Positions 1-64,000 of a DNA stretch of 64,000 nucleotides are shown here, one piece after another. The position numbers and the translations under genes are program-made. Every line of letters starts with the position of its first letter. The first letter of the stretch is position 1. The notes below the pieces were generated by a model, which ran no database searches, was not told where the DNA came from, and was given only the letters and a program-made list of their open reading frames with translations. Source of the stretch: Patescibacteria group bacterium (GTDB taxonomy: Bacteria; Patescibacteriota; Microgenomatia; UBA1400; MFAQ01); contig CALRDV010000002.1 in the NCBI GenBank assembly GCA_943355005.1, positions 131,826 to 195,825 of the forward strand. Reading direction: 5' to 3'.

Positions 1-988
1 CCCAATCTCTAAAAAGCTCTAACGCCACTTCTGCACATTCTTGATGAAATTTCTGAAAACTCTTCGAGCCAGAATCCATTTTCCTTGCAGTCGTGGTTAC
101 ATAATATTTAATTAGACTTGCCAGTACCATTTTATTGGTAATATATTTGTCGATTACCATTTTTCTCAGTTCTTGGTTTGCAGATTTCCCTAGTTGCTGC
201 AATATATTTACTCCCACCACAGCTCTGTCCCTATCTGCATAGCCCATTCTCAAAAATAAAGGATCGACAAAATATGCCTGTTTTTCTGAAAAGCAAATAT
301 TGGCAAAATTAAGATCGTGCATTGTCAAAACCTTATCTTCTTCATCAAAATCCTTCATTGTCTCCTCAACTATGACCTCGGCGAAATTTCTATTACCGGC
401 AAAATAAACCTCGCCATCTGAGTTTGTAAATCCACATTTCTTTTTGTCCCATGCATCAAAAAAGGGTTTATTCTTTTTAGACATTTCTTCCTTATTTAAT
501 TTTTTTGGATGCAATTCTTGTCCAAGCAAAGTCAACACCTCTCCTGAAATTTTCTCAATTTCATCTAAATCAATATCAGACACTTTCTTCGAATGCAACT
601 TTTCCAGTGCAACATCGAGTTTTTCTATTGTTTCTATATTCCAAGGACCACCCCAAGTAACATCGCTTAGATAATCAATTATCAGTATTTTTACTCCATC
701 TTCATCAATTAGTTTTTCATATCTTGGAAACAGTATCTCTGTCAAACCAACCTTCTCCAGAAACTGATATATTTCTGCTTCATACGCAACCAAACTGGCG
801 TCAACACTACTATTTCTAGAGTCTGCTACTTTCAAAAACAACCTCTTTCCCTCAGTTTCTAATAGGTATTTGGAGGCACCTGTAAAACCACCACCAATAA
901 CGGAAATTTTTACTCCATCTTCATTAATTTTCAAGACCCTGGACATTATTCCAAGAACTTTATTCTTTAGCTCAGTATCCATATCCAT
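1..988 (-). CDS. Phosphotransferase (APH/choline-kinase-like) family protein. The gene runs off the window start; only the N-terminal ~329 aa are in the window.
   Basis: Hand translation of the minus strand from the ATG at ~988: MDMDTELKNKVLGIMSRV...MHDLNFANICF...VDPLFLRMGYADRDRA. This resembles the HxDxxxxN catalytic loop and the D-containing motif of the aminoglycoside phosphotransferase / kinase-like fold. It is absent from the ORF track because the ORF is open at the window edge. Confidence 0.5.
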   Translation of the reverse strand, partial: MDMDTELKNKVLGIMSRVLKINEDGVKISVIGGGFTGASKYLLETEGKRLFLKVADSRNSSVDASLVAYEAEIYQFLEKVGLTEILFPRYEKLIDEDGVKILIIDYLSDVTWGGPWNIETIEKLDVALEKLHSKKVSDIDLDEIEKISGEVLTLLGQELHPKKLNKEEMSKKNKPFFDAWDKKKCGFTNSDGEVYFAGNRNFAEVIVEETMKDFDEEDKVLTMHDLNFANICFSEKQAYFVDPLFLRMGYADRDRAVVGVNILQQLGKSANQELRKMVIDKYITNKMVLASLIKYYVTTTARKMDSGSKSFQKFHQECAEVALELFRDW

Positions 989-1112
989 AAATCATACCAA
1001 ATCAAAAAGTTCGAAACCTATCCCGACCCCCTCTATTATAGTGATAAAATCGTGCCTAAAAATTTTTGCTCGCCCGCTGGGACGATTTTCGAACCTATTC
1101 AGCACAATAATA

Positions 1113-1793
1113 TTAAAAACCCTTATATTTATACAATTTTTTAGCATCTGGCTCGTAGATCCATATTATGTTTTCTTTCGGTCTATACAACAAATCCCAT
1201 CCTTCTCTTCCAGCAAGAGGAATCTTTATATCACCTACATGCCTCGTATCACCAACAGCGTTTGACGACGCACACACCTTTAGCATGTCTTTTATTTCTA
1301 AATCAGTTAATCCTAACAAAGTAGACCAGCTCAACTTTCTAGTTTTATCAGATATTTGCATATCACTACCAGACCCAACAATGTCTATCAACTGAGTCAC
1401 ACCTATACGATGAGTTCTTTCTATTCTCTTAAAAGGTAAGCCTCTTGCCGGTTCAGCAATTGTAATTACATCAAGATCATTTGTTTTTTGTAAAGCAAAT
1501 ACTGCACTAGCAGCTTCAGACCACAGTGATTCATGTATTAGAGTAATAATGCCAGATTGACGATTCCTCACAAGCGCCCCCGAACACTCTGAGAAATTAA
1601 CACTATAAATTGACTCACCTTTCGATGAAACTAAAACCGACTTTTCCGATCCAACGAGAAGACCATTAACTTCCTCTCTTGTAGCAAACGGTGGTGTATA
1701 TTTTTGAGTATCGAGTGACCACTCAAAGCCATCTCTAATTTCTAGTGGTTTCCTTTCAAATACTTCTTCTGTTACAAACTCACTTCCAAGCAT
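1113..1793 (-). CDS. Hypothetical protein
   Basis: 226-aa ORF from the track. I recognise no motif with confidence. Confidence 0.4.
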   Translation of the reverse strand: MLGSEFVTEEVFERKPLEIRDGFEWSLDTQKYTPPFATREEVNGLLVGSEKSVLVSSKGESIYSVNFSECSGALVRNRQSGIITLIHESLWSEAASAVFALQKTNDLDVITIAEPARGLPFKRIERTHRIGVTQLIDIVGSGSDMQISDKTRKLSWSTLLGLTDLEIKDMLKVCASSNAVGDTRHVGDIKIPLAGREGWDLLYRPKENIIWIYEPDAKKLYKYKGF

Positions 1794-1832
1794 AGTCTAA
1801 TATACCACAATACAATACTATAAGACTCTATG

Positions 1833-1905
1833 CTCCCCCGCCTGGACTCGAACCAGGGACATCCTCCTTAACAGGGAGGCGCTCTACCAACTGAGCTACA
1901 GGGGA
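1833..1905 (-). tRNA. tRNA-Asn (anticodon GTT)
   Basis: The reverse complement gives TCCCCTGTAGCTCAGTTGGTAGAGCGCCTCCCTGTTAAGGAGGATGTCCCTGGTTCGAGTCCAGGCGGGGGAG. It has a 7-bp acceptor stem, D-arm, anticodon loop CTGTTAA and T-arm GGTTCGAGTCC. Confidence 0.85.
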
Positions 1906-2014
1906 ATATGAACGAACATGGCTATTTTATCAAAACTAGCTACTCGAAGCAAGCCAAATCAGAATATCCCAATATCTAATTTGACAAGTTTGTCCAAAAA
2001 GACTAACTTTAGGT

Positions 2015-2443
2015 ATGGAATACCCAAAAGTAAGCCCTACCAAACGACCTCTTTGGTCTTGGATCCTTCTATATGTCCTAATCGGCAGCCTCATTTATGC
2101 TGGCTTCACTTATACATCTTCCAAGCAAAATCCGAGCACAACACCTACAAATACCGAAAGTTCTACCCCAGCAGAAAACATTAATATTGTTGTAAACAAC
2201 GACGGCTTTGATCCTCGAATAGTAGAGATAAAACCTGGGCAATCTATCACCTGGTCTAACCAAAGCGATGCAACTATTTCGATTGCCAGTGACCCTCACC
2301 CTACCCACACAGACTATCCCCCTTTAAACCTAGGTGCTATCAAAACAGGTGAGTCCAAATCACTTGCATTTCCTACCATCGGCGACTTTAAATACCACAA
2401 CCATCTTTCACCCAGCCAACGAGGAACAGTCACGGTGCAATAA
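2015..2443 (+). CDS. Membrane-anchored cupredoxin-like (plastocyanin/azurin-fold) domain protein
   Basis: N-terminal TM helix followed by a Thr/Ser/Pro-rich linker. The EIKPGQSITWSNQSD ... HPTH ... YHNH pattern is typical of small blue-copper/cupredoxin-like domains. Confidence 0.5.
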   Translation: MEYPKVSPTKRPLWSWILLYVLIGSLIYAGFTYTSSKQNPSTTPTNTESSTPAENINIVVNNDGFDPRIVEIKPGQSITWSNQSDATISIASDPHPTHTDYPPLNLGAIKTGESKSLAFPTIGDFKYHNHLSPSQRGTVTVQ

Positions 2444-2457
2444 TTTTCTGTAAACTT

Positions 2458-2811
2458 TTAAACCAACTTTCCCAGAACTACATTTAGAAGAGAAAGGACT
2501 ACTGCTCCAAGAAGTGCTGTTCCAAAACTATCCACCCTAAACCCAGGTACTATTCCACTCACAATCATTATCATAAAAGCATTAATCACAAAGGTAAACA
2601 ATCCCAAGGTCATAATATTTACCGGCAATGTCAAAAGAATCAAAATAGGTTTCAAAACAATAGACAAGACTCCCCAAACAATAGACACTACTGCTAAAGA
2701 CTGCAAATTTTCAATGTGTATCCCTGGCACAATATAAGCGGTTACATAAAAAGCCAGCGCATTGATGAGTAAGTTAATTAACATACCATATCTTATTCTC
2801 TTTTCTTCCAT
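2458..2811 (-). CDS. Phage holin family 4 / YvlD-like small membrane protein
   Basis: 117 aa with four hydrophobic segments. The N-terminal LINALAFYVTAYIVPGIHIE and central TLGLFTFVINAFMIMIV fit the YvlD/holin-IV-like family. Confidence 0.5.
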   Translation of the reverse strand: MEEKRIRYGMLINLLINALAFYVTAYIVPGIHIENLQSLAVVSIVWGVLSIVLKPILILLTLPVNIMTLGLFTFVINAFMIMIVSGIVPGFRVDSFGTALLGAVVLSLLNVVLGKLV

Positions 2812-2848
2812 ACTGTCAAATTAAACACTTGTATGTATATAATTCTTT

Positions 2849-3325
2849 ATGTCGGAAATTATAGATATTGGAGGCGCTGAAGACGAAAACTTCAGTTACG
2901 AGGACGGAGAGCTGGAAATCCTTGATTATGCGTATATAAAAGTTCGCGTAAAACTAAACGGCATTCAAGTCATTTCTGTTGTCGATAATGACAACAATCC
3001 ACTAGACAATAAAATATCTGCTGATAGTTTACTTATAGACGAAGTTCGCATGGACGCTTTAAGCGAGTATTTTTCTAATAATAACGTAAATTTTATTGGT
3101 GATCCATGGACCACTCCCGATCAGGAAGACTATCTCGGAAGTTTAGAAATTAATTGCCGGAGTTTAAACGAGGCATTAAAAAGCTCCAAAATCTGCATTA
3201 CCAAGATAAATGAATCAGGGACCTATTACTTCGAAGGATTGGATCAATTTGTCAAAGATTATATTGATAAACACTTCGATGATGAAAAATACCAACCTGA
3301 AGAGAGTGAAGATGAGGAAGAATAG
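2849..3325 (+). CDS. Hypothetical acidic protein
   Basis: 158-aa ORF with an extremely acidic C-terminus (EESEDEEE). It sits immediately upstream of tdk. Confidence 0.4.
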   Translation: MSEIIDIGGAEDENFSYEDGELEILDYAYIKVRVKLNGIQVISVVDNDNNPLDNKISADSLLIDEVRMDALSEYFSNNNVNFIGDPWTTPDQEDYLGSLEINCRSLNEALKSSKICITKINESGTYYFEGLDQFVKDYIDKHFDDEKYQPEESEDEEE

Positions 3326-3331
3326 CTTCAA

Positions 3332-3931
3332 ATGACCGAAAAACTCAAAGGCATCGCCGGTTCGATGTTTGCAGGCAAAACAGAAATGTTACTCAAAGAA
3401 ATTTCCCGTGCTGAGTATGCCGGAAAAAAAGTCCAAGTTTTTAAGCCCGCCATCGATACTCGCTGGGAAGCGGGCAGTATCTCCTCTCATTCCGGCGGCA
3501 GTCACGAAGCCACCCCGGTCAATAATTCCTACGAAATTATTGAATATTTAAATCCTGACACATATATGGTCGCTATCGACGAAATTCAATTTTTTGACGC
3601 CGGCATTATTGACGTAGTTCGCTTCCTTCTCGAAGAAGACATTAGGGTAATTTTTGCGGGATTATCACTGGACTTTAGAGCCGAACCATTTGGACCTATG
3701 CCGGAGCTCTTAGCTCTTTGCGACGATATAGATAGACCTACTGCCATATGCAATCAGAACATCGATGGACAAATCTGTGGTGAAGAAGCCACACGGACAC
3801 AAAGATTAATCAATGGCCGACCGGCCAACTACGACGACCCCATCGTCCTTATTGGTGCCTCACAAGAATATCAAGCCCGTTGCCCAAACCACCACAAAGT
3901 CCCCGGTAAACCTCAACCAAAGATAAAATAA
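3332..3931 (+). CDS. tdk: Thymidine kinase
   Basis: P-loop GSMFAGKTE, VAIDEIQFFD, and C-terminal Cys pairs (C..C ... C..H) matching the thymidine kinase zinc ribbon. Confidence 0.85.
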   Translation: MTEKLKGIAGSMFAGKTEMLLKEISRAEYAGKKVQVFKPAIDTRWEAGSISSHSGGSHEATPVNNSYEIIEYLNPDTYMVAIDEIQFFDAGIIDVVRFLLEEDIRVIFAGLSLDFRAEPFGPMPELLALCDDIDRPTAICNQNIDGQICGEEATRTQRLINGRPANYDDPIVLIGASQEYQARCPNHHKVPGKPQPKIK

Positions 3932-3932
3932 C

Positions 3933-5036
3933 CTACTCCAAATAATCCTGAAGTTTCCTTCTACGAGACGGATGTCTAAGTTTACGTAGCGCTTTACTTT
4001 CAATCTGTCTAATTCTTTCTCGAGTAACTCCAAATACTTTACCGACTTCTTCAAGTGTCAGAGGTTTACTTCCGTCCAATCCAAATCTCATTCTGAGAAC
4101 TTTACTTTCGCGTTCAGTCAGAGATCCAAGAGCTTCTTCCAGATTCTCATGCATGAGCTGTCTGGATGTAGCCTCGTATGGAGTCGCTTGTCTTTCGTCA
4201 GGAATAAAGTCCCCCAGTAATGAATCTTCATCATCTCCGATAGGAGTTTCCAGTGAAGTCGTCTTCTGAGCAATCTTTAAAATTTCACGGACCTTTTCCG
4301 GAGTGGTTTCCAGCTCTGCTGCGACCTCTTCATCGGTCGGCTCTCTGCCCAAGTCCTGCATTAATTTACGTTGTGTTCTGATCAATTTGTTGATCGTCTC
4401 CACCATGTGCACCGGAATACGGATAGTTCTGGCTTGGTCGGCAATAGCTCTAGTAATGGCCTGACGAATCCACCAAGTTGCATAAGTCGAAAATTTAAAA
4501 CCCTTCGTCCAATCATATTTTTCTACTGCCCGAATCAAACCCTTGTTACCCTCTTGAATCAAGTCCAGAAAACTCATCCCCCTTCCCATATATTTCTTGG
4601 CAATCGAAACCACAAGTCTGAGATTAGACTTAGTAAGCATGTCCTTAGCTCTTTTGTCTCCTCTTTCCACCTTCTGAGCCAAAGATATTTCTTCATCTCT
4701 TTTTAAGAGAGGAATTCTACCAATCTCTTTAAGATACATTCGGACCGGGTCATTTACCTCAGTGTCTTCCAATTTGGACAATGACTCTAGCTCTTTCTCT
4801 AGGTCACTAGAGGCAGCAGCTATTTCAGCATCCTGGCCGGCCAACACACTCTCAAACACATCAACATCAGCCTTAAAAAGCATTTCATACAAGTAATCCA
4901 AGTCGTTTACTTCGGTCTCAGGGTGAGGAAAATACTCCAAGATATCGTCTTGGGTTACAAATCCCTGTTCCTTACCTAAGGCTAAAATCTCTTTGATTTT
5001 TAGTTGAATGGATAGATCAGTCTTTTTATCGGCCAT
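3933..5036 (-). CDS. rpoD: RNA polymerase sigma factor RpoD (sigma-70 family)
   Basis: Regions 1.2-4.2 are recognisable: [65 protein letters not shown], and C-terminal [31 protein letters not shown]. Confidence 0.95.
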
Positions 5037-5073
5037 AATATTCTCTCCTATTTTAACACAGCTGAAGCCATAA

Positions 5074-6843
5074 TTACCCCAAGAGGACCATTATCTTGTT
5101 CTCTTCTCTATCCAGATCATTCAATTCCTGAGACAACTCTTCTTCTTTTGAGTCCGAACCTCCTGTTTTTACTGTTTTCAGCTCATCAATTAGTATTTTT
5201 CGCTTCTCCCTGATTACCTCCCTCAATAGCTGCACCGCCAAACTCAGAACATCCTTTTCTTCCGTCTCTCCTTCACCTTCTGCCATATAAGCATCTTCTA
5301 TGAGACCTTTGAGCTCTGCTGGAGCTTTTTCTACCAGCCTCGTCGCATCATTTTCATCAGTATCCAAAACCATAGCCAGAGCCTTTCCAAGTGCCCCAGG
5401 CAACTTTGTGTCTTTCACCCACGTCCTTATTTTGGATTTAGCACCTGGACAAATTAGTAAACCACCCACCAATCTCTTTGCTAATTTCTCCATTTTATTA
5501 TCAATTTGTTCGTTTTTATCCGGAACGTTCCTCAATTGATATTTTTCTACCGGACCCCTGCCAAATTTCATTCTCTCTATTTCTTGTTTCACCACCGAAG
5601 GTTCCACTCCAAGTTTTTCGGCCAGTTTTTTCGTCCAAACCTCTCTCACCACACTGTTCTCAATTTTTGCCAAAAATGGCACCACATCTTCTGTTACTTT
5701 TTTAATTCCCGATACTGTCGAGATATCATTTTTTTCCAAAGATTTCAGCATCACAAATTCATAAACATCAATAGCATTCTCCACCAACTCTCTCCATTTA
5801 TCTGGAAACTTTCTTGCGATTTCATCAGGATCTTTTCCTCCTTCAATATTTACCACCTTAATTTCCAAGCCTCGTTTCTCGGCAATATCTACTGCTCTCT
5901 TAATAGCAGCAATCCCTGCCTCATCAGCATCCAGAGATAAGTAGATTGTCTTGGCTAGCCTTGCTAACATTTCTATTTGATCTTCAGTCAGAGCCGTTCC
6001 TCCAACAGCCACTGTTTCAGACACCCCGGCGCCATAAGAACTTATTAGATCCATCTGTCCTTCCACCAAAATAGCTCTTTTCTTTTCTCTGATTGCTTGT
6101 CTTGCTTGGTAGAAGCCAAACAACATTCTACCTTTGTGATAGATTTCTGTTTCCGGTGAATTAAGATATTTTGGTTCACTCTCTTTTGCCAAGCTTGGCA
6201 GAATTCTCCCGGTAAAGCCCACCACTTTTCCACTTGCGTCCTGCAATGGGAACATTATTCTTCCCCGGAATTTATCATAATAACCTCCTCCGGTTCTTTT
6301 ACTTATTAGCCCTGCTTTCTCTAACAGCTCTTCGGAATATCCTTTTTTATTTACCAGATAGTTCATCAAATAGTCCCACCCGGGCATAGCATAGCCCAAA
6401 TTAAAAGTATCAATTAAATTGCTATTAATTTTTCTATCTTCCAAATATTTCCTGGCTTCTTCACCGGACTTCCCTTCGGTCAACAGCCAGTGGAAATATC
6501 TTGCCGCCAAATCCATAACCTCCAAAAGCTTTTGTTTATCATTAGGCACTTCAAATTTTCTGGAAACGAGTTTTACCCCTGCTTTTTCCGCCAGTCTCTC
6601 CAAAGCATCTCTAAAATCTATGCCTTCAATCTCCATCAAAAATTTGAATACATCGCCTCCGGCTCCACACCCAAAACATTTATAGAGTCGCATTTCTTCG
6701 TTTACCATAAATGACGGGGTCTTCTCGCTGTGAAAAGGACAAAGACCTTTTTGGTGCCTTCCTAATTTTTTGAGAGCCACATACTGACCAACCAGACCCA
6801 CAATATCGGTTTTTTGTTTTACTTCTTCGACTTGATCTTCCAT
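5074..6843 (-). CDS. dnaG: DNA primase DnaG
   Basis: CHC2 zinc finger ([11 protein letters not shown]...CFGCG) and a TOPRIM region ([11 protein letters not shown]...DADEAG). It lies directly upstream of rpoD in the conserved macromolecular synthesis operon arrangement. Confidence 0.93.
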
Positions 6844-6917
6844 CTTTGGGTTATATTAGTACAATTCCTCATTGATTGTACCAACTTGACCTTATGAGGG
6901 CAATTATTTTTCTTCTG

Positions 6918-7001
6918 CGGAGGAGGTGGGATTCGGACCCACGAGCGCCGGAGCGCACTCGCTTTCCAAGCGAGCGGAATAGACCACTATCCGACTCCTC
7001 C
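6918..7001 (-). tRNA. tRNA-Ser (anticodon GGA), type II with long variable arm
   Basis: The reverse complement is GGAGGAGTCGGATAGTGGTCTATTCCGCTCGCTTGGAAAGCGAGTGCGCTCCGGCGCTCGTGGGTCCGAATCCCACCTCCTCCG. It has anticodon loop TTGGAAA, a long variable arm and T-arm. Confidence 0.8.
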
Positions 7002-7042
7002 AAGTGAGCAAATGAAAAATTCCTTATTTTTCAGTTGCGAGC

Positions 7043-7066
7043 GCGGAGGTGTTGGATAACTACTGT
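7043..7066. repeat. Near-perfect 18-nt palindrome GGATAACTACTGTTATCC
   Basis: Seen directly in the sequence, downstream of tRNA-Ser(GGA). Its function is unknown; it could be a protein-binding site or part of a terminator. Confidence 0.4.
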
Positions 7067-7109
7067 TATCCGAACTCCTCACACAAACTAACACTCGAAC
7101 TTGTATATT

Positions 7110-7859
7110 TTACCTTAACTTGTCCAAGGCTGCGAGGAATTCACCGATTTCGTTAATGACCACAGTTCTCTCAGGCACCTCACCCTCCCTGTACACTGCC
7201 CAAGGACTAGGCATGTAGATTGTTCTCGACCCCAGTTCATCTCCTGGTTTGATATCCCCACTCAAACTATCTCCCACCACCAAACACCTTTCCGGCGCAA
7301 TTTCCATCGCATCCATTCCTCTTTTCCAATCAATCGATTTTTTGTGTCCATTCTCGTCCACAATCACCACAGTTTCGAAATAATTCCACAGACCAAGACT
7401 ATCTAGTTTGAAGTTCGTCCATTCCACATTCGCATGAGTCACTAGTACCATTTTGACTTTAGCTTTCTTCAAAACTTCCAGCGCCACCTTAGCCCCCTCC
7501 CGCATTCTAGGAACAATAGAGTAAATTCTCATTAACATATCTAAATTTTCCACAATCTCAGATTCACTTCCTTCGAATTCCTTTGCCAACTTCTCCACAA
7601 CTACCGCCCATCTTTTGGGGTTTACCCCCATCTTTTTATGTTCCTCATCATTTATGGGTTGTAATGCTCCCATAATTCTATCCTCTCCTACCCCAATCTT
7701 CTCAGCCACTTCCTCGGCATATTCCTGCATGCACTGAATGAATATTTCACTTGTGTAAATCAAGGTATCATCCAAATCGAAAAATACACCATCAACACCT
7801 AATCTTTTAAGTTTTTCTCCCACCGCGTCACAAACAGGATCGTTTTCCAGTTTAAACAT
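7110..7859 (-). CDS. HAD superfamily hydrolase
   Basis: N-terminal FFDLDDTLIY (HAD motif I) and downstream Asp-containing motifs (VVGDSLSGDI). Confidence 0.7.
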   Translation of the reverse strand: MFKLENDPVCDAVGEKLKRLGVDGVFFDLDDTLIYTSEIFIQCMQEYAEEVAEKIGVGEDRIMGALQPINDEEHKKMGVNPKRWAVVVEKLAKEFEGSESEIVENLDMLMRIYSIVPRMREGAKVALEVLKKAKVKMVLVTHANVEWTNFKLDSLGLWNYFETVVIVDENGHKKSIDWKRGMDAMEIAPERCLVVGDSLSGDIKPGDELGSRTIYMPSPWAVYREGEVPERTVVINEIGEFLAALDKLR

Positions 7860-7897
7860 GCCATATTCTACACCCAGAAACTAAAGAAAATTAATTG

Positions 7898-8060
7898 TGT
7901 ACCCGGTGCGATTCGAACGCACAACCTCGACCTGAGGGGTCTGAGATATTTTTAGAATTATCAATATCTCCCTTGAGGAGATATTGGTAATTAATTTGCA
8001 AAAATATCGAAGAATGCCGGAACCGATCTCGTAACGAGCTCGGTGAGGCGGGGGTGAAGG
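7898..8060 (-). pseudogene. tRNA-Arg-like 3' fragment fused to a degenerate copy of the hairpin repeat element (pseudo-tRNA / chimeric element)
   Basis: The ~31 nt GGTTGTGCGTTCGAATCGCACCGGGTACAC, equal to the T-arm plus 3' acceptor strand of the adjacent tRNA-Arg(CCG), is present. Upstream of it no D-arm or normal anticodon arm can be folded. Instead there is an 8-bp palindrome (ATATCTCC CTTGA GGAGATAT) and a hairpin, CCGAGCTCG-TTA-CGAGATCGG, homologous to the hairpin of the elements at 10489-10854. Confidence 0.45.
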
Positions 8061-8106
8061 TAAAGACGAAGTCTTTAATCCTGAACACAACTAAAAAAAC
8101 TATTTG

Positions 8107-8180
8107 TGTACCCGGTGCGATTCGAACGCACAACCACTTCCTTCGGAGGGAAGTACTCTATCCAGTTGAGCTACGGATAC
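8107..8180 (-). tRNA. tRNA-Arg (anticodon CCG)
   Basis: The reverse complement is GTATCCGTAGCTCAACTGGATAGAGTACTTCCCTCCGAAGGAAGTGGTTGTGCGTTCGAATCGCACCGGGTACA, with anticodon loop CTCCGAA. Confidence 0.8.
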
Positions 8181-8194
8181 ATACAGGTATTATC

Positions 8195-8524
8195 TCACTC
8201 CCCCTTTTTATTCCACACCCTTTTATTATTTATTTCCTCTTTCTCCCGGAACGCCTTCTCAGCATCTATGTTTAAATGGTTAGCCAAATCAATCACATAG
8301 CTAAATACATCAGCCCATTCATGATCTAACTCCATCTTCTCCGAATTATCATCAGTATGCATTTTGGTATATTGTCTCGCAGCTTTAGCGAGCTCTCCAA
8401 CTTCTTCAGAAAGATACATAAACAGTTCAGGGACCGTTGTGTCAGTAAAGTCTCTCTCAATCACCATCTCATTTATATACTCCTGATAATCTCCCAAAGA
8501 CGCTTTATCTTTAATTTTCTTCAT
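8195..8524 (-). CDS. MazG-like nucleotide pyrophosphohydrolase domain protein
   Basis: 109 aa with the EEVGELAKAARQY ... E..DV pattern of the all-alpha NTP-PPase (MazG) fold. Confidence 0.6.
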   Translation of the reverse strand: MKKIKDKASLGDYQEYINEMVIERDFTDTTVPELFMYLSEEVGELAKAARQYTKMHTDDNSEKMELDHEWADVFSYVIDLANHLNIDAEKAFREKEEINNKRVWNKKGE

Positions 8525-8568
8525 ACATCAAAAATTATTATATTTAGCCGGGTCTATCCACCGGTGGG

Positions 8569-8650
8569 CGGAGGATACAGGAGTCGAACCTGTTAGCCCA
8601 AAAGGGCATTGGTTTTCGAAACCAACGCATTACCGTCCTGCCCATCCTCC
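8569..8650 (-). tRNA. tRNA-Ser (anticodon CGA), type II
   Basis: The reverse complement is GGAGGATGGGCAGGACGGTAATGCGTTGGTTTCGAAAACCAATGCCCTTTTGGGCTAACAGGTTCGACTCCTGTATCCTCCG, with anticodon loop TTCGAAA and a long variable arm. Confidence 0.8.
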
Positions 8651-8693
8651 ATCGACTCGCCGTAGCTTTAGCAGAGGCGGTCATCGACATTTG

Positions 8694-8768
8694 TGAGCCC
8701 GGTGCGACTCGAACGCACGACCTCCTCCTTCGCAGGGAGGCGCTCTAATCCAACTGAGCTACGGACTC
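8694..8768 (-). tRNA. tRNA-Arg (anticodon GCG as read; could be ACG-type isoacceptor)
   Basis: The reverse complement is GAGTCCGTAGCTCAGTTGGATTAGAGCGCCTCCCTGCGAAGGAGGAGGTCGTGCGTTCGAGTCGCACCGGGCTCA, with anticodon loop CTGCGAA. Confidence 0.75.
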
Positions 8769-8806
8769 ATACGAGCTCTATTTTATCATCCTACGGGTCT
8801 TTCTCC

Positions 8807-9307
8807 TCATTCCAAGGGCATCTTCTCTCCCGCCCATTTCAAAGCTCTGTCTACCCAGGTCACAGCCGGCTCCTGGTATATCACCTTTTCTAACATCAAA
8901 TTCTTAATTTCATCCTCCTTTTTAGGATCAATTACCACCACCAAATGCCATGGAACGATAGATAGATTTATCCTCATGAGCCTAGTACCCCACTTAGTCT
9001 CAAACCAAAAATTAGTCATCTCTTCATACCTGTAAGTCTTCTCTGTCGATTTTAATCCCCAAGAAGTCAAAGCTGTTTTTATCATCTTCGGTTCAGTCTT
9101 GGCCATGGCCCAAAGCATGAATACAAGCGCCCAAATAACCACTACGGGCATCAGACCCTCAATAAAGTACATAATTATAGACACGAGGAAAGCAATCACG
9201 ATTACGGAACTGTAAAATTCTTTCGTCCAAACTTTATGAGGCCTATCATATGCCTCAAATTCCAAAAGTTCTTTTTCACTGAAATCTAAAGTGTCGGTTT
9301 TAGCCAC
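8807..9307 (-). CDS. Hypothetical membrane protein
   Basis: 166 aa with two central hydrophobic helices (VIVIAFLVSIIMYFIEGLMPVVVIWALVFMLWAM). Confidence 0.4.
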   Translation of the reverse strand: MAKTDTLDFSEKELLEFEAYDRPHKVWTKEFYSSVIVIAFLVSIIMYFIEGLMPVVVIWALVFMLWAMAKTEPKMIKTALTSWGLKSTEKTYRYEEMTNFWFETKWGTRLMRINLSIVPWHLVVVIDPKKEDEIKNLMLEKVIYQEPAVTWVDRALKWAGEKMPLE

Positions 9308-9329
9308 ATTTCATCTTAGCATAAGGCTC

Positions 9330-10085
9330 TCAAAGTAACTTAAATGAAAACTGTGCATCAGATATCACAGATTCGTTGTCCGGCCAAGTTACCATTGGAC
9401 CCGATGCAGTAGCCGCGTAACCATAACCTTTATTGACCGTAATTAAACTTCTACGCCTCATGTCGACCCCACCTACCACATAGTTTCCACCTATCAAATA
9501 ATAAGGTTGGCCTTTTAAGTAAAACAAAGAATCATTTTCAAATACAAAATCAGGAAAATCTTTTGATGTTTTATCTTTAATACTTTTAATTTGATCTGAC
9601 AAAGAACTCTCCTCAACGTTGCGTTTTTCCACAGTTAAGATTGTCGCATAATTAATATTTCCAATTGTTTTTGTAGTTGGATTCAGAAATATCACGATGG
9701 CTCCTGTTTTACCGGTTTCATCTAGCTGCCACCCTGACGGAGGAGTAATTTGAAAACCCTCTTTTTCATTTTTATAAATTCCTCCCCCAATTACACCACT
9801 TTCAGTTGATTGTGAATTGTTTAAGGTGACTACTTGGTTCTTGTTAGTACTAGTCTTTGTAGGCATCGTAATCTCTAGGTCAGGAGCCTCACCCGTCCCT
9901 CTTAGCATAACAATAATAATTAACAACACAACAGGACCAATCCCTAAATATACCAACCATCTCCATGGAATCTTTTTGGAAGGCACCTTTTCAGTTTCCG
10001 TATTCTTCTCTACAAATACCGGAATATCCACTAATACTTGCTGATTTTTTTCACCCTCTTTCTGAATTATATTTTCGAGCTCCAT
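9330..10085 (-). CDS. Hypothetical membrane-anchored protein
   Basis: 251 aa with an N-terminal TM helix (WRWLVYLGIGPVVLLIIIVML), then a Thr-rich linker and a globular domain. No motif recognised. Confidence 0.4.
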   Translation of the reverse strand: MELENIIQKEGEKNQQVLVDIPVFVEKNTETEKVPSKKIPWRWLVYLGIGPVVLLIIIVMLRGTGEAPDLEITMPTKTSTNKNQVVTLNNSQSTESGVIGGGIYKNEKEGFQITPPSGWQLDETGKTGAIVIFLNPTTKTIGNINYATILTVEKRNVEESSLSDQIKSIKDKTSKDFPDFVFENDSLFYLKGQPYYLIGGNYVVGGVDMRRRSLITVNKGYGYAATASGPMVTWPDNESVISDAQFSFKLL

Positions 10086-10127
10086 AACTTCAGTTTAAAC
10101 CATCTGGGCGGACCTGTCCGCCGGTAG

Positions 10128-10212
10128 GCGGAGGGGGCGGGATTCGAACCCGCGGTATCTTGCGATACGGAGGTTTAGTAAACCTCTGCACTCGACCACT
10201 ATGCGACCCCTC
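10128..10212 (-). tRNA. Type II (long variable arm) tRNA with atypical anticodon loop, reading ACU with a canonical 5-bp stem. Identity uncertain: Ser/Leu-like, or a pseudogene.
   Basis: The reverse complement is GGAGGGGTCGCATAGTGGTCGAGTGCAGAGGTTTACTAAACCTCCGTATCGCAAGATACCGCGGGTTCGAATCCCGCCCCCTCCG. Acceptor, D-arm, long variable arm and T-arm are good. The anticodon stem GAGGT/ACCTC encloses loop TTACTAA. Confidence 0.55.
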
Positions 10213-10217
10213 CACGG

Positions 10218-10299
10218 GCGGAGAGTACAGGGGTCGAACCTGTTAGGGCTTACGCCCATTAGTTTTCAAGACTAACGCATTACCGTCCTGCCCACTCTC
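10218..10299 (-). tRNA. tRNA-Ser (anticodon TGA), type II
   Basis: The reverse complement is GGAGAGTGGGCAGGACGGTAATGCGTTAGTCTTGAAAACTAATGGGCGTAAGCCCTAACAGGTTCGACCCCTGTACTCTCCG, with anticodon loop CTTGAAA. Confidence 0.8.
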
Positions 10300-10359
10300 C
10301 GTGTGTGCTTATTTTACCATTCCAAGTGCCTCTACTGGTAAAATAACTCTTGATCGTGA

Positions 10360-10441
10360 TGGAGGCGTCCGATAGTGGTTATTCGAGCGGGTTGCTAACC
10401 CGCGGCCCAAAAGGCCTCGTGGGTTCGAATCCCACCGCCTC
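10360..10441 (+). tRNA. tRNA-Ser (anticodon GCT), type II
   Basis: GGAGGCGTCCGATAGTGGTTATTCGAGCGGGTTGCTAACCCGCGGCCCAAAAGGCCTCGTGGGTTCGAATCCCACCGCCTCCG, with anticodon loop TTGCTAA. Confidence 0.8.
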
Positions 10442-10488
10442 CGCAAATTAAGTCTATTCGCCTTGCGCGAGTAGACTTAAATTTCGTT

Positions 10489-10592
10489 CGTGGGATTCGA
10501 ACAAGCCGGAACTAGTTTCGTAACGAACCTAGTGAGGCAGGTCTTGAGGCACCGAAGGTGACCGAAAGCGAATCCTTCTCCCACCGCCTCCG
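10489..10592 (+). repeat. tRNA-derived structured element, copy A (104 nt; possible small ncRNA)
   Basis: It starts with GTGGGATTCGAAC, the reverse complement of a T-arm. It ends with GCGAATCCTTCTCCCACCGCCTCCGC, whose last 14 nt are identical to the 3' end of tRNA-Ser(GCT), i.e. T-stem 3' strand + acceptor 3' strand + discriminator. It has an internal hairpin CTAG-T-TTCG-TAA-CGAA-C-CTAG and a duplicated heptamer TGAGGCA. It is followed by a strong bidirectional terminator. Confidence 0.6.
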
Positions 10593-10593
10593 C

Positions 10594-10637
10594 TAAAAAT
10601 AAATGTCCTCGCTTGTCGGGGACATTTATTTTTACCT
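10594..10637. terminator. Bidirectional rho-independent terminator
   Basis: A 14-bp perfect stem, AAAAATAAATGTCC / GGACATTTATTTTT, flanked by A-run and T-run. Confidence 0.7.
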
Positions 10638-10639
10638 TA

Positions 10640-10734
10640 AGTGGGATTCGAGTGACGGAGGCAAGCTCGTAACGATCTTGCCGAGTCCGGTACGAGCAAA
10701 ACTTCAGCAGAAGTTTATGCGAGAAAATCCCACC
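10640..10734 (+). repeat. tRNA-derived structured element, divergent copy C (~95 nt)
   Basis: It starts GTGGGATTCGAG and ends GCGAGAAAATCCCACCG followed by T7. It contains the conserved hairpin with compensatory substitutions (GGCAAG-C-TCG-TAA-CGA-T-CTTGCC) and a second 7-bp hairpin (AAACTTC AGCA GAAGTTT). Confidence 0.5.
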
Positions 10735-10750
10735 GATTTTTTTATTGCCA

Positions 10751-10854
10751 TGTGGGATTCGAACGAGTCGGAAGCAGTTTTGTAACAAACCTGCTGAGAC
10801 AGGTCCTGAGACACAGCAGGTGACCGAAGGCGAATCCTTCCCCCACCGCCTCCG
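10751..10854 (+). repeat. tRNA-derived structured element, copy B (104 nt)
   Basis: It is collinear with copy A at ~85% identity. The hairpin stems show compensatory changes (GCAG-T-TTTG-TAA-CAAA-C-CTGC). The duplicated heptamer is TGAGACA in both repeats, a concerted G-to-A change relative to copy A. The 3' end, CCCACCGCCTCCGC, is identical. Confidence 0.6.
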
Positions 10855-10915
10855 CAATAGAAAATTCTCGCGACACGTCCTTGCCTATTCTTTTTTTATT
10901 TGAGAAGATAAGTTA

Positions 10916-11704
10916 ATGAATTCTCGATCACAATTCTTCAAAAAGCTAGATATCTTCCTCCTAATTATTTTTCCAATATTTTCCGTCTTAATCTCACTTA
11001 CCTTAAAATCCAATTTTCTTACCTCCATTCTCTTGTTTTACGGACTTCCTTCGCTATGGTTATCACTAAGAACTCCAAACAGAGTAGCCAAAACTCTTAT
11101 TTTTACTTCCTTGCTTACACCCCCGTTTGGTCTTATTGTCGACTACATAGAAACAATTAATCACTCTTGGTTTATACCTCAGACCTCTTTCTCTTTTCGT
11201 GTTTTTGGAGTAATCCCAATCGAAGATCTAATTTGGGGTTTTTTTGTAGTTTACAGCACAATTATTTTTTACGAACATTTCCTAGATAAAGGGAAACATC
11301 AGCTCGTCGACAAGAGACTTAAGTTTCTTATATGGCCGTTATTTTCTGCATTGACAATATTTCTTGTCACATTAACTTCCAATCCAGACATCTTTATTTT
11401 CAAATACGCCTACCTGTGGCTCGGTTTACTTTTAGTATTTATTCCTTCCGTTACGTTTCTCTCTTTTTTTCCTCGCCTAATTTCAAAATATATCAAAACC
11501 GCCTCATATTTCTTTATTCTTTCCTTGTTGTTCGAGCTCACAGCACTTCAATTAAACCAGTGGACCTTCCCAGGAAACAACTTTATCGGCTGGGTACAAA
11601 TGTTTGGTTTTAAAATCCCCTTGGAAGAATTCTTCTTTTTCTTCATAATGACTTCTATCGGAATTCTCTCATATTACGAATTTTTCGACGACGACAGAAA
11701 ATAA
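10916..11704 (+). CDS. Polytopic membrane protein, hypothetical
   Basis: 262 aa with ~7 predicted TM segments. No catalytic motif recognised. Confidence 0.45.
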   Translation: MNSRSQFFKKLDIFLLIIFPIFSVLISLTLKSNFLTSILLFYGLPSLWLSLRTPNRVAKTLIFTSLLTPPFGLIVDYIETINHSWFIPQTSFSFRVFGVIPIEDLIWGFFVVYSTIIFYEHFLDKGKHQLVDKRLKFLIWPLFSALTIFLVTLTSNPDIFIFKYAYLWLGLLLVFIPSVTFLSFFPRLISKYIKTASYFFILSLLFELTALQLNQWTFPGNNFIGWVQMFGFKIPLEEFFFFFIMTSIGILSYYEFFDDDRK

Positions 11705-12502
11705 CTATCTCTTCTTAAATCCCAAAGACACTACAAAAATAGCCAAGGAAATTAGCACGATAGTTCCTCCTGTCGAAAGGTTCAAATAAAATGAGGTAAA
11801 AATTCCGGCCACCACCGAAAACAATGAAACCAGTTCCCCTATCAAGATTGTCACCCCAAAACTCTGTCGAAACTGCAAAGCCGTCACCACCGGAATTACC
11901 ATCAGAGCTGATATCAAGAGAACTCCTACGATTGGTATTGAAAGAGAAACCGTCAAAGCTGCCAATACTATTAGCCAAGTATTAATGGTTCTAGTGGGTA
12001 TTCCGCTTACTTGAGCCGACTCCTCATCGAAAGTTATGTAGACCAATTCCTTGTAAAACAAGAACAAAACTGTTGCCACCAATGCTCCTAGTATGCCAAT
12101 AATATAAAGATCGCTTTGGTTCACAGTTACAATCGAACCAAAGAGATAGTTGAGCAGGCCAACATTAAAGCCATGTGCCAAACTGATCAGCACAATAGCT
12201 AAAGCCAAGCTTCCGGACAAGAAGATAGCCAAAGCCGACTCTCCATAAACCTTCTTAGAAATTCTCAATCTCTCAATTACCACCGAAGAAAGGACCGTGG
12301 AAATCATTGCTGTCATAATCGGATTTACATTCAGCAGGAATCCAATAGCAATGCCAGCTAGAGATACATGTGCTAAGGTGTCAGCGATCAATGAATATCT
12401 TCGAAGCACCAAAAAGATTCCAATTAGTGGCGCAATCAAACCTATGATTACTCCAGCCACCAACCCTCTCAGGGCAAATCCGTATTGAAATATTTCAAGC
12501 AT
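11705..12502 (-). CDS. znuB: Metal (Zn/Mn) ABC transporter permease, ABC-3 family
   Basis: 265 aa, 8 TM. The ABC-3 signature region is LAHVSLAGIAIGFLL. The gene sits in an operon with an ATPase and an SBP. Confidence 0.8.
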   Translation of the reverse strand: MLEIFQYGFALRGLVAGVIIGLIAPLIGIFLVLRRYSLIADTLAHVSLAGIAIGFLLNVNPIMTAMISTVLSSVVIERLRISKKVYGESALAIFLSGSLALAIVLISLAHGFNVGLLNYLFGSIVTVNQSDLYIIGILGALVATVLFLFYKELVYITFDEESAQVSGIPTRTINTWLIVLAALTVSLSIPIVGVLLISALMVIPVVTALQFRQSFGVTILIGELVSLFSVVAGIFTSFYLNLSTGGTIVLISLAIFVVSLGFKKR

Positions 12503-13256
12503 GGTTGTGATGATGAATAAATTTTTTGTCCCCGTAAAGCTTTTCCATCTCGGATTTTACAAACTTCTTTGGGTTTTCGTCATAAGTTAAAGCTCTATTA
12601 ACGAAAGCTATCTCTGTAACTTCATTAACTACCGCTTCAATATCGTGCGAAATAAACACAAGTGTCAATTCCAGCTCATGATTTAGTTTTTTTAGTAAGT
12701 GATAGAACTGATCTTGAGCTTGTACATCCACTCCTGCCATCGGTTCATCCAGGAATATCACATCAGGCTGTCCCGCGAGAGCTCTAGCAATGAACACTCT
12801 TTGCTGTTGCCCTCCTGACAGATCTCCAATAATCCTATCTTTAAAATCGTACATTTCTACCTGTCTTAGAGAATCGCTAATAATTTTCTTGTCTTCTTTT
12901 CTCAGGTTCTTAAACAATCCAATTTTTCCAAACCTTCCCATAGCCACCACTTCATACACTGTTGCAGGAAAGTTAACGTCAAAATTAATCACCTTTTGTG
13001 GTACATACCCTACTCTAGTCCAATCCTTGAAGGTATGAATATCTTCACCAAACATCTTGACTACTCCCTTAGATGGTTTTAGTAACCCCAAAATAATTTT
13101 TATCAGCGTTGTTTTTCCTCCCCCGTTAGGACCAATCACCCCCAAATAATCACCTTTATGAATATTCAAACTAACTTTCTCCAATACAAGATCCTCATTG
13201 TAAGCAAAGCTCACTTCTTCAATTTCGATAATGTTTTGTGTGTGATCTACCGGCAT
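12495..13256 (-). CDS. znuC: Metal ABC transporter ATP-binding protein
   Basis: Walker A GVIGPNGGGKTTL, signature LSGGQQQRVFIARAL, Walker B VIFLDEP. Confidence 0.85.
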   Translation of the reverse strand: MPVDHTQNIIEIEEVSFAYNEDLVLEKVSLNIHKGDYLGVIGPNGGGKTTLIKIILGLLKPSKGVVKMFGEDIHTFKDWTRVGYVPQKVINFDVNFPATVYEVVAMGRFGKIGLFKNLRKEDKKIISDSLRQVEMYDFKDRIIGDLSGGQQQRVFIARALAGQPDVIFLDEPMAGVDVQAQDQFYHLLKKLNHELELTLVFISHDIEAVVNEVTEIAFVNRALTYDENPKKFVKSEMEKLYGDKKFIHHHNHA

Positions 13257-14170
13257 TCTAGTGCAATTTTTAAGTTTGCTAAATTTTCCTCCATTAAAGT
13301 TAAATAATTTTTCCCTTGCTTTGCATCATTATCACTTATTCCTTCAATCGGGTCTAATACTAAGGTTTTTGCCCCAATCTCTTCAGCTACTGTCTGAGCC
13401 AGCTTTGGACTTACCAATTTTTCAAAAAATATGTACTTCAGATTTTCTTTCTTCGCTAGATTAGAAATCTCTACAAGCTGTTTAGTAGATGGCTCCTCAT
13501 CCGGACTTATCCCGGATATCGAAATTTGTGTTAATCCGTACTCTCGTGTCAAATATCCAAACGCATCATGTGAAGTCACCACTTTGTGTTCCTTGCATTG
13601 CGACAATCCCACTTTAAAGTCCGCGGACAATTTATCCAACTTAGCCAAAATCACTGTTTGATTTTCCAGATAATATCTCGAATTTGATTCATCCATCCTA
13701 ATCAGCTCCATTGTTATCATTTCTACTTCTTTTTTAGCCAACTCTGGCGAAAGCCATACATGGGGATCATTATTCTCCATTAGTCCGGTAGCTAACTCAA
13801 CGACCTTAGCCCCGTCTTTTGCTATTTTTGTCGCCCAAGATTCAAAGCCACCACCATTTATAAAGACTAATTTGCTTTTTTGAATCTGCACCAAATCTCT
13901 GGCAGTCGGTTCGTAATCGTGTGGCTCAACTCCGGAAGGGGTAATGTTTATGACATTAACCTTATCTCCCCCAATTTCCTTGACAAAGAAATAAACCGGA
14001 TAAAACGAAGTCACCACTAACGGTTTTATTTCACTGTCATTGCGAGGCACTGAGTGCTGTGGCCCGCTGGTACCCGAAGGGGTGAATCCAGGATAAATAT
14101 CAATTAATCCCAAAACAGCTATCACAAAAATAAAAACCAATATTACCGTTAGAATCGTATTTCTCTTCAC
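13247..14170 (-). CDS. znuA: Metal ABC transporter substrate-binding protein (TroA/ZnuA, cluster 9 SBP). It carries an in-frame palindromic-repeat insertion after the signal anchor.
   Basis: An N-terminal signal anchor, a His/Asp-rich metal site (HDYEP, HVWLSPE) and the two-lobed SBP pattern. Residues TPSGTSGPQHSVPRNDSE are encoded by a copy of the dispersed repeat family, cattgcgag...ggcccgctggtacccgaaggggtgaatcc. Confidence 0.8.
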   Translation of the reverse strand: MKRNTILTVILVFIFVIAVLGLIDIYPGFTPSGTSGPQHSVPRNDSEIKPLVVTSFYPVYFFVKEIGGDKVNVINITPSGVEPHDYEPTARDLVQIQKSKLVFINGGGFESWATKIAKDGAKVVELATGLMENNDPHVWLSPELAKKEVEMITMELIRMDESNSRYYLENQTVILAKLDKLSADFKVGLSQCKEHKVVTSHDAFGYLTREYGLTQISISGISPDEEPSTKQLVEISNLAKKENLKYIFFEKLVSPKLAQTVAEEIGAKTLVLDPIEGISDNDAKQGKNYLTLMEENLANLKIALECR

Positions 14171-14188
14171 TGCTATTATTGTAATAGA

Positions 14189-14863
14189 TTAATGGGCCAA
14201 TGCCAGCCCCCACACAATTTCTACTCCGGCTTTCTTAAGGACTTTCGTGCATTCCCTCATGTCGGCACCACTGGTAAAAACATCATCCACTAGCAATACT
14301 TTTTTAGCTTTCAGTCTTCCGGACCATTCTTTGCCGACAGAAAACACCCCTTTTATGTTTTCCTCTCTTTCTTCCCTTGTCTTCATTAACACTTGTTGTT
14401 TTGTATTTTTGTTTCTCCTTAACACCCTCTCTATTTTGACACCTGGCATCTGAGATCCAATAACTTGCCCCAGCAATTCCGCTTGATTAAACCCCCGCCA
14501 ATTTTCCCGATAATAATACAATGGCACCGGAACCAGCAAATCAAAAACAATTCCTGTTTCAAACCTGAAATCTCTAAGAACTATACCCGCCAAATCCTTA
14601 TTAAACCCATATTTGATCCCATCCACCACTGCTCTCATGATCGGTTCCTTATATTCAAAAATGGCTATCAACCCATTCATTCCACTTGGTGAATCACACC
14701 TCGGATGAGTCCACCCCATAGGAGAACCTTCACCACACTCAGGACATATCTGGTCTATCGTGTCCAGTCTTTCCATACAATCCTTACACAAAAAGCTTCC
14801 TATTTCTTTGCACCCGACACATATCTTTGGGTATACAAAATCTATAATTGCCTCCAAAATCAT
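14189..14863 (-). CDS. comFC: ComF family protein (competence protein ComFC, PRTase-like)
   Basis: N-terminal Cys-rich zinc ribbon (CVGCKEIGSFLCKDC ... CPECG) and a C-terminal phosphoribosyltransferase motif, VLLVDDVFTSGADM. Confidence 0.8.
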   Translation of the reverse strand: MILEAIIDFVYPKICVGCKEIGSFLCKDCMERLDTIDQICPECGEGSPMGWTHPRCDSPSGMNGLIAIFEYKEPIMRAVVDGIKYGFNKDLAGIVLRDFRFETGIVFDLLVPVPLYYYRENWRGFNQAELLGQVIGSQMPGVKIERVLRRNKNTKQQVLMKTREEREENIKGVFSVGKEWSGRLKAKKVLLVDDVFTSGADMRECTKVLKKAGVEIVWGLALAH

Positions 14864-14889
14864 ATCTAATCTTAATGTAAAATAGCCTT

Positions 14890-15327
14890 GTGAGTGTCCA
14901 AAACAAAAAAGCCTATTTTGATTACGAAGTTATCGAACCTTACGAGGCGGGAATTGAGCTGACCGGAGCCGAAGTTAAGAGCGTTAGAGGTGGTGGTGCC
15001 AACTTTGCCGGCGCCAGAGTCCTCATCCGTGAAGACGGTGCCTACTTATCAGGCCTAAATATTCAGAAATACAAATTCGCCACCGATCCTGACTATAATC
15101 CCTCCCGTATCCGCAGGCTCCTCCTACACAGGAAAGAAATCGTGGCTATGAACACCAAAATGAGGTCGGCAGGTTTGACTTTAGTGCCTCTGAAGCTGTA
15201 TAATAAGGGCAGTCTCGTGAAGGTGCAAATCGCTCTAGTCCGAGGCAAGAAGAAGTTCGAAAAGAGAGAGTTGATTAAAAAAAGGGTCTCAAACCTGAGC
15301 ATAGCGAGACGTTTAAAAAACCAATAG
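14890..15327 (+). CDS. smpB: SsrA-binding protein SmpB
   Basis: Canonical SmpB sequence throughout (KKAYFDYEVIEPYEAGIELTGAEVKS ... RIRRLLLHRKEI ... LTLVPLKLYNKGSLVKVQIALVRGKK). Confidence 0.93.
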   Translation: MSVQNKKAYFDYEVIEPYEAGIELTGAEVKSVRGGGANFAGARVLIREDGAYLSGLNIQKYKFATDPDYNPSRIRRLLLHRKEIVAMNTKMRSAGLTLVPLKLYNKGSLVKVQIALVRGKKKFEKRELIKKRVSNLSIARRLKNQ

Positions 15328-15585
15328 ATGAAAGGACAAAAAATGGATCTGTTCTGGACTAAAATTATGCCCGAATGTGTTTCTAAGTACCCTTGGGCAG
15401 GTGAATTCACGGCTAAAATGAGCTTAAAGAAATTTCAAGAAGGTGTTAAAGCCAAAATTAAAGCTATGGACGAAAACGAATTTGACCTCTTCTTGGCCGC
15501 CGTTGTCATGCAAGCCAGTCGCGATCAAATGATGGGTGTTAACCTTACTGAAAAAATCGGTTTTCTCCGAGGTCTCCGCGCCTAA
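15328..15585 (+). CDS. Hypothetical small protein
   Basis: 85-aa ORF that starts 1 nt after the smpB stop. Confidence 0.35.
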   Translation: MKGQKMDLFWTKIMPECVSKYPWAGEFTAKMSLKKFQEGVKAKIKAMDENEFDLFLAAVVMQASRDQMMGVNLTEKIGFLRGLRA

Positions 15586-15694
15586 CACTCACCACCCAAC
15601 CACTGTCATTCCCGACCTGAGTGGGCCGCTGGTACCCGAAGGGGTAAATCCATAAAAGTTGACCTCTACGCTCATTCATGATATTATAAGACAT

Positions 15695-16109
15695 GGGGAC
15701 GACAGGATTCGATGGGATAGTACGTTTACAGTTGCAAGCCTCCTTTGGTAATAGGAGTCAAAAAGACCAAAAAATACTTGTCAATAAAGAAGACAAAATA
15801 CTTGGTTTCATCTCTAGTGGAGTTAAATCCCTTTTTGGTGAAGTCAAATCTTCCGCTCCCGTTTACGCTTTTGCCTAAATAGTAGCTTTGAAGACGTCTT
15901 GAGAGCCAGCGGATCCCGGGCTTCTCACAAGGCGAAAAAATACCGGATTGAATGCTTCAGGTTTGATTTAGGCCTGAGGACTAACTTTTCTAAATCGACC
16001 ATAAGGTGTTCTTGTTTGCCTGAAGCTTTATGGAAAATCGGCAAACTACGCTTGTAGACTCTGTAGGCTTAATATTTCAGACGAGAGTTCAATTCTCTCC
16101 GTCTCCACA
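15695..16109 (+). ncRNA. ssrA: tmRNA (SsrA), ~413 nt
   Basis: The 5' end GGGGACGACAGGATTCGATGGGA pairs with the 3' end CGTCTCC-A-CA to form a tRNA-like acceptor stem. The 3' T-arm is GAGAGTTCAATTCTCTC. The internal tag reading frame ends ...SSAPVYAFA followed by TAA TAG. It lies immediately downstream of smpB and is followed by a terminator hairpin. Confidence 0.8.
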
Positions 16110-16113
16110 TAAA

Positions 16114-16146
16114 ACAAAGACCCTTCCTTGTGAGGGGTCTTTGTTT
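16114..16146. terminator. Bidirectional terminator hairpin
   Basis: CAAAGACCC-TTCCTTGTGA-GGGGTCTTTG followed by TTT. It sits between the ssrA 3' end and the stop of the convergent 649-aa gene. Confidence 0.6.
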
Positions 16147-18094
16147 ATCTCACCACCCCTACTGTTCCTGCATACAATACCAACAATTGACCTTGTTCAT
16201 CAAATTCAATATCTCCGGCACCAATGAACCTACCTGATTTTAGGACCTGATTGCACACACCCGTATCCTTGAGACAAACAATTACATTTCCCGAGGTACT
16301 ATCAAGAAGAGCTAATTTTGTTCCATTCTGATCTACAGCAATTCTTTTTACTTTTAGATTCACCGGTAATCCACTTAGAGAGAACTGTTCTTTAGCTCCC
16401 CTTCTGAATCTATCCACTTGTCCATTAGAGGCTACTATCCAGATATCCGTATCCATAGCCATATCAACGGGCTCAAACGAAATAACCTGGTCTTGCTTCA
16501 ACCATCTTGTTCTGTCACCAAAACCATCCGCCACCCCGGCGTATTTATATATTTCTTTATTTCCCTGATCCAATACATACAAATTACTTCCAAACTTTCC
16601 TATAGCCACCGGCTTTGCCACTGCAGCATCAAATTTAATTAAGTCCGCTCCCGTCAAAGCATCTCTTACCCCTCCCGAACTTAACATCATAGGTTTACTG
16701 GCCTCTCCTGCTACATCTACCCATCCCAACCCCTCACCTTTTCCGGCCACGACTTTGATATCCTTTGTTTTGGAGTCTGCTGTTACCACCACCCCCATTA
16801 AAGAATCGAGTGACTGAAACTGCGACCCCTTAATAAGCCCCAACCTCTCTCCTTTAAAACCTTGTCTTACCAAATCAATTCTCAAAATCTCATCAACTTC
16901 ACTTTCTTTCTCTCCTGAAGCTGATGTCCAACCATCGTTAATCTTTTTTTCCAAATCCAACAAGTCTTTCTTATATTTACCGGATTCAAACTGGCTTCTA
17001 CCGGAACTAAATTCTGCCTTTACGTCTTCTATCAATTTCTTTGCCCCGGAAGGATTAATACTTATTAAATTTCCGGCCTCCTGAAGACTTTTTTCAATAG
17101 GATCGGAAAAACTTTGCCATTTTTTAAGTTCGGCAGTCTGCTTTATTTTTATGGACCCGGTTATCAAACTTACCAACAATAACACCAAGAATATGAGACC
17201 CAAAAGCATCGACCATTTTTTTCTTTTTACATTCTCTTTTCTGTCCACCAAACCCTTTTGTTTTACTTGACGGAAACCTATCCATTTATTTATCAATTTT
17301 TCCTTAAAACCCAAAGGTCCAACCAATCTGTCTTGAGCTAAATCAAAAGAAGGTCTATTCTCAGTCATTTCAGAATCTTCTTTTACATTGCCCGAAAAAT
17401 CCTCTTCAATATCTTTTATTTCAGATCCCAATTCAGCCACCGGTACCGTAACTTTAAAATTACTATTTTCTACAACTTCAAAATCTTTGTCTTCCATCCC
17501 CACCTCCATCAATTTACCAAAGTTAAAAATAAGCCCGGCAGCTGCATTACCCATATCCACAAGTTCTTTACTCCACTGAGAAATATCCACTTCCGTAGAT
17601 TTAGGTAGTTTATCAGACATCTGTTCGGGGAATATTCCAGAACAAATAACCAGTTTATCTCCCTCCTCCACCACCCCTTTTACCACCTTACCCGGAATTA
17701 AATTTTTTGAAAAATCAAACTCTTTTTCTTGTCTTACCAATGTCACCACTCCCTCACCCCATCTTGTAATTCTTATCTCACGTTTACCATCTCGAACATT
17801 TATCCACACCCACACTCCGGTCATGTCAGGGTATTTTTTCTGCCAACTGTTTCCAAAATCACTCAAATCACCCAAAGAGTCCAATTTATTGAAGTACTCC
17901 TCTACCCATCCCATCAATTCTGCATCGATTTCAGCCCAATCATCTCTCTTTTCTCCAAGTACAACTCCAAAAAGAGCTCCTTTGTTCTGCAATTCTTGAT
18001 CATCATACGGAATTCGTGCATAAATCTGTGCCCATCCATTTGAGCCTTCCTCGTTTACAATTCTCCAAAAAGATAGTCCTAAACCGGTATTCAT
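16145..18094 (-). CDS. Large hypothetical protein with a central TM helix
   Basis: 649 aa. The N-terminal ~270 aa is a soluble domain, there is a central hydrophobic helix (WSMLLGLIFLVLLLVSLITG), and the C-terminal ~330 aa is rich in G/V/D repeats and may be a beta-rich domain. Confidence 0.45.
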   Translation of the reverse strand: MNTGLGLSFWRIVNEEGSNGWAQIYARIPYDDQELQNKGALFGVVLGEKRDDWAEIDAELMGWVEEYFNKLDSLGDLSDFGNSWQKKYPDMTGVWVWINVRDGKREIRITRWGEGVVTLVRQEKEFDFSKNLIPGKVVKGVVEEGDKLVICSGIFPEQMSDKLPKSTEVDISQWSKELVDMGNAAAGLIFNFGKLMEVGMEDKDFEVVENSNFKVTVPVAELGSEIKDIEEDFSGNVKEDSEMTENRPSFDLAQDRLVGPLGFKEKLINKWIGFRQVKQKGLVDRKENVKRKKWSMLLGLIFLVLLLVSLITGSIKIKQTAELKKWQSFSDPIEKSLQEAGNLISINPSGAKKLIEDVKAEFSSGRSQFESGKYKKDLLDLEKKINDGWTSASGEKESEVDEILRIDLVRQGFKGERLGLIKGSQFQSLDSLMGVVVTADSKTKDIKVVAGKGEGLGWVDVAGEASKPMMLSSGGVRDALTGADLIKFDAAVAKPVAIGKFGSNLYVLDQGNKEIYKYAGVADGFGDRTRWLKQDQVISFEPVDMAMDTDIWIVASNGQVDRFRRGAKEQFSLSGLPVNLKVKRIAVDQNGTKLALLDSTSGNVIVCLKDTGVCNQVLKSGRFIGAGDIEFDEQGQLLVLYAGTVGVVR

Positions 18095-18115
18095 TGTTGG
18101 GCAGGTGTTCCTTTC

Positions 18116-18337
18116 CTAAGCTAATAGTACTATAACAGTCACAAAAAGAGACAGAAGAAAGTACCCCCAAGTTAGAACTTTCAAGCTTCCACCGATGGGA
18201 AAGTTAACTACATTGTTCATTAAGTTTTCTTGGCGCACCATTACAAAAGACAAAATCAGAACCAGAACCATCGATATCTTTACCATAACTCCGACTATCA
18301 AACTTAAATTTATGACTAGTCCGGGTATTATTTCCAT
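18116..18337 (-). CDS. Small membrane protein, hypothetical
   Basis: 73 aa with two hydrophobic helices. Confidence 0.3.
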   Translation of the reverse strand: MEIIPGLVINLSLIVGVMVKISMVLVLILSFVMVRQENLMNNVVNFPIGGSLKVLTWGYFLLSLFVTVIVLLA

Positions 18338-18343
18338 ATATTG

Positions 18344-19024
18344 TTATTCCTGATTATTTTGATCATCATGCTCTTCAATTAATTGTGAAATTACCGCCAC
18401 CACTTTGTCAGGGTAAGCTATAGACTCAAAAGTAAAAGCCGAAGATTCATCTCTCGCGTTCGGAACATTCTGTTTTGAGGCAGTTTCTACAATCACATCA
18501 CCGTAATTAAAGAAACTGGCAAGCATCCCTCTTTGAGAATAATTAACATCTTCAATTTTGTTCAGTTGACATACGTTGACATTTTTACTCAGTAGCCCCA
18601 CAAAATCAACATCTATTATTCTCTCATTTGTCACTATGTAAACATTGTAAAACCACATTAAAAAATTCTGCAGTCCGTAAAAAGCCAGAACCATATACCA
18701 AAGCATTGTCATACCAATCAGAGCATTTCCGTCCAACATTTTAATAAAAGGAAATTCTTTCCAAAACATCGGTATAAATAATGAAAAAGAAACTACTGTT
18801 ATCCACCCCAGATTCCTAATTATATGTTTCCTACCCAAAATTACGATTTTTTCATCTTCTTGTTGAGATTCAAACTTTGACCATTCAGGAATCGCCACCA
18901 AAGATCCCCACTGGCTACGAGGACATGATCCTAAAATCTTTTCCACATCATCAACCACATTCTCTGATTTCTTGGCTTTAAAAATCTCCGGCATACCTAA
19001 TTGTACCAAACACCACGTCGTCAT
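18344..19024 (-). CDS. YdbT/YdbS-like bacterial PH (bPH_2) domain membrane protein
   Basis: A two-TM hairpin (RNLGWITVVSFSLFIPMFW ... MLWYMVLAFYGL) followed by a domain containing IVTNERIIDVDF and ending GDVIVETAS, as in bPH_2. Confidence 0.55.
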   Translation of the reverse strand: MTTWCLVQLGMPEIFKAKKSENVVDDVEKILGSCPRSQWGSLVAIPEWSKFESQQEDEKIVILGRKHIIRNLGWITVVSFSLFIPMFWKEFPFIKMLDGNALIGMTMLWYMVLAFYGLQNFLMWFYNVYIVTNERIIDVDFVGLLSKNVNVCQLNKIEDVNYSQRGMLASFFNYGDVIVETASKQNVPNARDESSAFTFESIAYPDKVVAVISQLIEEHDDQNNQE

Positions 19025-19320
19025 TGCGAGACTCGACTTTAGGTCGGCCGTGGCAATCCCACACCACTGTCATTCCCGACCCGCTTCGCCATAGCTTCAG
19101 CGAGGCGAGCCTGAGTGGGCCGCTGGTACCCGAAGGGGGAAATCCCCCTCCACTCGTCATTGCGAGGAGTGAAACGACGTGGCAATCCCACACCACTGTC
19201 ATTCCCGACCTGATCGGGAATCTATATAGATAAATACCAATTTTTAACACCATGACTACTAGCACTTAGAGTTACGAGTGAGTACGGTTTTTGGCGGGCT
19301 TCGAAACGCGATAAAAAAAT
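19017..19320. repeat. Intergenic cluster of dispersed palindromic repeat elements (composite of at least four repeat types)
   Basis: Two copies of cgtcattgcgag-[hairpin]-gtggcaatccc, two copies of (cac)tgtcattcccgacc(tgatcgggaatc), one copy of gagtgggccgctggtacccgaagggggaaatcc, and one copy of agttacgagtgagtacggtttttggcgggcttcgaaac. The same units recur at more than 15 other places in the window. Confidence 0.8.
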
Positions 19321-19323
19321 TGA

Positions 19324-21078
19324 CTATTTTTTCTCAATATTAAACAATCCACTCTTCAGTGATATCTTCCCCGGCGCCCTCAAAGTAAATACTTTGTAAT
19401 ACTCTTGTCCAGAAACCTGGAAAGATCCTCTATTGGTTTGGAAAACAACATTAGCCGTCTGTCCATTATCTCCATAAGTGATACTTAGACTACTAACACT
19501 TGTAATCGCCCCGCCTTGACTATTTGCCTCATTCTTCATCTGTTCCATACTCCAAGGATCACCAGATTTATTAAAACAACCTACATAATCAATAGGCAAA
19601 ATGTGTTCTACCCCACTACCACTCCGATACACAATAATCGCGTTTAAGATATCCGACATCTCCGATTCATTTAGCCAAGGATGAGATCTCCCGCAGCTTT
19701 CCTTGTTTTCATTTCTATACCAAGCCTTATAAAACCACGGACTACCGGCAGTTTTTTCATAAGCTTGCGACGTCCACCCACTTCTCCCTGTCGGCGTATC
19801 CCAAAGCGAAGGAGTCGTATATCCCGCATAGTTATCTGTATAAGACTCTTGATACCCGCCTGATGTTGAAGCATACCAAGATTTAAATGGTTTTCCGTTG
19901 TTCATCATTACCCAGCCTCGAGTTGCATTTACAGCTTCTTCCCACTTCCCCCCCTTATTACTATTTTTATACACCTGGCATGCTTGAGTCGTACAGATTG
20001 CTCCTCCTCTGCCTTCATCTGTCCAAGCAAGAACGTAAGACCTCGCCGCTACGGCTTGTGCCTTCAGAGCTTCCATTCCTCCGTTATCCCCCCAACCACC
20101 GGGCATCTCATAAATTCTCTTGACATATGTTTCTATATCCATTCGTCCATACCCTTGGACACTTATTTGTTTCCCAGCATCATAATCTTTCTTGATAGAG
20201 ATACTTCCTCCGTAATAAGCATGAAGAATATCATCCGCGTTTTGTCCGGCCTTAGCTCTGCCATAAGCTCCATACTGACTCATTCCCTTAAAGTGAGGTG
20301 CCCCAAAAGAAAACGAGGCAAATGCAGGGGAAAATCCAGGGTTGTAATCCGGTCTGGAAGCAGGATCGTCTGCTAGAGGCACATCACCTACTGTTGTTTG
20401 AAAATTTCCTTGTTTCTCAGCCAGTAGTGATTGCTGCTGAGCCGACAAAGCTGCGATTTTCCCGGACAGATCTTTTTGGTATGCTTTCGCTTTGGCCACT
20501 TCTCCAAAGAAGAAGCTGTTCTGCTTATCCAGCTCTGTCTGAAGCTTAGCCAATTGTTCTTTCTGAGTCTCCAAGTTCTTTTTATCTATCTCAAGTTGGC
20601 CTATCTCAGTTACCAAATTTACTATTACAGCCTTATCCCTATCACTACTTTCTTGTCTATAGTTCAGCTCCAATCTGGCTTCACCCATGCTTGTTTTAGA
20701 TAACAGGCTCGCCCATAAAGGCTGTGACCTAAGCCGGATATACATTTCTCTTATCTTTGCAGACAAGACGACATATTGCGTCGAAACCTTCTCACCTCGA
20801 TCTTTTATACCCATTTCTGTTGCCTTAAGTTTCGTAACCGCTAGATTTATCTGTGATTGAATCGATTTAATCCTGGCATTTAGCTTCGTAATTTCCGCTT
20901 CGAGTGGCACCGTAGCATTCTTACTCGCCTGCAAAGAACTATTTAATTCTCCTATTTGAGCTCCCAAACAAGTAATTAGTTCATCCCCGCTTTTGCCATC
21001 GCAGCTAGTATCTGCCTTTACTAGTCCGGCAAAAACACTGAGCAAAACCACCATGATTAATAAATATCTCCACTTCAT
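19324..21078 (-). CDS. SpoIID/LytB domain protein with an N-terminal signal peptide and long coiled-coil region
   Basis: The C-terminal domain has the SpoIID/LytB signature (GMSQYGAYGRAKAGQNADDILHAYYGG, ALKAQAVAARSY). The N-terminal ~250 aa is coiled-coil. Confidence 0.7.
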   Translation of the reverse strand: MKWRYLLIMVVLLSVFAGLVKADTSCDGKSGDELITCLGAQIGELNSSLQASKNATVPLEAEITKLNARIKSIQSQINLAVTKLKATEMGIKDRGEKVSTQYVVLSAKIREMYIRLRSQPLWASLLSKTSMGEARLELNYRQESSDRDKAVIVNLVTEIGQLEIDKKNLETQKEQLAKLQTELDKQNSFFFGEVAKAKAYQKDLSGKIAALSAQQQSLLAEKQGNFQTTVGDVPLADDPASRPDYNPGFSPAFASFSFGAPHFKGMSQYGAYGRAKAGQNADDILHAYYGGSISIKKDYDAGKQISVQGYGRMDIETYVKRIYEMPGGWGDNGGMEALKAQAVAARSYVLAWTDEGRGGAICTTQACQVYKNSNKGGKWEEAVNATRGWVMMNNGKPFKSWYASTSGGYQESYTDNYAGYTTPSLWDTPTGRSGWTSQAYEKTAGSPWFYKAWYRNENKESCGRSHPWLNESEMSDILNAIIVYRSGSGVEHILPIDYVGCFNKSGDPWSMEQMKNEANSQGGAITSVSSLSITYGDNGQTANVVFQTNRGSFQVSGQEYYKVFTLRAPGKISLKSGLFNIEKK

Positions 21079-21098
21079 CTCTCTTAGTTTAACTCATC

Positions 21099-21524
21099 AT
21101 GATAAAATTACCTTGCATGAAATATCTTTCCCGGCTGCTCGCCGCCACACTTCTATCTTGGTTTTTGCTTTTTCCCACTCTTACACACGCTGCAAGTCTC
21201 AACCTTGTCTCTCCCAGAGGTAACTGTGGAAACAACGAAATTGATACTGCTCTTGGCTGTATTTCCACAGAAGTGGGAACGGGTCCAAACACCTTCTTCA
21301 GTTCCATTATTGGCATCGCAGTCGGACTCGGTGGAGGTCTTGCCCTCCTTCTTATGCTTTATGGGGTCTTTATCGTCACCACCTCTGCCGGCATTCCGGA
21401 CAAGCTCAAGGAAGGCCAAGAAATTATTACCTCCGCCATCTCAGGTCTTATTTTTATCCTTCTCTCCGTCTTTCTCCTCAATTTCATCGGTATCAAAGTT
21501 TTAAGCCTACCTGGTTTACAATAG
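21099..21524 (+). CDS. Small two-TM secreted/membrane protein, putative VirB2/TrbC-like T4SS pilin paralog
   Basis: A classical signal peptide (cleavage near THA-AS), a Cys-containing mature region, and then two hydrophobic helices separated by a short polar loop (IVTTSAGIPDKLKEGQEI). Confidence 0.4.
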   Translation: MIKLPCMKYLSRLLAATLLSWFLLFPTLTHAASLNLVSPRGNCGNNEIDTALGCISTEVGTGPNTFFSSIIGIAVGLGGGLALLLMLYGVFIVTTSAGIPDKLKEGQEIITSAISGLIFILLSVFLLNFIGIKVLSLPGLQ

Positions 21525-21528
21525 AAAT

Positions 21529-21873
21529 ATGTTAAATTTCACCAAACAGGTCTATGCAGCTGCCGGTGGCACAGGAGTTGATATTTCAAGTATGGACAGC
21601 CCCGTCAAAGCCTTGATTCCCAACAATGCCGACCTGGGCAAATTATTCTCTCAACCCCTCCTCCGTTTTGTCTTTGTCGCCGTCGGTCTGGTTTTTATGT
21701 TTAATCTGGTCATGGCCGGCTGGGACCTTATGCTTAGCTCCGGAGATCCAAAGAAAGTTGCCACAGCCACCACCAGAGTCACCAACGGTTTTATGGGAAT
21801 AATTATATCGATGACGGCATATGTAGTTGTCAAAATCATCCTGACATTCTTAGGTCTAGGTACCATCATTTAA
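21529..21873 (+). CDS. Putative VirB2/TrbC-like pilin paralog
   Basis: An N-terminal leader MLNFTKQVYAAAGG, a first TM helix, the loop SSGDPKKVATA, and a second TM helix. This is the same architecture and loop motif as the 24167-26784 array. Confidence 0.5.
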   Translation: MLNFTKQVYAAAGGTGVDISSMDSPVKALIPNNADLGKLFSQPLLRFVFVAVGLVFMFNLVMAGWDLMLSSGDPKKVATATTRVTNGFMGIIISMTAYVVVKIILTFLGLGTII

Positions 21874-21900
21874 CAATCTCTTGTTATAATTCAAAACTGA

Positions 21901-22611
21901 ATGGAACCTTCAATAAAACACATTGCAATCTTGATGGACGGCAATCGTCGTTGGGCCAAACAAAAAGGTATGGAGCCTTTCAAGGGGCACGAGTACGCCG
22001 CCAACCATACAATTGAACCCCTTATTGAAAAATGTGTCGATCTAGGCATTCCCTATGTTACCTTTTGGGCCTTCTCCACCGAAAACTGGAAAAGGGATGA
22101 AACTGAAGTCAATGAACTTTTGAGAATATTTCGTTTTGCTTTCGGTGGTTTAGCCACCAGATTTATCAAGAGAGGAGCAAAGCTTAAAATTTTGGGGGAT
22201 ATTTCCCGCTTCCCTAAAGATATTGTTGAAAAATCTATCGAGACCATGAATAAGTCTTCACAGAACCATGCCATCACCGTTTCTTTTGCTCTAAATTATG
22301 GTGGTCGTGATGAGATCCTCCGAGCCGTCAAAAAAATCATTCAAGAAAAACTTACCTCTGACAACGTAAATGAAGAAATTTTTTCAGCTCATCTAGACAC
22401 TTCTGGTATGCCAGACCCGGATATGATCATCCGTACCGGAGGTGAACAAAGAACCTCCGGTTATCTACCTTGGCAGTCCGCCTACTCCGAACTTTTCTTC
22501 ACCCCCACCTTATTTCCCGACTTCACTCCCAACAAACTCGAAGAAATTATCCGCGACTTCAGCCACAGAGATAGACGATTCGGCGGCGACTCCACTCCAA
22601 AGACGAAATAA
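21901..22611 (+). CDS. uppS: Isoprenyl transferase (undecaprenyl diphosphate synthase)
   Basis: HIAILMDGNRRWAKQKG near the N-terminus and the family-typical C-terminal region ending FSHRDRRFGG. Confidence 0.9.
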   Translation: MEPSIKHIAILMDGNRRWAKQKGMEPFKGHEYAANHTIEPLIEKCVDLGIPYVTFWAFSTENWKRDETEVNELLRIFRFAFGGLATRFIKRGAKLKILGDISRFPKDIVEKSIETMNKSSQNHAITVSFALNYGGRDEILRAVKKIIQEKLTSDNVNEEIFSAHLDTSGMPDPDMIIRTGGEQRTSGYLPWQSAYSELFFTPTLFPDFTPNKLEEIIRDFSHRDRRFGGDSTPKTK

Positions 22612-22899
22612 AATCTCATCAGTTGCTGAAACATCAAAACCTTTTCTTTCAAATCTTTGTCTTATTTGCTGATAGCTACCAGTCAAAGGTATCTCTCCTC
22701 CGGGATACTTATAAATATTTAATTCTCGGTGATTCATTCTTTCTCCCGTAAAGCGCATATTAACAGGCTGATTCCGCCAATTTCGTGGTATTTCCATAAA
22801 AACAATCCTAAAACAATCCCCCCACCAAACACTCTCACGATTGTCACTCAGGTAAAGCCGAACATTTGGTGCAGAAGACTAGCCAACAAACCGCACGGA

Positions 22900-22990
22900 A
22901 GCTGTACATAGGAGCCGAAGGGAATCCCGCTAATGCGGGACGAGATAGTTACGAGTGAGTACGGTTTTTGGCGGTCTTCGAACCAACAAG
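22900..22990. repeat. Dispersed repeat copy (agttacgagtgagtacggtttttggcggtcttcgaacc type plus flanking unit)
   Basis: Matches 19265-19315 at ~90% identity. Located between the uppS and polyprenyl synthetase genes. Confidence 0.6.
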
Positions 22991-22995
22991 TGAAG

Positions 22996-24078
22996 CTAGA
23001 CTTCCCTCTCCACCATATACAAAGCAATCCCCTCAAGATAATTCACAGCTTCCTCATTTAATCCTATTCCGTGGAGCTTGGCCACACTACCACTCGCTCG
23101 TTTTGCATAATTCCTAGCCACTTCCACCGAATATTTATAAGAACCGCTTTCTTTAATGGCCTTTTTCGCCACTTCTATTTCATTTTTATTGGCATCCAAT
23201 TTCCCCCAAACTCTCATCAAGTCAATTTTTTGCTCCTTAGATCCTATCTCCATTGTCTTGGACACCAACAAAGTAACCTTTCCTTGTAACAAGTCAGAAT
23301 TTGCCGACTTTCCTGTTTTTTCTTCATCTCCATATACTCCCAGTACATCGTCTTGAAGTTGAAATGCGATACCCGCATCTACCGAATAATCATGCAGGAC
23401 ATCCATCGTCTCACGATTTAGCCCGGAAAGAATTCCTCCTATCAATAGTGGGTTTTCATAAGTATAAATCGCTGTCTTTGCCCTATGAAGACTCATTACT
23501 TTCTCTTCGGACATGTCTCCAAGTTTTGGCAAACTCGTGTCATACGCTTGTCCATAAGCAGTATTAGTTATCCCTCTCAGAAATTGTTTCATTGCATTAT
23601 TTACCTTTTCCGAGTCAAAACCACTAGTCAAAAGCCTCTCAAAACCCAGGCATAAGACAGCATCTCCCACATTCACCGCCATACTATCTCCATAATGTTC
23701 ATCACCATTTGCAAAAAATACTTGAGTTGTCGGCAAACCCCTTCTCACCAAATCTCTATCCATAAAATCGTCATGCATTAATAATGCTGTGTGAACAAGT
23801 TCCACTGCCTCCGCAGCCCTCCAAACTCTTTCATCAGACTTTATTCCACCAAGTAAAAAGCTGTAATAAATAAATGATGCCCTAATTCTCTTGGCTTTTC
23901 TTAAATTGTGTTCCTTAGCGTGAAGCAACATCTTTCTTATCAATTCTTTTTGTGATTGATTGAATCCAAAATTACTGGCAATCTCTTCCTCCCAATACTT
24001 TTCCAGCCTAGAATCAGCCTCTTTGGCTAACAGCTCCAATCTAGCTTTTGCCCGTCTACCTAAGTCATTTGTTTCCAT
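22996..24078 (-). CDS. Polyprenyl synthetase family protein (trans-isoprenyl diphosphate synthase)
   Basis: First and second Asp-rich motifs (LMHDDFMDRD and FQLQDDVLGVYGDEEKTGKS). Confidence 0.85.
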   Translation of the reverse strand: METNDLGRRAKARLELLAKEADSRLEKYWEEEIASNFGFNQSQKELIRKMLLHAKEHNLRKAKRIRASFIYYSFLLGGIKSDERVWRAAEAVELVHTALLMHDDFMDRDLVRRGLPTTQVFFANGDEHYGDSMAVNVGDAVLCLGFERLLTSGFDSEKVNNAMKQFLRGITNTAYGQAYDTSLPKLGDMSEEKVMSLHRAKTAIYTYENPLLIGGILSGLNRETMDVLHDYSVDAGIAFQLQDDVLGVYGDEEKTGKSANSDLLQGKVTLLVSKTMEIGSKEQKIDLMRVWGKLDANKNEIEVAKKAIKESGSYKYSVEVARNYAKRASGSVAKLHGIGLNEEAVNYLEGIALYMVEREV

Positions 24079-24093
24079 GTCTCCAATTTTACT

Positions 24094-24113
24094 GTAAAAT
24101 GACAGTAATCCAT
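24094..24113. promoter_or_regulatory. Inverted repeat TTACTGTAAAATGACAGTAA in the divergent promoter region upstream of the pilin array
   Basis: Half-sites TTACTGT(A) / (T)GACAGTAA. The site is ~55 nt upstream of the first pilin ATG and ~20 nt upstream of the divergently transcribed polyprenyl synthetase gene. Confidence 0.35.
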
Positions 24114-24166
24114 AAATTAATAAGGATTACGTCATCCTCGACCTGATCGAGGATCCACAAATACAT

Positions 24167-24487
24167 ATGATTATTCGACCAGCCCTGGCAGCCTTAGAAC
24201 CTCTAGAAGGACTTTATGCCCCGGGAAAAGCCATGGGAGGTAGTGGGGCTACTCTATCCACTCTACTAAATCCGCTAATTTATAATTTCCTCATCATCTC
24301 CGGAATTCTTGCTTTCATTGTCATTATTTTCGCCGGTTTTAGCTACATCACCGCTTCAGGGGACAAAGGAAAAATTGAGATGTCCCAGAACATGCTAAAC
24401 TATGGCATACTAGGTTTAATTGTTGTTGTTTTGGCCTTTTTAATTACTCGAGTTATTGGAGCCGTCTTTGGCTTTAAATTCTTTTAA
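24167..24487 (+). CDS. VirB2/TrbC-like pilin paralog 1
   Basis: 106 aa: TM1 (LIYNFLIISGILAFIVIIFAGF), loop TASGDKGKIEMSQN, TM2 (ILGLIVVVLAFLITRVIG). Confidence 0.55.
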   Translation: MIIRPALAALEPLEGLYAPGKAMGGSGATLSTLLNPLIYNFLIISGILAFIVIIFAGFSYITASGDKGKIEMSQNMLNYGILGLIVVVLAFLITRVIGAVFGFKFF

Positions 24488-24493
24488 ATACTT

Positions 24494-24862
24494 ATGATAA
24501 ATAATTTAAAATATTTTACATCTACCGTCTACGCAGCAGCTGGTGATGTCGTAGGAATTATAGATCTACCGGTAGGTGTTCCAAAAGAAGTTGTTCAAAC
24601 TACAGATATTATATCTGCCCTCATCCGCTTTTTAATCGTTATTGCCGGACTTTTCTCTCTTTTTCAATTTATAACCGGAGGTATCGCTTTTATTTCCTCT
24701 GGTGGTGACAAAGGTAAAATCACAGAAGCCCAAAACAAAATTCAAATGAGTATTATTGGACTAGTCATTATTACTGCTAGTTTTATAATCATCGCTCTCG
24801 TCAGTAGAATACTTTTCGGATCTTTTACCGCCATACTCGCACCAAAATTACAATCAATCTAA
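24494..24862 (+). CDS. VirB2/TrbC-like pilin paralog 2
   Basis: Leader MINNLKYFTSTVYAAAGD, TM1, loop SSGGDKGKITEAQ, TM2. Confidence 0.55.
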   Translation: MINNLKYFTSTVYAAAGDVVGIIDLPVGVPKEVVQTTDIISALIRFLIVIAGLFSLFQFITGGIAFISSGGDKGKITEAQNKIQMSIIGLVIITASFIIIALVSRILFGSFTAILAPKLQSI

Positions 24863-24863
24863 A

Positions 24864-25232
24864 ATGTTTAAAATTATATCTCCCATCTATGCATCTAACC
24901 CTATTGATTTAGGAAAGGAAATAGAGGGGTCCGGAGTATACCAAACAGGCATAAGTTCTACTGTTCAAACCAGTTTTGGAGGTTTTATTTCTTCTGTTAT
25001 TACTACACTAACTGTTGTTGGTAGTCTAGCCTTCGTTGTTTACTTTACTGTCGCGGGACTAAAATGGATTAGCGCCGGCGGCGACAAGGGCAAAGTAGCC
25101 GAAGCTCAAACCCAAATGACCCAATCCGCCATCGGCCTAATCGCCATTGTAGCCTCTTACTTTATCATCGGCATTGTCGGTGCCGTCCTTGGTTTAGATA
25201 TTCTCAATCCATTTAAAGCGCTTAAATTTTAA
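24864..25232 (+). CDS. VirB2/TrbC-like pilin paralog 3
   Basis: Leader MFKIISPIYASNP, TM1, loop SAGGDKGKVAEAQ, TM2. It starts 2 nt after paralog 2. Confidence 0.55.
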   Translation: MFKIISPIYASNPIDLGKEIEGSGVYQTGISSTVQTSFGGFISSVITTLTVVGSLAFVVYFTVAGLKWISAGGDKGKVAEAQTQMTQSAIGLIAIVASYFIIGIVGAVLGLDILNPFKALKF

Positions 25233-25236
25233 TAAC

Positions 25237-25590
25237 ATGATCATACAAATAGCCCAACCTGCTCTAGCTGCCGATGAAATAGTAAACAATGCCATCTCTA
25301 GCAAAGTCACCAGTTTAGGTGCGGGTGGAGGTCTAGCTTTTTACATTGCCACTCTCTGGCAAACCGTAATCACCGTAGGAGGCATCGCCTTCATTATTTA
25401 TCTCGTTTGGGGTGGCATAGAGTATCTCACTTCAGGGGGTGACAAGGGTCGGATTGACGATGCTCAGAAAAAAATTACCAGTTCTGTAATCGGTATTGTG
25501 ATCCTTGTTGCTTCCTACTCCATCACCTATTTCATCCAACAGGTCTTCAAGATTAACATTCTCAAACCTGTATTTCCCAACGCACTATGA
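25237..25590 (+). CDS. VirB2/TrbC-like pilin paralog 4
   Basis: Leader MIIQIAQPALAADE, TM1, loop TSGGDKGRIDDAQ, TM2. Confidence 0.55.
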   Translation: MIIQIAQPALAADEIVNNAISSKVTSLGAGGGLAFYIATLWQTVITVGGIAFIIYLVWGGIEYLTSGGDKGRIDDAQKKITSSVIGIVILVASYSITYFIQQVFKINILKPVFPNAL

Positions 25591-25949
25591 TCACAAGTTT
25601 TATTCCCAAAGTATTCGCCGCCGCCGATATAGAACTCCCTATCGGCGACACTGTTACCAAAAATAACTTTTTTGGCTATACATGCATCGGCCATCTCGTT
25701 AGCAACTTAGTTAGCGCCGCTTTTATTATTTCAGGTATCGCTTTCTTTGTTATCTTGGTCATGGGTGGAGTCCAGTGGCTGGTCTCAGGTGGCGACAAGG
25801 GTAAAGTCGAAAGTGCTCAGAAAAGTATTTCTGCAGCTCTCATCGGTTTAGCTATAGTTGCCAGTAGTTACGCTGTTTATATCTTAGTTCTTGAGTTCTT
25901 CGGTATCAATCTCGACGCGCTCTGTACAGCTAACCCACTAGGAAATTGA
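25587..25949 (+). CDS. VirB2/TrbC-like pilin paralog 5
   Basis: Leader MITSFIPKVFAAADI, TM1, loop VSGGDKGKVESAQ, TM2. It overlaps paralog 4 by 4 nt. Confidence 0.55.
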   Translation: MITSFIPKVFAAADIELPIGDTVTKNNFFGYTCIGHLVSNLVSAAFIISGIAFFVILVMGGVQWLVSGGDKGKVESAQKSISAALIGLAIVASSYAVYILVLEFFGINLDALCTANPLGN

Positions 25950-26011
25950 CAAGACTAAAATCATATATAATAGTAAGTATTACGAATATCAATTATTAAA
26001 AAATAAAAAAT

Positions 26012-26353
26012 ATGTCCTTTATTTCCCAAGTCTACGCAGCTACCGGCCAACTAGGAGTTCCCCAACCAACGGGTATGAAAATCACCGATATCGGTGTTCT
26101 TATTAGTCGTGTCATTTCCGTCGCCTTTATTATTGCCGGCATCCTTACCTTCGCTTTCTTAGTCATGGGTGGTATCGAGTGGCTAACTTCAGGTGGAGAC
26201 AAAGGTAAAACCGAAAGCGCCAGAAACCGTATCACTGCCGCTATCGTCGGTCTTGCCATCGTCGCCGCATCATGGGCTCTAATGAAACTCATTGCCTACT
26301 TCTTCGGTGTCGACGTCTTCGAGGGAAACATCAATATCCCTAAACCTTACTAA
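26012..26353 (+). CDS. VirB2/TrbC-like pilin paralog 6
   Basis: Leader MSFISQVYAATGQ, TM1, loop TSGGDKGKTESAR, TM2. Confidence 0.55.
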   Translation: MSFISQVYAATGQLGVPQPTGMKITDIGVLISRVISVAFIIAGILTFAFLVMGGIEWLTSGGDKGKTESARNRITAAIVGLAIVAASWALMKLIAYFFGVDVFEGNINIPKPY

Positions 26354-26372
26354 GCATTTAGGATTAGAAAAT

Positions 26373-26402
26373 AAAAAATCCCGGTTACCCGGGTTTTTTT
26401 AT
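26373..26402 (+). terminator. Rho-independent terminator
   Basis: AAAAAATCCCGGTTACCCGGGTTTTTTTAT: a GC-rich 7-bp stem followed by T7. Confidence 0.7.
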
Positions 26403-26418
26403 AATATATAATCAAATC

Positions 26419-26784
26419 ATGTCATTCCAATTAGTTACACAAGCTTATGCTGCGAGCTGGGCTTCAATTGATCCAGCATGTGTCGGCTCACAAATTGGCT
26501 CTGTAGATGCCAGTGATGTCGTCACCATTGGTGGTATTAAATGTTTAATTGCTAACCTTCTTTCTCCCATTCCTGGACTCATCGCTCTAGTGGCTGTCGG
26601 TGTACTCATCATGGCAGGTATTCGTCTTATGTCTGCCGGAGCCGAGCCCAAAGCCATCGCCAGCGCTTGGAACATGTTCACTTACGCCATCATCGGTCTC
26701 ATTCTTCTTGCAGTAGTTTGGCTAGTTCTTGTAATAATCGAGAACTTCACCGGAGCTCAGGTAACCAAATTCGGAATCCCTTAA
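26419..26784 (+). CDS. VirB2/TrbC-like pilin paralog 7 (divergent)
   Basis: Leader MSFQLVTQAYAASWA, TM1 (LLSPIPGLIALVAVGVLIMAGI), loop SAGAEPKAIASAW, TM2. Its own promoter-like ATAATATATAAT box follows the upstream terminator. Confidence 0.5.
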   Translation: MSFQLVTQAYAASWASIDPACVGSQIGSVDASDVVTIGGIKCLIANLLSPIPGLIALVAVGVLIMAGIRLMSAGAEPKAIASAWNMFTYAIIGLILLAVVWLVLVIIENFTGAQVTKFGIP

Positions 26785-26824
26785 AAGCTATTCTCATTCT
26801 TACTTACCACGTATAATCATTTTA

Positions 26825-29800
26825 GTGAAGAAATCCTTTTTGATAGTTACCGTTACTTTCCTTCTGGCTCTAGTTCTGACTAGTATATCTTTGAATGCAA
26901 AAATAAGTTTTGCCGCCAACCCGGCACCGGAAGCAACACCAACAACAGACCCTAGTACTTCAACATCAGTTGCCGAACAAGCCAACCCCGGTCCACCGAT
27001 AGGTATTCCTTGTGGCAAAACCATGTGTCTCGATAATGAAGTCTGTGTTCAATACAAAGGTGATGTTGATATGCACTGTGCTCCTGCAGTTCCAACCCCT
27101 TCTATTTCAGGACCAACAACACCTACCCCCACCCCATCAGGTGTCATCACCCCCACCACTGCTCCCATTCCCGCTGCCCCTCTTCCTGACAAATGCCCGG
27201 AAGGTACAGGAGTATTTCCTCCAAACGGAAAATGCTACAGCAACATCAAGAGTACTCCCAAAGACCCCAATATTTATGACAAAACTTGTATCTATCAGCC
27301 AGTTGTCCAATACACCGATACTCGTAGTTACAACACCCCAAACAAACAATCCTTTGTTCAATGTGGAAAAGGTGACAGCCCTTTTGGACCTGGTCCTGGT
27401 GGAAAAGACCCAAATTGCGATGTTGCACTTCTAGTAAACACCGATGTCAAACAAGCCGAGCTTGGAAGCTACGGACCCAGTCTTCCTGCTGAATATGTCT
27501 ACTCTCCGGATTTTCTGGCTCAAAATTATCTCTACAATTCTTTATTCGGTCGACCCATGGACTTCTCCAATAGCGGTGAGAATAACGGTGAAGTTCCAAA
27601 CAGGGAAGCTTATCGTACATACTGGCGCCTTATGCCGGCTAGCAACCAAGCCAATCTACGCTCATTTATATTGAATATGGCGAACGATAATCAAATTGAT
27701 AATATCTTTTTTGATTTTACGGATACCAACGGTCTACAGAAAAAAACCGACTTTAAATCCCTCTATAAAGCTTTAGAAAAACAAGTCATCTTATTTTGGA
27801 AGTTCCCTTTCATTAGAGTTGGTTGCCTTATAACCTACCCTGTATGTCCTGAATATGCACAAGCCACAAGAGAATTAAAGCCAGTATTTCAAGATTTATT
27901 CGACACTGCACTTAGACTAGATCTTCCCTTAGCTACCCCCGCAATACAAGCATACAATCTGGCCATCGCAGCTTTTGATAAAGATCTTGACGGTCCATAT
28001 AATGCTTTCGTCCCTTTAGACTTCAACAGTGTTCGAAGTTATATCCTAAAAAAACCGGACGTAAAAGAAAACGATGCATATAAATTCTTCAAATATTTTG
28101 AGCCACTACCTAGATATAAACTCTACAATGTCTCATTCGAACACTTACCTTACGTTGGTGCTATCTACCAAGGATTGCTTTCTCCCAAATTCGGCATGTT
28201 ACCCGCACTTCAACCACAGTGGGTAGTTGATAAATATACTACTCCTGATGGTCTCTCAGACTACAGAATGGGAAACAAGCCCGAAGAACTACCGGAAGTT
28301 GCTATAGCTCACCAGGGATTTATAGATCAGCTAGAAGCCGAAGCCAAAGCAATAATCACCAGTCCTCTTGGGTGGATAGCTGATAAGATTTCAGGAATTT
28401 TCTCAGATGAAAAAACTCTAAAAAAAGGATACATCACAGCAGACAAAGACAAATATACCGATGATGAGCGCATTGGCGAAATCAGAGAGGTCTATACCAA
28501 CCCCGTAGGTTGTCCCCTTCCCCTTAGTTATCATGTCTTAGCTCCCAAAACAGCCGCCAAATCTGTTGACGATCACCATCAAGTAATTATTATTCCCGGA
28601 CAGAGACTTGCTTGGTTCTACACGCCGTCTTGTAGTAATCTCGGGGAAAAATGTTCAGTTGTAGGAGGTAAAACTGTTTGTGTTCCCGCCACTTGCACAG
28701 GAAAAGGTAAATACATTGAAGGAGATCAGTGCTGTGAACCAGCCTGGAGCGTCGAAGCCACCGAAGATGCCAAAGCTTTTGATGTCCTAAACAATCCCAA
28801 ACAGGCCGACATCAGAGAGGCTGTGGCCACCAATCCGGAATACTCCTTTTATACTATGATGTTGCCGGATGGTAAACAGAGTATTCCTGAAGCTTCCATT
28901 GATGCTCCGGTAGCTCATCACATTGCAGTCAAAACCCTGCCCAATGGTAAAGGTGAAGTTCTAAATGAATATGAACCTATAAACCGCATCAGCAATGGAG
29001 CCCAAGACTCAATACATTACCTTCAAAACTGCTGGACTGTCCCAGGGAGTCTTCAAAACTCACCCAGATGCAGTCTTACAATAGCCTCAGCTTCCGCATG
29101 CGCCGAACCCCCTGTTTTTACCCCAGATCCTAGCTGTAAAATTAAAAACAACACTCTCAAACTCCCAGACTCTTTAGTAAAAGCAATCGAAGCCGCAGCG
29201 ACCGCCTTCAAAGTTCCTCCTAGTTTAATTATTGGCTTATTCTATGGTGAAGGAGCTTTTAACCCTGGTTCCAAATACTTGCAAGAAGACTTTGTCTCCC
29301 AAAATCTTGCTGCGTGCACCGTAATCCCAGGTTGCAATCCTAGTGCAAATTCGATAAATTCCATTGTCCAGTATCCATCAATCTGGCTGAAACCATATGT
29401 AGACGCAGTCAAAGTCTTTGATCCGGCTCGAAAACCAAATTTATGTAATCTTTTGGATGGCATTTTTGCTATGACCAAAGGAATCGCTCAAACACAGTAT
29501 GGCAATCCTCTCTTTACCGGAAAAACTTGTTTCAATATTCCATTAAACAATGGCTCAGCCAAATCATCAGGCACCTGTTCTTGGGACGAAAGAAATGTCG
29601 AAACCGCTATTCGTGTTTGGGAACTAGGTACTACTTATTCCGAAGGCAATAGTTGTCTTACCAAGGCCGGGAGCTGTCTTACCGGTGGCGGTTACGCAGC
29701 ACAGTGTCCCACAGGAGGAGATACATGCGAAACCAAAGATAGGAGATATTCTCAAGCCAGTCATAACGGCTGTGTTTACGACATTTACAAAGAAAACTAA
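26825..29800 (+). CDS. Large secreted Cys-rich protein (~991 aa) with Pro/Thr-rich linker. Hypothetical, co-located with the pilin array.
   Basis: A signal peptide/anchor (LIVTVTFLLALVLTSISLNA) and a PT-rich low-complexity segment (PTPSISGPTTPTPTPSGVITPTTAPIPAAP). It has numerous Cys residues spread over the length and no ATPase or enzymatic motif I can recognise with confidence. Confidence 0.5.
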   Translation: MKKSFLIVTVTFLLALVLTSISLNAKISFAANPAPEATPTTDPSTSTSVAEQANPGPPIGIPCGKTMCLDNEVCVQYKGDVDMHCAPAVPTPSISGPTTPTPTPSGVITPTTAPIPAAPLPDKCPEGTGVFPPNGKCYSNIKSTPKDPNIYDKTCIYQPVVQYTDTRSYNTPNKQSFVQCGKGDSPFGPGPGGKDPNCDVALLVNTDVKQAELGSYGPSLPAEYVYSPDFLAQNYLYNSLFGRPMDFSNSGENNGEVPNREAYRTYWRLMPASNQANLRSFILNMANDNQIDNIFFDFTDTNGLQKKTDFKSLYKALEKQVILFWKFPFIRVGCLITYPVCPEYAQATRELKPVFQDLFDTALRLDLPLATPAIQAYNLAIAAFDKDLDGPYNAFVPLDFNSVRSYILKKPDVKENDAYKFFKYFEPLPRYKLYNVSFEHLPYVGAIYQGLLSPKFGMLPALQPQWVVDKYTTPDGLSDYRMGNKPEELPEVAIAHQGFIDQLEAEAKAIITSPLGWIADKISGIFSDEKTLKKGYITADKDKYTDDERIGEIREVYTNPVGCPLPLSYHVLAPKTAAKSVDDHHQVIIIPGQRLAWFYTPSCSNLGEKCSVVGGKTVCVPATCTGKGKYIEGDQCCEPAWSVEATEDAKAFDVLNNPKQADIREAVATNPEYSFYTMMLPDGKQSIPEASIDAPVAHHIAVKTLPNGKGEVLNEYEPINRISNGAQDSIHYLQNCWTVPGSLQNSPRCSLTIASASACAEPPVFTPDPSCKIKNNTLKLPDSLVKAIEAAATAFKVPPSLIIGLFYGEGAFNPGSKYLQEDFVSQNLAACTVIPGCNPSANSINSIVQYPSIWLKPYVDAVKVFDPARKPNLCNLLDGIFAMTKGIAQTQYGNPLFTGKTCFNIPLNNGSAKSSGTCSWDERNVETAIRVWELGTTYSEGNSCLTKAGSCLTGGGYAAQCPTGGDTCETKDRRYSQASHNGCVYDIYKEN

Positions 29801-29827
29801 TCTGCCTCTTTTCCTGTATAATTTTCA

Positions 29828-31570
29828 TTGACTATGCGACGACTTCAAAAACACCTCAGCCTCATTCTTTTGTTTATTTTTGTATCAATTTCAGTAACTC
29901 TTGCACCAATTACCAGCGCCGCCTCAGGCCCCACTCTCAAAGAAAATCTTTTTGGGCAAGACAACCTTAAAGCTCCCCAAGACTACATAAAGGAATATTG
30001 TGACAAAAGATCGGGTGACCTTATGAATTTAGAAACTTGGTACTCTGGAAAATGTTCTCCAGGAATAGATTCCATGAGTGGTGATGGTGTTGGATTTGCC
30101 GACATAGTGATACTACAGGGTTTGGAATGGTTGTATGGACCACAATACAGTTCTTTTTTAGACAGTCTTATAAAATCTCTAAAATTTATTGAGTCGATAA
30201 AGTCCAAAGCAATATCTGGAGAAATAAAACCAAGTGAAATTGCGTTTGTAGATATGGGTAACATAGGGCTGGTTGGTTCCCTTGGTCGTATAACTACCGG
30301 GCTGGCCAGTGTCAGACCTGCCAGTTCCATGGATTACTTAGCTTATGTCTCCACAAACCTAAAACAACACAAAATCATACCCGATACTTACGCAGCCGGT
30401 CCAGGATATGGATACTCAGCACTAGCACCAATCCTTCCACTCTGGAGAGCTTTTAGAAACATTTCATATCTTATGTTTGCTTTCGCTTTTGTTCTTTATG
30501 GAATGATGATTATGTTTAGAGTCAGAATCGATTCCAAAACCGCAGCTACTATTCAGCTCGCTATTCCAAAATTGATAGCTACTTTAATAATGATTACATT
30601 TTCTTACGCTATTGTTGGATTGCTTGTTGACCTCTCCACTGTGGCCACAGCTATGAGCATAAATATTCTAAAAGCAGGCGGTATTTTAACCTCCTCAGGA
30701 GTAGGAGAGTTCATTCCGCTTGTTGTAAGTGGCCAATCAATATTTGGAGCAATTGGCTCCTTCATTGTTAACACGATAGTAGCAATATTGGTTTCTCCAT
30801 TTATTTTTTTCAATCTTATGGTAGGCGGTTTACTAGGCATAGTTGTAGCCGGCGCAACAGCAATCGTTACAACCTTTGTTCCTTATATAAATGGTATTGG
30901 TCTATTCGTAGGATCACTAATCTTATTCGGAGTCATCATTTCATACGTAAGACTAATAGGTAAACTTTTCCAAGCTTTTATAAGCATTATCGTAAATCTT
31001 ATTTTCGCTCCGATAATATTACTCGGGAATCTATTACCAGGATCAACATCTTTTAGTGATTGGTTAAAAAGTATTTATGGTAATCTAGCTGTCTTCCCTG
31101 TTGCCTGCTTTTTCTTAACCCTTTCTTATGCTCTTATGTGTCAACCCATCCTATCTATTATTGGAAACTTTGGTAGCAGTATTCCCGGCATAAGCCGAGG
31201 ATTTCTTGAATCACTTTTAGGTGTCAACTCACTCTCAACACTAGGAAACATTTGGACACCACCGATGACGATACCTGGTGGAGGAGCAATAGTTAGTGCA
31301 GGAGGAGGCGGATTGGGTAATTTGACAGGTAGTGCTGGAAGCCTAATGCTTGCCACCATCGGCTTTGGACTACTACTTATGTCCAGTAAATATGTCGAAA
31401 TGGTTGAGAAAGCTCTCAAAACTCCTCCATTCCCATACGGAGCTGCCATTGGTGAAGCTCTAAAATCAGGACTAAAACAATCAACTGAACTTGCAAACAG
31501 GAGACCTGGTCCGTCTGTAGCAAAGGATACAGCAAATGTCTTAAACAAAGTGGTTGAGGTAACAAAATAA
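29828..31570 (+). CDS. Polytopic membrane protein, putative VirB6/TrbL-like T4SS channel component
   Basis: 580 aa: a signal anchor, a ~200-aa extracytoplasmic domain, then at least 7 TM helices (FAFAFVLYGMMIMF, LIATLIMITFSYAIVGLLV, FIVNTIVAILVSPFIFFNLMVGGLLGIVVAG, and others). The assignment rests mainly on topology and gene context. Confidence 0.4.
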   Translation: MTMRRLQKHLSLILLFIFVSISVTLAPITSAASGPTLKENLFGQDNLKAPQDYIKEYCDKRSGDLMNLETWYSGKCSPGIDSMSGDGVGFADIVILQGLEWLYGPQYSSFLDSLIKSLKFIESIKSKAISGEIKPSEIAFVDMGNIGLVGSLGRITTGLASVRPASSMDYLAYVSTNLKQHKIIPDTYAAGPGYGYSALAPILPLWRAFRNISYLMFAFAFVLYGMMIMFRVRIDSKTAATIQLAIPKLIATLIMITFSYAIVGLLVDLSTVATAMSINILKAGGILTSSGVGEFIPLVVSGQSIFGAIGSFIVNTIVAILVSPFIFFNLMVGGLLGIVVAGATAIVTTFVPYINGIGLFVGSLILFGVIISYVRLIGKLFQAFISIIVNLIFAPIILLGNLLPGSTSFSDWLKSIYGNLAVFPVACFFLTLSYALMCQPILSIIGNFGSSIPGISRGFLESLLGVNSLSTLGNIWTPPMTIPGGGAIVSAGGGGLGNLTGSAGSLMLATIGFGLLLMSSKYVEMVEKALKTPPFPYGAAIGEALKSGLKQSTELANRRPGPSVAKDTANVLNKVVEVTK

Positions 31571-31689
31571 AATTAAGATTTTCTTCTATACATATCTTGT
31601 TTTCCTATATATCAGTCACCGTATCCTTGAATTCCCAGTCATAAAGATGATAAAAAAACATCTTTATAAACACTTTTCCAAGCCACAAG

Positions 31690-34566
31690 CTAGAAGGTTC
31701 TTCTAGAATTTAGGTAGTCTTTTAACATATCTGCTCCCGGAACTGCATCCGAAATACGGTCGACTATGCTTCGAGCCACTTTTTCACCTGGAGTAAATAC
31801 CACATCAGCTGTTTTTAAGAGAGGGTTTGTAGAATGTCGAATTAATGGACCACCTTGATATTCAGGTAATTCGATTGCCTTTAAATCCCTGGTTTCATCG
31901 TCAATTTTCTTTTGATCATTTTCACCAAAGATCATTCCTCCATCATTAGCGTGTCGCTTGAAGGTCTTTAAAGAATCTACTCTAGCCTTGCCTACCCAAG
32001 CCTTTAACTGATCATAGTATTCTGGAGCCATCAACACATCTGCTGCTTTACCGGCATATCCACCAAAGACGATCATCAGATCAGCCAGTTTCGAAGGTAA
32101 TAAAAATTTTGGCTTATCTCTAGTTTGAGTTGATAAATCCCGGACGTTCAACGGATTATATATACTTAATTCCCAAAGCACGTTTAAACTCTCGTCGAAC
32201 ACTTGTTTATCCGCATCTTTCTTTTTTATCACCCCCAAATCCACCAAAGTATTTAGACTGGTTCTAATATCCGAGAGAAGAACTTGTGCTTTTGGTATTG
32301 CCGAAATTTTATCGGTTTCCGCACCTAGTGCCCCTATTCCAACCGTGATTGCAGTTCTGACTTTATCTCCTGCTTTAAAAGTATTATAGGCATCCATTTC
32401 TGGATGGTTTTTAACCCAGACTGGGTCAGTTAGCTCAGTTGCTTGCAAGAATTCTCCACTCATAGCTCTTTCGTAGTACAGGGCACGCTCTTTAACATCT
32501 TTTCCTTGAGCATCAATCCCTACTTTCCCCGGAACGCGCAGAGCAGAGTTCGCCAAAACTTTAACTTCGTCTGAAAAAGGAACAAACCCTTCAGTTTCTA
32601 TTTTTTTCTTATAGACTTCCAACACTCTTCGAGACCCTGTATAAACTTTCAACTTTACTGCCGCAGCTCTCGATTCTGAAAATTTAAATAATCCATTTAG
32701 ATAATGCTTCCATGTATAGTTTCCTTCTTCCTTGTACGCTTGAAATAGTTGCCAAGCCAAATCTCGAGCATCTTCTCCATATATCGTACCAATCATTTCC
32801 ATAGCTCTAGCTCTATCAGCTGATAGGTATTCAGGGTGAAAGATGTTTTGATCTCGACCTACAAATTGATTTAATCGAGCGTCCCATGGACCGCCAGGAT
32901 CTTTTACATTATTTCCTAACTTTAACAGAACCGAGAAAGCAGCATCAACCTTTTTTGTTGTTGCACCCTCAGCCTCTCCCAAGGAATCTATAGATCTTAA
33001 AAAATCATAAGTTTCATTCAGTATTATCGAAGGACTTGCTGGATTTGATTCGTTCCCCTTCATGTCGCTAATAAACTTTTTCAACCCTTCTGAACTTTCA
33101 TAAGATTTATATGTTTCTTCTTGTATTTGCAACCGTCTTAAATTTACTCTAGCGGAGATTTCTGCTTCCACTTCATTCTTAATTTTCTCTCTCTTTCTTA
33201 AGTCTCCTCCCTCAAGTGAAGTAGGGAAGAGATATACTCCTCCCCCTTTCGAGGTATCTAATCCCATTTCTCTAGAAATTTCTAGAATTAAAGCTTTTTC
33301 GATATCACTCAGTGAAAGTTGAGATTCTTTATCAGTTAATCTTATAATTTCTCGAACTCGTTTACGCATTTCTCGTTTAAAACCAAGTTCGTCGTTAGGA
33401 ATTTCAACAGAACCGGTTTTAACCTCTTTGATCCCAAGAGAAGCATATGCCCTATCTAGGGTGGCCAAATCAGAGGTTAAATTGTTATTTATCCAAGCTC
33501 TTACCAAATTATTCCGTTCTTCGCCAGGATCTTTAGATAGTATCCAATCGATTCCCACACTATTAGTTGCCTCCGTAGCTCTTGGAGTGGGAGTCGGCTC
33601 AGGTGTAGGAGTGGGAATGGGTTCAGGTGCTGCAGTAGGACCATCACCCTCGAATTTCACCCCAAGACTCCTAAGATAATCAGCAGCTACATCCTTACTA
33701 ATCCATCCAATATTGCTTCCATCGCGTCTTCTTCTCGGTTCGAAAGTTTGATCTACATAACCTGCTGCTTCTCTAAGTCGCTGCCTTTCCCATACACCAT
33801 CAGGAGAATCTTCGAGCACAGTATCTCGCAAGTTGACTCCTTGAATCCTTAACTTTTCGACCAACTGTTCTCTTTCGACAGCCGTCATCTCCCCCCCAAT
33901 TTGCTTCAAGTCATCCAATATACTTTGATTATCCTCACCATTTTCAGCTCCACCAACAACCACACCCTCCAGAGGCTTACCGTCACCCTCCTCTTCCCCG
34001 AGAAGTCTGTCAAAATGTGCTCTTAATTCTACTTGATTCTTGTATCTTGATTCATATCTATGATCGGGGTCATCTTCACCTTTAACTGAAATCCATTCCG
34101 CGGAAATAGAACCATCATCTTTAAATTTCTCATATCTAGGTTCATTTTGCCAAGAAGTGTCAGTCTCTGCCGTAACAAGTTCGATTGATTTATCTAACAA
34201 ATCAGGCTCTTTGACTTCGGGGATAACCATATTCACCTTTGCTTGTTCAAAAAGTATGTCTAGCTTTTCTTTCCCTACTCCTAAACCCTCAAGTTCAGCT
34301 AAAACATGTAAACCTTCGCCTTCCAAAGAAGTCAATCCTTCTGACAATGCTACAAGTTTCTCTATGGTTTCAACTTCTAGAACCCCGAGTCCATATGACT
34401 CGGCAAGTTTTTTAAAAATCTCTTCATCCTTATTCCAACCCCACCCATCAGCAGCAAACTTAAGGTCAGCCGCAAAAGTTTCCCCATATCCGGGGTCAGA
34501 CTCATCTGGATGAAAAGAATCATCTTTCCATGATTCTGTGCGTGATGTGATAGTTTCTTTCTCCAT
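31690..34566 (-). CDS. Large hypothetical acidic protein (958 aa)
   Basis: No TM segment, an internal PTPTPEPTPTP linker, and no recognisable catalytic motif. Confidence 0.45.
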   Translation of the reverse strand: MEKETITSRTESWKDDSFHPDESDPGYGETFAADLKFAADGWGWNKDEEIFKKLAESYGLGVLEVETIEKLVALSEGLTSLEGEGLHVLAELEGLGVGKEKLDILFEQAKVNMVIPEVKEPDLLDKSIELVTAETDTSWQNEPRYEKFKDDGSISAEWISVKGEDDPDHRYESRYKNQVELRAHFDRLLGEEEGDGKPLEGVVVGGAENGEDNQSILDDLKQIGGEMTAVEREQLVEKLRIQGVNLRDTVLEDSPDGVWERQRLREAAGYVDQTFEPRRRRDGSNIGWISKDVAADYLRSLGVKFEGDGPTAAPEPIPTPTPEPTPTPRATEATNSVGIDWILSKDPGEERNNLVRAWINNNLTSDLATLDRAYASLGIKEVKTGSVEIPNDELGFKREMRKRVREIIRLTDKESQLSLSDIEKALILEISREMGLDTSKGGGVYLFPTSLEGGDLRKREKIKNEVEAEISARVNLRRLQIQEETYKSYESSEGLKKFISDMKGNESNPASPSIILNETYDFLRSIDSLGEAEGATTKKVDAAFSVLLKLGNNVKDPGGPWDARLNQFVGRDQNIFHPEYLSADRARAMEMIGTIYGEDARDLAWQLFQAYKEEGNYTWKHYLNGLFKFSESRAAAVKLKVYTGSRRVLEVYKKKIETEGFVPFSDEVKVLANSALRVPGKVGIDAQGKDVKERALYYERAMSGEFLQATELTDPVWVKNHPEMDAYNTFKAGDKVRTAITVGIGALGAETDKISAIPKAQVLLSDIRTSLNTLVDLGVIKKKDADKQVFDESLNVLWELSIYNPLNVRDLSTQTRDKPKFLLPSKLADLMIVFGGYAGKAADVLMAPEYYDQLKAWVGKARVDSLKTFKRHANDGGMIFGENDQKKIDDETRDLKAIELPEYQGGPLIRHSTNPLLKTADVVFTPGEKVARSIVDRISDAVPGADMLKDYLNSRRTF

Positions 34567-34622
34567 ATAATCGAATTACTTAACCAATTATACCAAAATT
34601 ACAGCCTCAACACTCCTCCCCA

Positions 34623-36224
34623 TTAGAGCTTAGTAACATCAATTCCGGCGTCCTGAAGACGTTTCACTACAATTTTATAGCTTTCGGTATTACAAAATGC
34701 AGGTATTATTGCCAATTTAAGGTCAAAATTCATTCCTGCATATTCCAAAAGCTCACGCCCTTCTAGTATGGGGTAGTTTTCAATCACAGGAGCTTCTGGT
34801 TCTGATTCTTCGGGACCACTCGCAATTCCAACACCGTTTAAATAAATCAAAGCTTCTGATTTACTCTTATAAAATTCATTCTTTTTCAGCTTTGGATCCC
34901 ACAAAAACTCTGCGGCGGCGGCAACGAATTCTCTATTCCTAAATCTTTCTATCTCTCCGGGAGAATCCTGAGTCAAAGACATCCTTGGGAGATTAATTCC
35001 CATTTTTCTCATTTTATCTACAACTTCCCATCTATTTTTTCTTTGCTCTGGAGTTAAGGATTCATCAAAAAAAGTAGCGTTTTTCAAATCACCAACGATT
35101 TCAGGATACCAAATAAGTTTCCTTTCTCCGGTCTCTACTTTTTCGATTCTCCCTCCGGCGACATCAACTTCTTGATCTTTCAATATTTTGCTTTCCGCCG
35201 AATCTTCCTCAACCTTTTGAGCCTTCACATTTTCTACTTCTTCGACAAACACCTCCTTTCTTCTTCTCGCCTCTCTCAAGAGATTAAGGTTTATACCTGA
35301 TTTATGTAGTGCTGAATCCATATCTTCCCATTCCTTTGGTTCATCTATTTTTATTTTCAAGAAATCATCTATTTCCTTAAGTATTTTCTTGCCTCCCTTA
35401 TAATCTCTCGACGATTTTTCGGTCACTGGAGGCAACCAACGAATACCGTTTTTTTTGCTTCTATTCTTAACGTCTATCCAAATCTCATTCGAATACTCCT
35501 TATCTGGATATATTACTCTCAAATCAGAAACCAAATGCTCCGTATAGTACTTAATCAAATCCTCCTCAGATACTACTTCTTTTTTTTCAGCTATATTCTT
35601 TTTTCTTTCAACTGCTTCCGTTAACCCCAAAATTCCCATATCTATTGGAAGAACCGTTTTAGTTTCTTTCTTCCAATTTAACAATCCTGCGTCTGGTTGG
35701 GTTTTTTCTGGTAAATCCATATCTATCTGACTGACCACTCTTGCGCGTTCAATTCTCCTTTTCACTTTACCAGGTATTTCGTCAACAACCTCATCTTGAA
35801 TCTCATCTTCCCGCCTCTCTTCTTTTTCACCACTACTTTTTTTAACAATCCCTTCAATTACATCTTTCTTCCAGTTCAAAATCGTAAAATCATCAGGAAT
35901 GTTACCATCTCCTCGTATTATTTCTCTGAGCTGCTTAATTTGATCCCTGAATTCTTCATAAGCAACGCCATTAGTAAAATTCAAAATCTCCCCTTTCTTT
36001 TTAATCGCGACAACCACTATTCCCAGCTCAGAAAAATCATACAAATCTCTCAAATTATTATAAGCATCCACTGTCGCCTGCCTCTGCACCAGATCTTTCA
36101 TATCATCCATCACTTTAAACTCCGTCAAACCTCCAATTTTGAGCAAACTACGATAAACATCAACTTTCTTCCGCACTTCATGCTCAGGCGTTATTTTCCC
36201 TTTATCATCATAATCGAATGGCAT
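34623..36224 (-). CDS. Hypothetical protein (533 aa)
   Basis: A charged, Lys/Glu-rich ORF with no recognised motif. It is convergent or divergent with the neighbouring T4SS-like genes. Confidence 0.45.
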   Translation of the reverse strand: MPFDYDDKGKITPEHEVRKKVDVYRSLLKIGGLTEFKVMDDMKDLVQRQATVDAYNNLRDLYDFSELGIVVVAIKKKGEILNFTNGVAYEEFRDQIKQLREIIRGDGNIPDDFTILNWKKDVIEGIVKKSSGEKEERREDEIQDEVVDEIPGKVKRRIERARVVSQIDMDLPEKTQPDAGLLNWKKETKTVLPIDMGILGLTEAVERKKNIAEKKEVVSEEDLIKYYTEHLVSDLRVIYPDKEYSNEIWIDVKNRSKKNGIRWLPPVTEKSSRDYKGGKKILKEIDDFLKIKIDEPKEWEDMDSALHKSGINLNLLREARRRKEVFVEEVENVKAQKVEEDSAESKILKDQEVDVAGGRIEKVETGERKLIWYPEIVGDLKNATFFDESLTPEQRKNRWEVVDKMRKMGINLPRMSLTQDSPGEIERFRNREFVAAAAEFLWDPKLKKNEFYKSKSEALIYLNGVGIASGPEESEPEAPVIENYPILEGRELLEYAGMNFDLKLAIIPAFCNTESYKIVVKRLQDAGIDVTKL

Positions 36225-36369
36225 ATTACTCTCATCTTATCATTTTCAACCCCCCTCAAACAAGTTCAAAACACCCATCCTTTTTCCGAGGGCAAACATC
36301 AAAATAGAGTATATCACTCTTTAAAGATAGACTTGATTTGCCCGTCTTTTTATCCCACAATTTACTTTC

Positions 36370-38055
36370 ATGAAGTATATATTTGTTTCCGGTGGAGTTG
36401 TTAGTGGATTAGGTAAAGGTATCACCTCCTCCAGTATCGGCACACTCCTTCAATCTCAGAGTTTAAAGGTATCCATAATGAAGATCGATATGTATCTAAA
36501 TATCGACGCCGGCACCATCCGTCCCCAGGAACACGGAGAGGTATTTGTCACTGAAGACGGTCTTGAAACAGATCAAGATCTCGGCAACTATGAAAGATTT
36601 TTAGGAATATCTCTAAGAAGAGAAAATTACATGACCGCCGGACAAGTATACAAATCAGTTATCGACCGCGAACGTGCTTTTGGTTACGAAGGAGAAGATG
36701 TTGAAGCTGTTCCTCATGTAACCGACGAAATCATAAACCGTATAACCAACTCCGGCAAAATAAATAACGCTGACATTGTCATTATCGAGCTGGGTGGCAC
36801 TGTCGGCGAATATCAGAATGGTATTTTCTTTGAAGCCAGCCGCATCCTCAAACTTAGAAACCCCAAAGATGTTCTCCAAGTCCATGTTACATATGTACCT
36901 TTCATCAAAACCATAGGCGAGCTGAAAAGCAAACCAGCTCAGCAATCAGTCCAGCTTCTTAACGGTATGGGTATTCAGCCGGACTTTGTAGTCATTCGAA
37001 GCGAACTGCCTATCGACCAAAAGCGGAAGGAAAAAATTGCTGTTTTTAGCAATCTAAATCAACAAGACATTATTAGCAATCCGGATATTCAAAGTATTTA
37101 CAGTCTACCGATGCTCTTCGAAGATCAAAGCTTTGCCGAGAAAATTATCAAAAAGCTAAGTCTTAAGAAAAGAAAAAATTCCTCAGGATTATTAGCTTGG
37201 AAAAAATTCGAGACTGCCCACCAAACATCGAAGAAGAAAATAAAAATTGCCTTAGTCGGCAAATACTTTACTACCGGTGATTACAAGCTGACCGATTCTT
37301 ATGTCTCCGTCATCGAAGCTATCAAACAAGCCGCTTGGACTCAAAGCTTAGATCCGGAACTGGAATGGATAGATAGTACCGAATTTGAAAGAGGAAATAT
37401 TAGCCTAAAAGAGTTCGCCGGCATTATTGTTCCTCAGGGTTGGGGTCACCGAGGAGTAGAAGGAAAACTGATGGCAGTCAAATACGCCAGAGAAAACAAA
37501 ATCCCCTATCTTGGTTTATGTTTTGGTATGCAGATGGCTACCATTGAATTCGCCCGCAATGTTTTGAAATTAAAAAATGCCAACTCTACCGAGGTGGATT
37601 CTAAAACCAAATACCCGGTCGTCCACGTCATGCCGGAGCAAGCCGAATATCTAAAGAAGAAACAATATGGCGGTACGATCCGTCTGGGATCCTGGCCTTG
37701 TCTTTTAAAGCCCGGCTCCACACTGTCAAAAATCTATGAAAAATATAGTATCAACCCAGACTCGCCTTGGTTAACAGACCGAAATATAAATGACACTTCC
37801 AAAAATAAAGCCCAACTCGTTTTCGAACGCCACCGCCACCGCTATGAATTCAATAACGAATATCGGGAAGTTTTCGAAAAAGCTGGTTTTGTTATCTCCG
37901 GTACTTCCCCTGATGGCAAACTTGTGGAAGCTATCGAGCTAAAAAATCATCCTTTCTTTATTGGTACTCAATTCCATCCGGAATATATTGCAAGACCTCT
38001 GACTCCACATCCCATCTTCATGGCTTTTATCCAGGCCTCTTCAAAGAAGAAATAA
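36370..38055 (+). CDS. pyrG: CTP synthase
   Basis: N-terminal KYIFVSGGVVSGLGKGITSSSIG, and a glutamine amidotransferase domain (GLCFGMQMATIEFARN ... H..YE). Confidence 0.95.
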   Translation: MKYIFVSGGVVSGLGKGITSSSIGTLLQSQSLKVSIMKIDMYLNIDAGTIRPQEHGEVFVTEDGLETDQDLGNYERFLGISLRRENYMTAGQVYKSVIDRERAFGYEGEDVEAVPHVTDEIINRITNSGKINNADIVIIELGGTVGEYQNGIFFEASRILKLRNPKDVLQVHVTYVPFIKTIGELKSKPAQQSVQLLNGMGIQPDFVVIRSELPIDQKRKEKIAVFSNLNQQDIISNPDIQSIYSLPMLFEDQSFAEKIIKKLSLKKRKNSSGLLAWKKFETAHQTSKKKIKIALVGKYFTTGDYKLTDSYVSVIEAIKQAAWTQSLDPELEWIDSTEFERGNISLKEFAGIIVPQGWGHRGVEGKLMAVKYARENKIPYLGLCFGMQMATIEFARNVLKLKNANSTEVDSKTKYPVVHVMPEQAEYLKKKQYGGTIRLGSWPCLLKPGSTLSKIYEKYSINPDSPWLTDRNINDTSKNKAQLVFERHRHRYEFNNEYREVFEKAGFVISGTSPDGKLVEAIELKNHPFFIGTQFHPEYIARPLTPHPIFMAFIQASSKKK

Positions 38056-38080
38056 CACGATATACTTAAGGTAGTTCTCT

Positions 38081-39136
38081 ATGGCTATTCAACAGCATCC
38101 ACTACCACAGGACATTAGCTCCTATCGCTTCCGCCTAATTGGCGATATGACTATCAAGCAGTTTGCCTCTCTTGGCATCTGTATTGTTTTAGCCATTATT
38201 GCGTACAGTATGCCCCTCCCTTTCTTTTTTAAATACCCTTTAGCCTTTATGTTTATCGTACTAGGCGTAGGTATGGCTTTTGTCCCCGTTCAAGGACGTT
38301 CTCTGGATGTTTGGATTCTTGCTTTTATCCGTTCCATTTATTCTCCGACTCAATATACATGGAAACGTTCTGAAGAAACTGTTTCAAATGAAATGTCTAT
38401 GAAGAGTAATGGAGTGGGTACTCAAGCAGTTACAAACGCCAGAATCGAACTCACCCAAGCTCCCGCTTCAGTCCCCAATACTCCATCTGTCTCCATCACC
38501 CCTCCTGCATCAGAGCCAAAAACAGAAGAGAGACTCGAAATAACTCCTCCACCATCCGTCATTGCGAACCCGCCTTCAGAGGGTGTGGCAATCCAGGCTA
38601 CAAATCAAACCGAAGTCCCAGTTCCTGAATTAGGAAAAATTATAACTTCCTTAGCCCCAGTAATACCTACCGAGCCGGAAAAACCCACCCAACCAATAAC
38701 ACTTACTGTCATTCCGGGCTTGACCCGGAATCCATCTGGTACATCAGACGCCCAATCGACACCATCCGTCATTGCGAGAGACCTACCCGCTGTGGAAGGA
38801 GCACGGCAATCTAGTTTACCAGCCACCCCATCAACTAACCCTCCCCAGCAAACCCAGCTCCCCATCCCCTACACCCCCACTACCCCAAACACTCTCGTTG
38901 GACTTACGTTGTCTCCGGAAGGTAAAATTTTGGACGGGGTCATGGTAGAAATTCAGAGAAACGGTCTAACTTCCAGAGCCACCAAAAGTAACAAACTTGG
39001 CCAATTTATGTTCGCCAGACCTTTGGAAAATGGCTTGTATCAAATCCTCGCCGAAAAAGATTCTTTTACCTTTTCACCATACTCTTTAGATCTTACCGGC
39101 ACTATTATCCGACCTCTTAAAATCCAAGCACAATAA
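38081..39136 (+). CDS. PrgI/VirB3-like membrane protein with C-terminal carboxypeptidase-regulatory-like domain. It contains in-frame palindromic repeat insertions.
   Basis: The N-terminus (YRFRLIGDMTIKQFASLGICIVLAIIAYSMP ... AFMFIVLGVGMAFVP) has the two-TM PrgI-like pattern. The C-terminus (LTLSPEGKILDGVMVEIQRNGLTSRATKSNKLGQFMFARPLENGLYQILAEKDSFTF) resembles a CarboxypepD_reg beta-sandwich. The central Pro/Thr linker includes VIPGLTRNPSGTS and PSVIARDLP, which are encoded by copies of the dispersed repeats. Confidence 0.45.
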   Translation: MAIQQHPLPQDISSYRFRLIGDMTIKQFASLGICIVLAIIAYSMPLPFFFKYPLAFMFIVLGVGMAFVPVQGRSLDVWILAFIRSIYSPTQYTWKRSEETVSNEMSMKSNGVGTQAVTNARIELTQAPASVPNTPSVSITPPASEPKTEERLEITPPPSVIANPPSEGVAIQATNQTEVPVPELGKIITSLAPVIPTEPEKPTQPITLTVIPGLTRNPSGTSDAQSTPSVIARDLPAVEGARQSSLPATPSTNPPQQTQLPIPYTPTTPNTLVGLTLSPEGKILDGVMVEIQRNGLTSRATKSNKLGQFMFARPLENGLYQILAEKDSFTFSPYSLDLTGTIIRPLKIQAQ

Positions 39137-39138
39137 TC

Positions 39139-39789
39139 ATGGCAGACAACGTTAAATCCTCCACCCAAGAAAGCCTCGATATTTACACTATCAAAAACCA
39201 TTTGGTTTTTCTCAAAGATGGTTCTTGTTCTCTGGTACTAAAAACTACCGCTATCAACTTCAATTTATTATCTGAAGAAGAACAAGACGCCACTATTTAT
39301 GGCTACGCCGGATTACTCAACTCTCTCTCATTTTCTATTCAAATCCTTGTTCGATCTCAACGAAAGAATATTTCCGATTATATAAATCTTCTGGATACCC
39401 GTATTCAAAGTACTCCTTCCCAAAAAGTCAAAGAACAGCTTCTTTCCTATCGTCAATTTGTAAAATCTCTAGTTAAAGAAAATCGCGTTTTGGAGAAAAA
39501 GTTCTATATTATTATTTCTTTCTCTGCTGTTGAGCTTGGAGTTACTAAATCAACCTTTAATCCGTTTGCCAAAACTCCCCAAAAACCTCCTTTTGATATC
39601 GAATATATTGAAGAAAAAGCCTCCATGGCTCTCTATCCTCGACGCGACCACATCATCCGACAATTTGCCAGAATTGGTCTCAAGGCAAGCCAACTCACCA
39701 CCAGCGAACTCGTCACACTCTTCTATACTATTTACAATCCTGGTAGCGTCACCCAACAAATCACTCCGGGTAAATCCGTCGCCTCCTAA
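39139..39789 (+). CDS. Hypothetical protein, possibly a separately encoded VirB4 N-terminal-like domain
   Basis: 216 aa, translationally coupled with both neighbours. Weak resemblance to T4SS ATPase N-terminal domains (LVFLKDGSCSLVLKTTAINFNLLSEEEQDA). Confidence 0.35.
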   Translation: MADNVKSSTQESLDIYTIKNHLVFLKDGSCSLVLKTTAINFNLLSEEEQDATIYGYAGLLNSLSFSIQILVRSQRKNISDYINLLDTRIQSTPSQKVKEQLLSYRQFVKSLVKENRVLEKKFYIIISFSAVELGVTKSTFNPFAKTPQKPPFDIEYIEEKASMALYPRRDHIIRQFARIGLKASQLTTSELVTLFYTIYNPGSVTQQITPGKSVAS

Positions 39790-39818
39790 ATCTTCTTTTC
39801 TTAAGTTATACTTAAAGC

Positions 39819-41693
39819 ATGGCTCTGAATCTATTTTCTCTTGGCAAAAAAGCCGCTCCGACAACAGCTGTTGAATCAACGGTACCAGCCAACACGCCTC
39901 CTCATAACTCCAACACTTCGGGGTTAAAGTCCACCGCTTCTAGCCAGTCAGTTCAAGATATTATTGCTCCATCGGCTGTCGAAGTAGATTTTTCTTTTAT
40001 CAAAATAGATGATAACTACGTCCGAACTCTTTTTGTCACTGGCTACCCGCGTTACGTTTCGGCTAATTGGCTCTCCCCCCTGATCAATTTCAACCACTCC
40101 TTGGATATTTCCATGTTTGTTTACCCCTCCGACTCCAAAGATACTTTAGATAGTCTCAGGCGACGCATTGCCGAAATGGAAGCAGAAATAAATACTGATA
40201 TCGAACGAGGTCGTATCCCCCGCGCTGCCACCGAAGCCGGATTAGAAGACGCCAAGGTTCTCCAATCTCAACTTGTTAAAGGAGCAGAAAGATTTTTTCA
40301 ATTCTCTTTGTATATCAGCATCTCCGGAGACTCAGTCAAAGAGCTAGACACTGTTACTGCTCAAGTTCAATCCATGTTGGCTTCCCTCCTTATCATCAGC
40401 AAGGTCGCCTCTTTATCTATGGAGGATGCTTTCAAAACCACTTTGCCGTATTGCAAAGATAAATTAATGTTAACTCGGAACATGGATACCACAGCCCTCT
40501 CTACTACTTTTCCATTTACATCTTCTGAACTCTCTGATAATCAAGGTATTCTTTACGGCGTCAACGCTCATAATGATTCTCTCGTAATTTTTGATCGCTT
40601 CTCTCTTGAGAATGCCAATATGCTCATACTCGCCACTTCCGGTGCCGGTAAGTCTTATGCAGTAAAGCTCGAAATTCTTCGTTCTCTTATGTTCGACTGC
40701 CAAGTTATTATTCTAGACCCGGAAAACGAATACGAAATGGTCACCAAATCTGTCGGTGGCAACTATCTCTCTTTCTCCACCGGTGCTACTCACAAAATTA
40801 ACCCCTTCCAAATCGCCAGACCACAAGATAGCAGTGAAGATGAGATGGGTTACAAATATCTTTTCCTTATGTCGCTTCTAAAAATCATGATTGGTGTCAT
40901 GGATCCTATTGAAGAAGCCACTATGAACCGCGCTTTAGTTCTCACTTATCGTCAGAAGGGCATTTCGGAAGATCCAACTACTCACATTCTGGAGGCACCC
41001 AGAATGGAAGATCTTTATCGTGCTCTTATCGGCATGGAAGAAAGTGTTTCCAAGACTTTAGCTGCCAGACTAGAAAGATATGTCATGGGTGGTGTAAAAG
41101 GTATTTTTGATCAGCAAAGCAATATCGACATCAATGCTCCCGTCACCGTTTTTACTTTAAGGGACACTGCCGACGAAATTCGCCCTATTATCATGTTTAT
41201 GATTCTAGACTTTGTTTGGAACCAAGTCCGCAAAGACTTACGCAAAAGAATTCTCGTTGTCGATGAGGCTTGGTACCTCATGAGATACGAAGATTCCGCC
41301 AAAATTCTTCAGGGTTTTGTCAAACGCGCACGTAAATATTACTTTGGTGTATCTATCATTTCTCAGAACGTCGACGACTTTCTTGGTTCAGCTTACGGCA
41401 AAGCTATTATTACCAACTCTGCCCTCAAACTCCTCCTTAAACAATCCTCAGCTGCCATCAATCAGATCTCTGAAGTCTTCTATCTCTCTCAAGGAGAGAA
41501 ACAACTTCTTCTCTCTGCTGGCCAAGGTGAAGGTATTTTCTTCGCCGGTATGAATCACGTAGCTATCAAAATTATTTCCTCTGCCGACGAACATGCACTT
41601 GCTACCAGTAAACCGGCCGAAATTCTCGAAGCCAGAAAGAAAGAAAAAGAAGCTCGAGAAGCTGAAATCGCAGCCGATAAAGCCAACACCTAA
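39819..41693 (+). CDS. VirB4/TrbE/CagE-family T4SS ATPase
   Basis: Walker A NMLILATSGAGKSYAV, Walker B RILVVDEAWYLM, and an N-terminal YVRTLFVTGYPRYVSANWL segment typical of the VirB4 family. 624 aa. Confidence 0.75.
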   Translation: MALNLFSLGKKAAPTTAVESTVPANTPPHNSNTSGLKSTASSQSVQDIIAPSAVEVDFSFIKIDDNYVRTLFVTGYPRYVSANWLSPLINFNHSLDISMFVYPSDSKDTLDSLRRRIAEMEAEINTDIERGRIPRAATEAGLEDAKVLQSQLVKGAERFFQFSLYISISGDSVKELDTVTAQVQSMLASLLIISKVASLSMEDAFKTTLPYCKDKLMLTRNMDTTALSTTFPFTSSELSDNQGILYGVNAHNDSLVIFDRFSLENANMLILATSGAGKSYAVKLEILRSLMFDCQVIILDPENEYEMVTKSVGGNYLSFSTGATHKINPFQIARPQDSSEDEMGYKYLFLMSLLKIMIGVMDPIEEATMNRALVLTYRQKGISEDPTTHILEAPRMEDLYRALIGMEESVSKTLAARLERYVMGGVKGIFDQQSNIDINAPVTVFTLRDTADEIRPIIMFMILDFVWNQVRKDLRKRILVVDEAWYLMRYEDSAKILQGFVKRARKYYFGVSIISQNVDDFLGSAYGKAIITNSALKLLLKQSSAAINQISEVFYLSQGEKQLLLSAGQGEGIFFAGMNHVAIKIISSADEHALATSKPAEILEARKKEKEAREAEIAADKANT

Positions 41694-41695
41694 CC

Positions 41696-44695
41696 ATGGC
41701 TAACTACGAAAAAGAAATTAAGGAAGCAGTTGGAGTCCTTGATTATCTCGATAGAAAAATCGATTACAACGAGGAACCAGAAGCCGCAAAATGGTTATCT
41801 TCTGGATTCTTTTACTACAAAGAATACTTTCGTTTAAACAAAAATCCAGAGTTCAAATTTGACCAAAAAGTCGAAAATTACGATTCTTTTCAAAAGAATG
41901 TAGAAAAACCAGTCTTCAACAAGATTATTCAATTTTATATTTCTCTACAGAATCTTCCGGATGAAGTTTATCGTAATGTTCCAATTCGTTTTTTAGGAGA
42001 ACCAGAATTAGTTAGTGATGGCAGAGTAAAGATAAAAATTCATTTTAATGAAATATTTGTCAGAGGGTTACTCTCAGACATTCCCAGCTATCTCGAACTA
42101 GATACAGGGTCTATTTCCAATATTGATGATGTCTTAAAAGTCGGAGATATTAAGACTCCAGACAATATAAAAGTAATAACCAGTGAAAATGAAATTATAG
42201 TTTCCCTTACAGACCTCCAAGAAAAGGAAACTCCTACTACAGTATCAACAACCGATGAAAAAATAAGTGAAGAAGAGGTAGCTGATACGAAAGAATTAAC
42301 AGAGCAGGCTAACCTTGAAGAAGAATCGATAAAACCCAAAGAACTGAATGTTGGCGATGCTGGAAGTGTCCCTCCCGAAATAGAAAGTCTTGTTGGTGAA
42401 TACAAAAAGAATCTTAATCGTTTAAATGAGCAAGAGATCAAAGATAATCATCAAAAATCCGTTGCAGAACAAGTAAAAATCGCAATTGAACACTCAAATC
42501 GACGAGAATTAATATTGGCGAACCGGCGAGAACGAGAAGCAAAGGGTGAAAAATTTCAAGACCCGGACCAGGTAATTGTTAGTTATGGCTCTCCTAAGGA
42601 CAACACTAAAGAGGATGCTCTTCAACTATCCTTTAATGCAATTGAACGAACGGCGACACTTTACAGTGGTTTCAAAACACTTCCTAAAAACATACAAAAA
42701 CAAATAGTCTTTCAGGCAGTAGAACTAAATACTATTGGAATTTTCGATTTGGATGCCGCTATTCAAACAGCTTCATACCAATTAGGAATTAAGGGTATAA
42801 CCTCACCTTTTGTCTCAAGTATCTTCGAAGAAATAGATCACGAGGACAACTTTTTAAAAGAAACCGAATCAAAACTTCATCAAAATGAAAAATCAATCGA
42901 TTTCTTGAAGTCTAAAAACACTCTTACCGAATCAGAACGACAGTCTCTTATTAAACTAATCAAGGAAAACGGAGATCTTTCGACAAACCTTGGAAAAATC
43001 CCCACAAATTTTAATAGTTTTCTTTTATCCAATGAAGACAAATTTAAAGAATATTCCAAAATCATAGACCACAAAGATGCTGATCCTAAAGACGTTCTAG
43101 ACCTAAAAGAAAACACTTTAGATGCCAACAAAAAGATACTATCTATCCAAAAAAACTTACTTCTTAACGGTATCCAACCTAAAACATTCACAGATTTAGA
43201 TAAAATTAATGGTCTCGCTGAAGCCATTCAAAAGGATTTAAAAGTTCTAAATAAAAACGCTACTTATGAAGGATCATATTCCGCAGCTGTTGTCGGAATG
43301 GCTCCTGGAGGCTCCGGCGAAGCCCTTGTAATTCTAAATTTTTCCAAAGGATTAACAGGTGAAACTCTTCGCAAAGCAGAGGCCTTTGCTTTAGCAAATC
43401 CAAAATCAGCTACAGCTATATTTTTAAGGAACAACACTAAGACCGTTGAGATTGCTCGAAGTTACATTAGAAAAATAGAAAATTCCCCTCTAGGAAAAGA
43501 AATTCTACCCGCTATAGGGAAAGCCAATTTTATTATTAGTGCAGTAACAAACCCCGTTGGAGCCTTAAAAAGCTGGGCCGGCAAAAAAGCCGGCGAACAA
43601 TTGGCTATCCGCATTTCGGAAAAAATTGGAAATGAAGTACTCAAAAATGCGGCAAATACCCTACTTACTCAAGGAATGAAGGGGGGGGTAAAAAAACTAG
43701 CATCAGAAGCGGCTACCAAAATGGCCGCTAAAGTTGCCACTTGGGCAGCGGTCAAACTCGGTATAAGTCTTTCAGCTGAATCCCTAAACGCTATCATGCC
43801 TGGTCTTGGAGTAATTGTGGATATTGTCATCCAAGCAATCATATGGGTTGCTGAAAAAACAATCGGTCAAGTTAAGAAAAATTTAGATTCTCTATGGAGA
43901 GAGATGGGCTGGGGAGAAGAATTCCGCACGCGAGATATCATAGTTCCTGTAGTAGCAGTCGTCGCAACAGCAACCACCTTCGTCATCGCCAAAGGTTTTA
44001 TTATAAAAAAAGCGACCCAAATAGCGGCCATCTCAGCTGTCAAGATACTCCTTTCCGCAGGAGGTTTTATTCTTGCTTATGTCATGTTCGCCTACCTTGT
44101 TGCTCCAATTCTATCCACTTTAGTCCAGTTCGACAGTCTCGAAAAAGTCGAGTACCCATCTGCAACATCAAACGAACCGGCTATTCCGGGGTGTCCGTCT
44201 CGATGGCCTGTCACAGGTTCATTCAGAATCACTCAAGGACCGGGTGGTAAATATTCACATTACAGCTCCGGATACGACCAATCTGTAGATATTGCTGCCC
44301 CATCAGGTACAACTGTATTTAGCACCTCAGATGGAATTGTCAGTTTTGCCGCCGTCTCCGGACCATATTTAAATACAAATGTTGTTTTTGTTGACTCTAA
44401 ATTACCAGACGGAAAGTCTTTTCAAGTTATCTATGCTCACTTAAGTTTTATGAAAGTACACAAAAACGACAAAGTTAAAGTTGGAGATATAATTGGATCT
44501 TCAGGTACAGCCGGCTCCGGAGCTCACTTACACTATGAGTACAAGGGGATTAAGTACAATCAGTGTCCGGCCGGAAACTTAAAATTAGCCGAAAACTGCG
44601 ATTCCCACTCAGTTCCGGGAGCAGGCTTCAGATGTGTACCCGACGTCGGCACCTTCTTATATACTAATGGTGGAGCTGGAATAGTAGGGCATTAA
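41696..44695 (+). CDS. Large (999 aa) membrane-associated protein with C-terminal M23 (LytM) peptidase domain, a putative T4SS-associated cell-wall hydrolase (VirB1 analog)
   Basis: The C-terminus has YDQSVDIAAPSGTTVFSTSDGIVSF ... YAHLSFMKVHKNDKVKVGDIIGSSGTAGSGAHLHYEY (HxxxD / HxH M23 metallopeptidase signature). There is a long coiled-coil/charged middle and TM helices around residues 740-790. Confidence 0.65.
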   Translation: MANYEKEIKEAVGVLDYLDRKIDYNEEPEAAKWLSSGFFYYKEYFRLNKNPEFKFDQKVENYDSFQKNVEKPVFNKIIQFYISLQNLPDEVYRNVPIRFLGEPELVSDGRVKIKIHFNEIFVRGLLSDIPSYLELDTGSISNIDDVLKVGDIKTPDNIKVITSENEIIVSLTDLQEKETPTTVSTTDEKISEEEVADTKELTEQANLEEESIKPKELNVGDAGSVPPEIESLVGEYKKNLNRLNEQEIKDNHQKSVAEQVKIAIEHSNRRELILANRREREAKGEKFQDPDQVIVSYGSPKDNTKEDALQLSFNAIERTATLYSGFKTLPKNIQKQIVFQAVELNTIGIFDLDAAIQTASYQLGIKGITSPFVSSIFEEIDHEDNFLKETESKLHQNEKSIDFLKSKNTLTESERQSLIKLIKENGDLSTNLGKIPTNFNSFLLSNEDKFKEYSKIIDHKDADPKDVLDLKENTLDANKKILSIQKNLLLNGIQPKTFTDLDKINGLAEAIQKDLKVLNKNATYEGSYSAAVVGMAPGGSGEALVILNFSKGLTGETLRKAEAFALANPKSATAIFLRNNTKTVEIARSYIRKIENSPLGKEILPAIGKANFIISAVTNPVGALKSWAGKKAGEQLAIRISEKIGNEVLKNAANTLLTQGMKGGVKKLASEAATKMAAKVATWAAVKLGISLSAESLNAIMPGLGVIVDIVIQAIIWVAEKTIGQVKKNLDSLWREMGWGEEFRTRDIIVPVVAVVATATTFVIAKGFIIKKATQIAAISAVKILLSAGGFILAYVMFAYLVAPILSTLVQFDSLEKVEYPSATSNEPAIPGCPSRWPVTGSFRITQGPGGKYSHYSSGYDQSVDIAAPSGTTVFSTSDGIVSFAAVSGPYLNTNVVFVDSKLPDGKSFQVIYAHLSFMKVHKNDKVKVGDIIGSSGTAGSGAHLHYEYKGIKYNQCPAGNLKLAENCDSHSVPGAGFRCVPDVGTFLYTNGGAGIVGH

Positions 44696-44697
44696 TT

Positions 44698-45720
44698 ATG
44701 AAAAACTTAAAAGAATTTTTCCAAAAAATTACTCAATCCCCAAAAATACTTGTACTTGTAGGTATTTTTCTGTTTTTCTTCATCATCGTACTTATAATTC
44801 TTTTTAGCGGTAAACCTACGGAAAAAGATGCCACTTCCATTACTCCAACACCTACACCGGTGGTCGGAATTATTACCATGGAGGAACCTGTCCCCACCCC
44901 AACGCTTAAAATTGTCTGGACTACTCAAGATTTAAATGTCCCAGAGACTATGGACATATTCTCTATTAAAAATCCTCTAATAAATCAAAAAACAGGCGAT
45001 CTTTTGGCTCAAAAGCTTGGATTCGAATCAAGCAACGAACAAGAATCTATCAGTGAAAATCTCCGGATCTGGTCAAAAGGCTCCGCTTCCATCATTCTCA
45101 ATTTTGAAGACAATTTACTTCAATACTCCGCAGGAACATTACCTCAACTAGCAGTACAAAACGTTACTGACGATACCTATTTTGTTACGGCCAGAAATTA
45201 CTCTCAGAATGTCTTTGGAATTGGTACAGCTCAGGGATTAATAAACCACAGTGTTACGTATTTAGATGAACACGACGCCCCCATTAGTTCGGATAAGGCA
45301 GTGGTCATTAGGGTTTCTTTTTACCAGTCGGTAAATGTTTTACCTGTAGCCACCATTTCACAATCAGGTGCAGTTTTCACCCTTTATCTAGACAAAAAAC
45401 TATCACTCCTAAGTATGTCCGTCAAAAATGCCTACTCAGAATTATCTTCGCTTGGCAAATTCAAGACAACGCCCCTAGTTGATTTAATAAGCAACTCGGA
45501 TTCCATGGCATTAAGAATAAATGCTTCCAGTAATCAAGATATCAGTTCAGAAATGGTGTCTTCAAAAACAATTACTTTTAATCAGGCTTCAGCCCAAACT
45601 GCCTATCTCTCAAAAGAAAATCAGTTAATACCAGTATATCTATTAAGTGGCACTGTTAGAGCCGGTATCGTTCAAAATCAACCTGGTCTATACATCCTCC
45701 CCATTATTCTTCCACAATAG
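44698..45720 (+). CDS. Membrane-anchored hypothetical protein, candidate VirB8-like component
   Basis: 340 aa: an N-terminal TM anchor (ILVLVGIFLFFFIIVLIILF), a PT linker, then a globular domain. The assignment is by position after the M23 protein and by the bitopic topology only. Confidence 0.3.
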   Translation: MKNLKEFFQKITQSPKILVLVGIFLFFFIIVLIILFSGKPTEKDATSITPTPTPVVGIITMEEPVPTPTLKIVWTTQDLNVPETMDIFSIKNPLINQKTGDLLAQKLGFESSNEQESISENLRIWSKGSASIILNFEDNLLQYSAGTLPQLAVQNVTDDTYFVTARNYSQNVFGIGTAQGLINHSVTYLDEHDAPISSDKAVVIRVSFYQSVNVLPVATISQSGAVFTLYLDKKLSLLSMSVKNAYSELSSLGKFKTTPLVDLISNSDSMALRINASSNQDISSEMVSSKTITFNQASAQTAYLSKENQLIPVYLLSGTVRAGIVQNQPGLYILPIILPQ

Positions 45721-45767
45721 AACTAATCGTTTTTTAGACTAAATATAAAATCTAAAATTAAAAATAT

Positions 45768-46880
45768 TTAAGTCTGTGTCCTCACCGGCATTACTACTTG
45801 TACCCAGCCATCATCATCTTCACGCTTAAACACACTTGGCTTCAATTCACCTTCCGTCTCCCAAACCACTCTCTCAGAATTATTCACCCCCAAGTAATCT
45901 AGCAAATACCTGGCGTTAAAAGCTACAGTTAATCCGTCGCCTTCAACTTCAGTTTCCAACTCTGTAGAATTACTACCTAGTTGACTACTTTCTGCCTTCA
46001 CAATTAGTTTTTCTTCATCAATAGACATTTTTACAATATTTGCATTATCCCGCGCAAACAAATTGGCCCTCTTGACCGCTTCCAATAGCTCTTCTCGGTT
46101 AAACACCGCCTTAGTTGAATAAGTATTCGGCATGATTTGTTGATAGGGTGGAAACTCCCCTGCAATCAGTCGAGATGAAACTTCCAAATCGGCAATAGTA
46201 AAAATTACTTGTTGGTTCTCTTTATCAAATTCAATTCCAAAACTATCCTCCCCTGTCTCGGCTAATACTTTTGAGATTTCTTGTAGAGATCTGGCCGGCA
46301 GAATAAATCTGGTATTTTTTTCTATCGTCGTTTTAACCACACTTAGTTTGTCTACACTAAGTCTGTATCCATCCGTCGCGGCCAAAATAGTTTTATTTTC
46401 ATCCAGTTCCCAAAGTACCCCAGTTAACACCGGTCTAGTATCATCTCTGGCAGCCGAAATACAAACTCTATCCATCTTCTGGCGAAATTCTCCACTCTTC
46501 AAAGTAATCTGTACTTTCTTGGCTCTAGGAATACTTGGATAGTCTTCCACACCTTGTCCTACCACTTCGGCATTGATTCCCTTAGCTGACACAGTCAATG
46601 TGTTTTTATCCGAAGAAAGAGTTACATTCCCGACAGGTAAACTGGAAACCAGTTCTCCAAAAAGTTTGGCTGGTACCACCATCTCACCCTCTTCGTCGAT
46701 CTTGGCCGGCAACTTCACCCAGAAACTTACTTCCAAGTCGGTCGAGACCAAGTTTACTTCATTTTTAGTTACTTTCAAAAGTACTCCTGAAAGAATCGGC
46801 AACTGAGGCCTTGCCCCAATTCCCCTATTTACGATTCCCAAATATTTCTTTAAATCTGTTGCTTGGACTGTTATCTTCAT
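45768..46880 (-). CDS. dnaN: DNA polymerase III beta subunit (sliding clamp)
   Basis: 370 aa: MKITVQATDLKKYLGIVNRGIGARPQLPILSGVLLKV, a three-domain clamp pattern. Confidence 0.9.
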   Translation of the reverse strand: MKITVQATDLKKYLGIVNRGIGARPQLPILSGVLLKVTKNEVNLVSTDLEVSFWVKLPAKIDEEGEMVVPAKLFGELVSSLPVGNVTLSSDKNTLTVSAKGINAEVVGQGVEDYPSIPRAKKVQITLKSGEFRQKMDRVCISAARDDTRPVLTGVLWELDENKTILAATDGYRLSVDKLSVVKTTIEKNTRFILPARSLQEISKVLAETGEDSFGIEFDKENQQVIFTIADLEVSSRLIAGEFPPYQQIMPNTYSTKAVFNREELLEAVKRANLFARDNANIVKMSIDEEKLIVKAESSQLGSNSTELETEVEGDGLTVAFNARYLLDYLGVNNSERVVWETEGELKPSVFKREDDDGWVQVVMPVRTQT

Positions 46881-46983
46881 TCTTTAAATATTGTATATGT
46901 ATTCTTTTAATTAAATGCTTCTTGTTTGCTTACTAATATATTATTTATCTTAAATAAATATAGTAGTTATTAGTAATAGGTGA

Positions 46984-47229
46984 CGTGGATAAGTGGAGAC
47001 TAGCTTCAGCACGTGCCTGTTTTTCGTGTTACTAAGTTTTTATCGACTCATACATCCATCCTTTTGTCTCTTTGTCTCAGAATCTACTCACAAAAATAAA
47101 CTAACAACTCTATATTCTTGTGGATTCTTTTCTGGATAACTTGGCGACTTGTCCACCTACTTTTAAAATTTTAAAGACTTCTGCACACTTTGAATAGATA
47201 TCCACAGCACGTGGATAACTTGTGGATAT
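46984..47229. promoter_or_regulatory. oriC-like DnaA-box cluster between dnaA and dnaN, with adjacent AT-rich unwinding region (~46881-46980)
   Basis: Matches to TTATCCACA or its complement: CGTGGATAA (~46984), TGTGGATTC (~47119), CTGGATAAC (~47132), TTGTCCACC (~47149), ATATCCACA (~47198), CGTGGATAA (~47210), TGTGGATAT (~47221). There is another box, CTATCCACA, at ~48672 upstream of dnaA. Confidence 0.65.
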
Positions 47230-48681
47230 TTACGTGTATAACGCTTGTTTTAGTGCATTAACTTTTCGCCTGATATCCACGTTTTCTTCTATCTGCACTT
47301 TCATTTTTTCGACCGCGTGCATTACTGTTGTATGATCTCTCCCGCCCATCAGTTCGGCAACTTCGGTCAAATTTAGGTCGAGGATATCTCTCAAGATATA
47401 CATCGTAATGTGTCTAGCTACCACCAAGTCCGCTTTTCTACTGGTACCCAAAAGATCTTTATTTCGGAAATCAAAGTATTTGGCGACGGTAGAAATTACT
47501 TTGAGTGGTCTGACTTTAATATCCTTCACTGTGCTTGATGGTAGTCCTAGGTTCTTCTGTACCATTTCTTTGGTCAGCACTACCCCGTCCAAGTTTGCTG
47601 TTGCCGCCAACTGTCCAAAAGTTCCCTCCAGTTCTCTGGCATTCGTAGGGAAGCTGGTAGCCATAAGCTCAAACGCGCCATCGTCAACATCCACTTTAAG
47701 ATCAAGTGCTCTCTGTTTGAGTATTGCGAGTCTCATTTCATAATCAGGTAAGCCAATATCCACCATCATTCCTCCGAGGAATCTACTACGGAGCCTTGCT
47801 TCCAATCCCACAATCTCTTGGGGCTTGCGATCGCTCGTCATAATTATTTGTACTTGCCTATTCGTCAATTCATTGAAAGTGTGGAAGAACTCTTCTTGTG
47901 TTGAATCTTTTCCTCCAAAAAACTGTACATCGTCGACGAGAAGAGCTCCCACTTGGCGATACTTCTTCTTAAAAGCGTCAACAAGTTTAGATTTAAAAGA
48001 ACCGACCAGGTCGTTGGTAAACTGTTCGCTGGTAATGCACATAATTTTTCCAACTCCTTTTTTGACCAGTTCGTGCCCTACTGCATGCATCAAGTGAGTC
48101 TTCCCTACTCCAACCCCTCCATATATAAATAGAGGATTATGTCTCGTCCCGGGGAAATCTACCACTGCCTTGCCGGCAGCGAAAGCCAACCTATTCGAAC
48201 TTCCGACCATATAAGATTCAAAGTGATATCTGGGATTAAGATTTGTGTTGGTAGACTTGCTATCTTCTTGTGGTGCGAAGAGACCGATGTTTGTCTCATT
48301 AGGTTTTGCGCTTTCAAAATCCTTTTTCGGGTATTTTGTCTCTTTGTTTTGCTCTATTACAAGCAGTGCAATGTCACATCTTTTTCCTGAAATTTTCTCA
48401 GCAGACTGCTTTATGATGCTGTAATACTTGGTTTCAACTGTGTGACTCAGAAATGCCGACGGAGTTACTAGTTCAAGGAGTAGTCTTTCTTCATCAATGG
48501 AAGTAATAGAACGTAAATAACAAGGCTTGATAAAGCCCGCAAAACTTGCCGGAGTCATAGATACACCAAGCTCTCCGCAAATACTATGCCATAATTTCTC
48601 ACTGTCCATACCGTCATTCTCAACACTTATCCACATTTTTACAACCCCCAATTTACCCAAAAAGACTACTACTATCCACAT
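47230..48681 (-). CDS. dnaA: Chromosomal replication initiator DnaA. The true start is probably the internal ATG at ~48609.
   Basis: AAA+ Walker A GGVGVGKTHLMHAVG, Walker B LLVDDVQF, and the C-terminal DNA-binding domain (ADLVVARHITMYILRDILDLNLTEVAELMGGRDHTTVMHAVEKM). The first 24 codons of the track ORF overlap a DnaA box. Confidence 0.9.
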   Translation of the reverse strand: MWIVVVFLGKLGVVKMWISVENDGMDSEKLWHSICGELGVSMTPASFAGFIKPCYLRSITSIDEERLLLELVTPSAFLSHTVETKYYSIIKQSAEKISGKRCDIALLVIEQNKETKYPKKDFESAKPNETNIGLFAPQEDSKSTNTNLNPRYHFESYMVGSSNRLAFAAGKAVVDFPGTRHNPLFIYGGVGVGKTHLMHAVGHELVKKGVGKIMCITSEQFTNDLVGSFKSKLVDAFKKKYRQVGALLVDDVQFFGGKDSTQEEFFHTFNELTNRQVQIIMTSDRKPQEIVGLEARLRSRFLGGMMVDIGLPDYEMRLAILKQRALDLKVDVDDGAFELMATSFPTNARELEGTFGQLAATANLDGVVLTKEMVQKNLGLPSSTVKDIKVRPLKVISTVAKYFDFRNKDLLGTSRKADLVVARHITMYILRDILDLNLTEVAELMGGRDHTTVMHAVEKMKVQIEENVDIRRKVNALKQALYT

Positions 48682-48755
48682 CAGTTCTCTTCCGTTGCTT
48701 TTCTAGGGTATAATACTAAACAGTCACGTGATTCTCACGCAACAAACAAAACCCT

Positions 48756-48893
48756 ATGCCAAAAAGAGTATACCAACCAAAAAAAGTCAAACGTATTAGA
48801 AAGCACGGTTTTCGTATCAAGATGGCCTCAGCTGGTGGTCGAAACGTAATCAAACGTCGCCGAGCCAAAGGTAGAACCAAGTTAGCCCTCTAA
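48756..48893 (+). CDS. rpmH: 50S ribosomal protein L34
   Basis: Hand translation gives [45 protein letters not shown], which matches the L34 consensus (...THGFRARM...GR.V...RR.KGR..L). The stop appears to overlap the rnpA ATG (TAATG). It is too short for the supplied ORF track. Coordinates are +/-1. Confidence 0.7.
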
Positions 48894-49240
48894 TGCCTCT
48901 TCCGGCCATAAACCGGCTTCCCCTTCGATTTGAAAGAGATCGCCTTACACGTGAGGGTCGTTCATTCCACACCCGTCACTTTACCCTCGTCACCGCACCC
49001 TTTGACTCGCCAGAGCTGAAAGCGACGGCGAGCCGCTTCTCCATCCTCCTCTCGAAAAAAACCGCCCGCCTAGCCGTCGACCGCAATCTCATTAAACGCC
49101 GTACCTCCGCCATCCTGGCCCAAATACTCCTCTCCTTCCCTCCGGCCGATTACCTAATCATCCCCAAACGCTCCGTTCTGGACACCCCCCTCCCCGAACT
49201 TCTCTCCGACCTCTCCACTGCCATCCCCAAACTCAGATAA
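48893..49240 (+). CDS. rnpA: Ribonuclease P protein component
   Basis: 115 aa, basic, with LLSKKTARLAVDRNLIKRR (the RnpA RNR-like motif). It is in the conserved rpmH-rnpA order. The gene is conspicuously GC-rich (~57%) relative to its surroundings. Confidence 0.8.
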   Translation: MPLPAINRLPLRFERDRLTREGRSFHTRHFTLVTAPFDSPELKATASRFSILLSKKTARLAVDRNLIKRRTSAILAQILLSFPPADYLIIPKRSVLDTPLPELLSDLSTAIPKLR

Positions 49241-49242
49241 TG

Positions 49243-49277
49243 TTGTCATTCCCGACCCGATCGGGAATCCATTCTCT
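49243..49277. repeat. Dispersed palindromic repeat copy (gtcattcccgacccgatcgggaatcc)
   Basis: Located immediately after the rnpA stop codon. Stem TTCCCGA/TCGGGAA. Confidence 0.7.
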
Positions 49278-49365
49278 CTATTCACCCCATAACTATACTT
49301 TTGCTTGATTTACAGCTACAATCCCCTCAGAAAGTATCCGCACGTTTAAAAAGGAGAAAAACCAA

Positions 49366-49887
49366 ATGTCCGACTCAAATTGGATTACTGACGCAATTGA
49401 AAAAGGAAAAAGCAAAAAGAATAAGTCCGACGAACTTAGAAAACAAATAGAAGTTCAAAAACAACTAGACAAAAAGAGAAAAATCGAAGAAAGTAAAACA
49501 CTATTTTGGATGGTCTGTGGAAAAAGTTATTCTGAAATAGAGAATCTATTGTCGAATAGGTCTGGGTTGAACATTACAACTTACCGTGGTGAAATTGTGA
49601 GTCATGTACATACACCTATAGTCACCTCATACTATGATGAAGTCCATGTCGACAATGAAGGAGGATCCGTTTACCAACATGCATGTACATATGGGGTAAC
49701 TTGGACAATTAACTTTCACGATAAACAGATGGAATTTTCTTTAGTTGTGAAAAGATACACAAATACTAAAATGGTATTATTTGTGATACCTTTTGAAGAA
49801 GTAAAATACACCCCATCTACAAACGTAGAAAAGGTTAAAAAAATGATCGAGGATTGGCTCATCGAGATTTATTCCGAACAAAAATAA
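49366..49887 (+). CDS. Hypothetical protein
   Basis: 173-aa ORF with a good RBS (AAAAAGGAGAAAAACCAAATG) and a rho-independent terminator just downstream (ACAGGGCCGAGACCCTGTTTTTTT). Confidence 0.5.
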   Translation: MSDSNWITDAIEKGKSKKNKSDELRKQIEVQKQLDKKRKIEESKTLFWMVCGKSYSEIENLLSNRSGLNITTYRGEIVSHVHTPIVTSYYDEVHVDNEGGSVYQHACTYGVTWTINFHDKQMEFSLVVKRYTNTKMVLFVIPFEEVKYTPSTNVEKVKKMIEDWLIEIYSEQK

Positions 49888-49944
49888 CCACCGAACAGGG
49901 CCGAGACCCTGTTTTTTTATACAAAAAAGCAGGGTCTCCCCTGC

Positions 49945-50280
49945 TTAAAATTCTAAATCAACAATTAATTTCTTATTCAAGATACTATTTGTTTTAACTT
50001 CAATATAAAGTTTTGCTCGGGCAATCTTAAGCTCAAAATCAAGCTGTGCAATCGACACTGCCATATCAACAATCTCTTGCGGTACATCTACTGTTCCTAG
50101 TAAAGCATAATCTTCTTGATCAAGATTAAAGCCGGTAAATGCGTAAACTTGCTTGTCGACGACATTGATACATAATCTACCCAGCTCCTCAATTATCAAC
50201 CTTCGCATTAATCTTCCTCCCCCGCGACCAAAGTCCAAAACACTATCCGGAACCCTCTGACTAATTAGTTTAGCTTTCAT
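49945..50280 (-). CDS. Hypothetical protein (111 aa)
   Basis: ORF with its own terminator hairpin on the minus strand (AAGCAGGGGAGACCCTGCTTTTTT). No motif recognised. Confidence 0.4.
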   Translation of the reverse strand: MKAKLISQRVPDSVLDFGRGGGRLMRRLIIEELGRLCINVVDKQVYAFTGFNLDQEDYALLGTVDVPQEIVDMAVSIAQLDFELKIARAKLYIEVKTNSILNKKLIVDLEF

Positions 50281-50330
50281 GATAGCTCCTTTTAAAGTCC
50301 TAAGTCTTGCCCCTATTCTATCAGAATCAA

Positions 50331-50930
50331 TTATTTTATAGACGAGTTTAAAATCTTCGCCATTTCCTCTATTACTTGCTCCCCACTCTCATACTTAATT
50401 CCTTTAATCCCAAATTCTTTAGATGCTTCCAAATTATCCTCAGAATCATCTACATATATACATTCCTCACCTTTCAAATCGTTCTCAATCAGCAAGTTTT
50501 GAAAAGCCATTGGATCCGGTTTTACAAATCCTGTTTCCCAGGAAAAATAAGACTTATCAACTACTTCAAATAGCTCCGGAAAATATTTTCTGTAATACTC
50601 AGTCCTCTCCTTAAAATTATTTGAAAGGGTAAAAACCTTAAATCCACCATCTCTTAAAGATCTGGCATAATTACACATCTGATCGTTTATAGACTCACCA
50701 GAGAAGTAAAATTCAAAAAACTCATCCAATCTCATACCGACCAAATTCAATAAAGGTGTCCAGACCTCTTCACCTTTGCGGACAGTGTTCCTTACCTCCT
50801 TAAGGATTGGCTTCATCACCCCAAGAATCTCCTCTAAGGATTTATCTGATTTTTCCGCCAGTCTTTCACTGAGGTTTTTACTTAGTAGGAAGACTCCATT
50901 CAAATCAAAGATTACTGCTTTTATGGGCAT
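50331..50930 (-). CDS. HAD superfamily hydrolase
   Basis: N-terminal VIFDLNGVF (motif I) and a C-terminal YVDDSEDNLEASKEFGI (motif IV region). Confidence 0.65.
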   Translation of the reverse strand: MPIKAVIFDLNGVFLLSKNLSERLAEKSDKSLEEILGVMKPILKEVRNTVRKGEEVWTPLLNLVGMRLDEFFEFYFSGESINDQMCNYARSLRDGGFKVFTLSNNFKERTEYYRKYFPELFEVVDKSYFSWETGFVKPDPMAFQNLLIENDLKGEECIYVDDSEDNLEASKEFGIKGIKYESGEQVIEEMAKILNSSIK

Positions 50931-50966
50931 ACGGCTAATTTTATCAGTTCGAGATATAATTCAACC

Positions 50967-51197
50967 GTGATTTCCTTCTACCAAAAATACATTTCTCCTT
51001 ACTACCACGCCCTAGGTCATGCCCTTTTTGGGGATACTTTTGCTTGTCGTTTCTCTCCTACTTGTTCCGAGTACTCCAGACAAGCCTATTCTTCATATGG
51101 TATTATTGTCGGGACAAAACTCTCCGTCAGTCGCTTCCTCCGATGTCAACCTTTTAGTAAAGGCGGACTAGACCCACTACCTGCTAAAATCAAATAA
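50967..51197 (+). CDS. yidD: Membrane protein insertion efficiency factor YidD
   Basis: 76 aa: YQKYISPYY ... CRFSPTCSEYSRQA ... G..KG..RLLRCHP-like pattern. Confidence 0.8.
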   Translation: MISFYQKYISPYYHALGHALFGDTFACRFSPTCSEYSRQAYSSYGIIVGTKLSVSRFLRCQPFSKGGLDPLPAKIK

Positions 51198-51199
51198 CT

Positions 51200-51937
51200 A
51201 TGCTCGCACCACTAAACAACCTTCTCTATCAATCTCTCGTCTTTTTCTATCATCTCTTTGGTGGTAATTTGGGCTTACCTATCATTGCTATTACTCTCAT
51301 CACAAAGTTAGTTCTCCTTCCTTTAGTTCTTCCGTCCATGAAATCAGCCAAGAAGATGCAAGATCTAAAGCCACATCTAGATAAACTAAAATCTAAACAT
51401 ACAGACAAGAAAGATCTCCAGACAGCACAAATGGCTCTTTACAAAGAGCACGGTATCAATCCTGCTGCCGGATGTCTCCCTCAAATTGTTCAGATTATCA
51501 TTCTCATTGCCCTCTACGGAGTCTTTATAGACTTTATTAAACAGCCTTCTATTGGCGGTGTAGTGGTTAATCCGCATTTCTTATATTTAGATCTTACAAA
51601 ACCTGACCATACCTATATCATGCCGGTACTTGCAGGATTAACTCAGCTAATCTTCTCTCTTATGATGCAGTCAGGGGTTGAATCACATGTTGTCAATCCA
51701 AAAAATAAAGAAGAGAAGAAAAAAGAAGAAGATAACTTGGAAATGGCAGCCAGTATGCAACAGCAGATGATCTACATGATGCCTCTAATGACTGTCCTTA
51801 TTTCACTCAACTTCCAATCTGGTCTTATCCTCTACTGGGTTGCTTCCACCGTTTTCTCCATTATTCAGCAGTACTACTTCTCCGGTCTAGGCGGTCTCAA
51901 ACCCGTCCTACTTAAACTAAAGATTATTAAACAATAA
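51200..51937 (+). CDS. yidC: Membrane protein insertase YidC/Oxa1 family (short Gram-positive type)
   Basis: 245 aa, 5 TM: IITKLVLLPL, QMALYKEHGINPAAGCLPQIVQIIILIALY, PLMTVLISLNFQSGLILYWVASTVFSIIQQ. Confidence 0.8.
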   Translation: MLAPLNNLLYQSLVFFYHLFGGNLGLPIIAITLITKLVLLPLVLPSMKSAKKMQDLKPHLDKLKSKHTDKKDLQTAQMALYKEHGINPAAGCLPQIVQIIILIALYGVFIDFIKQPSIGGVVVNPHFLYLDLTKPDHTYIMPVLAGLTQLIFSLMMQSGVESHVVNPKNKEEKKKEEDNLEMAASMQQQMIYMMPLMTVLISLNFQSGLILYWVASTVFSIIQQYYFSGLGGLKPVLLKLKIIKQ

Positions 51938-51942
51938 TAAAA

Positions 51943-52404
51943 ATGGACCAATCAAAAGTAACCGAAATACTTTCTAATGTCTTAACTCAGCTGGAGTTAA
52001 AAGATGAACAAATTAAAATTGAAGTCGCCGACGAAGATAATATCAGTATCTTGCTTACTCCTTCCACGGACGCTGCCGGTATTTTTGTTGGTCACCACGG
52101 TGAAGGTCTCGCTTCTCTTCGGATGATTTTCTCACTCATGATCTACCAGCGATTTGGTGTCTGGCCCAAACTTCATCTAAATGTAAATGACTACCAAGAG
52201 CGTCGAGAAGACTCTCTCAAAGAACTGGCTCAAAATGCAGCCGATCGCGCCATCTCTCTACAGAAAGAAATCATTCTTCCTAATCTCAGTTCCTATGAGC
52301 GACGAATAATTCACCTATTCTTGGAAGAAGTTCCGGGTGTCCGCACCGAATCCCGAGGTGAAGCCCCCTATCGCCAGATGGTAATCATCCCCACGGCAGA
52401 ATAA
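51943..52404 (+). CDS. jag: Jag/KhpB-like RNA-binding protein (KH + R3H domains)
   Basis: The C-terminal LSSYERRIIHLFLEEVPGVRTESRGEAPYRQMVIIP is the R3H motif region. It sits in the conserved position after yidC. Confidence 0.7.
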   Translation: MDQSKVTEILSNVLTQLELKDEQIKIEVADEDNISILLTPSTDAAGIFVGHHGEGLASLRMIFSLMIYQRFGVWPKLHLNVNDYQERREDSLKELAQNAADRAISLQKEIILPNLSSYERRIIHLFLEEVPGVRTESRGEAPYRQMVIIPTAE

Positions 52405-52601
52405 TAATAAAAATTCTCAATAAGTACGTTCATGTACTTTGCTGAAATCATATGAGTAATTTTTTTTCGAACAAATCCGTCGCAGTGCGTCGTAAATCTG
52501 TTTTGAATTCAATGAAATAGTGGCGAGTGCGGCACACTCTTGACGTGTGCGGTTTGAGACCACGTAGATGAGAAATAGATTTACAGCAACCGACGTTCCC
52601 T

Positions 52602-53789
52602 GTGAGAAAAAGATTTGCGAACATGAAAGAACGAAGTACAATCGTCATAGTGTTTTCAACCATCCTTCTAAATCTAATAGTATTCTTCCTCCCCACACAG
52701 TTGGGTATACATTTTTGGCCGGATTTCTCCCGCGCCGCCGGCATCAAGGTGGATTATCTCTCCCCCACTTTATATTTCACAGACCTCCTTCTTATTTCAT
52801 ACATCATCGCTAGTTTCTCAAAACTACTAACCTGGTCGAAGAAAAACATCAAAGTTCTACTAATATTTTTGCTGTTTATCTCTTTCAATTCTATCTTTGG
52901 CATCTCCACTCTCAACACACTGTTTTGGTGGCTTAGACTTTCACTGTACCTGGCTCTCTTTGTCGCTTTTCGTCAAAATAAAATCACCTGGTCGCAAATC
53001 AAAAATCCTCTTATCGTCTCTACTGCGCTAGTGGTTGTCTTGCAAGCAATTCAGACATATCTTCAACACTCCCTAGGCGGACCCTTATATTTGCTAGGTG
53101 AAAGAACATTTAACACATCCACCACAGGGCTGGCACGGATGAATTTGTTCGGTCTCGACTTTGTCCGTTCACCTGCCACATTCTCACATCCGAACTCCTT
53201 ATCAGGCTATCTGCTGATGGTCTACTGTCTTCTGGATTTTTACAAATCCCCTCTCTGGCAGCGACTAATAGTCTTTCTTGGTCTAATTCTTACTTTTTCA
53301 AAAGCTTCTTTATTAGCCTTTCTTTTGACAATCAGCTTTCACATAAATTCAGTGATGTTAATAAACCTCACTATTGTGTTTTCTTTTTTACAGCCTTTTC
53401 TGCCTGCTATCCCCAGTGCAGTTCAATTTATCTCTGATCGTCTCTTTTTACTTCTTCCGGCAAAAAACATAATTTATGGTTCATCATTGCTTGGAGTAGG
53501 ACTTGGAAACTTCATCCCGGCTCTCGTCTCTTATATTCCTGGGTCATTTCTGATACCTGAGAAGTTACAGCCGGTTCACAACTTACTTCTCTTGCTCATA
53601 TCAGAGATTGGCTTTGTAGGCCTCACTCTCCTTCTGATTATCATTAAGACTAATATAAAAAGAGTTAACAAACAGAGATTTTTGGTAATTTTGGCCATTG
53701 TTCTAATTACAGGTATTTTTGATCATTATTGGTGGACCCTTCCCCAAAACAAAATAATCTTCCTTCTCGCCACCGCCATTATGCTTTAG
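52602..53789 (+). CDS. Polytopic membrane protein, O-antigen ligase/polymerase (Wzy_C)-like
   Basis: 395 aa with ~11 TM segments and a large loop. The membrane topology is typical of the family. Motif-level confidence is modest. Confidence 0.45.
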   Translation: MRKRFANMKERSTIVIVFSTILLNLIVFFLPTQLGIHFWPDFSRAAGIKVDYLSPTLYFTDLLLISYIIASFSKLLTWSKKNIKVLLIFLLFISFNSIFGISTLNTLFWWLRLSLYLALFVAFRQNKITWSQIKNPLIVSTALVVVLQAIQTYLQHSLGGPLYLLGERTFNTSTTGLARMNLFGLDFVRSPATFSHPNSLSGYLLMVYCLLDFYKSPLWQRLIVFLGLILTFSKASLLAFLLTISFHINSVMLINLTIVFSFLQPFLPAIPSAVQFISDRLFLLLPAKNIIYGSSLLGVGLGNFIPALVSYIPGSFLIPEKLQPVHNLLLLLISEIGFVGLTLLLIIIKTNIKRVNKQRFLVILAIVLITGIFDHYWWTLPQNKIIFLLATAIML

Positions 53790-53792
53790 AAT

Positions 53793-54233
53793 ATGGCTAT
53801 GTCGAAAACAATTGAACTCCTCGAAATAAACACTGATGGTGGCTCACGTGGTAATCCGGGTCAGGCGGCTATTGGTGTGATTGCAGTTTCTGGTGGACAA
53901 AAAGTATTTTCACTTTCCGAAAGAATTGGAGAAACTACGAATAATGTAGCTGAATATACTGCAGTACTTCGAGCTCTCGAGACTATAGAGGAAAAAGAAA
54001 TTTACACCGAAAAGATTCGCTTTATTTTAGATTCGGAATTAATCCTAAAACAAATTACCGGCGCTTACAAAGTTAAACAGCCGCACCTACAAGTCCTTCG
54101 TAAAAAAATAGTGGACCTAATCAAAAAGTTACGCGATTCTGGACAGATAAAGTTAATGTCATTTGTGAATGTACTGCGTGAGAAAAACAAAGAAGCTGAC
54201 AAGCTTGTAAATGACGCTCTCGATAACCAATAG
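53793..54233 (+). CDS. rnhA: Ribonuclease HI
   Basis: INTDGGSRGNPGQAAIGV ... NNVAEYTAVLRALE ... D..NKEADKL, the RNase H catalytic DEDD pattern. Confidence 0.85.
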   Translation: MAMSKTIELLEINTDGGSRGNPGQAAIGVIAVSGGQKVFSLSERIGETTNNVAEYTAVLRALETIEEKEIYTEKIRFILDSELILKQITGAYKVKQPHLQVLRKKIVDLIKKLRDSGQIKLMSFVNVLREKNKEADKLVNDALDNQ

Positions 54234-54242
54234 AAATTTCAA

Positions 54243-54282
54243 ATTCGTCTTGTCATTCCGGGCTTGACCCGGAATCCATCCC
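54243..54282. repeat. Dispersed palindromic repeat copy (gtcattccgggcttgacccggaatcc variant)
   Basis: Immediately after the rnhA stop. The stem has compensatory substitutions (TTCCGGG/CCCGGAA) relative to the TTCCCGA/TCGGGAA variant. Confidence 0.7.
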
Positions 54283-54490
54283 AAAAATACCTGATATTTT
54301 CTAAGTAATAATTTATGTGGATAAGTCTAATCGAAGCTATGCCTAAATTTTCACATGTAGAATGTACATACAGAAAAGAAAATATAGTGTGCGTAGAAGA
54401 AATTTTGAACAAGCCTAAAAATATATAGAGAAACTGTACGAACAGTAGAGTCTTAAAAAGTAAAAAGAGTAAATCCTCTATACTAAATTA

Positions 54491-57214
54491 ATGTCAGCCG
54501 GAACTACTAAATTTGCTCTTTGGAGTAACAACTCTTATCTTGAGGATGCTTTTTTAGGAGAAACTTCTTTGGAGGATATTAAGTTTCTGGAGTATCGGGA
54601 ATCTAATTCCCTTCCATATGTGCTCATATTAATTGATCTAATGGAAGACTTAAGTAACATTAGTCAGAAGCTAATCAATTTTTACAAACATGTTCGTGAA
54701 AACAATCAAAAACTTACTGTATTGCTTCTTCATGGAGAAAATATAGATACCGAAAAGAATATATATTTCGAGGAATTGTTAAATAAAATTTCCGACGGCA
54801 AACCGTTACACCGATTAGTAATAACCAAAGATTTGTTTCAATCCGCTCTTATAACTTCTGATACTTACATTGAGAAATATATACTTGAGGCTATATCAAA
54901 TCGCAAAGTTAATATCTCTGCCAAAGGTGAAAATCAATACTTCCCTATTACTTTTCCTGACCTAATCAACAGTTTAAAAAAAATCTTCTTTTTAAATGCT
55001 ACTTCAGGTAAAACATTTTGGATTCTGGGTGATCCTGTTACAGACTTAGAAATCGCCTACCTGGTCAAGAAAAATTTAGAAGATACTGAGGGTCAGGAAT
55101 TTGAGATAGATTCCTCTGGAGAAAATATAAAAAACTCCGTAGATATGAACTCCTTGGGAAATCAGTCCAGAGCTCTATTAAATTGGGAACCAAAAGACGA
55201 TTTTAATTTAATTCTTAAAGATGCAATAAAAAGACTTGGGGAGGATAGATCACTTCTTATAACCAGGTTGCATCATGTCAAGGAACAAAATAAGTACCCT
55301 CAAGCCAAAAAGATTGGTGTGTTATTTGAAAATATTGGTCAATTTATAAATAAAATAAAACCTAAAAATAGGAATAAAAAAACAATAGAATCAGGTAGGG
55401 AACTAATAAAAATATTTTTTGAGTACACTGTAGCAATCGCTTGTTTAATATATCTCACGGTCTCTTTGGCATTTATCTCTTTTACAGGCTTATCTCTTCA
55501 AGCATTGGAAGGTAGTGTTGCCAATTTAAGAAAAGGGGATATTGCTGGATCGGTGAAAGAATTAAACAATTCCACAAAATACTTAGTAATAGGAGAAAAC
55601 AGCTATTCCTTTGTATCACCGATAATTGCCTTAATTGCTCCTGATTTTCACTTAAAAAATTACAACCTATTTATCTTTCTTCATTATTCTCAGACAAGTT
55701 TGACAAATTTACAACAAACTTACAATTTGGCAGAAAAGATCTATCAGACAATAGGAGATACAACCCCAAAGCAGTTTTACTCCGACTCAAGCCTTGCGCT
55801 GAGGTCTAACCTGGGACAGCTCTATGAAAATCTAAATCAAATAGATTTACTTACTAAGTCAGGCAAATTACCTAAAATCTTGGAAGAAAAGCTGAATAGT
55901 AGTAATGAGTTCAAAAATCTGAATAAAATTGAGCAACAAGTGACAGATTTACTCAAAACAGCCGAACTGATTCCGTCAATGCTGGCAGGGGACTCGGCCA
56001 AAAACATTGTAGTACTCTTTCAAAATAGTTTTGAAATACGACCCACGGGAGGAGCTATTGACTATGTCTTATCTTTGGTGATTGATAATGGTCGAATAGT
56101 GTCTAGAAAAATATATCGTAGTGACGAAATAGATGCACTATCGGCAGGCGTCGTTTCAGCACCTCCACTTGTTCGTCTCTATACGGGTATTGAAGATTGG
56201 AAAATGAGAGATTTAAACTTCAATCCAGACTTTCCACAAACATCTGGCAACCTATCCTGGTTCATTGAGAAAAATCTAAAATTCAAGCCGGACATCATAC
56301 TCGGAGTAACGGAAAATCTATTTGTCAGTCTGCTAATTGAAAACCAAGGAATTCTTCTAAATGGCCAAAATATTACATCTGATACTCTTACGTCTGAAAT
56401 GTCAAAAATCTCACCGAGTCCCCTTTACCATAAGTTAATAGATTATTATCTCGATAGGATAATAGACCACAAACTTACCTTGGTATCCTTGGGTAGGGTG
56501 GTTGCTTCACTATCTCAAAACAATCAGATGTTGTTTTGGACGGCAGATACAAACATTGAGAAAGTAATAATTAGTCAGTCATATTCCGGCTCAATCTTTC
56601 CTCATTCCTGTATTGGAGGTCTCTCGTCTACCAAAAATTGTTTAAGTGAGACAACTTACTTTAATGAATCCAATTTTTCATTAGTGCCTTTAGGTTCCAA
56701 ACTTCAAAGAAAAATTAGGCATACTGTCACTTTGGAACAGAACAGTGTCAAACATGAATATAGAGTTGAATATCAGTTTAATTCTCAAGTGTCTGATATA
56801 AATCGCGACTTGAATGAAGTAATCCAGATTTATGGACCACAAAATTCGGTCTTAAATAAAGTAGTTTTGGACGACAAGAATATATCTCTAGCTGGAGTAT
56901 TAAATCAGCAGGATAACTTGCTTGAACGTTTTCAAATCCCCTTGAGTATGTCCTTCAATCAACCTCACACTTTGATAATCCAATTTACTTCTCTTGTTTC
57001 TCAGCCGAATGTTCTACCTTTCTCTTACTCCCTAACAGAATATCACCAGACAGGATTCACTGTCGAGGATACTGAGTTAGTCTTAAACTATCCTGAATCG
57101 GCAAAACCTAGTGTGATTTCAGCACCAGTAACTATGGGGCCGAATAGTCTAAACCTAGTGCTGCCTGCCAAAACTACAACTTTTGGAGTGAGTTTGACCA
57201 CCTCCAATCAATAA
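54491..57214 (+). CDS. Large membrane-anchored hypothetical protein (907 aa), possibly DUF4012-like
   Basis: A soluble N-terminal ~300 aa, a TM helix (FFEYTVAIACLIYLTVSLAFISF), and a large C-terminal domain containing FEIRPTGGAIDYVLSLVIDNGRIV. The family assignment is tentative. Confidence 0.4.
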   Translation: MSAGTTKFALWSNNSYLEDAFLGETSLEDIKFLEYRESNSLPYVLILIDLMEDLSNISQKLINFYKHVRENNQKLTVLLLHGENIDTEKNIYFEELLNKISDGKPLHRLVITKDLFQSALITSDTYIEKYILEAISNRKVNISAKGENQYFPITFPDLINSLKKIFFLNATSGKTFWILGDPVTDLEIAYLVKKNLEDTEGQEFEIDSSGENIKNSVDMNSLGNQSRALLNWEPKDDFNLILKDAIKRLGEDRSLLITRLHHVKEQNKYPQAKKIGVLFENIGQFINKIKPKNRNKKTIESGRELIKIFFEYTVAIACLIYLTVSLAFISFTGLSLQALEGSVANLRKGDIAGSVKELNNSTKYLVIGENSYSFVSPIIALIAPDFHLKNYNLFIFLHYSQTSLTNLQQTYNLAEKIYQTIGDTTPKQFYSDSSLALRSNLGQLYENLNQIDLLTKSGKLPKILEEKLNSSNEFKNLNKIEQQVTDLLKTAELIPSMLAGDSAKNIVVLFQNSFEIRPTGGAIDYVLSLVIDNGRIVSRKIYRSDEIDALSAGVVSAPPLVRLYTGIEDWKMRDLNFNPDFPQTSGNLSWFIEKNLKFKPDIILGVTENLFVSLLIENQGILLNGQNITSDTLTSEMSKISPSPLYHKLIDYYLDRIIDHKLTLVSLGRVVASLSQNNQMLFWTADTNIEKVIISQSYSGSIFPHSCIGGLSSTKNCLSETTYFNESNFSLVPLGSKLQRKIRHTVTLEQNSVKHEYRVEYQFNSQVSDINRDLNEVIQIYGPQNSVLNKVVLDDKNISLAGVLNQQDNLLERFQIPLSMSFNQPHTLIIQFTSLVSQPNVLPFSYSLTEYHQTGFTVEDTELVLNYPESAKPSVISAPVTMGPNSLNLVLPAKTTTFGVSLTTSNQ

Positions 57215-57257
57215 AAGTCATTTCGAAAATTGTTAGTGGGTTGAGAACAGAGGCTGG

Positions 57258-57944
57258 TTGGGTTACAATACCGTCATGAACAAATACATCCTTAAAGCAG
57301 AGAAGCGTGTCCTTCTTGGTAGTAAAGTTAAGAAACTTAGGCGTTTGGGGACTATTCCGGCTAACGTTTTTGGACACACCATCGTAAGTCAGGCCATCCA
57401 AGTTTCGGAAGTTGAATTTAATCGTGTATACAAGCAAGCCGGCGAAACCAGTCTTATTTGGATCAAGATTGAAGGTGAAGACAAAGAAAGACCCACCTTA
57501 GTTAAGGCCCTTACAAACAATCCAATTACCGGTCAGAAATACCACATCGATTTTCACCAGGTGAATCTAAAGGAAAAAGTTACTGCGAACATCCCTGTCG
57601 AGTTAGTGGGGGAAGCTCAGATGGTCAAAGATGGTCAAGCTATTATTGATCTCAACCTTCATGAAATTGAAGTTGAAGCACTCCCCACAGATTTACCAGA
57701 GAGTATCGATTTTGACATCTCTCTTCTTAAAGAAATTGGTGATTCCCTCAAAGTTGGTGATGTTAAGTTGTCATCCGAAGTTACTGTTCTAACCGATTCT
57801 GAGATGACCGTCGTCGCTCTTGGAGCTTTACAGAAAGAGGAAGCTCCTCTGGAAACCGAAGTCTCCGAAGATGTTACCGGAGCCGTCGAAGGCGCTGAGG
57901 GTGAAACCAAAGAAGGTGATAAAGCAGAAGCCAAAACTGAATAA
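57258..57944 (+). CDS. rplY: 50S ribosomal protein L25 / general stress protein Ctc
   Basis: The N-terminal beta-barrel domain (LGSKVKKLRRLGTIPANVFGH ... VEFNRVYKQAGETSLIWIKIEG ... VKALTNNPITGQKYHIDFHQV) and an acidic C-terminal tail. Confidence 0.85.
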   Translation: MGYNTVMNKYILKAEKRVLLGSKVKKLRRLGTIPANVFGHTIVSQAIQVSEVEFNRVYKQAGETSLIWIKIEGEDKERPTLVKALTNNPITGQKYHIDFHQVNLKEKVTANIPVELVGEAQMVKDGQAIIDLNLHEIEVEALPTDLPESIDFDISLLKEIGDSLKVGDVKLSSEVTVLTDSEMTVVALGALQKEEAPLETEVSEDVTGAVEGAEGETKEGDKAEAKTE

Positions 57945-57946
57945 AC

Positions 57947-57995
57947 AACCGTCATTGCGAGGCTCGACTTTAGGTCGGCCGTGGCAATCCAGGGT
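57947..57995. repeat. Dispersed palindromic repeat copy (cgtcattgcgaggctcgactttaggtcggccgtggcaatcc)
   Basis: Near-identical to the copy at 19017-19062. It is followed by a bidirectional terminator hairpin (AACAGCCACT-TGA-GTGGCTGTTTTTTG) at ~58008-58035. Confidence 0.7.
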
Positions 57996-58073
57996 TTAAT
58001 TCAACAAAACAGCCACTTGAGTGGCTGTTTTTTGTTGTTCTATCTTGAAGGAGTCTCTTCGTTAAAATCCGGT

Positions 58074-60221
58074 TTATTCTTTCGGCCAATTTGCGGATAT
58101 TAACAGCCCTTCCTGGGGGAACACTTCCTTCCACGCCGACTCTGTCACAAAAGGGACAAAAGGGTGAAGCATTATTAAGAAAGACTTGTAGCCGTTTTTA
58201 AGAAGTTCAAGTGATACTTTCCCAGATTTGCAATTCTCGATAGATTCATCACAGAACCAGTGCCAAAACTCATTATAAACAGACTCCGCTGCCAGACCTA
58301 CCTTGTTAGCTTCCAATAATCTAGTTAACTCCTTTTGAACCTCTTGTAGTTTAGTTTTAAAATTCTCATTGCCTTCTCCTGTAAATTCGTCATTGCGAGG
58401 AGCGGAGTGACGTGGCAATCTCACTCCATCCACAATTTCCTGACCTTCACTCTTGGAATCGCCTTCTCTAGGGGTTTCCATCTCTGTAATAAATCTTCCG
58501 GCGTTCCAGATTTTGTTTCCAAAATTTCTCATTCCTCGAACTTTATTTTCCCCTGTATTACTATCTTGCCCCGGAGTTGTGCTCATCACCAATGCCATTC
58601 GAAGCGAGTCGGCACCATATTTATCTGTAAGTTCAAGTGGGTTGATTACATTACCAATACTCTTGCTCATCTTTCTGCCTTGCTCGTCTCTCACCAATCC
58701 GTGCAAATAAACGCATTTGAAAGGAGACTTGCCTGTCATATATATTCCTAACAACATCATCCTCATTACCCAGAAGGGGAGAATATCATAAGCTGTCTCC
58801 ATGACGTCAGTGGGGTAGTATACGTCGAAGTCTCCTTGCTTACTTGTCTTGAGTGTCACCACTGGCCACTGTCCGGAAGAGAACCACGTGTCAAAAGTAT
58901 CTGTTTCTTGAGTGTATCCTTTGCCCGGGCTCATTTCACTCACCACAAATTCTGTTTTAGTCTCATCTTTGTACCAAACCGGCATTCTAATTCCCCATAC
59001 GATTTGTCTGCTTACATTCCAATCTCTAAGATTGCTCAACCAATGTCTTAAGATTTTGTCGTGCCCGGATCCCATAACTACGGACTCTTCGGTATCTAGA
59101 GATTTCAGGGCATTTTCAGCCAAGGTCTTAACCTTTATAAAGAATTGTTTCATTGGCAAAGGTTCAATTGTTCGATGACAGCGATAACAAGTGCCCACAC
59201 TGTGCGTATATGGCTTTGTCTCTATTAGAGCGCTGCCTAAGTCGGTAACTATCTTTTCTCTGGCTTCACTTACATTCATACCTTCATAAAGCCCTGCATT
59301 GGCCGTCATTTTCCCTTTTGTTCCAATTACCTGGTGATTCAAAACAATCTCATCCATATTCCAACCTTGTCGCACAGCCACATCCCAATCGTTCTGGTCG
59401 TGTGTTGGTGTAATTTTTACGGCTCCGGTGCCGAACTCCATATCCACCATTGCATCTCCGACAATAGGGATTTCCCTGCCCACCAGTGGTAGTGTTACTT
59501 TCTCCCCAATTAAATTTTTGTATCTTGGGTCTTCCGGATTTACAGCCACAGCCACATCTCCAAGCATTGTTTCAGGCCTTGTGGTGGCTACCGAGAGCTT
59601 TCCGTAATTAATCTTGTATATCTTATCTTCTCTCTCCTCGTGGTCCACCTCAAGTTCGGAATATGCCGTTCCACACTTCGTACAGAAATTTACCAGCCTG
59701 ACTCCACGATAGATCAATCCATCTTCATGCAGTTTTATAAAAGTCTTGGTTACTTCCTTTACAATTTCCGGGTCGAGCGTAAATTTGTATCTACTCCAAT
59801 CTGCACTGGCTCCCAATTTCTTCACTTGGTCGATAGCAACTCCGGAATTTTCGTGTACATAATCCCAAATCATTTTGTAGAGAGTGTCTCTGTCAAAATC
59901 AAATCTACTTTTTCCTTGCTTGGCTAATTTTTTCTCAAACACAAACTGAGTTTCAATCCCTGCATGATCTGTACCCGGCAGCCAAAGAACTGCTTCACCC
60001 TTCATCCTATGAAAGCGTACCAAGATGTCCTCTATAGTTACGAACATTGCATGACCAACGTGTAAGGGGTCATTCGCGTTAGGAGGAGGCATAATTACAG
60101 TAAATGGTTTTTGACCCGTTTTTTTTACATCATCTCCCGACGGTGGGGTAAAAGCTCCACTCTTTTCCCACTCAGCATAAATCTCTGCTTCGGTTTCTTT
60201 GTGCTCGTAATTTTTATTCAT
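58074..60221 (-). CDS. valS: Valyl-tRNA synthetase (short form) with an in-frame palindromic repeat insertion near the C-terminus
   Basis: PPPNANDPLHVGHAMFVTIEDILVRFHRMKGEAVLWLPGTDHAGIETQ (HIGH region, ValRS-like), and KMSKSIGNVI. The residues GVRLPRHSAPRNDEF near the C-terminus are encoded by a copy of cgtcattgcgaggagcggagtgacgtggcaatc (~58385-58430). Confidence 0.8.
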   Translation of the reverse strand: MNKNYEHKETEAEIYAEWEKSGAFTPPSGDDVKKTGQKPFTVIMPPPNANDPLHVGHAMFVTIEDILVRFHRMKGEAVLWLPGTDHAGIETQFVFEKKLAKQGKSRFDFDRDTLYKMIWDYVHENSGVAIDQVKKLGASADWSRYKFTLDPEIVKEVTKTFIKLHEDGLIYRGVRLVNFCTKCGTAYSELEVDHEEREDKIYKINYGKLSVATTRPETMLGDVAVAVNPEDPRYKNLIGEKVTLPLVGREIPIVGDAMVDMEFGTGAVKITPTHDQNDWDVAVRQGWNMDEIVLNHQVIGTKGKMTANAGLYEGMNVSEAREKIVTDLGSALIETKPYTHSVGTCYRCHRTIEPLPMKQFFIKVKTLAENALKSLDTEESVVMGSGHDKILRHWLSNLRDWNVSRQIVWGIRMPVWYKDETKTEFVVSEMSPGKGYTQETDTFDTWFSSGQWPVVTLKTSKQGDFDVYYPTDVMETAYDILPFWVMRMMLLGIYMTGKSPFKCVYLHGLVRDEQGRKMSKSIGNVINPLELTDKYGADSLRMALVMSTTPGQDSNTGENKVRGMRNFGNKIWNAGRFITEMETPREGDSKSEGQEIVDGVRLPRHSAPRNDEFTGEGNENFKTKLQEVQKELTRLLEANKVGLAAESVYNEFWHWFCDESIENCKSGKVSLELLKNGYKSFLIMLHPFVPFVTESAWKEVFPQEGLLISANWPKE

Positions 60222-60228
60222 ATTTATA

Positions 60229-60310
60229 TCGTCATTCCCGACCTGATCGGGAATCTATATAGATCGTCATTGCGAGTTTCGGTATTCCGAACCGCGGCAA
60301 TCCAGGTTAA
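60229..60310. repeat. Two adjacent dispersed palindromic repeat copies upstream of valS
   Basis: gtcattcccgacctgatcgggaatc followed by cgtcattgcgagtttcggtattccgaaccgcggcaatcc. A third copy is at ~60415-60450, and a perfect 12-bp inverted repeat (CCCTCGTCAATC...GATTGACGAGGG) is at ~60322-60362. Confidence 0.7.
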
Positions 60311-60557
60311 TAATTTAAAAAACCCTCGTCAATCTCCATTATAAAGGGGATTGACGAGGGCCAATTAGGCGGTACCACCTCGCATTATACTTAATTCGTT
60401 TGGGTTCTACTTCCATTGTCATTCCCGACCTGATCGGGAATCCATAAATAGTTTCCTCCCTAGCTCAGAGGTGACTAATCTCTTCATCGCTCTCTTGCTA
60501 ATTCTATCACAATCGAATAAAATAACCCATAGAGTTTGAACAAAAGGAGATATTAAT

Positions 60558-60803
60558 ATGTCCTCTAATCTTTTGATTGTCTTACTACTTGCTTTTGTAG
60601 TTCTTTCAAACATTTTTTCCGTTAAACAACCACATAGGCCGACTTGGGTAGACTATTTCTACTTCATTGTCTTTCTTGCCATGGCTGTATATTCTTTTTC
60701 TACAGTGAAGACATTGTTCCTTATTTTTGGATATACAATTGCAGCTTTTTCGGAATTCTACTATCACAATCTATTTGTAAACTTCAACAAAAAACAGAAA
60801 TGA
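60558..60803 (+). CDS. Small membrane protein, hypothetical
   Basis: 81 aa, two TM helices, with a strong RBS (AAAGGAGATATTAATATG). Confidence 0.45.
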   Translation: MSSNLLIVLLLAFVVLSNIFSVKQPHRPTWVDYFYFIVFLAMAVYSFSTVKTLFLIFGYTIAAFSEFYYHNLFVNFNKKQK

Positions 60804-60849
60804 TACCATCACTCCCATCTTATTTGATGGGAGTTTTTAGTGGAGAAAA

Positions 60850-61947
60850 TTAAACCACTCCCAAACTAGGATCAGGCTTCAAATCCAACCCTGTTTCCTC
60901 AGGCCTTAGAATTGCCGCGGCCCCCACCATCGCCGCATTATCTCCACAATACTTCAGTTCAGGCACGAAGAAATTGATTCCATATTTTTCAACTTCATTT
61001 CTTAAAGCCTCTCTTAGTTTCTTGTTTGCCGCCACTCCTCCGGCGAGCAATACACTTCTTGGTTGATACTTCTCTACGGCGAGCATTGTCTTCTTTACTA
61101 GAACCTCGGTCACTGCCTCACTAAACTCCCTCGCCAACAGATTCCTTTTAAGTTCGTCATTCCGAGCGACCGGCACACCGTGACGGGAGTCGAGGAATCT
61201 CACTCCACCTTTTACGTCATTCCGGGCTTGACCCGGAATCCAGGTTTTAAAATCTTCACTCTCCACCATTCGAGCAATCGCCGCCTTAATTCCCGAAAAA
61301 CTCATATCCAAACGTGGGTCATGGATCAGTGGTCTTGGAAGTTTAAATACATTTTTATTTTTATTCCATTCTTCTTCAGTGATTTTACTCGCCGCCTTAT
61401 CCATCTCCGGCCCACCCGGATAGGGCAGACCCAGTATTCTGGCTGCTTTATCGTAAACCTCACCAGCAGCATCATCCCGAGTTCCCCCAATCCACGTCCA
61501 TTTTGTAAGGCTTTCCAAAAGAATCAAATCTGTGTGTCCACCACTTACCACAAGTCCCACCGCCGGCAATTCCGGCACATTATTCTCCCCAATCCAGTTC
61601 GCCAACACATGTGCAGTCATATGGTTTACTCTTAGCAGAGGTTTCTTCCATGACCAAGCCAAAACCTTTGCCGTCTCGACACCAATTAACAAACTTCCCA
61701 TCAAACCCGGACCATAACTCACCGCAACAGCATCTACTTCGGTGTCTACTAGGGCTTCGATAATTACGGGGATAATACTTCTGATTTGCTCACGTGCCGC
61801 CACTTCAGGTACGATTCCACCATATTTCTGATGCATTTCCATTGAACTGGCCACGATATTCTTAATTACTCTCACTCCATCACCAAAATTCTCCACTACA
61901 GCCGCAGCAGTTTCATCACAGGTACTTTCAATAGCCAAAACTTTCAT
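60850..61947 (-). CDS. tsaD: tRNA N6-adenosine threonylcarbamoyltransferase TsaD (Kae1/YgjD family) with an in-frame ~30-aa palindromic repeat insertion
   Basis: MKVLAIESTCDETAAAVV ... GGHT ... and the C-terminal GGVAANKKLRE. Residues IPGQARNDVKGGVRFLDSRHGVPVARNDE are encoded by tandem repeat copies at ~61150-61255 (gtcattccgagcgaccggcacaccgtgacgggagtcgaggaatc + gtcattccgggcttgacccggaatcc). Confidence 0.85.
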   Translation of the reverse strand: MKVLAIESTCDETAAAVVENFGDGVRVIKNIVASSMEMHQKYGGIVPEVAAREQIRSIIPVIIEALVDTEVDAVAVSYGPGLMGSLLIGVETAKVLAWSWKKPLLRVNHMTAHVLANWIGENNVPELPAVGLVVSGGHTDLILLESLTKWTWIGGTRDDAAGEVYDKAARILGLPYPGGPEMDKAASKITEEEWNKNKNVFKLPRPLIHDPRLDMSFSGIKAAIARMVESEDFKTWIPGQARNDVKGGVRFLDSRHGVPVARNDELKRNLLAREFSEAVTEVLVKKTMLAVEKYQPRSVLLAGGVAANKKLREALRNEVEKYGINFFVPELKYCGDNAAMVGAAAILRPEETGLDLKPDPSLGVV

Positions 61948-61956
61948 TCTCCTATT

Positions 61957-63684
61957 TTACCTCGAAGCAGCTTCTCCCGTGCCTCTCATGTAAATTGCTT
62001 GCCATGGCTGGTAGTTACTAACGAAAGTTTTTTCATAAATACTTTCCCCATTTTTTTCTACTTTGTAATCAAAAGAGACCTTCGCCCCCCAAGCTGCCCA
62101 ATCAATCTGTTTTATTGTCCCGGCAGGAAGAGTAGGGTCGTCAACATACATAGTAGCCGGTGGTGCTGATTGGTTAGAAATTCTTGGTTTGGAAACTGTT
62201 GATTTTCTACCATCACTCGTTCCATAAATATCCACTTTCATAGATAAATTTTTGGTATCTACGGTTTCTTGAATCAAAATATAGTTGCCCGTATCGTTCA
62301 AAAATTTGAAGTCAGCACTTGGATAAAAAACAGTCGCATCAATTCCGGGGGGACTATCTTGCTCATAATAACCCACTCGGTAGGCATGGGCCTTTCGCTC
62401 AGTAATTGGAAGTCCGGCGTTCAGTGCCGCTCTAAAAGTAGTTGTTGAGACTTGGCAAACCCCTCCGCCATCACCGAGGACTGTTCTGCCACCACTGATA
62501 ATATATGCGCTTTGGTAACCGGTAGCTCTTGAAATATCTCCAATCGTGTTAATAAAAGAAAACTCCTCACCAGGTGCTACCAGTGTTCCATTTACTCTTG
62601 AAGCAGCTAGATTTACATTAAATACTCTTCCTGGGATCGAGTGAAAAAAGGTGGATTTACCTGAGCCGATGAGTTCTTTGATACCTAAATTGTTTATGTC
62701 TCCTGTTTTGACTTTTGGATAGGCGAGAATTACCGGAATTTCGAATTGTGCATCTTCACCTTCAGCTAAGTAGCTAGCTAGACCGGTTCTCAATTTTGGG
62801 ATATCTATAGTGGCTCCGACAACTTCAGGTTTGAATTCATTTACCTTATTCTCTTCAAAAATAAATACGGCATCTTTTGGCTCCACTTCGACCGATGTTT
62901 TGATATTCGCCACCAAGGCTTCAAAACTTTCTTGATCAATTGGATCACTAACCAAACCAAACAGATTAATCAATTCACTCGAGCTTAATTTTCTCTCAAA
63001 ATCTCTAAAGTGAAGTTTGGGTTGTTTGTTTTGCCATTTTTCTAGACTGGTAATTGCATTTTTTACAAGGTCTGGGTTTTCTTTTGTCTCTACTACGGTA
63101 GTAGGGACTTGGATTACATGAATTCCGGGTAGTCCAAATTCTTTAACAATTTGGTTATTCAAAAGGTCAGTGTTTATTTCTTCGCCATTTTTCCCGGGGA
63201 CTAGCTTAAAATTGTCTCCCTCCTTAATTATCTTAGGCCAGCTTGGCTTTTGGTTTATAGAATCAGAAATTTGACCAATCATATCCGCAAGCTCATCTTT
63301 GCTATAGCTTACAGGTACTTCGATAATCCTTCCATCTATAAGAGTTTTTATCTCTTCAGAGATTTGTGTCAGAATATTTCCATTTCTTCCAACTCCCATA
63401 GCCTGGTCCACTGCCCAAGCCAAATCATATGTGGTTTTTATGCCGTCGAGGTTCGTAATTTTCTTCCCTTTATACTCCAGTGTAATTTTGCTTGGCTGGG
63501 CACCGAAGTAATTGTTAGTTAATTTAAGCCCGGATACTCTGTCCATACCTGTCATATCCAAGCCTGCGATATAAACCTTTGGAAGTATTAGATTTCTAAA
63601 AGCCAGTCTAAAACCGGTATAAATAGTAATCACCACCAAAAAGATGATAATAAGTGAGCTTAATATGTATTTTAATTTTCGCAT
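61957..63684 (-). CDS. VanW family protein (membrane-anchored)
   Basis: An N-terminal TM helix, and the C-terminal VanW signature GDGGGVCQVSTTTFRAALNAGLPITERKAH. Confidence 0.7.
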   Translation of the reverse strand: MRKLKYILSSLIIIFLVVITIYTGFRLAFRNLILPKVYIAGLDMTGMDRVSGLKLTNNYFGAQPSKITLEYKGKKITNLDGIKTTYDLAWAVDQAMGVGRNGNILTQISEEIKTLIDGRIIEVPVSYSKDELADMIGQISDSINQKPSWPKIIKEGDNFKLVPGKNGEEINTDLLNNQIVKEFGLPGIHVIQVPTTVVETKENPDLVKNAITSLEKWQNKQPKLHFRDFERKLSSSELINLFGLVSDPIDQESFEALVANIKTSVEVEPKDAVFIFEENKVNEFKPEVVGATIDIPKLRTGLASYLAEGEDAQFEIPVILAYPKVKTGDINNLGIKELIGSGKSTFFHSIPGRVFNVNLAASRVNGTLVAPGEEFSFINTIGDISRATGYQSAYIISGGRTVLGDGGGVCQVSTTTFRAALNAGLPITERKAHAYRVGYYEQDSPPGIDATVFYPSADFKFLNDTGNYILIQETVDTKNLSMKVDIYGTSDGRKSTVSKPRISNQSAPPATMYVDDPTLPAGTIKQIDWAAWGAKVSFDYKVEKNGESIYEKTFVSNYQPWQAIYMRGTGEAASR

Positions 63685-63749
63685 TCTTGGTATACTTTAA
63701 CTGTAATCAGTTCTCTCTGCTTATACATTTTAACTTGACTACTTAACTT

Positions 63750-64000
63750 ATGGATAATCAATTTCCTCTTCCCGGCCCATCTTCCACACTACCGGAACCA
63801 TCTTTAGTACCTCAAGCTACAGAAATTTCTCCTTTACCAAACCCGGAGGAGGCTGCTCCACCACCTCCCGGATATATACCACCGGCATCAGTGAACCCAC
63901 CCACCATTAAATCATCTCCTTTCAAAATTATCGGACCAATTCTCATTGGTTTAGTTGTTGTTGGACTAATTGCCTTTATTTTGTTCAAGCTACTTGCTAA
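63750..64000 (+). CDS. Pro-rich membrane protein, partial (runs off window end)
   Basis: Hand translation gives MDNQFPLPGPSSTLPEPSLVPQATEISPLPNPEEAAPPPPGYIPPASVNPPTIKSSPFKIIGPILIGLVVVGLIAFILFKLLA... The ORF is open to the window edge, so it is absent from the track. Confidence 0.4.
   Translation, partial: MDNQFPLPGPSSTLPEPSLVPQATEISPLPNPEEAAPPPPGYIPPASVNPPTIKSSPFKIIGPILIGLVVVGLIAFILFKLLA

Follow-up and report, generated by a model that had tools for sequence, protein, structure and literature searches.

A housekeeping gene that looks foreign in its own genome raises the question of where it came from and what keeps it that way. In the window, by which we mean the whole 64-kb stretch analysed from a Collierbacteria (candidate phyla radiation) genome and in which 58 non-overlapping ORFs were compared, rnpA, the gene of the RNase P protein, deviates most in composition and is parted from yidD by three genes and a repeat. 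The sequence-only reading of this DNA had proposed that rnpA was replaced by horizontal transfer, that its gene cluster was invaded, or both.

Composition of rnpA in a canonical gene order

All five genes rpmH, rnpA, yidD, yidC and jag were found in the window in canonical order and on one strand (Table 1), and the GC skew shows no sign switch at dnaA. The true start of dnaA is probably ATG 48636, since a DnaA-box scan placed 9-mers at 48627-48680, inside the N-terminal extension. The RnpA product matched PF00825 over residues 6-113 (56.3 bits against a cut-off of 22.3) and the TIGR00188 equivalog model (45.2 bits against a cut-off of 38.35). The TAA stop of rpmH and the ATG of rnpA share one base (TAATG) in the window and in its nearest relative L081, and in the remaining relatives rnpA starts 2-6 nt past the rpmH stop; hence the canonical position is held. 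Genes rnpA, rpmH and yidD are missing from the gene calls of the source contig, and because the source assembly has no rnpA call the RnpA product gave no exact look-up match.

Table 1. Positions of genes and signals around rnpA, numbered from the first letter of the window.
Feature	Position	Strand	Evidence and remarks
dnaA	47230..48681	-	Longest ORF; Pfam Bac_DnaA (2.7e-58) and Bac_DnaA_C
rpmH (ribosomal protein L34)	48756..48893	+	Pfam Ribosomal_L34 (1.8e-19); GC 44%, ordinary
rnpA (RNase P protein, 115 aa)	48893..49240	+	Pfam PF00825 (3.9e-15); TIGR00188
GC-rich hairpin repeat TGTCATTCCCGACCCGATCGGGAATCCA	49243..49270	+	Begins 3 nt past the rnpA stop; folded hairpin; copies aligned
hyp173 (173 aa)	49366..49887	+	Rare family restricted to Collierbacteria; GC 33.7%
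Convergent terminator-like hairpins with T-runs	49893..49946	both	49893-49914 (+) after hyp173, 49946-49927 (-) after hyp111; terminator scan
hyp111 (111 aa)	49945..50280	-	Orphan; one homologue, in L084
HAD-IA family hydrolase	50331..50930	-	Pfam Hydrolase (3.5e-13) and TIGR01509; divergent from yidD
TATAAT hexamer	50955..50960	+	6 nt upstream of the yidD GTG; read from the sequence
yidD	50967..51197	+	Pfam YidD (3.9e-21); GTG start; right flank of the slot
yidC (short form, 245 aa)	51200..51937	+	Pfam 60KD_IMP (3.5e-48)
jag/khpB (KH and R3H domains)	51943..52404	+	Pfam R3H (2.2e-15) and KH_KhpA-B

The reported GC richness of rnpA (about 57%) against poorer neighbours proved correct: rnpA has 57.2% GC against 40.7% for the window, 44% for rpmH and 34-37% for the three inserted genes, and the most GC-rich of all 348-nt segments falls at 48881. 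When GC content and codon adaptation were compared gene by gene over the 58 ORFs, a comparison that the sequence-only reading had proposed for the genome, rnpA was an extreme outlier in both, with the highest GC3 (63.8%; ORF means of 41.5 ± 4.4% for GC and 39.2 ± 7.2% for GC3, n = 58) and the lowest CAI-like index relative to the codon usage of the window itself (0.590 against 0.758 ± 0.029 for the other ORFs). The corresponding z-scores of about +3.6 for GC, +3.4 for GC3 and -5.8 for the CAI-like index are the most extreme of all 58 ORFs, and where GC peaks elsewhere in the window, the peaks fall on tRNA clusters or on short hairpin repeats. The coding strand of rnpA has 41.7% C (ORF mean 19.6 ± 6.0%, runner-up 29.2%) and 15.5% G. 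All three codon positions are shifted, the first and second as strongly as the third, and the third-position C:G ratio of 4.3 falls within the range of the plus-strand genes of the window (3.6-6).

Several simple sources of this composition were rejected. The coding DNA of rnpA is single-copy in the window and only the 30-nt hairpin downstream is repeated, so that the GC is not repeat-derived; nor does it come from a loop or insert, since rnpA GC is still 0.48-0.59 after these are removed. An overlapping or antisense gene was dismissed as well, since the antisense strand offers just three separate ORFs, each of 40-45 aa, and no alternative frame stays open for long. Furthermore, no Rfam match at E ≤ 1 was found in 48300-49500 that would mark a hidden RNA gene, and the fold z-score of -0.36 indicated no excess RNA structure in rnpA.

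Vertical descent and a clade-wide trait

The order dnaN-dnaA/rpmH-rnpA-slot-yidD-yidC-jag-Wzy_C-like-rnhA is kept in 23 related Collierbacteria loci, compared as stretches of roughly 16 kb. The same clades were recovered in trees of RnpA, DnaA and concatenated core genes, only the placement of the outgroup L085 differing; all are neighbour-joining trees of short proteins without support values, and the RnpA tree misplaces L085 inside clade A, that is the window together with L081, L001-L003, L087, L088, L090, L084, L082, L083 and L091. The phylogenetic comparison of RnpA with DnaA and the core genes, where the sequence-only reading had proposed L34 and YidC, thus placed RnpA with its host lineage and revealed no discordance. 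The ratio of RnpA to DnaA divergence is 1.73 between the clades, which does not exceed the 1.75 found within clade A or the 3.57 within clade B. Moreover, a search of 5.8 billion proteins returned 58 matches to RnpA, all in the Collierbacteria/Microgenomates range and of 43-88% identity. We conclude that rnpA is native to these Collierbacteria and was inherited vertically.

Its anomaly is a property of the subclade. GC of rnpA is 0.49-0.59 in clade A (13 of 13 members including the window), 0.35-0.45 in the 10 loci of clade B and 0.39 and 0.46 in the outgroups, and whole-locus GC is 0.38-0.455 everywhere. Relative to its flanks rnpA is enriched in clade A by +0.07 to +0.18, whereas 126 other rnpA loci differ from theirs by -0.009 ± 0.046. 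Within clade A, L082 and L083 are intermediate (0.49), the basal L091 has already reached 0.56 and the crown is highest. The fourfold sites of dnaA and yidC in this clade are near saturation, with a composition-corrected retained identity of about 0.10-0.11 as the mean of all pairs and 0.05-0.19 for each member against the window, and nonetheless C occupies 0.50-0.75 of the fourfold sites of rnpA in every member; the composition must therefore be under active maintenance and is not simply left over from a transfer. Hence rnpA deviates in composition and codon usage as an alien gene would, but the decay expected of one is not seen, the anomaly peaking in the crown and persisting despite the saturated synonymous sites of its neighbours. 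The proposed replacement of rnpA by horizontal transfer is not supported, in view of this persistence, the congruent trees, the taxonomic range of the homologues and the subclade-wide distribution of the anomaly.

Third-position C/(C+T) is 0.40-0.50 in clade B and 0.66-0.71 in clade A (odds × 2.7), and third-position G/(G+A) increases likewise, from 0.20 to 0.37 (odds × 2.4). The shift is thus a symmetric AT-to-GC shift superimposed on a strong strand skew, and a force specific to C, such as a rut site, was disfavoured because this symmetry appears once the strand skew is allowed for. Clade A RnpA is richer in Leu, Arg, Pro and Ala and poorer in Lys, Asn, Gln and Val. C3 of clade A rnpA is 0.49 at invariant and 0.51 at variable residues; selection for translational accuracy was rejected since C3 is no higher at the invariant ones. 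The GC difference between the clades begins at the rnpA start and vanishes 60-90 nt past the stop, and GC3 of yidD rises in clade A by about +0.10, which is background, against +0.27 for rnpA. Dependence on the genes now lying downstream was likewise rejected, as L091 shows the trait without such cargo and the clade B loci L006 and L007 have cargo without the trait. The GC-rich rnpA is therefore most probably derived, having arisen in the clade A ancestor, and its composition is clade-wide, maintained and confined to the ORF.

The slot between rnpA and yidD

In the window rnpA and yidD are 1726 bp apart, with one plus-strand and two minus-strand genes between them, which bears out the claim that three genes and a repeat split the conserved cluster at this point. 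The two genes are adjacent or overlapping in L004, L005, L008, L009, L085, L093, L094 and L095, and in the outgroup L096 just 13 bp separate them; contiguity was found in 9 of the 11 loci outside clade A in which both genes are visible, the exceptions being L006 (532 bp) and L007 (927 bp). Within clade A the gap is just 52 bp in L091, where yidD has a GC of 0.44, and 650-2500 bp of variable content in the window and the other close relatives. Across the related loci it spans -8 to 2510 bp and holds four recurrent families plus singletons: the 173-aa orphan family hyp173, Bro-N proteins, HAD or HIT hydrolases and hyp111, the content changing between lineages. The synteny comparison that had been proposed accordingly showed conserved flanks and differing content among relatives, and the rnpA-yidD junction is an old, repeatedly reshuffled accessory slot. 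The suspected invasion of the cluster was real, given the contiguity in 9 of 11 outside loci, but it was old and recurrently remodelled and not one recent three-gene event.

The HAD gene, common to the window, L081, L087 and L088 at 62-68% identity, is an older resident of the slot, and hyp111 and the HAD gene upstream of it probably form one operon. Clustering and alignment placed the hyp173 family right after rnpA in at least 5 other lineages and once in the dnaA-rpmH spacer, and the hyp111 homologue lies at the equivalent slot of L084 (34% identity). Relative to the window, L081 lacks only 49242-50348, which comprises the repeat, hyp173 and hyp111. Pfam, PHROG and PADLOC revealed no mobility machinery in the window cargo, and no att or target-site repeats were found there; ten further proteins from the slots and dnaA-rpmH spacers of relatives contained only Bro-N, HAD and HIT domains and no integrase or transposase. 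For hyp173 and hyp111, no Pfam, PHROG, NCBIfam or PADLOC family scored above cut-off (the best, ROS_MUCR at 18 bits, lay below it), a k-mer homology search returned self matches alone, no phage matches were found and the best PDB profile hit had an E of 0.1. A HMMER scan of 1.84 billion representatives gave only 2 remote relatives of hyp173, and single-sequence AlphaFold models of hyp173 and hyp111 reached pLDDT values of 45 and 50.

The repeat copy reported after rnpA is genuine: TGTCATTCCCGACCYGATCGGGAATC at 49243-49270, the left edge of the segment missing from L081, has three further copies in the window at 19199, 60232 and 60419 (four in all), where 0.01 are expected by chance. Since its hairpin has no T-run it is not a canonical intrinsic terminator, and the terminator scan found no terminator-like hairpin between the HAD gene and hyp111; the suggestion that each gene has its own terminator therefore stands for hyp173 and hyp111 and falls for the HAD gene. 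The TATAAT hexamer upstream of yidD, which in L081 likewise lies just upstream of the annotated yidD start, may represent a separate promoter for yidD-yidC-jag after the operon split. In addition, GC-rich hairpin repeats of several families are inserted in frame in one RnpA surface loop of L001-L003, L083, L084, L087, L088 and L090, where they add 11-35 residues and form stems of up to -39 kcal/mol. The window rnpA has no in-frame repeat, its loop being just 13 residues with a 27-nt mini-hairpin.

Causes, significance and known systems

The explanation that we consider probable joins a native rnpA, whose derived GC content is held by a recombination-linked pressure confined to the ORF, to a long-lived slot beside it; to name recombination as the cause of that pressure is our committed guess. 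On this account rnpA and yidD would have abutted ancestrally, after which several lineages would have gained, lost and exchanged slot genes and hairpin repeats. Insertion would have made rnpA the last gene of the rpmH operon, with yidD-yidC-jag presumably acquiring its own promoter. Repeated homologous exchange and repair at the slot flanks and at the hairpin-repeat insertion site inside rnpA might then have maintained a persistent AT-to-GC substitution pressure on rnpA alone since the clade A ancestor, acting either by way of GC-biased repair or by making selection for GC more effective in this AT-rich genome. The strong strand skew of the genome (C over G on the plus strand) would turn this pressure mainly into extra C, and under it RnpA would have gained Leu, Arg, Pro and Ala at the expense of Lys, Asn, Gln and Val.

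Recombination is suggested by a mosaic pattern on the flanks of the slot, where blocks with little synonymous divergence are seen in a few pairs and over few sites. Retained identity between the window and L081 is 0.73 for rpmH, 0.66 for rnpA and 0.45 for yidD, and 0.19 for dnaA and 0.18 for yidC; it is 0.88 for yidD between L001 and L002, and 0.63 for rpmH and 0.56 for rnpA between L002 and L003. The presence of different in-frame hairpin repeats at one rnpA loop in most clade A lineages and the turnover of slot cargo were also counted on the side of recombination. In bacteria, recombination rate is linked to genic GC, most strongly in low-GC species, but the same paper found no strong rise in recombination for genes flanking accessory regions, which counts against this cause (PMC11879095). 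The shift is symmetric and independent of constraint, as in a conversion tract, but the enrichment neither crosses gene boundaries nor covers both flanks of a hotspot. Also counted against recombination are that yidD, on the other flank of the slot, has only the background GC3 rise, and that L006 and L007 of clade B carry cargo beside an ordinary rnpA. As L091 combines an rnpA of 0.56 with a 52-bp gap and a yidD of 0.44, the enrichment needs no present-day cargo and stops at the ORF; such confinement is better matched by selection on the gene or transcript than by a conversion tract.

Selection on rnpA expression, in which the GC-rich, rare-codon composition tunes the output of the gene itself, is a rather unlikely alternative. 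Translation of RnpA, coupled through TAATG to that of the abundant L34, could be slowed or limited, or the 3'-terminal rpmH-rnpA mRNA could be stabilised against AU-directed RNases once rnpA became last in the operon. In E. coli, rnpA has weak-expression codons and an expression level far under that of rpmH, and this was counted for the idea, as were the codon usage of rnpA, the most atypical of the 58 ORFs, the overlap of its start with the rpmH stop, and the enrichment that is gone 60-90 nt past the stop even in L091, where yidD follows 52 nt on. Measured against DnaA, RnpA also diverges less in clade A (1.75) than in clade B (3.57), and this slower evolution fits the association of stronger purifying selection with higher genic GC in low-GC bacteria (PMC11879095). 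Nevertheless, first and second positions are equally shifted and the protein is changed, neither of which codon tuning alone needs, C3 is alike at conserved and variable residues, and there is no RNA-structure signal (z = -0.36). In a bolder reading, which we hold to be unlikely, the GC content would be either a selected cis-acting trait of the subclade, which could govern the dosage of RNase P protein or the fate of its mRNA in a gene coupled translationally to L34, or the mark of a single-gene conversion hotspot tied to the insertion of hairpin repeats and to the origin-proximal slot; if true, the hotspot reading would make this an unusually clean prokaryotic case of single-gene AT-to-GC conversion.

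An ancient replacement at the base of clade A, by an in situ swap from a GC-richer close Microgenomates lineage whose composition then persisted, appears very unlikely. Composition and codon usage are the classic signals of an alien gene, rnpA adjoins a slot that takes up foreign DNA, and with 0.56 already in the basal L091 the shift seems sudden where clades A and B part. However, the trees are congruent with no excess RnpA divergence on the clade A/B branch, no closer homologue outside the group exists among the 5.8 billion proteins, neither mobility genes nor a duplicated target were seen, L082 and L083 are intermediate (0.49), and an unmaintained foreign composition should have ameliorated while the neighbours became saturated, whereas the crown is highest. 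A Rho-utilisation (rut) site in the second half of rnpA, which would end the rpmH-rnpA transcript before the cargo, has in our view only a slight chance: nt 135-360 are C-rich (42-53%), G-poor (9-18%) and largely unpaired in the predicted fold, and no T-run terminator follows, but G is no scarcer than in other plus-strand genes, its third-position share G/(G+A) rises from 0.20 to 0.37, the C:G of 4.3 is typical of such genes in the window (3.6-6), and L091 shows the trait with yidD still adjacent. We found no papers that deal with RNase P of Collierbacteria or with Rho among candidate phyla radiation bacteria. We regard as negligible the chance that a chimeric assembly or contamination produced the GC-rich block. 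The source is indeed a metagenome assembly (ENA ERZ27280309, contig k141_1878606 of 255 kb) whose gene calls skip rnpA; still, different projects have yielded at least 12 independent assemblies with the same arrangement and composition, and the reading frame is unbroken, shares one base with the rpmH stop and matches RnpA over its full length.

The case of rnpA is a clean counter-example to calls of horizontal transfer from composition only, being an essential gene with the strongest "alien" signal in 64 kb that is native. Where it is left uncalled, as rpmH and yidD also were, such candidate phyla radiation genomes could be taken to lack the RNase P protein. With 350 bp held 15-18 GC points above an AT-rich genome through saturation, rnpA offers a test case for selection versus biased gene conversion. 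Furthermore, the junction of rnpA and yidD provides, in an uncultivated lineage, a defined accessory slot near the origin that can help to follow strain variation and might serve as a neutral insertion site.

The locus shares genes, order, orientation, the rpmH-rnpA overlap and DnaA boxes in the spacers with the bacterial origin-proximal cluster dnaA/rpmH-rnpA-yidD-yidC-jag, but the sister clade and outgroups keep rnpA and yidD contiguous or overlapping, whereas in the window and its close relatives they are separated by 0.65-2.5 kb of variable accessory DNA. Like other native genes miscalled "alien" by composition methods, rnpA is an outlier in GC, GC3 and codon usage with a congruent tree and conserved synteny; unlike them, it is one short housekeeping gene that exceeds its flanks by 15-18 GC points throughout a subclade and through saturation. 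The hairpin repeats in the RnpA loop of the relatives, in frame and from dispersed families, resemble Rickettsia palindromic elements, reportedly described by Ogata et al. in 2000 as selfish hairpin repeats in frame in protein genes, but the window rnpA has no insert and the repeats fail to explain the GC, which is 0.48-0.59 without the loop. The symmetric shift at all codon positions, the adjoining variable region and the mosaic blocks recall recombination-associated GC enrichment, for which PMC11879095 discusses both GC-biased gene conversion, the hypothesis of Lassalle et al. 2015, and a selection-efficacy alternative. In contrast to it, the effect on rnpA spans a single ORF, leaves yidD on the opposite flank without enrichment and occurs in L091 in the absence of cargo. 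Finally, the slot resembles the origin-proximal integration hotspot that Staphylococcus has beside a housekeeping gene, orfX/rlmH with SCCmec (PMC11879095), in that a conserved near-origin core gene flanks a site with lineage-specific accessory DNA. It differs in having no recombinase, att repeats or large element and a cargo of 1-4 small genes, some of which are old residents that have diverged along with their host.

Composition and gene layout at the rnpA locus

The rnpA gene has a GC content of 57.2% against 40.7% for the window, and the most GC-rich 348-nt stretch in the whole 64 kb begins at 48881, which bears out the GC-richness pointed to by the sequence-only reading. Out of 58 non-overlapping ORFs, rnpA ranks first in GC (mean 41.5 ± 4.4%), in GC3 (63.8%; mean 39.2 ± 7.2%) and in coding-strand C (41.7%; mean 19.6 ± 6.0%, runner-up 29.2%), and it has the lowest CAI-like index (0.590; mean 0.758 ± 0.029), calculated with the window's own codon usage as reference. 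Each remaining GC peak of the window corresponds to a tRNA cluster or a short hairpin repeat. No second copy of rnpA coding DNA was found elsewhere in the window, and the rnpA region showed no Rfam match, no excess of RNA structure and no long overlapping ORF.

The rnpA start overlaps the rpmH stop (TAATG). Among the crown members of the clade, synonymous sites of its first ten codons are conserved (CTTCCGGCCATAAACCGGCTTCCC, containing a CCGG-N7-CCGG mini-hairpin), and this may reflect constraint from translational coupling to rpmH. Each of the three genes inserted upstream of yidD had been credited with its own terminator; the terminator scan showed two convergent terminator-like hairpins between the 173-aa and 111-aa genes, none between the latter and the HAD hydrolase gene, and no hairpin with a T-run 3' of rnpA. 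A TATAAT hexamer lies 6 nt 5' of the yidD GTG start, and likewise just 5' of the annotated yidD start in the nearest relative, L081; its location in the 36-bp HAD-yidD spacer suggests a separate, possibly leaderless, predicted promoter for yidD-yidC-jag. Public gene calls of the 255-kb source contig (ENA ERZ27280309 k141_1878606; window 48700-51200) list dnaA, both hypothetical genes, the HAD gene and yidC and omit rpmH, rnpA and yidD, and the exact RnpA product has no record among public entries. Probably, rnpA was hidden from the gene finder by its atypical codon usage.

Features of the window and of related loci. L numbers denote rnpA loci from related genomes or metagenomes; the slot is the gap between rnpA and yidD.
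Feature	Locus	Position	Strand	Basis or remark
dnaA	window	upstream of rpmH	-	Pfam
rpmH	window	48756-48893	+	Pfam
rnpA	window	48893-49240	+	Pfam, TIGR00188 equivalog model
First ten rnpA codons	window	48896-48925
173-aa ORF (hyp173)	window	49366-49887	+
111-aa ORF (hyp111)	window	49945-50280	-
HAD-IA hydrolase	window	50331-50930	-	Pfam
TATAAT	window	50955-50960
yidD, yidC, jag	window	downstream of HAD gene, in that order		Pfam
DnaA-box-like 9-mers	window	46984-47229; 48627-48680		5 copies; 2 copies
Hairpin repeats, one group	window	19199, 49246, 60232, 60419
Hairpin repeats, other group	window	38711, 54255, 61219
Pilin/PrgI cluster, first span	window	21099-26784	+	Pfam PF18895
Pilin/PrgI cluster, second span	window	38081-39136	+
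tRNA-Arg(GCG)	window	8693-8768		ARAGORN
tRNA-Ser, anticodon ACT	window	10127-10213	-	ARAGORN
rnpA with loop repeat	L001	3257-3658
rnpA with loop repeat	L002	8001-8390
rnpA with loop repeat	L003	8001-8453
rnpA with loop repeat	L083	1455-1859
rnpA with loop repeat	L084	1228-1611
rnpA with loop repeat	L087	5001-5399
rnpA with loop repeat	L088, L090
Bro-N proteins	L001-L003, L007, L082, L083, L087	slot
173-aa family	window, L002, L006, L083, L084	slot
HAD hydrolases	window, L081, L087, L088	slot
111-aa family	window, L084	slot
HIT-family hydrolase	L003	10138-10611	-	adjoins yidD; same place as HAD gene in window, L081, L087, L088
dnaA-rpmH spacer gene	L094	4094-4735	-	hyp173 family member
dnaA-rpmH spacer gene	L085	7248-7766
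dnaA-rpmH spacer gene	L084	403-954

A native rnpA with a maintained GC shift

The comparison covered 23 related loci, drawn from genomic and metagenomic data. Neighbour-joining trees for RnpA, DnaA and a concatenation of six core proteins concur on a clade A (the window, L081-L084, L087, L088, L090, L091 and L001-L003) and its sister clade B (L004-L009 and L092-L095), with L085 and L096 as outgroups; the discordant RnpA origin for which the sequence-only reading suggested a phylogenetic test did not show. A search of 5.8 billion proteins gave 58 RnpA homologues, all in the Collierbacteria/Microgenomates range and with at most 88% identity. RnpA is fast-evolving everywhere, and the RnpA/DnaA divergence ratio between the clades (1.73) does not exceed the ratios found within them (1.75 and 3.57). 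Trees, homologue search and divergence ratios give no sign of replacement from outside, and the horizontal replacement previously considered is not supported; rnpA is native.

The GC of rnpA is 0.49-0.59 in all members of clade A, with the highest values in its crown group, vs 0.35-0.45 in clade B, while the locus stays at 0.38-0.455 throughout; rnpA C is 0.33-0.44 in every clade A member. The difference sets in at the rnpA start codon and is gone 60-90 nt past the stop. No other gene of the cluster shows a comparable difference: GC3 rises from clade B to A by about 0.27 in rnpA and by 0.06 to 0.13 in dnaN, dnaA, yidD, yidC, jag, the Wzy_C-like gene and rnhA. Relative to its flanks, rnpA GC is +0.07 to +0.18 in clade A vs -0.009 ± 0.046 for 126 unrelated rnpA loci from the same scans. 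Between clade A members, fourfold sites of dnaA and yidC under conserved residues are almost saturated (retained identity, corrected for composition, about 0.10-0.11 on average for all pairs, 0.05-0.19 against the window), and C occupies 50-75% of rnpA fourfold sites in every clade A lineage. Since a foreign composition left alone would have decayed over such divergence, that of rnpA is maintained and no relic. We describe a derived, clade-wide, actively maintained AT-to-GC shift confined to the ORF.

The shift affects all three codon positions, equally at invariant and variable residues, and in the protein Leu, Arg, Pro and Ala have become more frequent, Lys, Val, Gln, Ser and Asn less so. 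In rnpA, third-position C/(C+T) is 0.40-0.50 in clade B and 0.66-0.71 in clade A, and G/(G+A) is 0.20 and 0.37, odds increases of 2.7-fold and 2.4-fold, respectively. The whole plus strand of the window is C-rich: its GC skew is negative in every 2-kb bin (-0.01 to -0.41) and does not switch at dnaA. Third positions have a C/(C+T) of 0.45 in plus-strand vs 0.26 in minus-strand genes; against this strand-skew background the rnpA shift is symmetric. DnaA-box-like 9-mers form two clusters in the window.

The accessory slot between rnpA and yidD

Wherever the contigs of the 23 relatives extend, the order dnaN-dnaA / rpmH-rnpA-[gap]-yidD-yidC-jag-Wzy_C-like-rnhA is kept; the content of the slot varies between loci. 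The two genes abut or overlap in eight relatives (L004, L005, L008, L009, L085, L093-L095) and are 13 bp apart in L096. In L091 the gap measures 52 bp; it is 532-927 bp long in L006 and L007, and the other clade A loci have 650-2510 bp between the two genes. The cluster, as had been supposed, was invaded: an accessory slot, old and variable, divides it.

Slot contents cluster into four recurrent families. Between the window and L081 (DnaA 90% identical), homology covers 48700-49241 and resumes from 50349; the 1.1-kb segment that differs comprises the hairpin repeat, hyp173 and hyp111, and the HAD gene is an older resident. The window's cargo is AT-rich (GC 34-37%), and Pfam, PHROG and PADLOC searches of it and of ten further slot and dnaA-rpmH-spacer proteins from relatives gave no integrase, transposase or defence-system matches. 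The 173-aa family is real, with the conserved motifs NWI.DA, EIE.VLS and PS.TA..VE..IK.WL, and nearly unique to the group (two remote matches among 1.84 billion representatives); its structure models were too poor for use. In some relatives the dnaA-rpmH spacer, too, holds small orphan genes; the hyp173-family gene in that of L094 indicates that the family moves between origin-proximal intergenic sites.

Candidate causes and dispersed hairpin repeats

Taken together, a native rnpA, a derived and maintained ORF-confined shift, an old variable slot and a sustained local GC pressure probably describe the locus; of the earlier interpretation, the invasion stands and the import of rnpA does not. 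As the cause we tentatively favour a recombination-associated pressure, which would raise rnpA GC via biased repair or more effective GC selection in an AT-rich genome. There are hints of recombination: identity between the window and L081 reaches 87-98% over 48470-49070 vs 75-82% in dnaA, and in pairwise comparisons within clade A the corrected synonymous identity is uneven around the slot: for this pair 0.73 in rpmH, 0.66 in rnpA and 0.45 in yidD vs 0.19 in dnaA and 0.18 in yidC; for L001-L002, 0.88 in yidD; for L002-L003, 0.63 in rpmH and 0.56 in rnpA. A 2024 survey found a positive correlation between genic GC and recombination rate for most bacterial species; in low-GC species, the strongest correlate of genic GC was how strong purifying selection is (PMC11879095). 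Selection on rnpA expression is a serious rival, itself somewhat doubtful, for which the un-enriched yidD flank, the clade A locus L091 and the sharp ORF boundaries of the enrichment speak. An ancient transfer of rnpA is improbable, a Rho loading site within the gene still more so and an artefact scarcely credible; what probability remains falls to some other cause.

Elsewhere in the window, about ten tandem paralogous ORFs of 106-141 aa all match Pfam T4SS_pilin, with a PrgI-family protein downstream; by sequence they resemble a type IV secretion or conjugation-like cluster with expanded pilins. Five tRNA-Ser genes lie within 6.9-10.4 kb (ARAGORN), one with the unusual anticodon ACT. Two short GC-rich hairpin repeat families, TCATTCCCGACCYGATCGGGAAT and ATTCCGGGCTTGACCCGGAAT, recur at scattered sites of the window, with related GTCATTGCGAG...GGCAATC hairpins nearby; the core octamer of such repeats, GTCATT[CG]C, is mostly missing in sister-clade loci. 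The repeat copy noticed between rnpA and yidD is confirmed as a 28-nt GC-rich hairpin 3' of rnpA, with three further copies in the window.

In most clade A lineages, one loop of RnpA, located after residue ~38, carries in-frame GC-rich hairpin repeats that differ between lineages and belong to several families; they add 11-35 residues, have stems down to -39 kcal/mol and count as a further hint of recombination. They were ruled out as the source of rnpA GC, which is still 0.48-0.59 with the loop removed. The rnpA case calls for caution in composition-based horizontal transfer calls and in gene finding. We regard the anomaly as a modest curiosity of molecular evolution and no new kind of system; the in-frame loop repeats of the relatives resemble Rickettsia palindromic elements.

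Follow-up and report, generated by a model that had tools for sequence, protein, structure and literature searches.

An in-frame CGTC-tagged repeat unit in the valyl-tRNA synthetase gene of a Patescibacteria genome

The valyl-tRNA synthetase (ValRS) gene of a Collierbacteria-type Patescibacteria group bacterium carries a dispersed repeat unit in frame, which is translated as a loop of the anticodon-binding helical bundle. The explanation that we favour, and that we consider likely as a whole, is that the insert is an oriented copy of a CGTC-tagged REP, that the encoded peptide is a passenger, and that the DNA itself is constrained, with the units probably serving as sites for a single-strand DNA nuclease. 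The gene lies in the window, that is, the whole stretch of 64 000 nucleotides that was analysed (contig CALRDV010000002.1, positions 131 826 to 195 825).

Palindromic repeats inserted in frame are familiar from textbooks as a curiosity of Rickettsia. The same phenomenon is now found in a CPR genome that is ultra-small and unrelated to Rickettsia, where it affects genes central to translation, namely those for ValRS and TsaD and, in relatives, for the RNase P protein. The lineage offers an unusually clean signal on how CGTC-type REPs spread and on what the newly described Ssn single-strand nucleases do outside Neisseria: strand polarity is near-absolute and independent of transcription, and old copies are conserved at the nucleotide level. 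The recurrently used ValRS loop points to a place where a class I synthetase naturally tolerates insertions.

The insert in ValRS and its relatives

The host protein was assigned to the class I synthetases by its Pfam matches (tRNA-synt_1, 5.6e-117; Anticodon_1 at residues 622-714); the KMSKS motif is present, and the C-terminal end corresponds to about residue 707 of Thermus thermophilus ValRS. The sequence GTCATTGCGAGGAGCGGAGTGACGTGGCAATC is found on the plus strand at 58389-58420, within the ValRS open reading frame (ORF) on the minus strand (coordinates in Table 1). Read on the minus strand, the unit gives DGVRLPRHSAPRND (residues 597-610 of the 715-aa protein), and its reverse complement in the ValRS frame reads G V R L P R H S A P R N D E F (residues 599-613). 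Translation in the frame of the ORF bears out the first-pass annotation, which had proposed an in-frame repeat encoded by the reverse complement of an R2-type unit and an ORF continuing for about 100 residues beyond it; 102 residues follow in the same frame. The site, given at first as 58385-58430, was correct and was refined to the 43 nt at 58388-58430, including the conserved 3′ tail CTCACTCCATC. Two descriptions had to be qualified: the insert, said to lie near the C-terminus, is within the anticodon-binding bundle but 102 residues before the end, in the first inter-helix loop, and the repeat unit, although real, is an imperfect, degenerate palindrome in its ValRS copy.

An AF2 model of ValRS (mean pLDDT 89.3) was used to locate the insert, as had been suggested. 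It placed the insert in a low-confidence coil (residues ∼583-614, block pLDDT 51-64) between two helices of the anticodon-binding bundle (558-582 and 615-637), and according to the model the extra 11-14 residues are a disordered surface loop. Five of the six reading frames of the unit are open, and it is to this openness together with the predicted disorder of the loop that the survival of the insert is ascribed.

For comparison, 120 ValRS homologs were aligned by using MAFFT. The inserted peptide is absent from about 110 of the 120, and most homologs (typically 683 aa) have a loop of ∼10 residues at the site without any such peptide. The position is hypervariable in length and is the only part of the helical bundle to be so. 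Conservation of the peptide in ValRS of unrelated taxa, named beforehand as evidence against an inserted repeat, was not found, and T. thermophilus ValRS (1GAX; E = 3.9e-150 to the window protein) has gaps across the insert. The closest relative of all (L001, 79 % identity; GCA_964357975, assembled independently from a different sample) carries this unit at the corresponding ValRS position, with 42 of 43 positions identical, whereas in the closest relative that lacks the insert (L002, 77 % identity) the site is empty in the DNA. The derivation of the ValRS peptide from an inserted repeat, and not from an ancestral ValRS segment, is supported by the aligned sequences; judged from the orthologous inserts, the copy entered ValRS in the common ancestor of the window genome and its closest sampled relative. 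No target-site duplication could be defined by comparing filled and empty sites, because the loop is too diverged between them. Gene order is conserved in five relatives.

The same ValRS loop holds four different unit types of the repeat superfamily (in the window genome and L001, and in L125, L126 and L127), and the resulting peptides differ by lineage (LPRH..PRND, RVKPGMT, DPRLREDD and LPRHAGLINQTTTPRND).

Repeat units, strand polarity and conservation

The units and host genes of the window are collected in Table 1. The copies that had been noted on both sides of ValRS are real, and a further R1 unit lies beyond the upstream pair. Like the ValRS copy, the units in the TsaD gene and in a PrgI-family ORF are translated, absent from orthologs and placed in surface loops; the repeat-derived segment of TsaD is missing from the TsaD of L001-L003, and the units of the PrgI-family ORF are translated as SVIANPPSEGVAIQ, VIPGLTRNP and SVIARDLPAVEGARQS.

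Table 1. Repeat units and host genes in the window (positions of the window; + and − denote its strands).
Feature	Position	Strand	Details
ValRS gene	58074..60221	−	715 aa, intact ORF
R2-type CGTC-tagged unit inside ValRS	58388..58430	+	CGTCATTGCGAG-GAGCGGAGTGACGT-GGCAATC + tail TCACTCCATC
R2, inner CGAC/GTCG hairpin	57950..57989	+	intergenic, between the L25 and ValRS stop codons; nested hairpin fold, z = −2.9
R1	60230..60255	+	CGTCATTCCCGACCTGATCGGGAATC; 8-bp stem, 5-nt loop; 9 nt upstream of ValRS start codon
R2, inner TTCGG/CCGAA hairpin	60265..60302	+	upstream of ValRS
R1	60417..60442	+	intergenic; z = −3.3
TsaD gene	60850..61947	−	units encode ...IPGQARNDVKGGVRFLDSRHGVPVARNDE...
Two units in frame inside TsaD	61155..61240	+	R2-like 61155-61199; R1 61215-61240
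PrgI-family ORF	38081..39136	+	hosts three units in P/T/S-rich linker
Three units in PrgI-family ORF	38557..38811	+	in frame, sense; 38557-38593, 38707-38732, 38767-38811
Intergenic cluster of three units	19019..19222	+	R2 19019-19058; R2 19155-19187; R1 19197-19222
R1	49244..49269	+	just after rnpA
R1 (CCGGG variant)	54251..54276	+	after RNase H gene

A unit is recognised by its CGTC tag, by arms of the form ATTSC...GSAAT, by the C that follows the palindrome and by its short tail. All 15 window units begin with CGTC or TGTC, the ValRS unit with CGTC. R1 units have a stem of ATTCCCGA/TCGGGAAT and a 5-nt loop. In R2 units, which are 27-54 nt long overall, an ATTGC/GCAAT outer stem is followed by mismatches and a highly variable inner mini-hairpin (89 distinct interiors among 161). 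The ValRS unit has the 5-bp outer stem ATTGC/GCAAT and a 14-nt interior; its minimum-energy DNA fold pairs GGAGTGA with TCACTCC of the tail, and not as the canonical hairpin (z = −1.6). Tails are CCA(GG), CCAT, CTAT or CTCACTCCA, and that of the ValRS unit is common to TsaD and to units in L001, L002 and L125. The pattern GTCATTGCGAG-N(6-36)-GGCAATC occurs six times in the window against 0.00 expected (100 shuffles), and the R1 pattern four times, again against 0.00 in shuffles. Loci with the R2 pattern number at least 120 and come from more than 15 phyla. An Rfam scan gave scores for tRNAs and tmRNA alone, and the repeats fall within none of its families. About 46 % of the units are intragenic, and between close relatives the number of units in the same syntenic 20 kb varies from nine to one or two.

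All 19 units visible in the window genome lie on the window plus strand, whatever the orientation of the genes, and neighbouring units are arranged head-to-tail. A survey of 120 related metagenome loci gave 201 units, of which the C-rich strand carries 191 (84:3 for seed units, 63:5 for the other R2 units and 44:2 for R1-like ones), and 81 of 82 loci agree (p = 3e−23). At third codon positions the skew is −0.36 whichever way the genes run; the share of coding sequence on the C-rich strand is 46 % in the window versus 64 % in the selected loci, a figure biased by locus selection. Like this inconsistent share, the other indicators of the leading strand gave no assignment: the orientation of tRNA genes is 12:12, no skew switch was found at dnaA/rnpA and no rRNA signature in any of the loci. 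The strand rule is specific to the lineage and is not shared by all R2 units: taken across phyla, it holds only weakly (19 versus 9 at |skew| > 0.1). An RNA-level function of the units was rejected, since relative to genes they run in either direction, whereas the DNA strand that carries them is always the same.

Within the ValRS insert, all 14 third codon positions are identical to those of L001, against 46 % over the whole gene, and the sole change is non-synonymous (A/V); the insert is the best-conserved 44-nt window of the 1965 in the gene alignment. An rnpA insert common to L002 and L125 has 43 of 46 positions identical, with two of the three changes in the hairpin loop; its score is the best of any 46-nt stretch in the gene and is reached by 10 overlapping windows of 270. 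In these alignments, then, the orthologous intragenic copies are the best-conserved DNA stretches of their host genes. From the conservation of synonymous sites, the ValRS peptide is most likely a passenger and the DNA element the constrained object, although gene conversion by unseen genomic copies could be an alternative source of the high conservation of these two copies.

Candidate nuclease and alternative explanations

In the explanation that we favour, the units would work in single-stranded form, and a small Ssn-type GIY-YIG nuclease would probably recognise them. Because the published enzyme binds and cuts the CGTC strand only, one orientation would then be eliminated from the strand that replication exposes as a single-stranded template. 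The high intragenic share may be due to the compact genome, which offers little intergenic space. An insertion mechanism could not be defined from the data.

The window, L001-L004, L040 and L125-L127 were searched for ssn by a regular expression and by an HMM for which 120 GIY-YIG homologs were used, and neither gave a hit; no GIY-YIG gene was found in 74 kb of the window genome, out of a contig of at least 255 kb, or in ∼100 kb of syntenic relatives. Full-length GIY-YIG ORFs flanked by R2 units were found elsewhere, in L012 and L119 (PF01541, 1e-13 to 1e-16). In L141, called Collierbacteria-type from GC content and repeat type only, the N-terminus of a truncated GIY-YIG gene begins 13 nt after an R2 unit. 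Its full-length form was sought via a neighbouring 78-aa gene: the only longer contig from a near-identical strain is L248, in which the R2+GIY-YIG module is absent after the same terminator; a more distant homolog (L249/L250) has a different context.

The rival that survives best, possible but somewhat doubtful, is that the units are functionless selfish mini-transposons inserted strand-specifically at the replication fork by a transposase, in the 'peel and paste' manner of IS200/IS605, so that the strand lock would be an insertion bias. The uniform orientation relative to GC skew, the unequal unit numbers in the syntenic 20 kb (9 versus 1-2) and the module present in L141 and missing from L248 would all be consistent with it. 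A pure insertion bias, however, leaves the synonymous conservation above that of the host gene unexplained; a Pfam scan of 24 window ORFs gave no transposase domain; and under the usual convention, in which the leading strand is G-rich, the Ssn-recognised strand would be on the leading-strand template, opposite to the IS608-type expectation.

A bolder form of the nuclease-site explanation, which we regard as speculative and rather unlikely, is that in Collierbacteria-type CPR genomes the units are more than selfish debris: strand-polar single-stranded DNA sites, kept by selection even in essential genes and forced into permissive protein loops. At least 95 % of units would be on the C-rich strand because the Ssn-cleavable strand would not be tolerated on the exposed replication template, and synonymous sites would be frozen while the encoded amino acid is free to change. 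As tiny genomes are almost without intergenic space, the units would be forced into such loops, and the ValRS inter-helix loop and others would therefore be recurrent landing pads. If this were true, a polar element of genome architecture would be written through coding sequence, with a logic like that of Chi or KOPS.

It is improbable that the insert has been kept for a new property of ValRS, as a partner-binding or tRNA-contacting loop exapted from the repeat. The loop has been hit repeatedly, by at least four unit types, the insert has been retained across ∼20 % protein divergence, and anticodon binding is the task of the host domain (Pfam Anticodon_1). The inserted peptides nevertheless differ between lineages, the loop is modelled at low pLDDT with no secondary structure predicted, most orthologs function without an insert, and the substitution pattern points to selection on DNA and not on protein.

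Two readings were rejected as very improbable. The first takes the peptide to be ancestral and functional in the ValRS of this clade, with a likeness to the repeat by coincidence or convergence; it accords with the intact ORF and the near-identity of the segment in the two closest genomes, but is refuted to a high degree by the orthologs (∼110 of 120 lack the peptide, as does T. thermophilus ValRS), by the repeat signature in the DNA (a 12-nt head and 7-nt end in six copies against none expected), by the 14 of 14 synonymous sites kept while the single change alters an amino acid, and by the unrelated peptides that other unit types encode in the same loop. The second, that reads were joined through a dispersed repeat into a chimeric ValRS, would suit a metagenome assembly, as repeats of this kind break assemblies and many GIY-YIG genes flanked by them are on contigs of ∼1 kb, but both flanks of the unit are collinear and in frame with orthologous ValRS, the independent assembly of L001 (GCA_964357975) has the same unit at the same place, and gene order is kept in five relatives.

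Comparison with known repeat systems

Palindromic elements in frame in protein genes of Rickettsia were reportedly described by Ogata et al. in Science in 2000 and by Claverie and Ogata in 2003. These Rickettsia palindromic elements (RPEs) are also intergenic; in essential proteins they are translated, in surface loops, and tolerated without being required. RPE-1 is ∼100-150 nt long, and exaptation has been proposed for some RPEs. The present units are alike in being palindromic repeats translated within proteins, in surface loops, from a family that is also intergenic. They differ in size, the ValRS unit being 43 nt, and in host, which belongs to the Patescibacteria/CPR and is not an alphaproteobacterial endosymbiont. 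We know of no description for RPEs of the repeated use of one ValRS loop or of a strand lock.

REP/BIME elements have a GTAG tag and are associated with RAYT (Y1/HUH) transposases, and the insertion orientation of IS200/IS605 follows the replication fork. Short oriented hairpins recognised as single-stranded DNA are common to these systems and the present units; in contrast, the tag here is CGTC and not GTAG, and the candidate enzyme is a GIY-YIG nuclease.

CGTC-tagged REPs include dRS3 of Neisseria (CGTC-1) and RPE-6 and RPE-4 of Rickettsia conorii (CGTC-1 and CGTC-4); they have an 8-9 bp stem that begins with two A-T pairs and a 4-5 nt loop, and are predominantly head-to-head dimers (Di Nocera, De Gregorio & Rocco 2013, PMC3733652). 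On sequence grounds, the window units belong to the CGTC-REP / dRS3 / RPE-4,6 / NTS superfamily. The unpaired 5′ CGTC/TGTC (or CCTC) tag, the A-T-first stem (ATTCC.../...GGAAT) and the short unpaired 3′ tail (consensus CCA), which the window units also have, are alike, as are the many dispersed copies without a dedicated transposase nearby and the occurrence of translated intragenic copies. The R1 units fit the published definition exactly, whereas the ValRS R2 unit is outside its stem and loop sizes. Unlike CGTC-tagged REPs, the window units are single, in one orientation and not head-to-head dimers, and ∼46 % are intragenic. No earlier description of such repeats in CPR was found beyond PMC3733652 and PMC11893778, which is a weak negative as subscription journals were thinly covered; the one-strand lock, the intragenic share of ∼46 % and the top conservation of orthologous copies appear to be undescribed in both.

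SsnA, a GIY-YIG nuclease of Neisseria, binds and cuts only the CGTC (top) strand of NTS, as single-stranded DNA, whereas the bottom strand, dsDNA and RNA are neither bound nor cut; the three bases before the palindrome are needed for cutting and the C after it for binding (Chenal et al. 2025, PMC11893778). Genes of this type are small, single-domain and cd10448-type, and the motif often flanks them. In a term search, that paper gave no instance of lagging strand or skew, and its uses of 'replication' and 'leading' never concern strand bias. Its SRM search string, HGTCWYN(0-2)YYVSBRHN(0-5)WNVSBRGN(0-2)RNCYNB, derived from 29 genomes of four phyla, gave no matches on either window strand and none in seven R2-type units tested singly, and the units are therefore not classed as SRMs by it. 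In N. meningitidis 2 % of NTS are intragenic (PMC11893778), against ∼46 % of the units here. R1 carries the ends of NTS, CGTCATTCCCG...GGGAATC, including the three bases that precede the palindrome and the C that follows it; compared with the NTS consensus CGTCATTCCCGCGMAVGCGGGAATCYRG, it agrees at each of the first 11 nt and throughout GGGAATC, and differs in the inner stem and loop. The ValRS R2 unit has ATTGC/GCAAT and not ATTCC/GGAAT, with CGTC and the following C kept. The NTS-ssnA-NTS architecture is matched in L012, L119 and L141, where R2 units directly flank small GIY-YIG genes.

Repeat unit in the valyl-tRNA synthetase gene

A palindromic repeat in frame within the valyl-tRNA synthetase (ValRS) gene had been claimed in the first-pass annotation, and this was borne out: GTCATTGCGAGGAGCGGAGTGACGTGGCAATC is located at window positions 58389-58420 (+ strand), and its minus-strand reading, GVRLPRHSAPRNDEF, lies in frame in the 715-aa ORF. 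The product was identified as a class I valyl-tRNA synthetase by Pfam (tRNA-synt_1, 5.6e-117; Anticodon_1, residues 622-714) and by comparison with T. thermophilus ValRS 1GAX (E = 3.9e-150); among named taxa, its best relatives are Candidatus Collierbacteria (CPR/Patescibacteria), and an identical protein is recorded from a metagenome contig of 255 kb. Throughout this clade, ValRS (683-715 aa) end near residue 707 of T. thermophilus ValRS (862 aa) and are without its C-terminal part, which includes the coiled-coil domain. The copies said to flank the gene on both sides were found at 57950-57989, 60230-60255 and 60265-60302, with another at 60417-60442. When the window was scanned for repeats, the pattern GTCATTGCGAG-N(6-36)-GGCAATC was obtained six times and a second type, GTCATTCCCG...CGGGAATC, four times; the expected number was 0.00 for each.

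The segment was likewise confirmed to be inserted rather than ancestral. In a MAFFT alignment of 120 homologs, most of them 683 aa long, about 10 residues separate the helix ...NKIWNAGRY..E from the helix starting GEKDxEF; the window ValRS has some 20 residues more than most homologs between these helices, and T. thermophilus ValRS shows gaps opposite the inserted segment. The site is empty at the DNA level in the related locus L002 (77% identity), and the same R2 unit is present in L001, an independent assembly and the closest relative (79%). An AlphaFold2 model based on 84 homologs was confident overall (mean pLDDT 89.3, pTM 0.86). Residues ~583-614 were modelled as coil with block pLDDT values of 51-64, between helices 558-582 and 615-637, so the insert is predicted to be a floppy loop that connects helices one and two of the anticodon-binding bundle and lies 102 residues from the C-terminus. 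An oriented hairpin repeat was thus put into a permissive ValRS loop and then inherited.

Recurrence, conservation and host genes

Other units were found at the same spot of related ValRS genes (L125, L126 and L127), always with the CGTC strand opposite the coding strand, and repeat-type peptides were read at the protein level in the loop of several further homologs (P0082, P0097 and P0114). The inter-helix loop is a recurrent landing place of repeat units. Runs of a 7-nt unit (CAGATGT/CAGATCT/CAGATTT) were seen in loops of L001 TsaD (7550-8614) and L126 ValRS, with peptides such as SQMSDVRSQ and SSQISDIS in relatives' TsaD and ValRS loops; none occur in the window. These runs apparently represent a second type of short repeat in the same permissive loops.

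Between the window and L001, the ValRS genes share 74% nucleotide identity and 46% at third codon positions. In the insert, 42 of 43 nucleotides and all 14 third positions are identical, the one change being non-synonymous, and the insert is the top 44-nt stretch of 1965 in the alignment. An R2 unit in the RNase P protein gene (rnpA) of L002 and L125 is identical at 43 of 46 positions, with two of the three differences in the hairpin loop; it has the best 46-nt score in the gene, tied over 10 overlapping stretches of 270. This unit is missing from rnpA of the window (48893..49240) and of L126. We infer that the ValRS peptide is a passenger and that constraint acts on the DNA element.

Locations of repeat units, their host genes and other features
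Feature	Location	Strand	Content
ValRS ORF	window 58074..60221	-	715 aa
R2 unit in ValRS	window 58388-58430	+
ValRS loop, L125			R2 unit with long inner hairpin, GLPRHAGLINQTTTPRNDD
ValRS loop, L126			R1 unit, TGTCATTCCGGGCTTGACCCGGAATCC; peptide GFRVKPGMT
ValRS loop, L127			TGTCATCCTCGCGGAGGCGGGGATCC; peptide DPRLREDD
Unit in rnpA of two relatives	L002 21320-21353; L125 20030-20063		R2 unit, sense (SSLRGGKADVAISLHQ)
TsaD ORF	window 60850..61947	-	two in-frame units, 61155-61240 (…IPGQARNDVKGGVRFLDSRHGVPVARNDE…)
PrgI-family ORF of T4SS-like cluster	window 38081..39136	+	three sense units, 38557-38811, in P/T/S-rich linker
Units in 1224-aa DUF8128/NUDIX ORF	L004 (same contig, beyond window 64000) 3368-3684		three units, orientation as in window
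Unit in 340-aa ORF	L004 1615-1639		one unit, orientation as in window
T4SS-like cluster	window 24494-45720	+	includes PrgI-family ORF
dnaA (-) and rnpA (+)	window 47230-49240		divergent pair
tRNA-Ser, anticodon ACT (A34)	window 10127-10213	-	ARAGORN; Rfam tRNA score 55 bits
tmRNA	window 15695-16110	+	414 nt

At least nine of 19 units (15 in the window and four in the 10 kb of contig that follow) are translated: one in ValRS, two in TsaD and three each in the PrgI-family and DUF8128/NUDIX ORFs. The units of the PrgI-family ORF lie in sense orientation, which shows that translated units can run either with or against the gene. Of 217 units in the metagenome sample, 100 fall well within ORFs of 150 aa or more; the intragenic share of Neisseria Ssn targets (NTS) in N. 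meningitidis is 2% (PMC11893778). The DUF8128/NUDIX ORF is 1143-1159 aa long in relatives, and the TsaD units stand where L001-L003 have a short loop, RSQMSDLRFQMSDE or RSQFSEANPQISEE.

The T4SS-like cluster also comprises about six consecutive ORFs of 113-122 aa, of which both that were scanned with Pfam are T4SS pilins (PF18895). Further members are an ATPase of the TraG/VirB4 type and an M23 peptidase of 999 aa that has an L25/TL5-like domain. For three ORFs of 580-991 aa within and beside the cluster, Pfam gave no match. The ACT tRNA-Ser, which occurs alongside tRNA-Ser TGA, GCT, CGA and GGA, would be unusual in bacteria. The tmRNA has a predicted tag of 32 residues, VNKEDKILGFISSGVKSLFGEVKSSAPVYAFA, long for a tmRNA tag peptide; the related loci L164 and L208 have a near-identical predicted tag.

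Strand orientation of the units

All 19 units lie on the window + strand, and the genes hosting or adjoining them are on either strand. The GC skew of the window is strong and uniform (-0.19). Because the unusually strong third-codon-position skew (-0.36) is the same for genes of both orientations, the asymmetry is a property of the DNA strand and not of transcription. When metagenomes were scanned with the tail typical of the lineage, 120 loci were obtained; among loci of at least 3 kb, to which the strand count was restricted, the CGTC strand was the C-rich strand for 191 of 201 units, with 81 of 82 loci in agreement (p = 3e-23). By class, the ratios were 84:3 (seed units), 63:5 (other R2) and 44:2 (R1-like); across all phyla the rule was weak. 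The divergent dnaA/rnpA pair is the classical arrangement expected around oriC; no switch in GC skew was found in 74 kb of contig, the skew being negative on both sides of the pair.

As the units are sense and antisense to genes yet on one DNA strand, the data point to their acting as DNA, most plausibly ssDNA, rather than as RNA. Since the published Ssn enzyme, a small GIY-YIG nuclease, recognises the CGTC strand alone, in single-stranded form, an economical hypothesis would be that purging removes copies whose CGTC strand is on the fork-exposed template. By the usual convention the leading strand is G-rich, and the CGTC strand would then be on the leading-strand template, which would fit purging and not IS608-like insertion into the lagging-strand template.

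Relation to CGTC-tagged REPs and Ssn nucleases

The units have a CGTC or TGTC tag at the 5' end, arms of ATTCC.../...GGAAT (R1) or ATTGC.../...GCAAT (R2), a C directly after the palindrome and a short tail, which are the features defining CGTC-tagged REPs (Di Nocera et al. 2013, PMC3733652). That group includes Neisseria dRS3 and Rickettsia RPE-4/RPE-6; intragenic copies were noted, and there is no dedicated transposase (PMC3733652). R1 agrees with the definition (8-bp stem, 5-nt loop), whereas R2, the ValRS type, is a variant with a 5-bp outer stem followed by an inner mini-hairpin that varies greatly (161 units have 89 distinct interiors between them); the ValRS copy folds poorly. The exact R2 head and end were found at no fewer than 120 loci in more than 15 phyla. 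The elements of the 2013 group were given a new definition in 2025, as NTS or Ssn-related motifs (SRM), CGTCATTCCCGCGMAVGCGGGAATCYRG, and SsnA, a 94-aa GIY-YIG nuclease, binds and cuts NTS solely as ssDNA and solely on the CGTC strand (PMC11893778). The case for membership of the broader CGTC superfamily is good; SRM membership is unproven, because the published search string (PMC11893778), taken literally, matched none of the window units.

In L012 and L119, two of the loci with the exact R2 head and end, R2 units directly flank a 98-aa GIY-YIG ORF (PF01541); no ssn gene was found in 74 kb of contig by regex or by an HMM from 120 GIY-YIG homologs. The nearest evidence for one is on L141, a Collierbacteria-type contig, where a GIY-YIG N-terminus, (V)KRIPCIYIMSNEYNTTIYIGVTSN, begins 13 nt past an R2 unit and the gene is cut by the contig end; L248, from a near-identical strain, is without this module after the same terminator. 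Past the shared terminator of an identical 78-aa gene, R2 plus GIY-YIG (L141 1-140) stands against unrelated sequence (L248 3690-3830). This is a presence/absence polymorphism of a repeat-plus-nuclease module. Many GIY-YIG homologs are on contigs of ~1 kb, as expected if flanking repeats break assemblies.

The strand lock, the high intragenic share and conservation above that of the host gene appear not to have been described in PMC3733652 or PMC11893778. Strand polarity, the recurrent ValRS loop and nucleotide conservation bear on the mobility and function of the repeats and of Ssn nucleases. The object itself is not a new class: intragenic REPs of the CGTC type are already known, the Rickettsia RPEs being an example.

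Follow-up and report, generated by a model that had tools for sequence, protein, structure and literature searches.

Two hairpin repeats resembling Ssn-linked NTS elements lie in frame within the tsaD gene of a CPR bacterium

Introduction

How does a normally essential enzyme come to contain the translation of a DNA repeat? This question is raised by tsaD, encoding the tRNA t6A37 threonylcarbamoyltransferase, in a tiny CPR bacterium of the Collierbacteria type and of a kind typical of groundwater, from which a 64-kb stretch of DNA (the window) was analysed. The original prediction for this locus held that a palindromic repeat of two tandem units had been inserted in frame into the gene, in parallel with the RPEs of Rickettsia. 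To our knowledge, selfish palindromes that end up in proteins had until now been considered peculiar to Rickettsia.

The insert in tsaD

The features of the gene and its insert are as follows.

60850-61947, minus strand: tsaD, host gene of the insert, 365 aa (open reading frame, PF00814, PDB matches and AlphaFold2 model)
61156-61245, minus strand: tsaD insert, 90 nt in frame, residues 235-264 (TWIPGQARNDVKGGVRFLDSRHGVPVARND), delimited against the empty allele
61156-61200, plus strand: unit 1, GTCATTCCGAGC...GTCGAGGAATCT and then the tail CACTCCA, delimited by sequence
61216-61241, plus strand: unit 2, a perfect 26-nt hairpin, GTC ATTCCGGG CTTGA CCCGGAAT CC, delimited by its fold and by identical copies

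The DNA strings quoted in the prediction, gtcattccgagcgaccggcacaccgtgacgggagtcgaggaatc at 61156-61199 and gtcattccgggcttgacccggaatcc at 61216-61241 of the plus strand, are present as given, and so are the TsaD motifs in the minus-strand reading frame, the translation of which includes ESTCDETAAAVV, SFSGIKAAI, IPGQARNDVKGGVRFLDSRHGVPVARNDE, LKRNLLAREF and GGVAANKKLRE. The product matches Pfam family PF00814 over residues 27-342 (E=2e-78) and solved TsaD chains in the PDB at 4e-67, and in the alignment to the Thermotoga maritima chain 6nak_B a gap lies between query residues 231 and 271, facing chain residues 223-231. In an alignment of 35 TsaD sequences, 34 of them close Collierbacteria-type orthologues, H109, H113 and D336 occupy invariant columns, and the catalytic and invariant residues are all retained in the insert-bearing protein, the frame of which is likewise intact, so that the gene is not disrupted. 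By comparison with the empty allele, the insert amounts to exactly 90 nt or 30 stop-free codons, in agreement with the in-frame addition of about 30 residues that had been predicted, and the preserved reading frame suggests that it is translated. Its GC content is 0.59 as compared to 0.46 in the remainder of the gene.

The expected placement in a surface loop is borne out by the AlphaFold2 model, in which the insert forms a low-confidence loop joining the helices of residues 218-229 and 262-294, with pLDDT values below 50 at residues 238-261, while the model outside the insert superposes on YgjD/TsaD structures with TM scores of 0.85-0.88 (Foldseek). The insert is hence predicted to be a disordered surface loop of approximately 30 residues.

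The description of the insert as two tandem palindromic repeats holds in part. Two units are indeed present, but not as a tandem duplication of a single sequence: they represent different subfamilies within one superfamily, 15 nt lie between them, and what they have in common is limited to the head GTCATTCC and the tail GGAATC. Unit 2 is a genuine palindrome with an 8-bp stem, a folding energy of -8.5 kcal/mol and a z-score of -4.9, and the 27-mer GTCATTCCGGGCTTGACCCGGAATCCA that begins with it occurs in exact copies at 38708, 54252 and 61216. Unit 1, in contrast, is a weak hairpin that folds no better than its shuffles (z = -0.5): its 5-bp outer stem encloses an interior of 21 nt, as compared to 3 nt in the versions found in relatives, which read GTCATTCCGAGC-ACA-GTCGAGGAATCT in locus L124 and GTCATTCCGAGC-GGA-GTCGAGGAATCT in locus L129.

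Empty, filled and decayed sites among relatives

An equivalent segment is by no means universal among orthologues, and the empty site that had been anticipated exists: 14 of the 34 orthologues lack any insert, as exemplified by P0012 (335 aa, 80% identical), which reads ARMVEVQK-ELDEK at this point. Peptides derived from hairpins (WIPDQVGND and similar) occupy the site in about 12 of the 34, and an unrelated short insert is found in nine. Inspection of tsaD DNA in five relatives (L121, L122, L124, L125 and L129) revealed a range of states, with an empty allele in L122, a shorter insert containing one unit in L121, units of other subfamilies in L124 and L125, and in L129 a decayed insert that has lost the hairpin and kept the frame. 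L122 is free of units throughout a 17-kb stretch over which the gene order is conserved. We conclude that the tsaD insert is a real in-frame insertion of selfish repeats, and that the parallel drawn with the Rickettsia RPEs is a fair analogy, inasmuch as selfish palindromic DNA is translated in frame in both cases.

Co-oriented units throughout the window

The window as a whole contains 19 units of the form GTC-hairpin-C, with lengths of 26-77 nt and a summed length of 697 nt, and all 19 lie on the plus strand. Every one of them is preceded by C or T, starts with GTCAT and ends with ATC(C/T). The 26-nt units form 8-bp stems with energies of -7.6 to -8.5 kcal/mol and z-scores of -3.5 to -4.9. 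The head GTCATTCC is abundant beyond chance, since it occurs 11 times where 2.07 occurrences are expected and none of 100 shuffles reached 11; all 11 are on one strand. No Rfam family was found over the window units. Outside tsaD the units are located as follows.

14036-14092, minus strand: znuA unit, translated, residues 27-45 (sequence and translation)
15605-15651, plus strand: intergenic unit directly upstream of the tmRNA gene
19020-19223, plus strand: intergenic cluster of four units (19020-19059, 19069-19145, 19156-19188, 19198-19223)
24131-24156, plus strand: intergenic unit, a fully compensated stem variant (GTCATCCTCGACCTGATCGAGGATCC)
38558-38812, plus strand: three units in the PrgI-like gene (38558-38594, 38708-38733, 38768-38812), from the translation
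49245-49270, plus strand: unit 5 nt past the rnpA stop codon
54252-54277, plus strand: unit 19 nt past the stop codon of the RNase H gene, equal to tsaD unit 2
57951-57990, plus strand: unit 7 nt past the stop codon of the L25 gene, 98% identical to the unit at 19020
58377-58448, minus strand: valS insert, 72 nt in frame, residues 592-615 (EGQEIVDGVRLPRHSAPRNDEFTG), delimited against L122 and L125
60231-60443, plus strand: three intergenic units (60231-60256, 60266-60303, 60418-60443) between valS and tsaD

Seven of the 19 units are intragenic and in frame, distributed over four genes: two in tsaD, one in valS, one in znuA and three in the PrgI-like gene. All seven are read in stop-free frames and both orientations relative to the genes occur; altogether, window-type units are read in at least four frames, giving peptides such as WIPGQARND, RFPIRSGMT and VIPGLTRNP. 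The valS insert is built around a plus-strand unit at 58389-58421, and neither the L122 ValRS, which is 77% identical, nor that of L125 contains it. In znuA the unit lies within the linker that joins the signal anchor to the ZnuA domain, the Pfam match of which begins at residue 52, and in the PrgI-family gene (38081-39136) the three units are sense-oriented and translated within a C-terminal extension. The spacer between valS and tsaD measures 628 bp here as compared to 28 bp in L122.

The uniform orientation seen in the window is not a universal rule. No relation between orientation and local GC skew was found in 120 diverse loci (54 versus 68), nor in other CPR loci (15 versus 21). Dense arrays of units in several phage contigs do share one strand.

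The hairpin beyond the window

A comparison of 25-mers showed the 26-nt unit unchanged at every position in dozens of bacterial phyla, and phage contigs contain it as well. Among 58 distinct 25-mers, double changes occur at all eight stem pairs and 97% of the cells pair, while no variation is seen in the GTC, at two positions of the loop or in the 3' C; such compensatory changes suggest a structural constraint acting on the hairpin. In other phyla, window-type hairpins are found in frame in genes for HrpB, MutS2, DnaG, SpoIID and a radical-SAM protein, and all five of these intragenic copies are read in stop-free frames. An all-against-all BLAST comparison of the neighbours of 120 hairpin-bearing loci revealed no gene family in common, which is what would be expected for solo copies.

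Relation to NTS/SRM hairpins and Ssn nucleases

A class of hairpins with closely similar features has been described as NTS/SRM, where SRM stands for Ssn-related motif, and the NTS of Neisseria has been published as the 28-nt sequence CGTCATTCCCGCGMAVGCGGGAATCYRG (PMC11893778). According to that account, these hairpins are bound and cut as single-stranded DNA by small GIY-YIG nucleases termed Ssn, of which SsnA has 94 aa and the domain type is cd10448; the GTC preceding the palindrome is important for cleavage, and the C following it for binding (PMC11893778). A window unit with its flanks, CGTCATTCCGGGCTTGACCCGGAATCCAGG, is identical to the NTS in the first nine and last nine letters. Window units and NTS/SRM are alike oriented hairpin repeats of 20-50 nt with a (C/T)GTCAT... 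5' end and an ...ATC(C/T) 3' end, they are alike multi-copy, clustered and found across phyla, and all 19 window units follow the NTS/SRM flank rule of a non-G and GTC on the 5' side of the palindrome and a C on the 3' side. There are however differences as well. The window stems have 8 bp and a 5-nt loop, whereas the NTS has 9 bp and 3 nt, a single orientation is common to all 19 units, unlike NTS/SRM, and 37% of the units in the window are intragenic and in frame as compared to the 2% reported for Neisseria meningitidis (PMC11893778). The host is moreover a CPR bacterium, and CPR go unmentioned in the main text of the Ssn paper (PMC11893778). Neither the NTS pattern with up to three mismatches nor the published degenerate SRM expression gave a match in the window, and membership in NTS/SRM therefore rests on the flanks and on the linkage to Ssn genes.

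As to the sequences themselves, position 9914 of the Collierbacteria relative L124 carries GTCATTCCCGTGAAGGCGGGAATCC, which is one mismatch from the NTS, and exact NTS copies occur alongside the window variant in four loci. As to the linkage, near-identical hairpins flank an Ssn-type GIY-YIG gene in four unrelated genomes (L040, L106, L126 and L128): in L040 an intact GIY-YIG gene lies between two units of the tsaD type, in L106 one and the same GIY-YIG gene has a unit of the window type on one side and a canonical NTS core on the other, and the CPR loci L126 (Doudnabacteria) and L128 (Kerfeldbacteria) each contain a hairpin-flanked GIY-YIG cassette. The flanked nucleases, classed by a Pfam GIY-YIG scan, are typically of about 95 aa and range from 96 to 129 aa in these loci, the CPR proteins having 97 aa and 96 aa, and are thus near the length of SsnA. 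On these grounds we place the window units in the Ssn-linked NTS/SRM hairpin class or a close variant of it. This goes beyond the original prediction in that the units resemble the Ssn-related NTS-like hairpins, a family found across the bacteria and not restricted to one lineage, and in that tsaD is one among four window genes with in-frame units.

Regular-expression and phmmer searches, the latter with GIY-YIG seeds and two Ssn-type proteins, together with Pfam on 70 window ORFs, found no GIY-YIG or ssn gene in the 64 kb of the window, nor in syntenic Collierbacteria loci totalling about 120 kb. No transposase was found in either among the Pfam matches listed, which comprise up to 25 families per list, the strongest first. 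The literature searched yielded no prior account of these hairpins in coding regions or in CPR, and no follow-up of the Ssn study, beyond the Ssn paper itself and the work on RPEs.

Other repeat systems

The RPEs of Rickettsia are about 150 bp long, have a conserved peptide and are confined to that genus (PMC10969869). Like RPEs, which are selfish palindromic DNA lying in frame in unrelated housekeeping genes and translated as extra peptides that the fold of the protein can accommodate (PMC10969869), the present units are found in frame in unrelated genes, namely tsaD, valS, znuA and the PrgI-like gene as well as five genes in other phyla. The RPE description nevertheless sets them apart, since window-type units are defined by their DNA hairpin and RPEs by their peptide, and the units are furthermore only 26-77 nt long, pan-bacterial and read in several frames and both orientations. 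In the Rickettsia locus L098, a window-type hairpin is nested inside a larger palindrome, a hint that RPEs might be composed of such units.

The Neisseria repeat dRS3, ATTCCC-N8-GGGAAT, is a target of phage integration. The palindromic core of several window units resembles it, as in ATTCCCGA-CCTGA-TCGGGAAT, but the window spacing is N9 and not N8, the oriented flanks are of the NTS type, and there is no sign of phage integration at the window units.

Alternative explanations

Several readings other than an Ssn-linked passenger deserve consideration. The hairpins may be dispersed here without any relation to Ssn, maintained or spread by another protein or process, or on account of a role at the RNA level, for instance as 3'-end stabilisers or as structured elements of leaders, the tsaD copies being by-products. 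Such a reading draws on the lack of an Ssn gene in about 180 kb of Collierbacteria DNA and of a match to the published SRM pattern in the window, and on the positions of four units 5-20 nt from stop codons of plus-strand genes and of one unit 10 nt upstream of the valS start. It is however improbable, for the units retain the exact non-palindromic letters that Ssn needs, the 5' GTC and the 3' C, and in four genomes, including two from CPR, Ssn-type genes lie between variants of the units. An RNA role in particular is in poor agreement with units that stay on one DNA strand regardless of the direction of neighbouring genes, since the RNA form would then vary from gene to gene. Elements of the REP/BIME type mobilised by a RAYT, an IS200/IS605-like HUH Y1 transposase, would likewise be short hairpins with an asymmetric 5' head, occurring in mixed arrays such as that at 19020-19223 and presumably processed in single-stranded form, and the strictly uniform orientation is what a single-strand mechanism predicts; a small nuclease gene flanked by its own repeats is also reminiscent of the REP/RAYT arrangement. 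REPs are on the other hand extragenic by definition and have the head GT[AG]G, whereas the head here is GTCA in all 19 units, no Y1 (HUH) transposase is among the Pfam matches listed for the 70 window ORFs, and the gene found between such hairpins in other genomes is a GIY-YIG nuclease, all of which makes a REP/RAYT origin very unlikely.

Turning to the insert itself, one could imagine that it is a functional TsaD loop typical of the lineage and under protein selection, to which the likeness to a repeat is secondary, and indeed an insert of some kind has been retained here by many relatives, with a recurring (D/E)(E/D)F..W motif beside it. The odds of this seem slim, given that the site is empty in 14 close orthologues, that the DNA of unit 2 exists as identical intergenic copies and as identical copies in other phyla, that the peptide varies freely and the hairpin has decayed in L129, and that the AlphaFold2 model predicts disorder. 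Removal of the 90 nt from the RNA, or bypass by the ribosome in the manner of the 'byp' elements of yeast mitochondria, is conceivable insofar as the element would form a stable hairpin in the mRNA. A bypassed element would however need neither a stop-free frame nor a length divisible by three, and yet the seven intragenic units of the window and the five in other phyla have stop-free frames, the inserts measured against an empty allele are multiples of three (90 nt in tsaD and 72 nt in valS), and the L129 copy is still in frame without its hairpin; we regard bypass as highly implausible. The chance that a repeat-induced misjoin placed the repeat inside tsaD during assembly is finally negligible. 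An independent assembly with an identical TsaD, P0049, does end about 50 nt before the insert, and the repeat hence does break assemblies, but at least 11 related, independently assembled genomes carry hairpin-derived inserts at the same tsaD codon position with the frame intact, and the TsaD sequence is collinear on either side of the insert.

A possible course of events

Taken together, the tsaD segment is probably a passenger, consisting of two oriented hairpin repeats of the NTS/SRM class or a close variant in a permissive loop. Two GTC-hairpin-C units would have entered a permissive surface loop of TsaD, to be transcribed and translated as a disordered loop of 30 residues that the enzyme tolerates. 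Hairpins of the NTS/SRM class flank the ssn gene in the manner of the ends of a tiny mobile element, and the spread of the units could have depended on Ssn acting on DNA in single-stranded form, either at the replication fork or as it enters the cell, with copy-in repair as the next step. An insertion would then survive selection only if it lay in a loop or linker and were read in one of the two frames that lack stop codons in the given orientation. The lineage presumably has, or recently had, an Ssn gene of its own.

In its strongest form, this scenario would make the GTC-hairpin-C units active elements that move through single-stranded DNA with an Ssn-type GIY-YIG nuclease in a strand-specific manner, routinely colonising loops of essential proteins where CPR genomes are dense with genes, and hitting the same sites repeatedly. 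We consider this tentative and rather doubtful. A strand-specific Ssn process would explain why the units lie on one strand both in the window and in the phage arrays. We know of no GIY-YIG nuclease of the Ssn type that drives transposition. The mobility of NTS/SRM has been offered purely as a hypothesis (Nat Commun 2025, PMC11893778). If true, mobile units would continually supply proteins with new loop sequence.

What the locus does provide is an RPE-like outcome from another hairpin family, one that is pan-bacterial, in a CPR genome that has hardly any DNA to spare and in such core genes as tsaD and valS. It thereby ties the Ssn/NTS system, previously investigated for its modulation of transformation in Neisseria, to the evolution of protein-coding sequence. 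The orthologous empty, filled, re-filled and decayed sites, the strictly co-oriented copies and the hairpin-ssn-hairpin cassettes of CPR genomes furthermore constitute natural material for the study of hairpin mobility. The units also account for the recurring database peptides WIPGQARND, VIPGLTRNP, RFPIRSGMT and GVRLPR..ARNDE, and for intragenic contig breaks in metagenome assemblies. Single-stranded GTCATTCCGGGCTTGACCCGGAATCC would be a candidate substrate for CPR Ssn proteins such as P0162 and P0139.

A probably translated repeat in the tsaD gene

According to the original prediction, an otherwise canonical TsaD frame harbors two tandem palindromic repeat units that are translated as a surface insertion of about 30 residues, and the landmarks and repeat strings that it quotes are recovered. 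The TsaD landmarks are present in a single ORF, both repeat strings are found within it on the opposite strand, and comparison with an ortholog whose site is empty sets the added DNA at exactly 90 nt (61156-61245), encoding residues 235-264, TWIPGQARNDVKGGVRFLDSRHGVPVARND.

60850-61947, minus strand: tsaD, ORF of 365 aa
61156-61199, plus strand: first repeat string (extended to 61200 for the final T of its GGAATCT tail)
61216-61241, plus strand: second repeat string

The identity of the protein is given by Pfam PF00814 over residues 27-342 (E=2e-78) and by solved TsaD chains (E about 4e-67), and since the alignment to T. maritima TsaD is split in two (query 1-231 against chain residues 1-223, query 271-363 against 231-326), the window protein must hold roughly 30 extra residues. 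The GC content is 0.59 in the insert, 0.46 in the rest of tsaD and 0.41 in the window. In an AlphaFold2 model built from a 35-sequence alignment (mean pLDDT 80.9), the insert forms the expected loop, with pLDDT below 50 at residues 238-261 between helices 218-229 and 262-294, and the remainder agrees well with YgjD/TsaD crystal structures on superposition (TM 0.85-0.88). Furthermore, the family-wide invariant residues, including H109, H113 and D336, are kept in the alignment. Judging from the low confidence, the retained fold and these residues, the insert behaves as a disordered loop at a point where length varies across the TsaD family; the event itself is an insertion into a permissive loop with the frame preserved.

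The repeat family in the window

The window contains 11 copies of GTCATTCC, where 2.07 are expected, and 8 copies of GTCATTGC, all on the plus strand and none on the minus strand. Once a chance match that overlies a start codon (26421) is dropped and the compensated variant at 24131 is counted in, there are 19 units, each 26 to 77 nt long and together 697 nt, which begin with GTCAT, end with ATC(C/T) and are preceded by C or T in 19 of 19 cases. Eight have an interior of an 8-bp stem and a 5-nt loop, the others longer nested interiors. Neighbouring genes lie on both strands, and the one-strand bias of the units (19/19) has a two-sided binomial p of 4e-6. Seven of the 19 lie in frame within genes:

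tsaD: two units
valS: one unit, within a 24-residue insert missing from the ValRS of the syntenic Collierbacteria relatives L122 (77% identical) and L125
linker from a signal anchor to a ZnuA domain: one unit
PrgI-family protein, in its C-terminal extension: three sense-oriented units

No unit was found in the syntenic 17 kb of L122, and the tsaD-valS spacer is 28 bp there as opposed to 628 bp with three units in the window, from which we can conclude that unit abundance in the window is a lineage-specific expansion.

The plus strand, where the units lie between 14036 and 61241, is the C-rich strand, with a GC skew of -0.19 throughout, and syntenic relatives (L121, L124, L125, L129) have 18 units on the equivalent strand and 1 on the opposite one; strand and skew are not related in this way in the 120 loci of other phyla described below or in other CPR loci. 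A canonical origin neighbourhood occupies 45768-50000, with dnaN and dnaA on the minus strand, rpmH (about 48756-48890), rnpA, yidD, yidC and jag on the plus strand, and DnaA-box matches at 48627 and 48672. The skew is negative on both sides of it, so either the origin is elsewhere or the skew is not set by replication here. The unit at 60231-60256 stops 10 nt short of the valS start codon on its upstream side, its 3' arm (GGGAAUGAC) taking the position of the would-be ribosome-binding site in the mRNA; counted with the tail TATATAGAT, the copies at 19198 and 60231 agree over all 34 nt. The PrgI-like host of three presumably translated units belongs to a T4SS-like cluster (24167-45720) with nine small T4SS-pilin-family ORFs, TraG/VirB4-like P-loop ATPases and an M23 peptidase.

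States of the site in relatives

The nearest public TsaD sequences, among the matches listed, are named from Candidatus Collierbacteria, a CPR/Patescibacteria lineage, and are 335 to 376 aa long. An alignment of 34 Collierbacteria-type TsaDs and the window protein gives three states of the site:

empty: 14 (e.g. ARMVEVQK-ELDEK in P0012, 80% identical)
hairpin-derived peptide (WIPDQVGND and variants): about 12
unrelated short insert NRSQ..SQIS: 9

The empty allele sought in orthologs thus exists, and DNA of L122 confirms it. Three of the hairpin-peptide TsaDs, the window protein included, have a second unit ending in ARNDE, and the DNA of the nine NRSQ..SQIS inserts holds no hairpin of the unit family. 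Read as DNA, the site contains a single perfect unit, GTCATTCCCGACCTGATCGGGAATCC, in L121, a variant with full compensation, GTCATCCCGGACTAGATCCGGGATCC, in L125, a long unit plus GTCATTCCGAGC-ACA-GTCGAGGAATCT in L124, and in L129 a decayed copy that no longer pairs and still keeps the frame. An identical TsaD from an independent assembly (P0049) ends at residue 217, about 50 nt short of the insert, as expected of a repeat. Different relatives accordingly carry different, internally compensated subfamilies, and the window copy has two identical counterparts, 7 and 22 kb distant; either the site has been hit repeatedly or resident copies have been overwritten from other copies. A second length-variable site follows ANWI (alignment columns 120-160, window residues about 118-124), where the window protein has no insert and L129 (10001-11119) has a perfect unit in a different frame, giving the peptide RFPIRSGMT. 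Relatives at this site (L129 and L130 loci) show the RFPIRSGMT unit, a GVRLPR..PRNDD unit or low-complexity K/T/Q-rich inserts.

In-frame copies in other phyla

Presumably translated hairpin insertions are not confined to this lineage, since an identical hairpin is in frame in five confirmed genes of other phyla:

L038 4928-7501: HrpB helicase
L010 4547-7075: MutS2
L060 628-2649: DnaG primase
L002 2385-4007: SpoIID
L039 90-1220: radical-SAM enzyme

We infer that the tsaD insert is translated as well, because these five and all seven intragenic units of the window are in stop-free frames, because the tsaD (90 nt) and valS (72 nt) inserts are both multiples of three relative to the empty allele, and because the L129 copy keeps the frame even without a hairpin. 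The 26-nt hairpin also occurs in very dense arrays, each confined to one strand, in several phage-classified contigs (L150 and L178, IMGVR_UViG_3300003667_000196; L143; L170 and L176; L144; L162). At least 25 units are present in a 16-kb contig whose genes form a Mu-like set, and strand counts in the others are 15:0, 13:0, 6:0 and 5:0. A second repeat is often interleaved with the hairpins, which fall within small ORFs, where they would be translated.

Relation to NTS and Ssn-related motifs

A full-text search with the repeat head led to a 2025 study of Ssn nucleases, in which the Neisseria NTS is defined as CGTCATTCCCGCGMAVGCGGGAATCYRG and is bound and cut, only as single-stranded DNA, by SsnA, a 94-aa GIY-YIG protein; cutting is sensitive to the three letters that precede the palindrome on its 5' side and binding to the C directly following it on the 3' side, and NTS-like "Ssn-related motifs" (SRM) flank ssn genes in many phyla (PMC11893778). 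The tsaD unit with its flanks, CGTCATTCCGGGCTTGACCCGGAATCCAGG, has the same first nine and last nine letters as the NTS but differs in the inner stem and loop, and neither the SRM expression nor the NTS with up to three mismatches has a match in the window. One Collierbacteria relative has GTCATTCCCGTGAAGGCGGGAATCC, one mismatch from the NTS core, and exact NTS copies are present in four fetched loci. The units also differ in placement, since only 2% of NTS copies in N. meningitidis lie inside genes (PMC11893778), whereas 37% of those in the window are intragenic and in frame.

Scanning one genome per species with GTCATTCCSGRCYYGAYCSGGAATC gave at least 120 loci, in Bacteroidota, Chloroflexota, Campylobacterota, Nitrospirota, Pseudomonadota (including Rickettsiales), several CPR groups and others. 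By phmmer, two GIY-YIG ORFs are found in the 120 loci and hairpins bracket both. In Flavobacteriales (L040) the gene is intact and the exact tsaD-type unit stands on either side of it, as two inverted copies; in Dehalococcoidaceae (L106) the gene has an in-frame stop, with a window-type unit on one side and a canonical NTS core on the other. Homologues of the protein are 65-77% identical across unrelated phyla (among the matches listed, P0121-P0240) and some are named from the CPR lineages Candidatus Kerfeldbacteria and Doudnabacteria, where such hairpins again bracket the gene in both loci, GTCATCCAGGGCTTGACCCGGGATCC being 20 nt upstream of the Doudnabacteria gene. Very many of the Ssn-type proteins among these listed matches are on contigs below 2 kb, as expected of a multi-copy or strain-variable mobile cassette. 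Neither a GIY-YIG gene nor a transposase was found in the window or in about 120 kb of syntenic Collierbacteria DNA.

Of the 115 distinct sequences that combine GTC, an 8+5+8 layout, the loop C[CT][CT][GA]A and a 3' C, 56 have 7 or 8 complementary pairs, compared with 0.2% of occurrences with other flanks. In 58 distinct variants, pre-filtered at 6 or more pairs, which inflates the 97% paired figure and leaves double changes unaffected, changes on both sides occur at all eight stem pairs (90 such cells versus 22 in shuffles), and GTC, two loop letters and the 3' C are invariant. The double changes and invariant positions point to a constraint on the hairpin with fixed single-stranded flanks, as would be expected for a structure-specific DNA-binding protein. 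Most likely the units work like the NTS/SRM class and belong to it, as members outside the published pattern whose partner gene in this lineage is putative.

Possible mechanism and comparison with Rickettsia elements

The hairpins may be mobile. Units would be copied to new sites by an Ssn-dependent cut in single-stranded DNA and repair from another copy as template. One of the three frames in each orientation contains a stop (GGAATGAC, GAA TGA; CCGACCTGA, ACC TGA), so that selection would purge insertions in that frame, and given a genome with very short intergenic regions, survivors would accumulate only in loops and linkers.

The proposed analogy to Rickettsia palindromic elements (RPEs) holds in that the outcome, in-frame fusion to host genes, is the same: RPEs are elements of about 150 bp, and nearly half of 44 copies are fused in frame to host genes (PMC10969869). 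The units are nonetheless not members of the RPE family, since they differ in size and host, lack a conserved peptide and use several reading frames. In Candidatus Rickettsia vulgarisii (L098, about 3650-3840) a window-type hairpin is nested in a palindrome of roughly 150 bp whose outer arms also begin with GTCAT, and one may ask whether the RPEs of Rickettsia are built up from several such units. The literature searched holds no report of these hairpins in CPR bacteria, of a high in-frame share such as that found here, with tsaD and valS included, of recurrent hairpin use of the same protein loops, or of strict unit co-orientation.

Other features of the window

Directly downstream of smpB and the hairpin unit at 15605-15651 is a tmRNA gene (15695-16108, plus strand, Rfam 111 bits) whose predicted tag peptide, at 32 residues, is unusually long. 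Just 3' of two minus-strand genes lie the two copies of a 36-nt repeat unrelated to the hairpins (19270-19305 and 22947-22982, 97% identical). ARAGORN assigns the anticodon ACT, which is unusual for bacteria, to a tRNA-Ser at 10127-10213 (minus strand); Rfam confirms the tRNA, and three other tRNA-Ser genes adjoin it.
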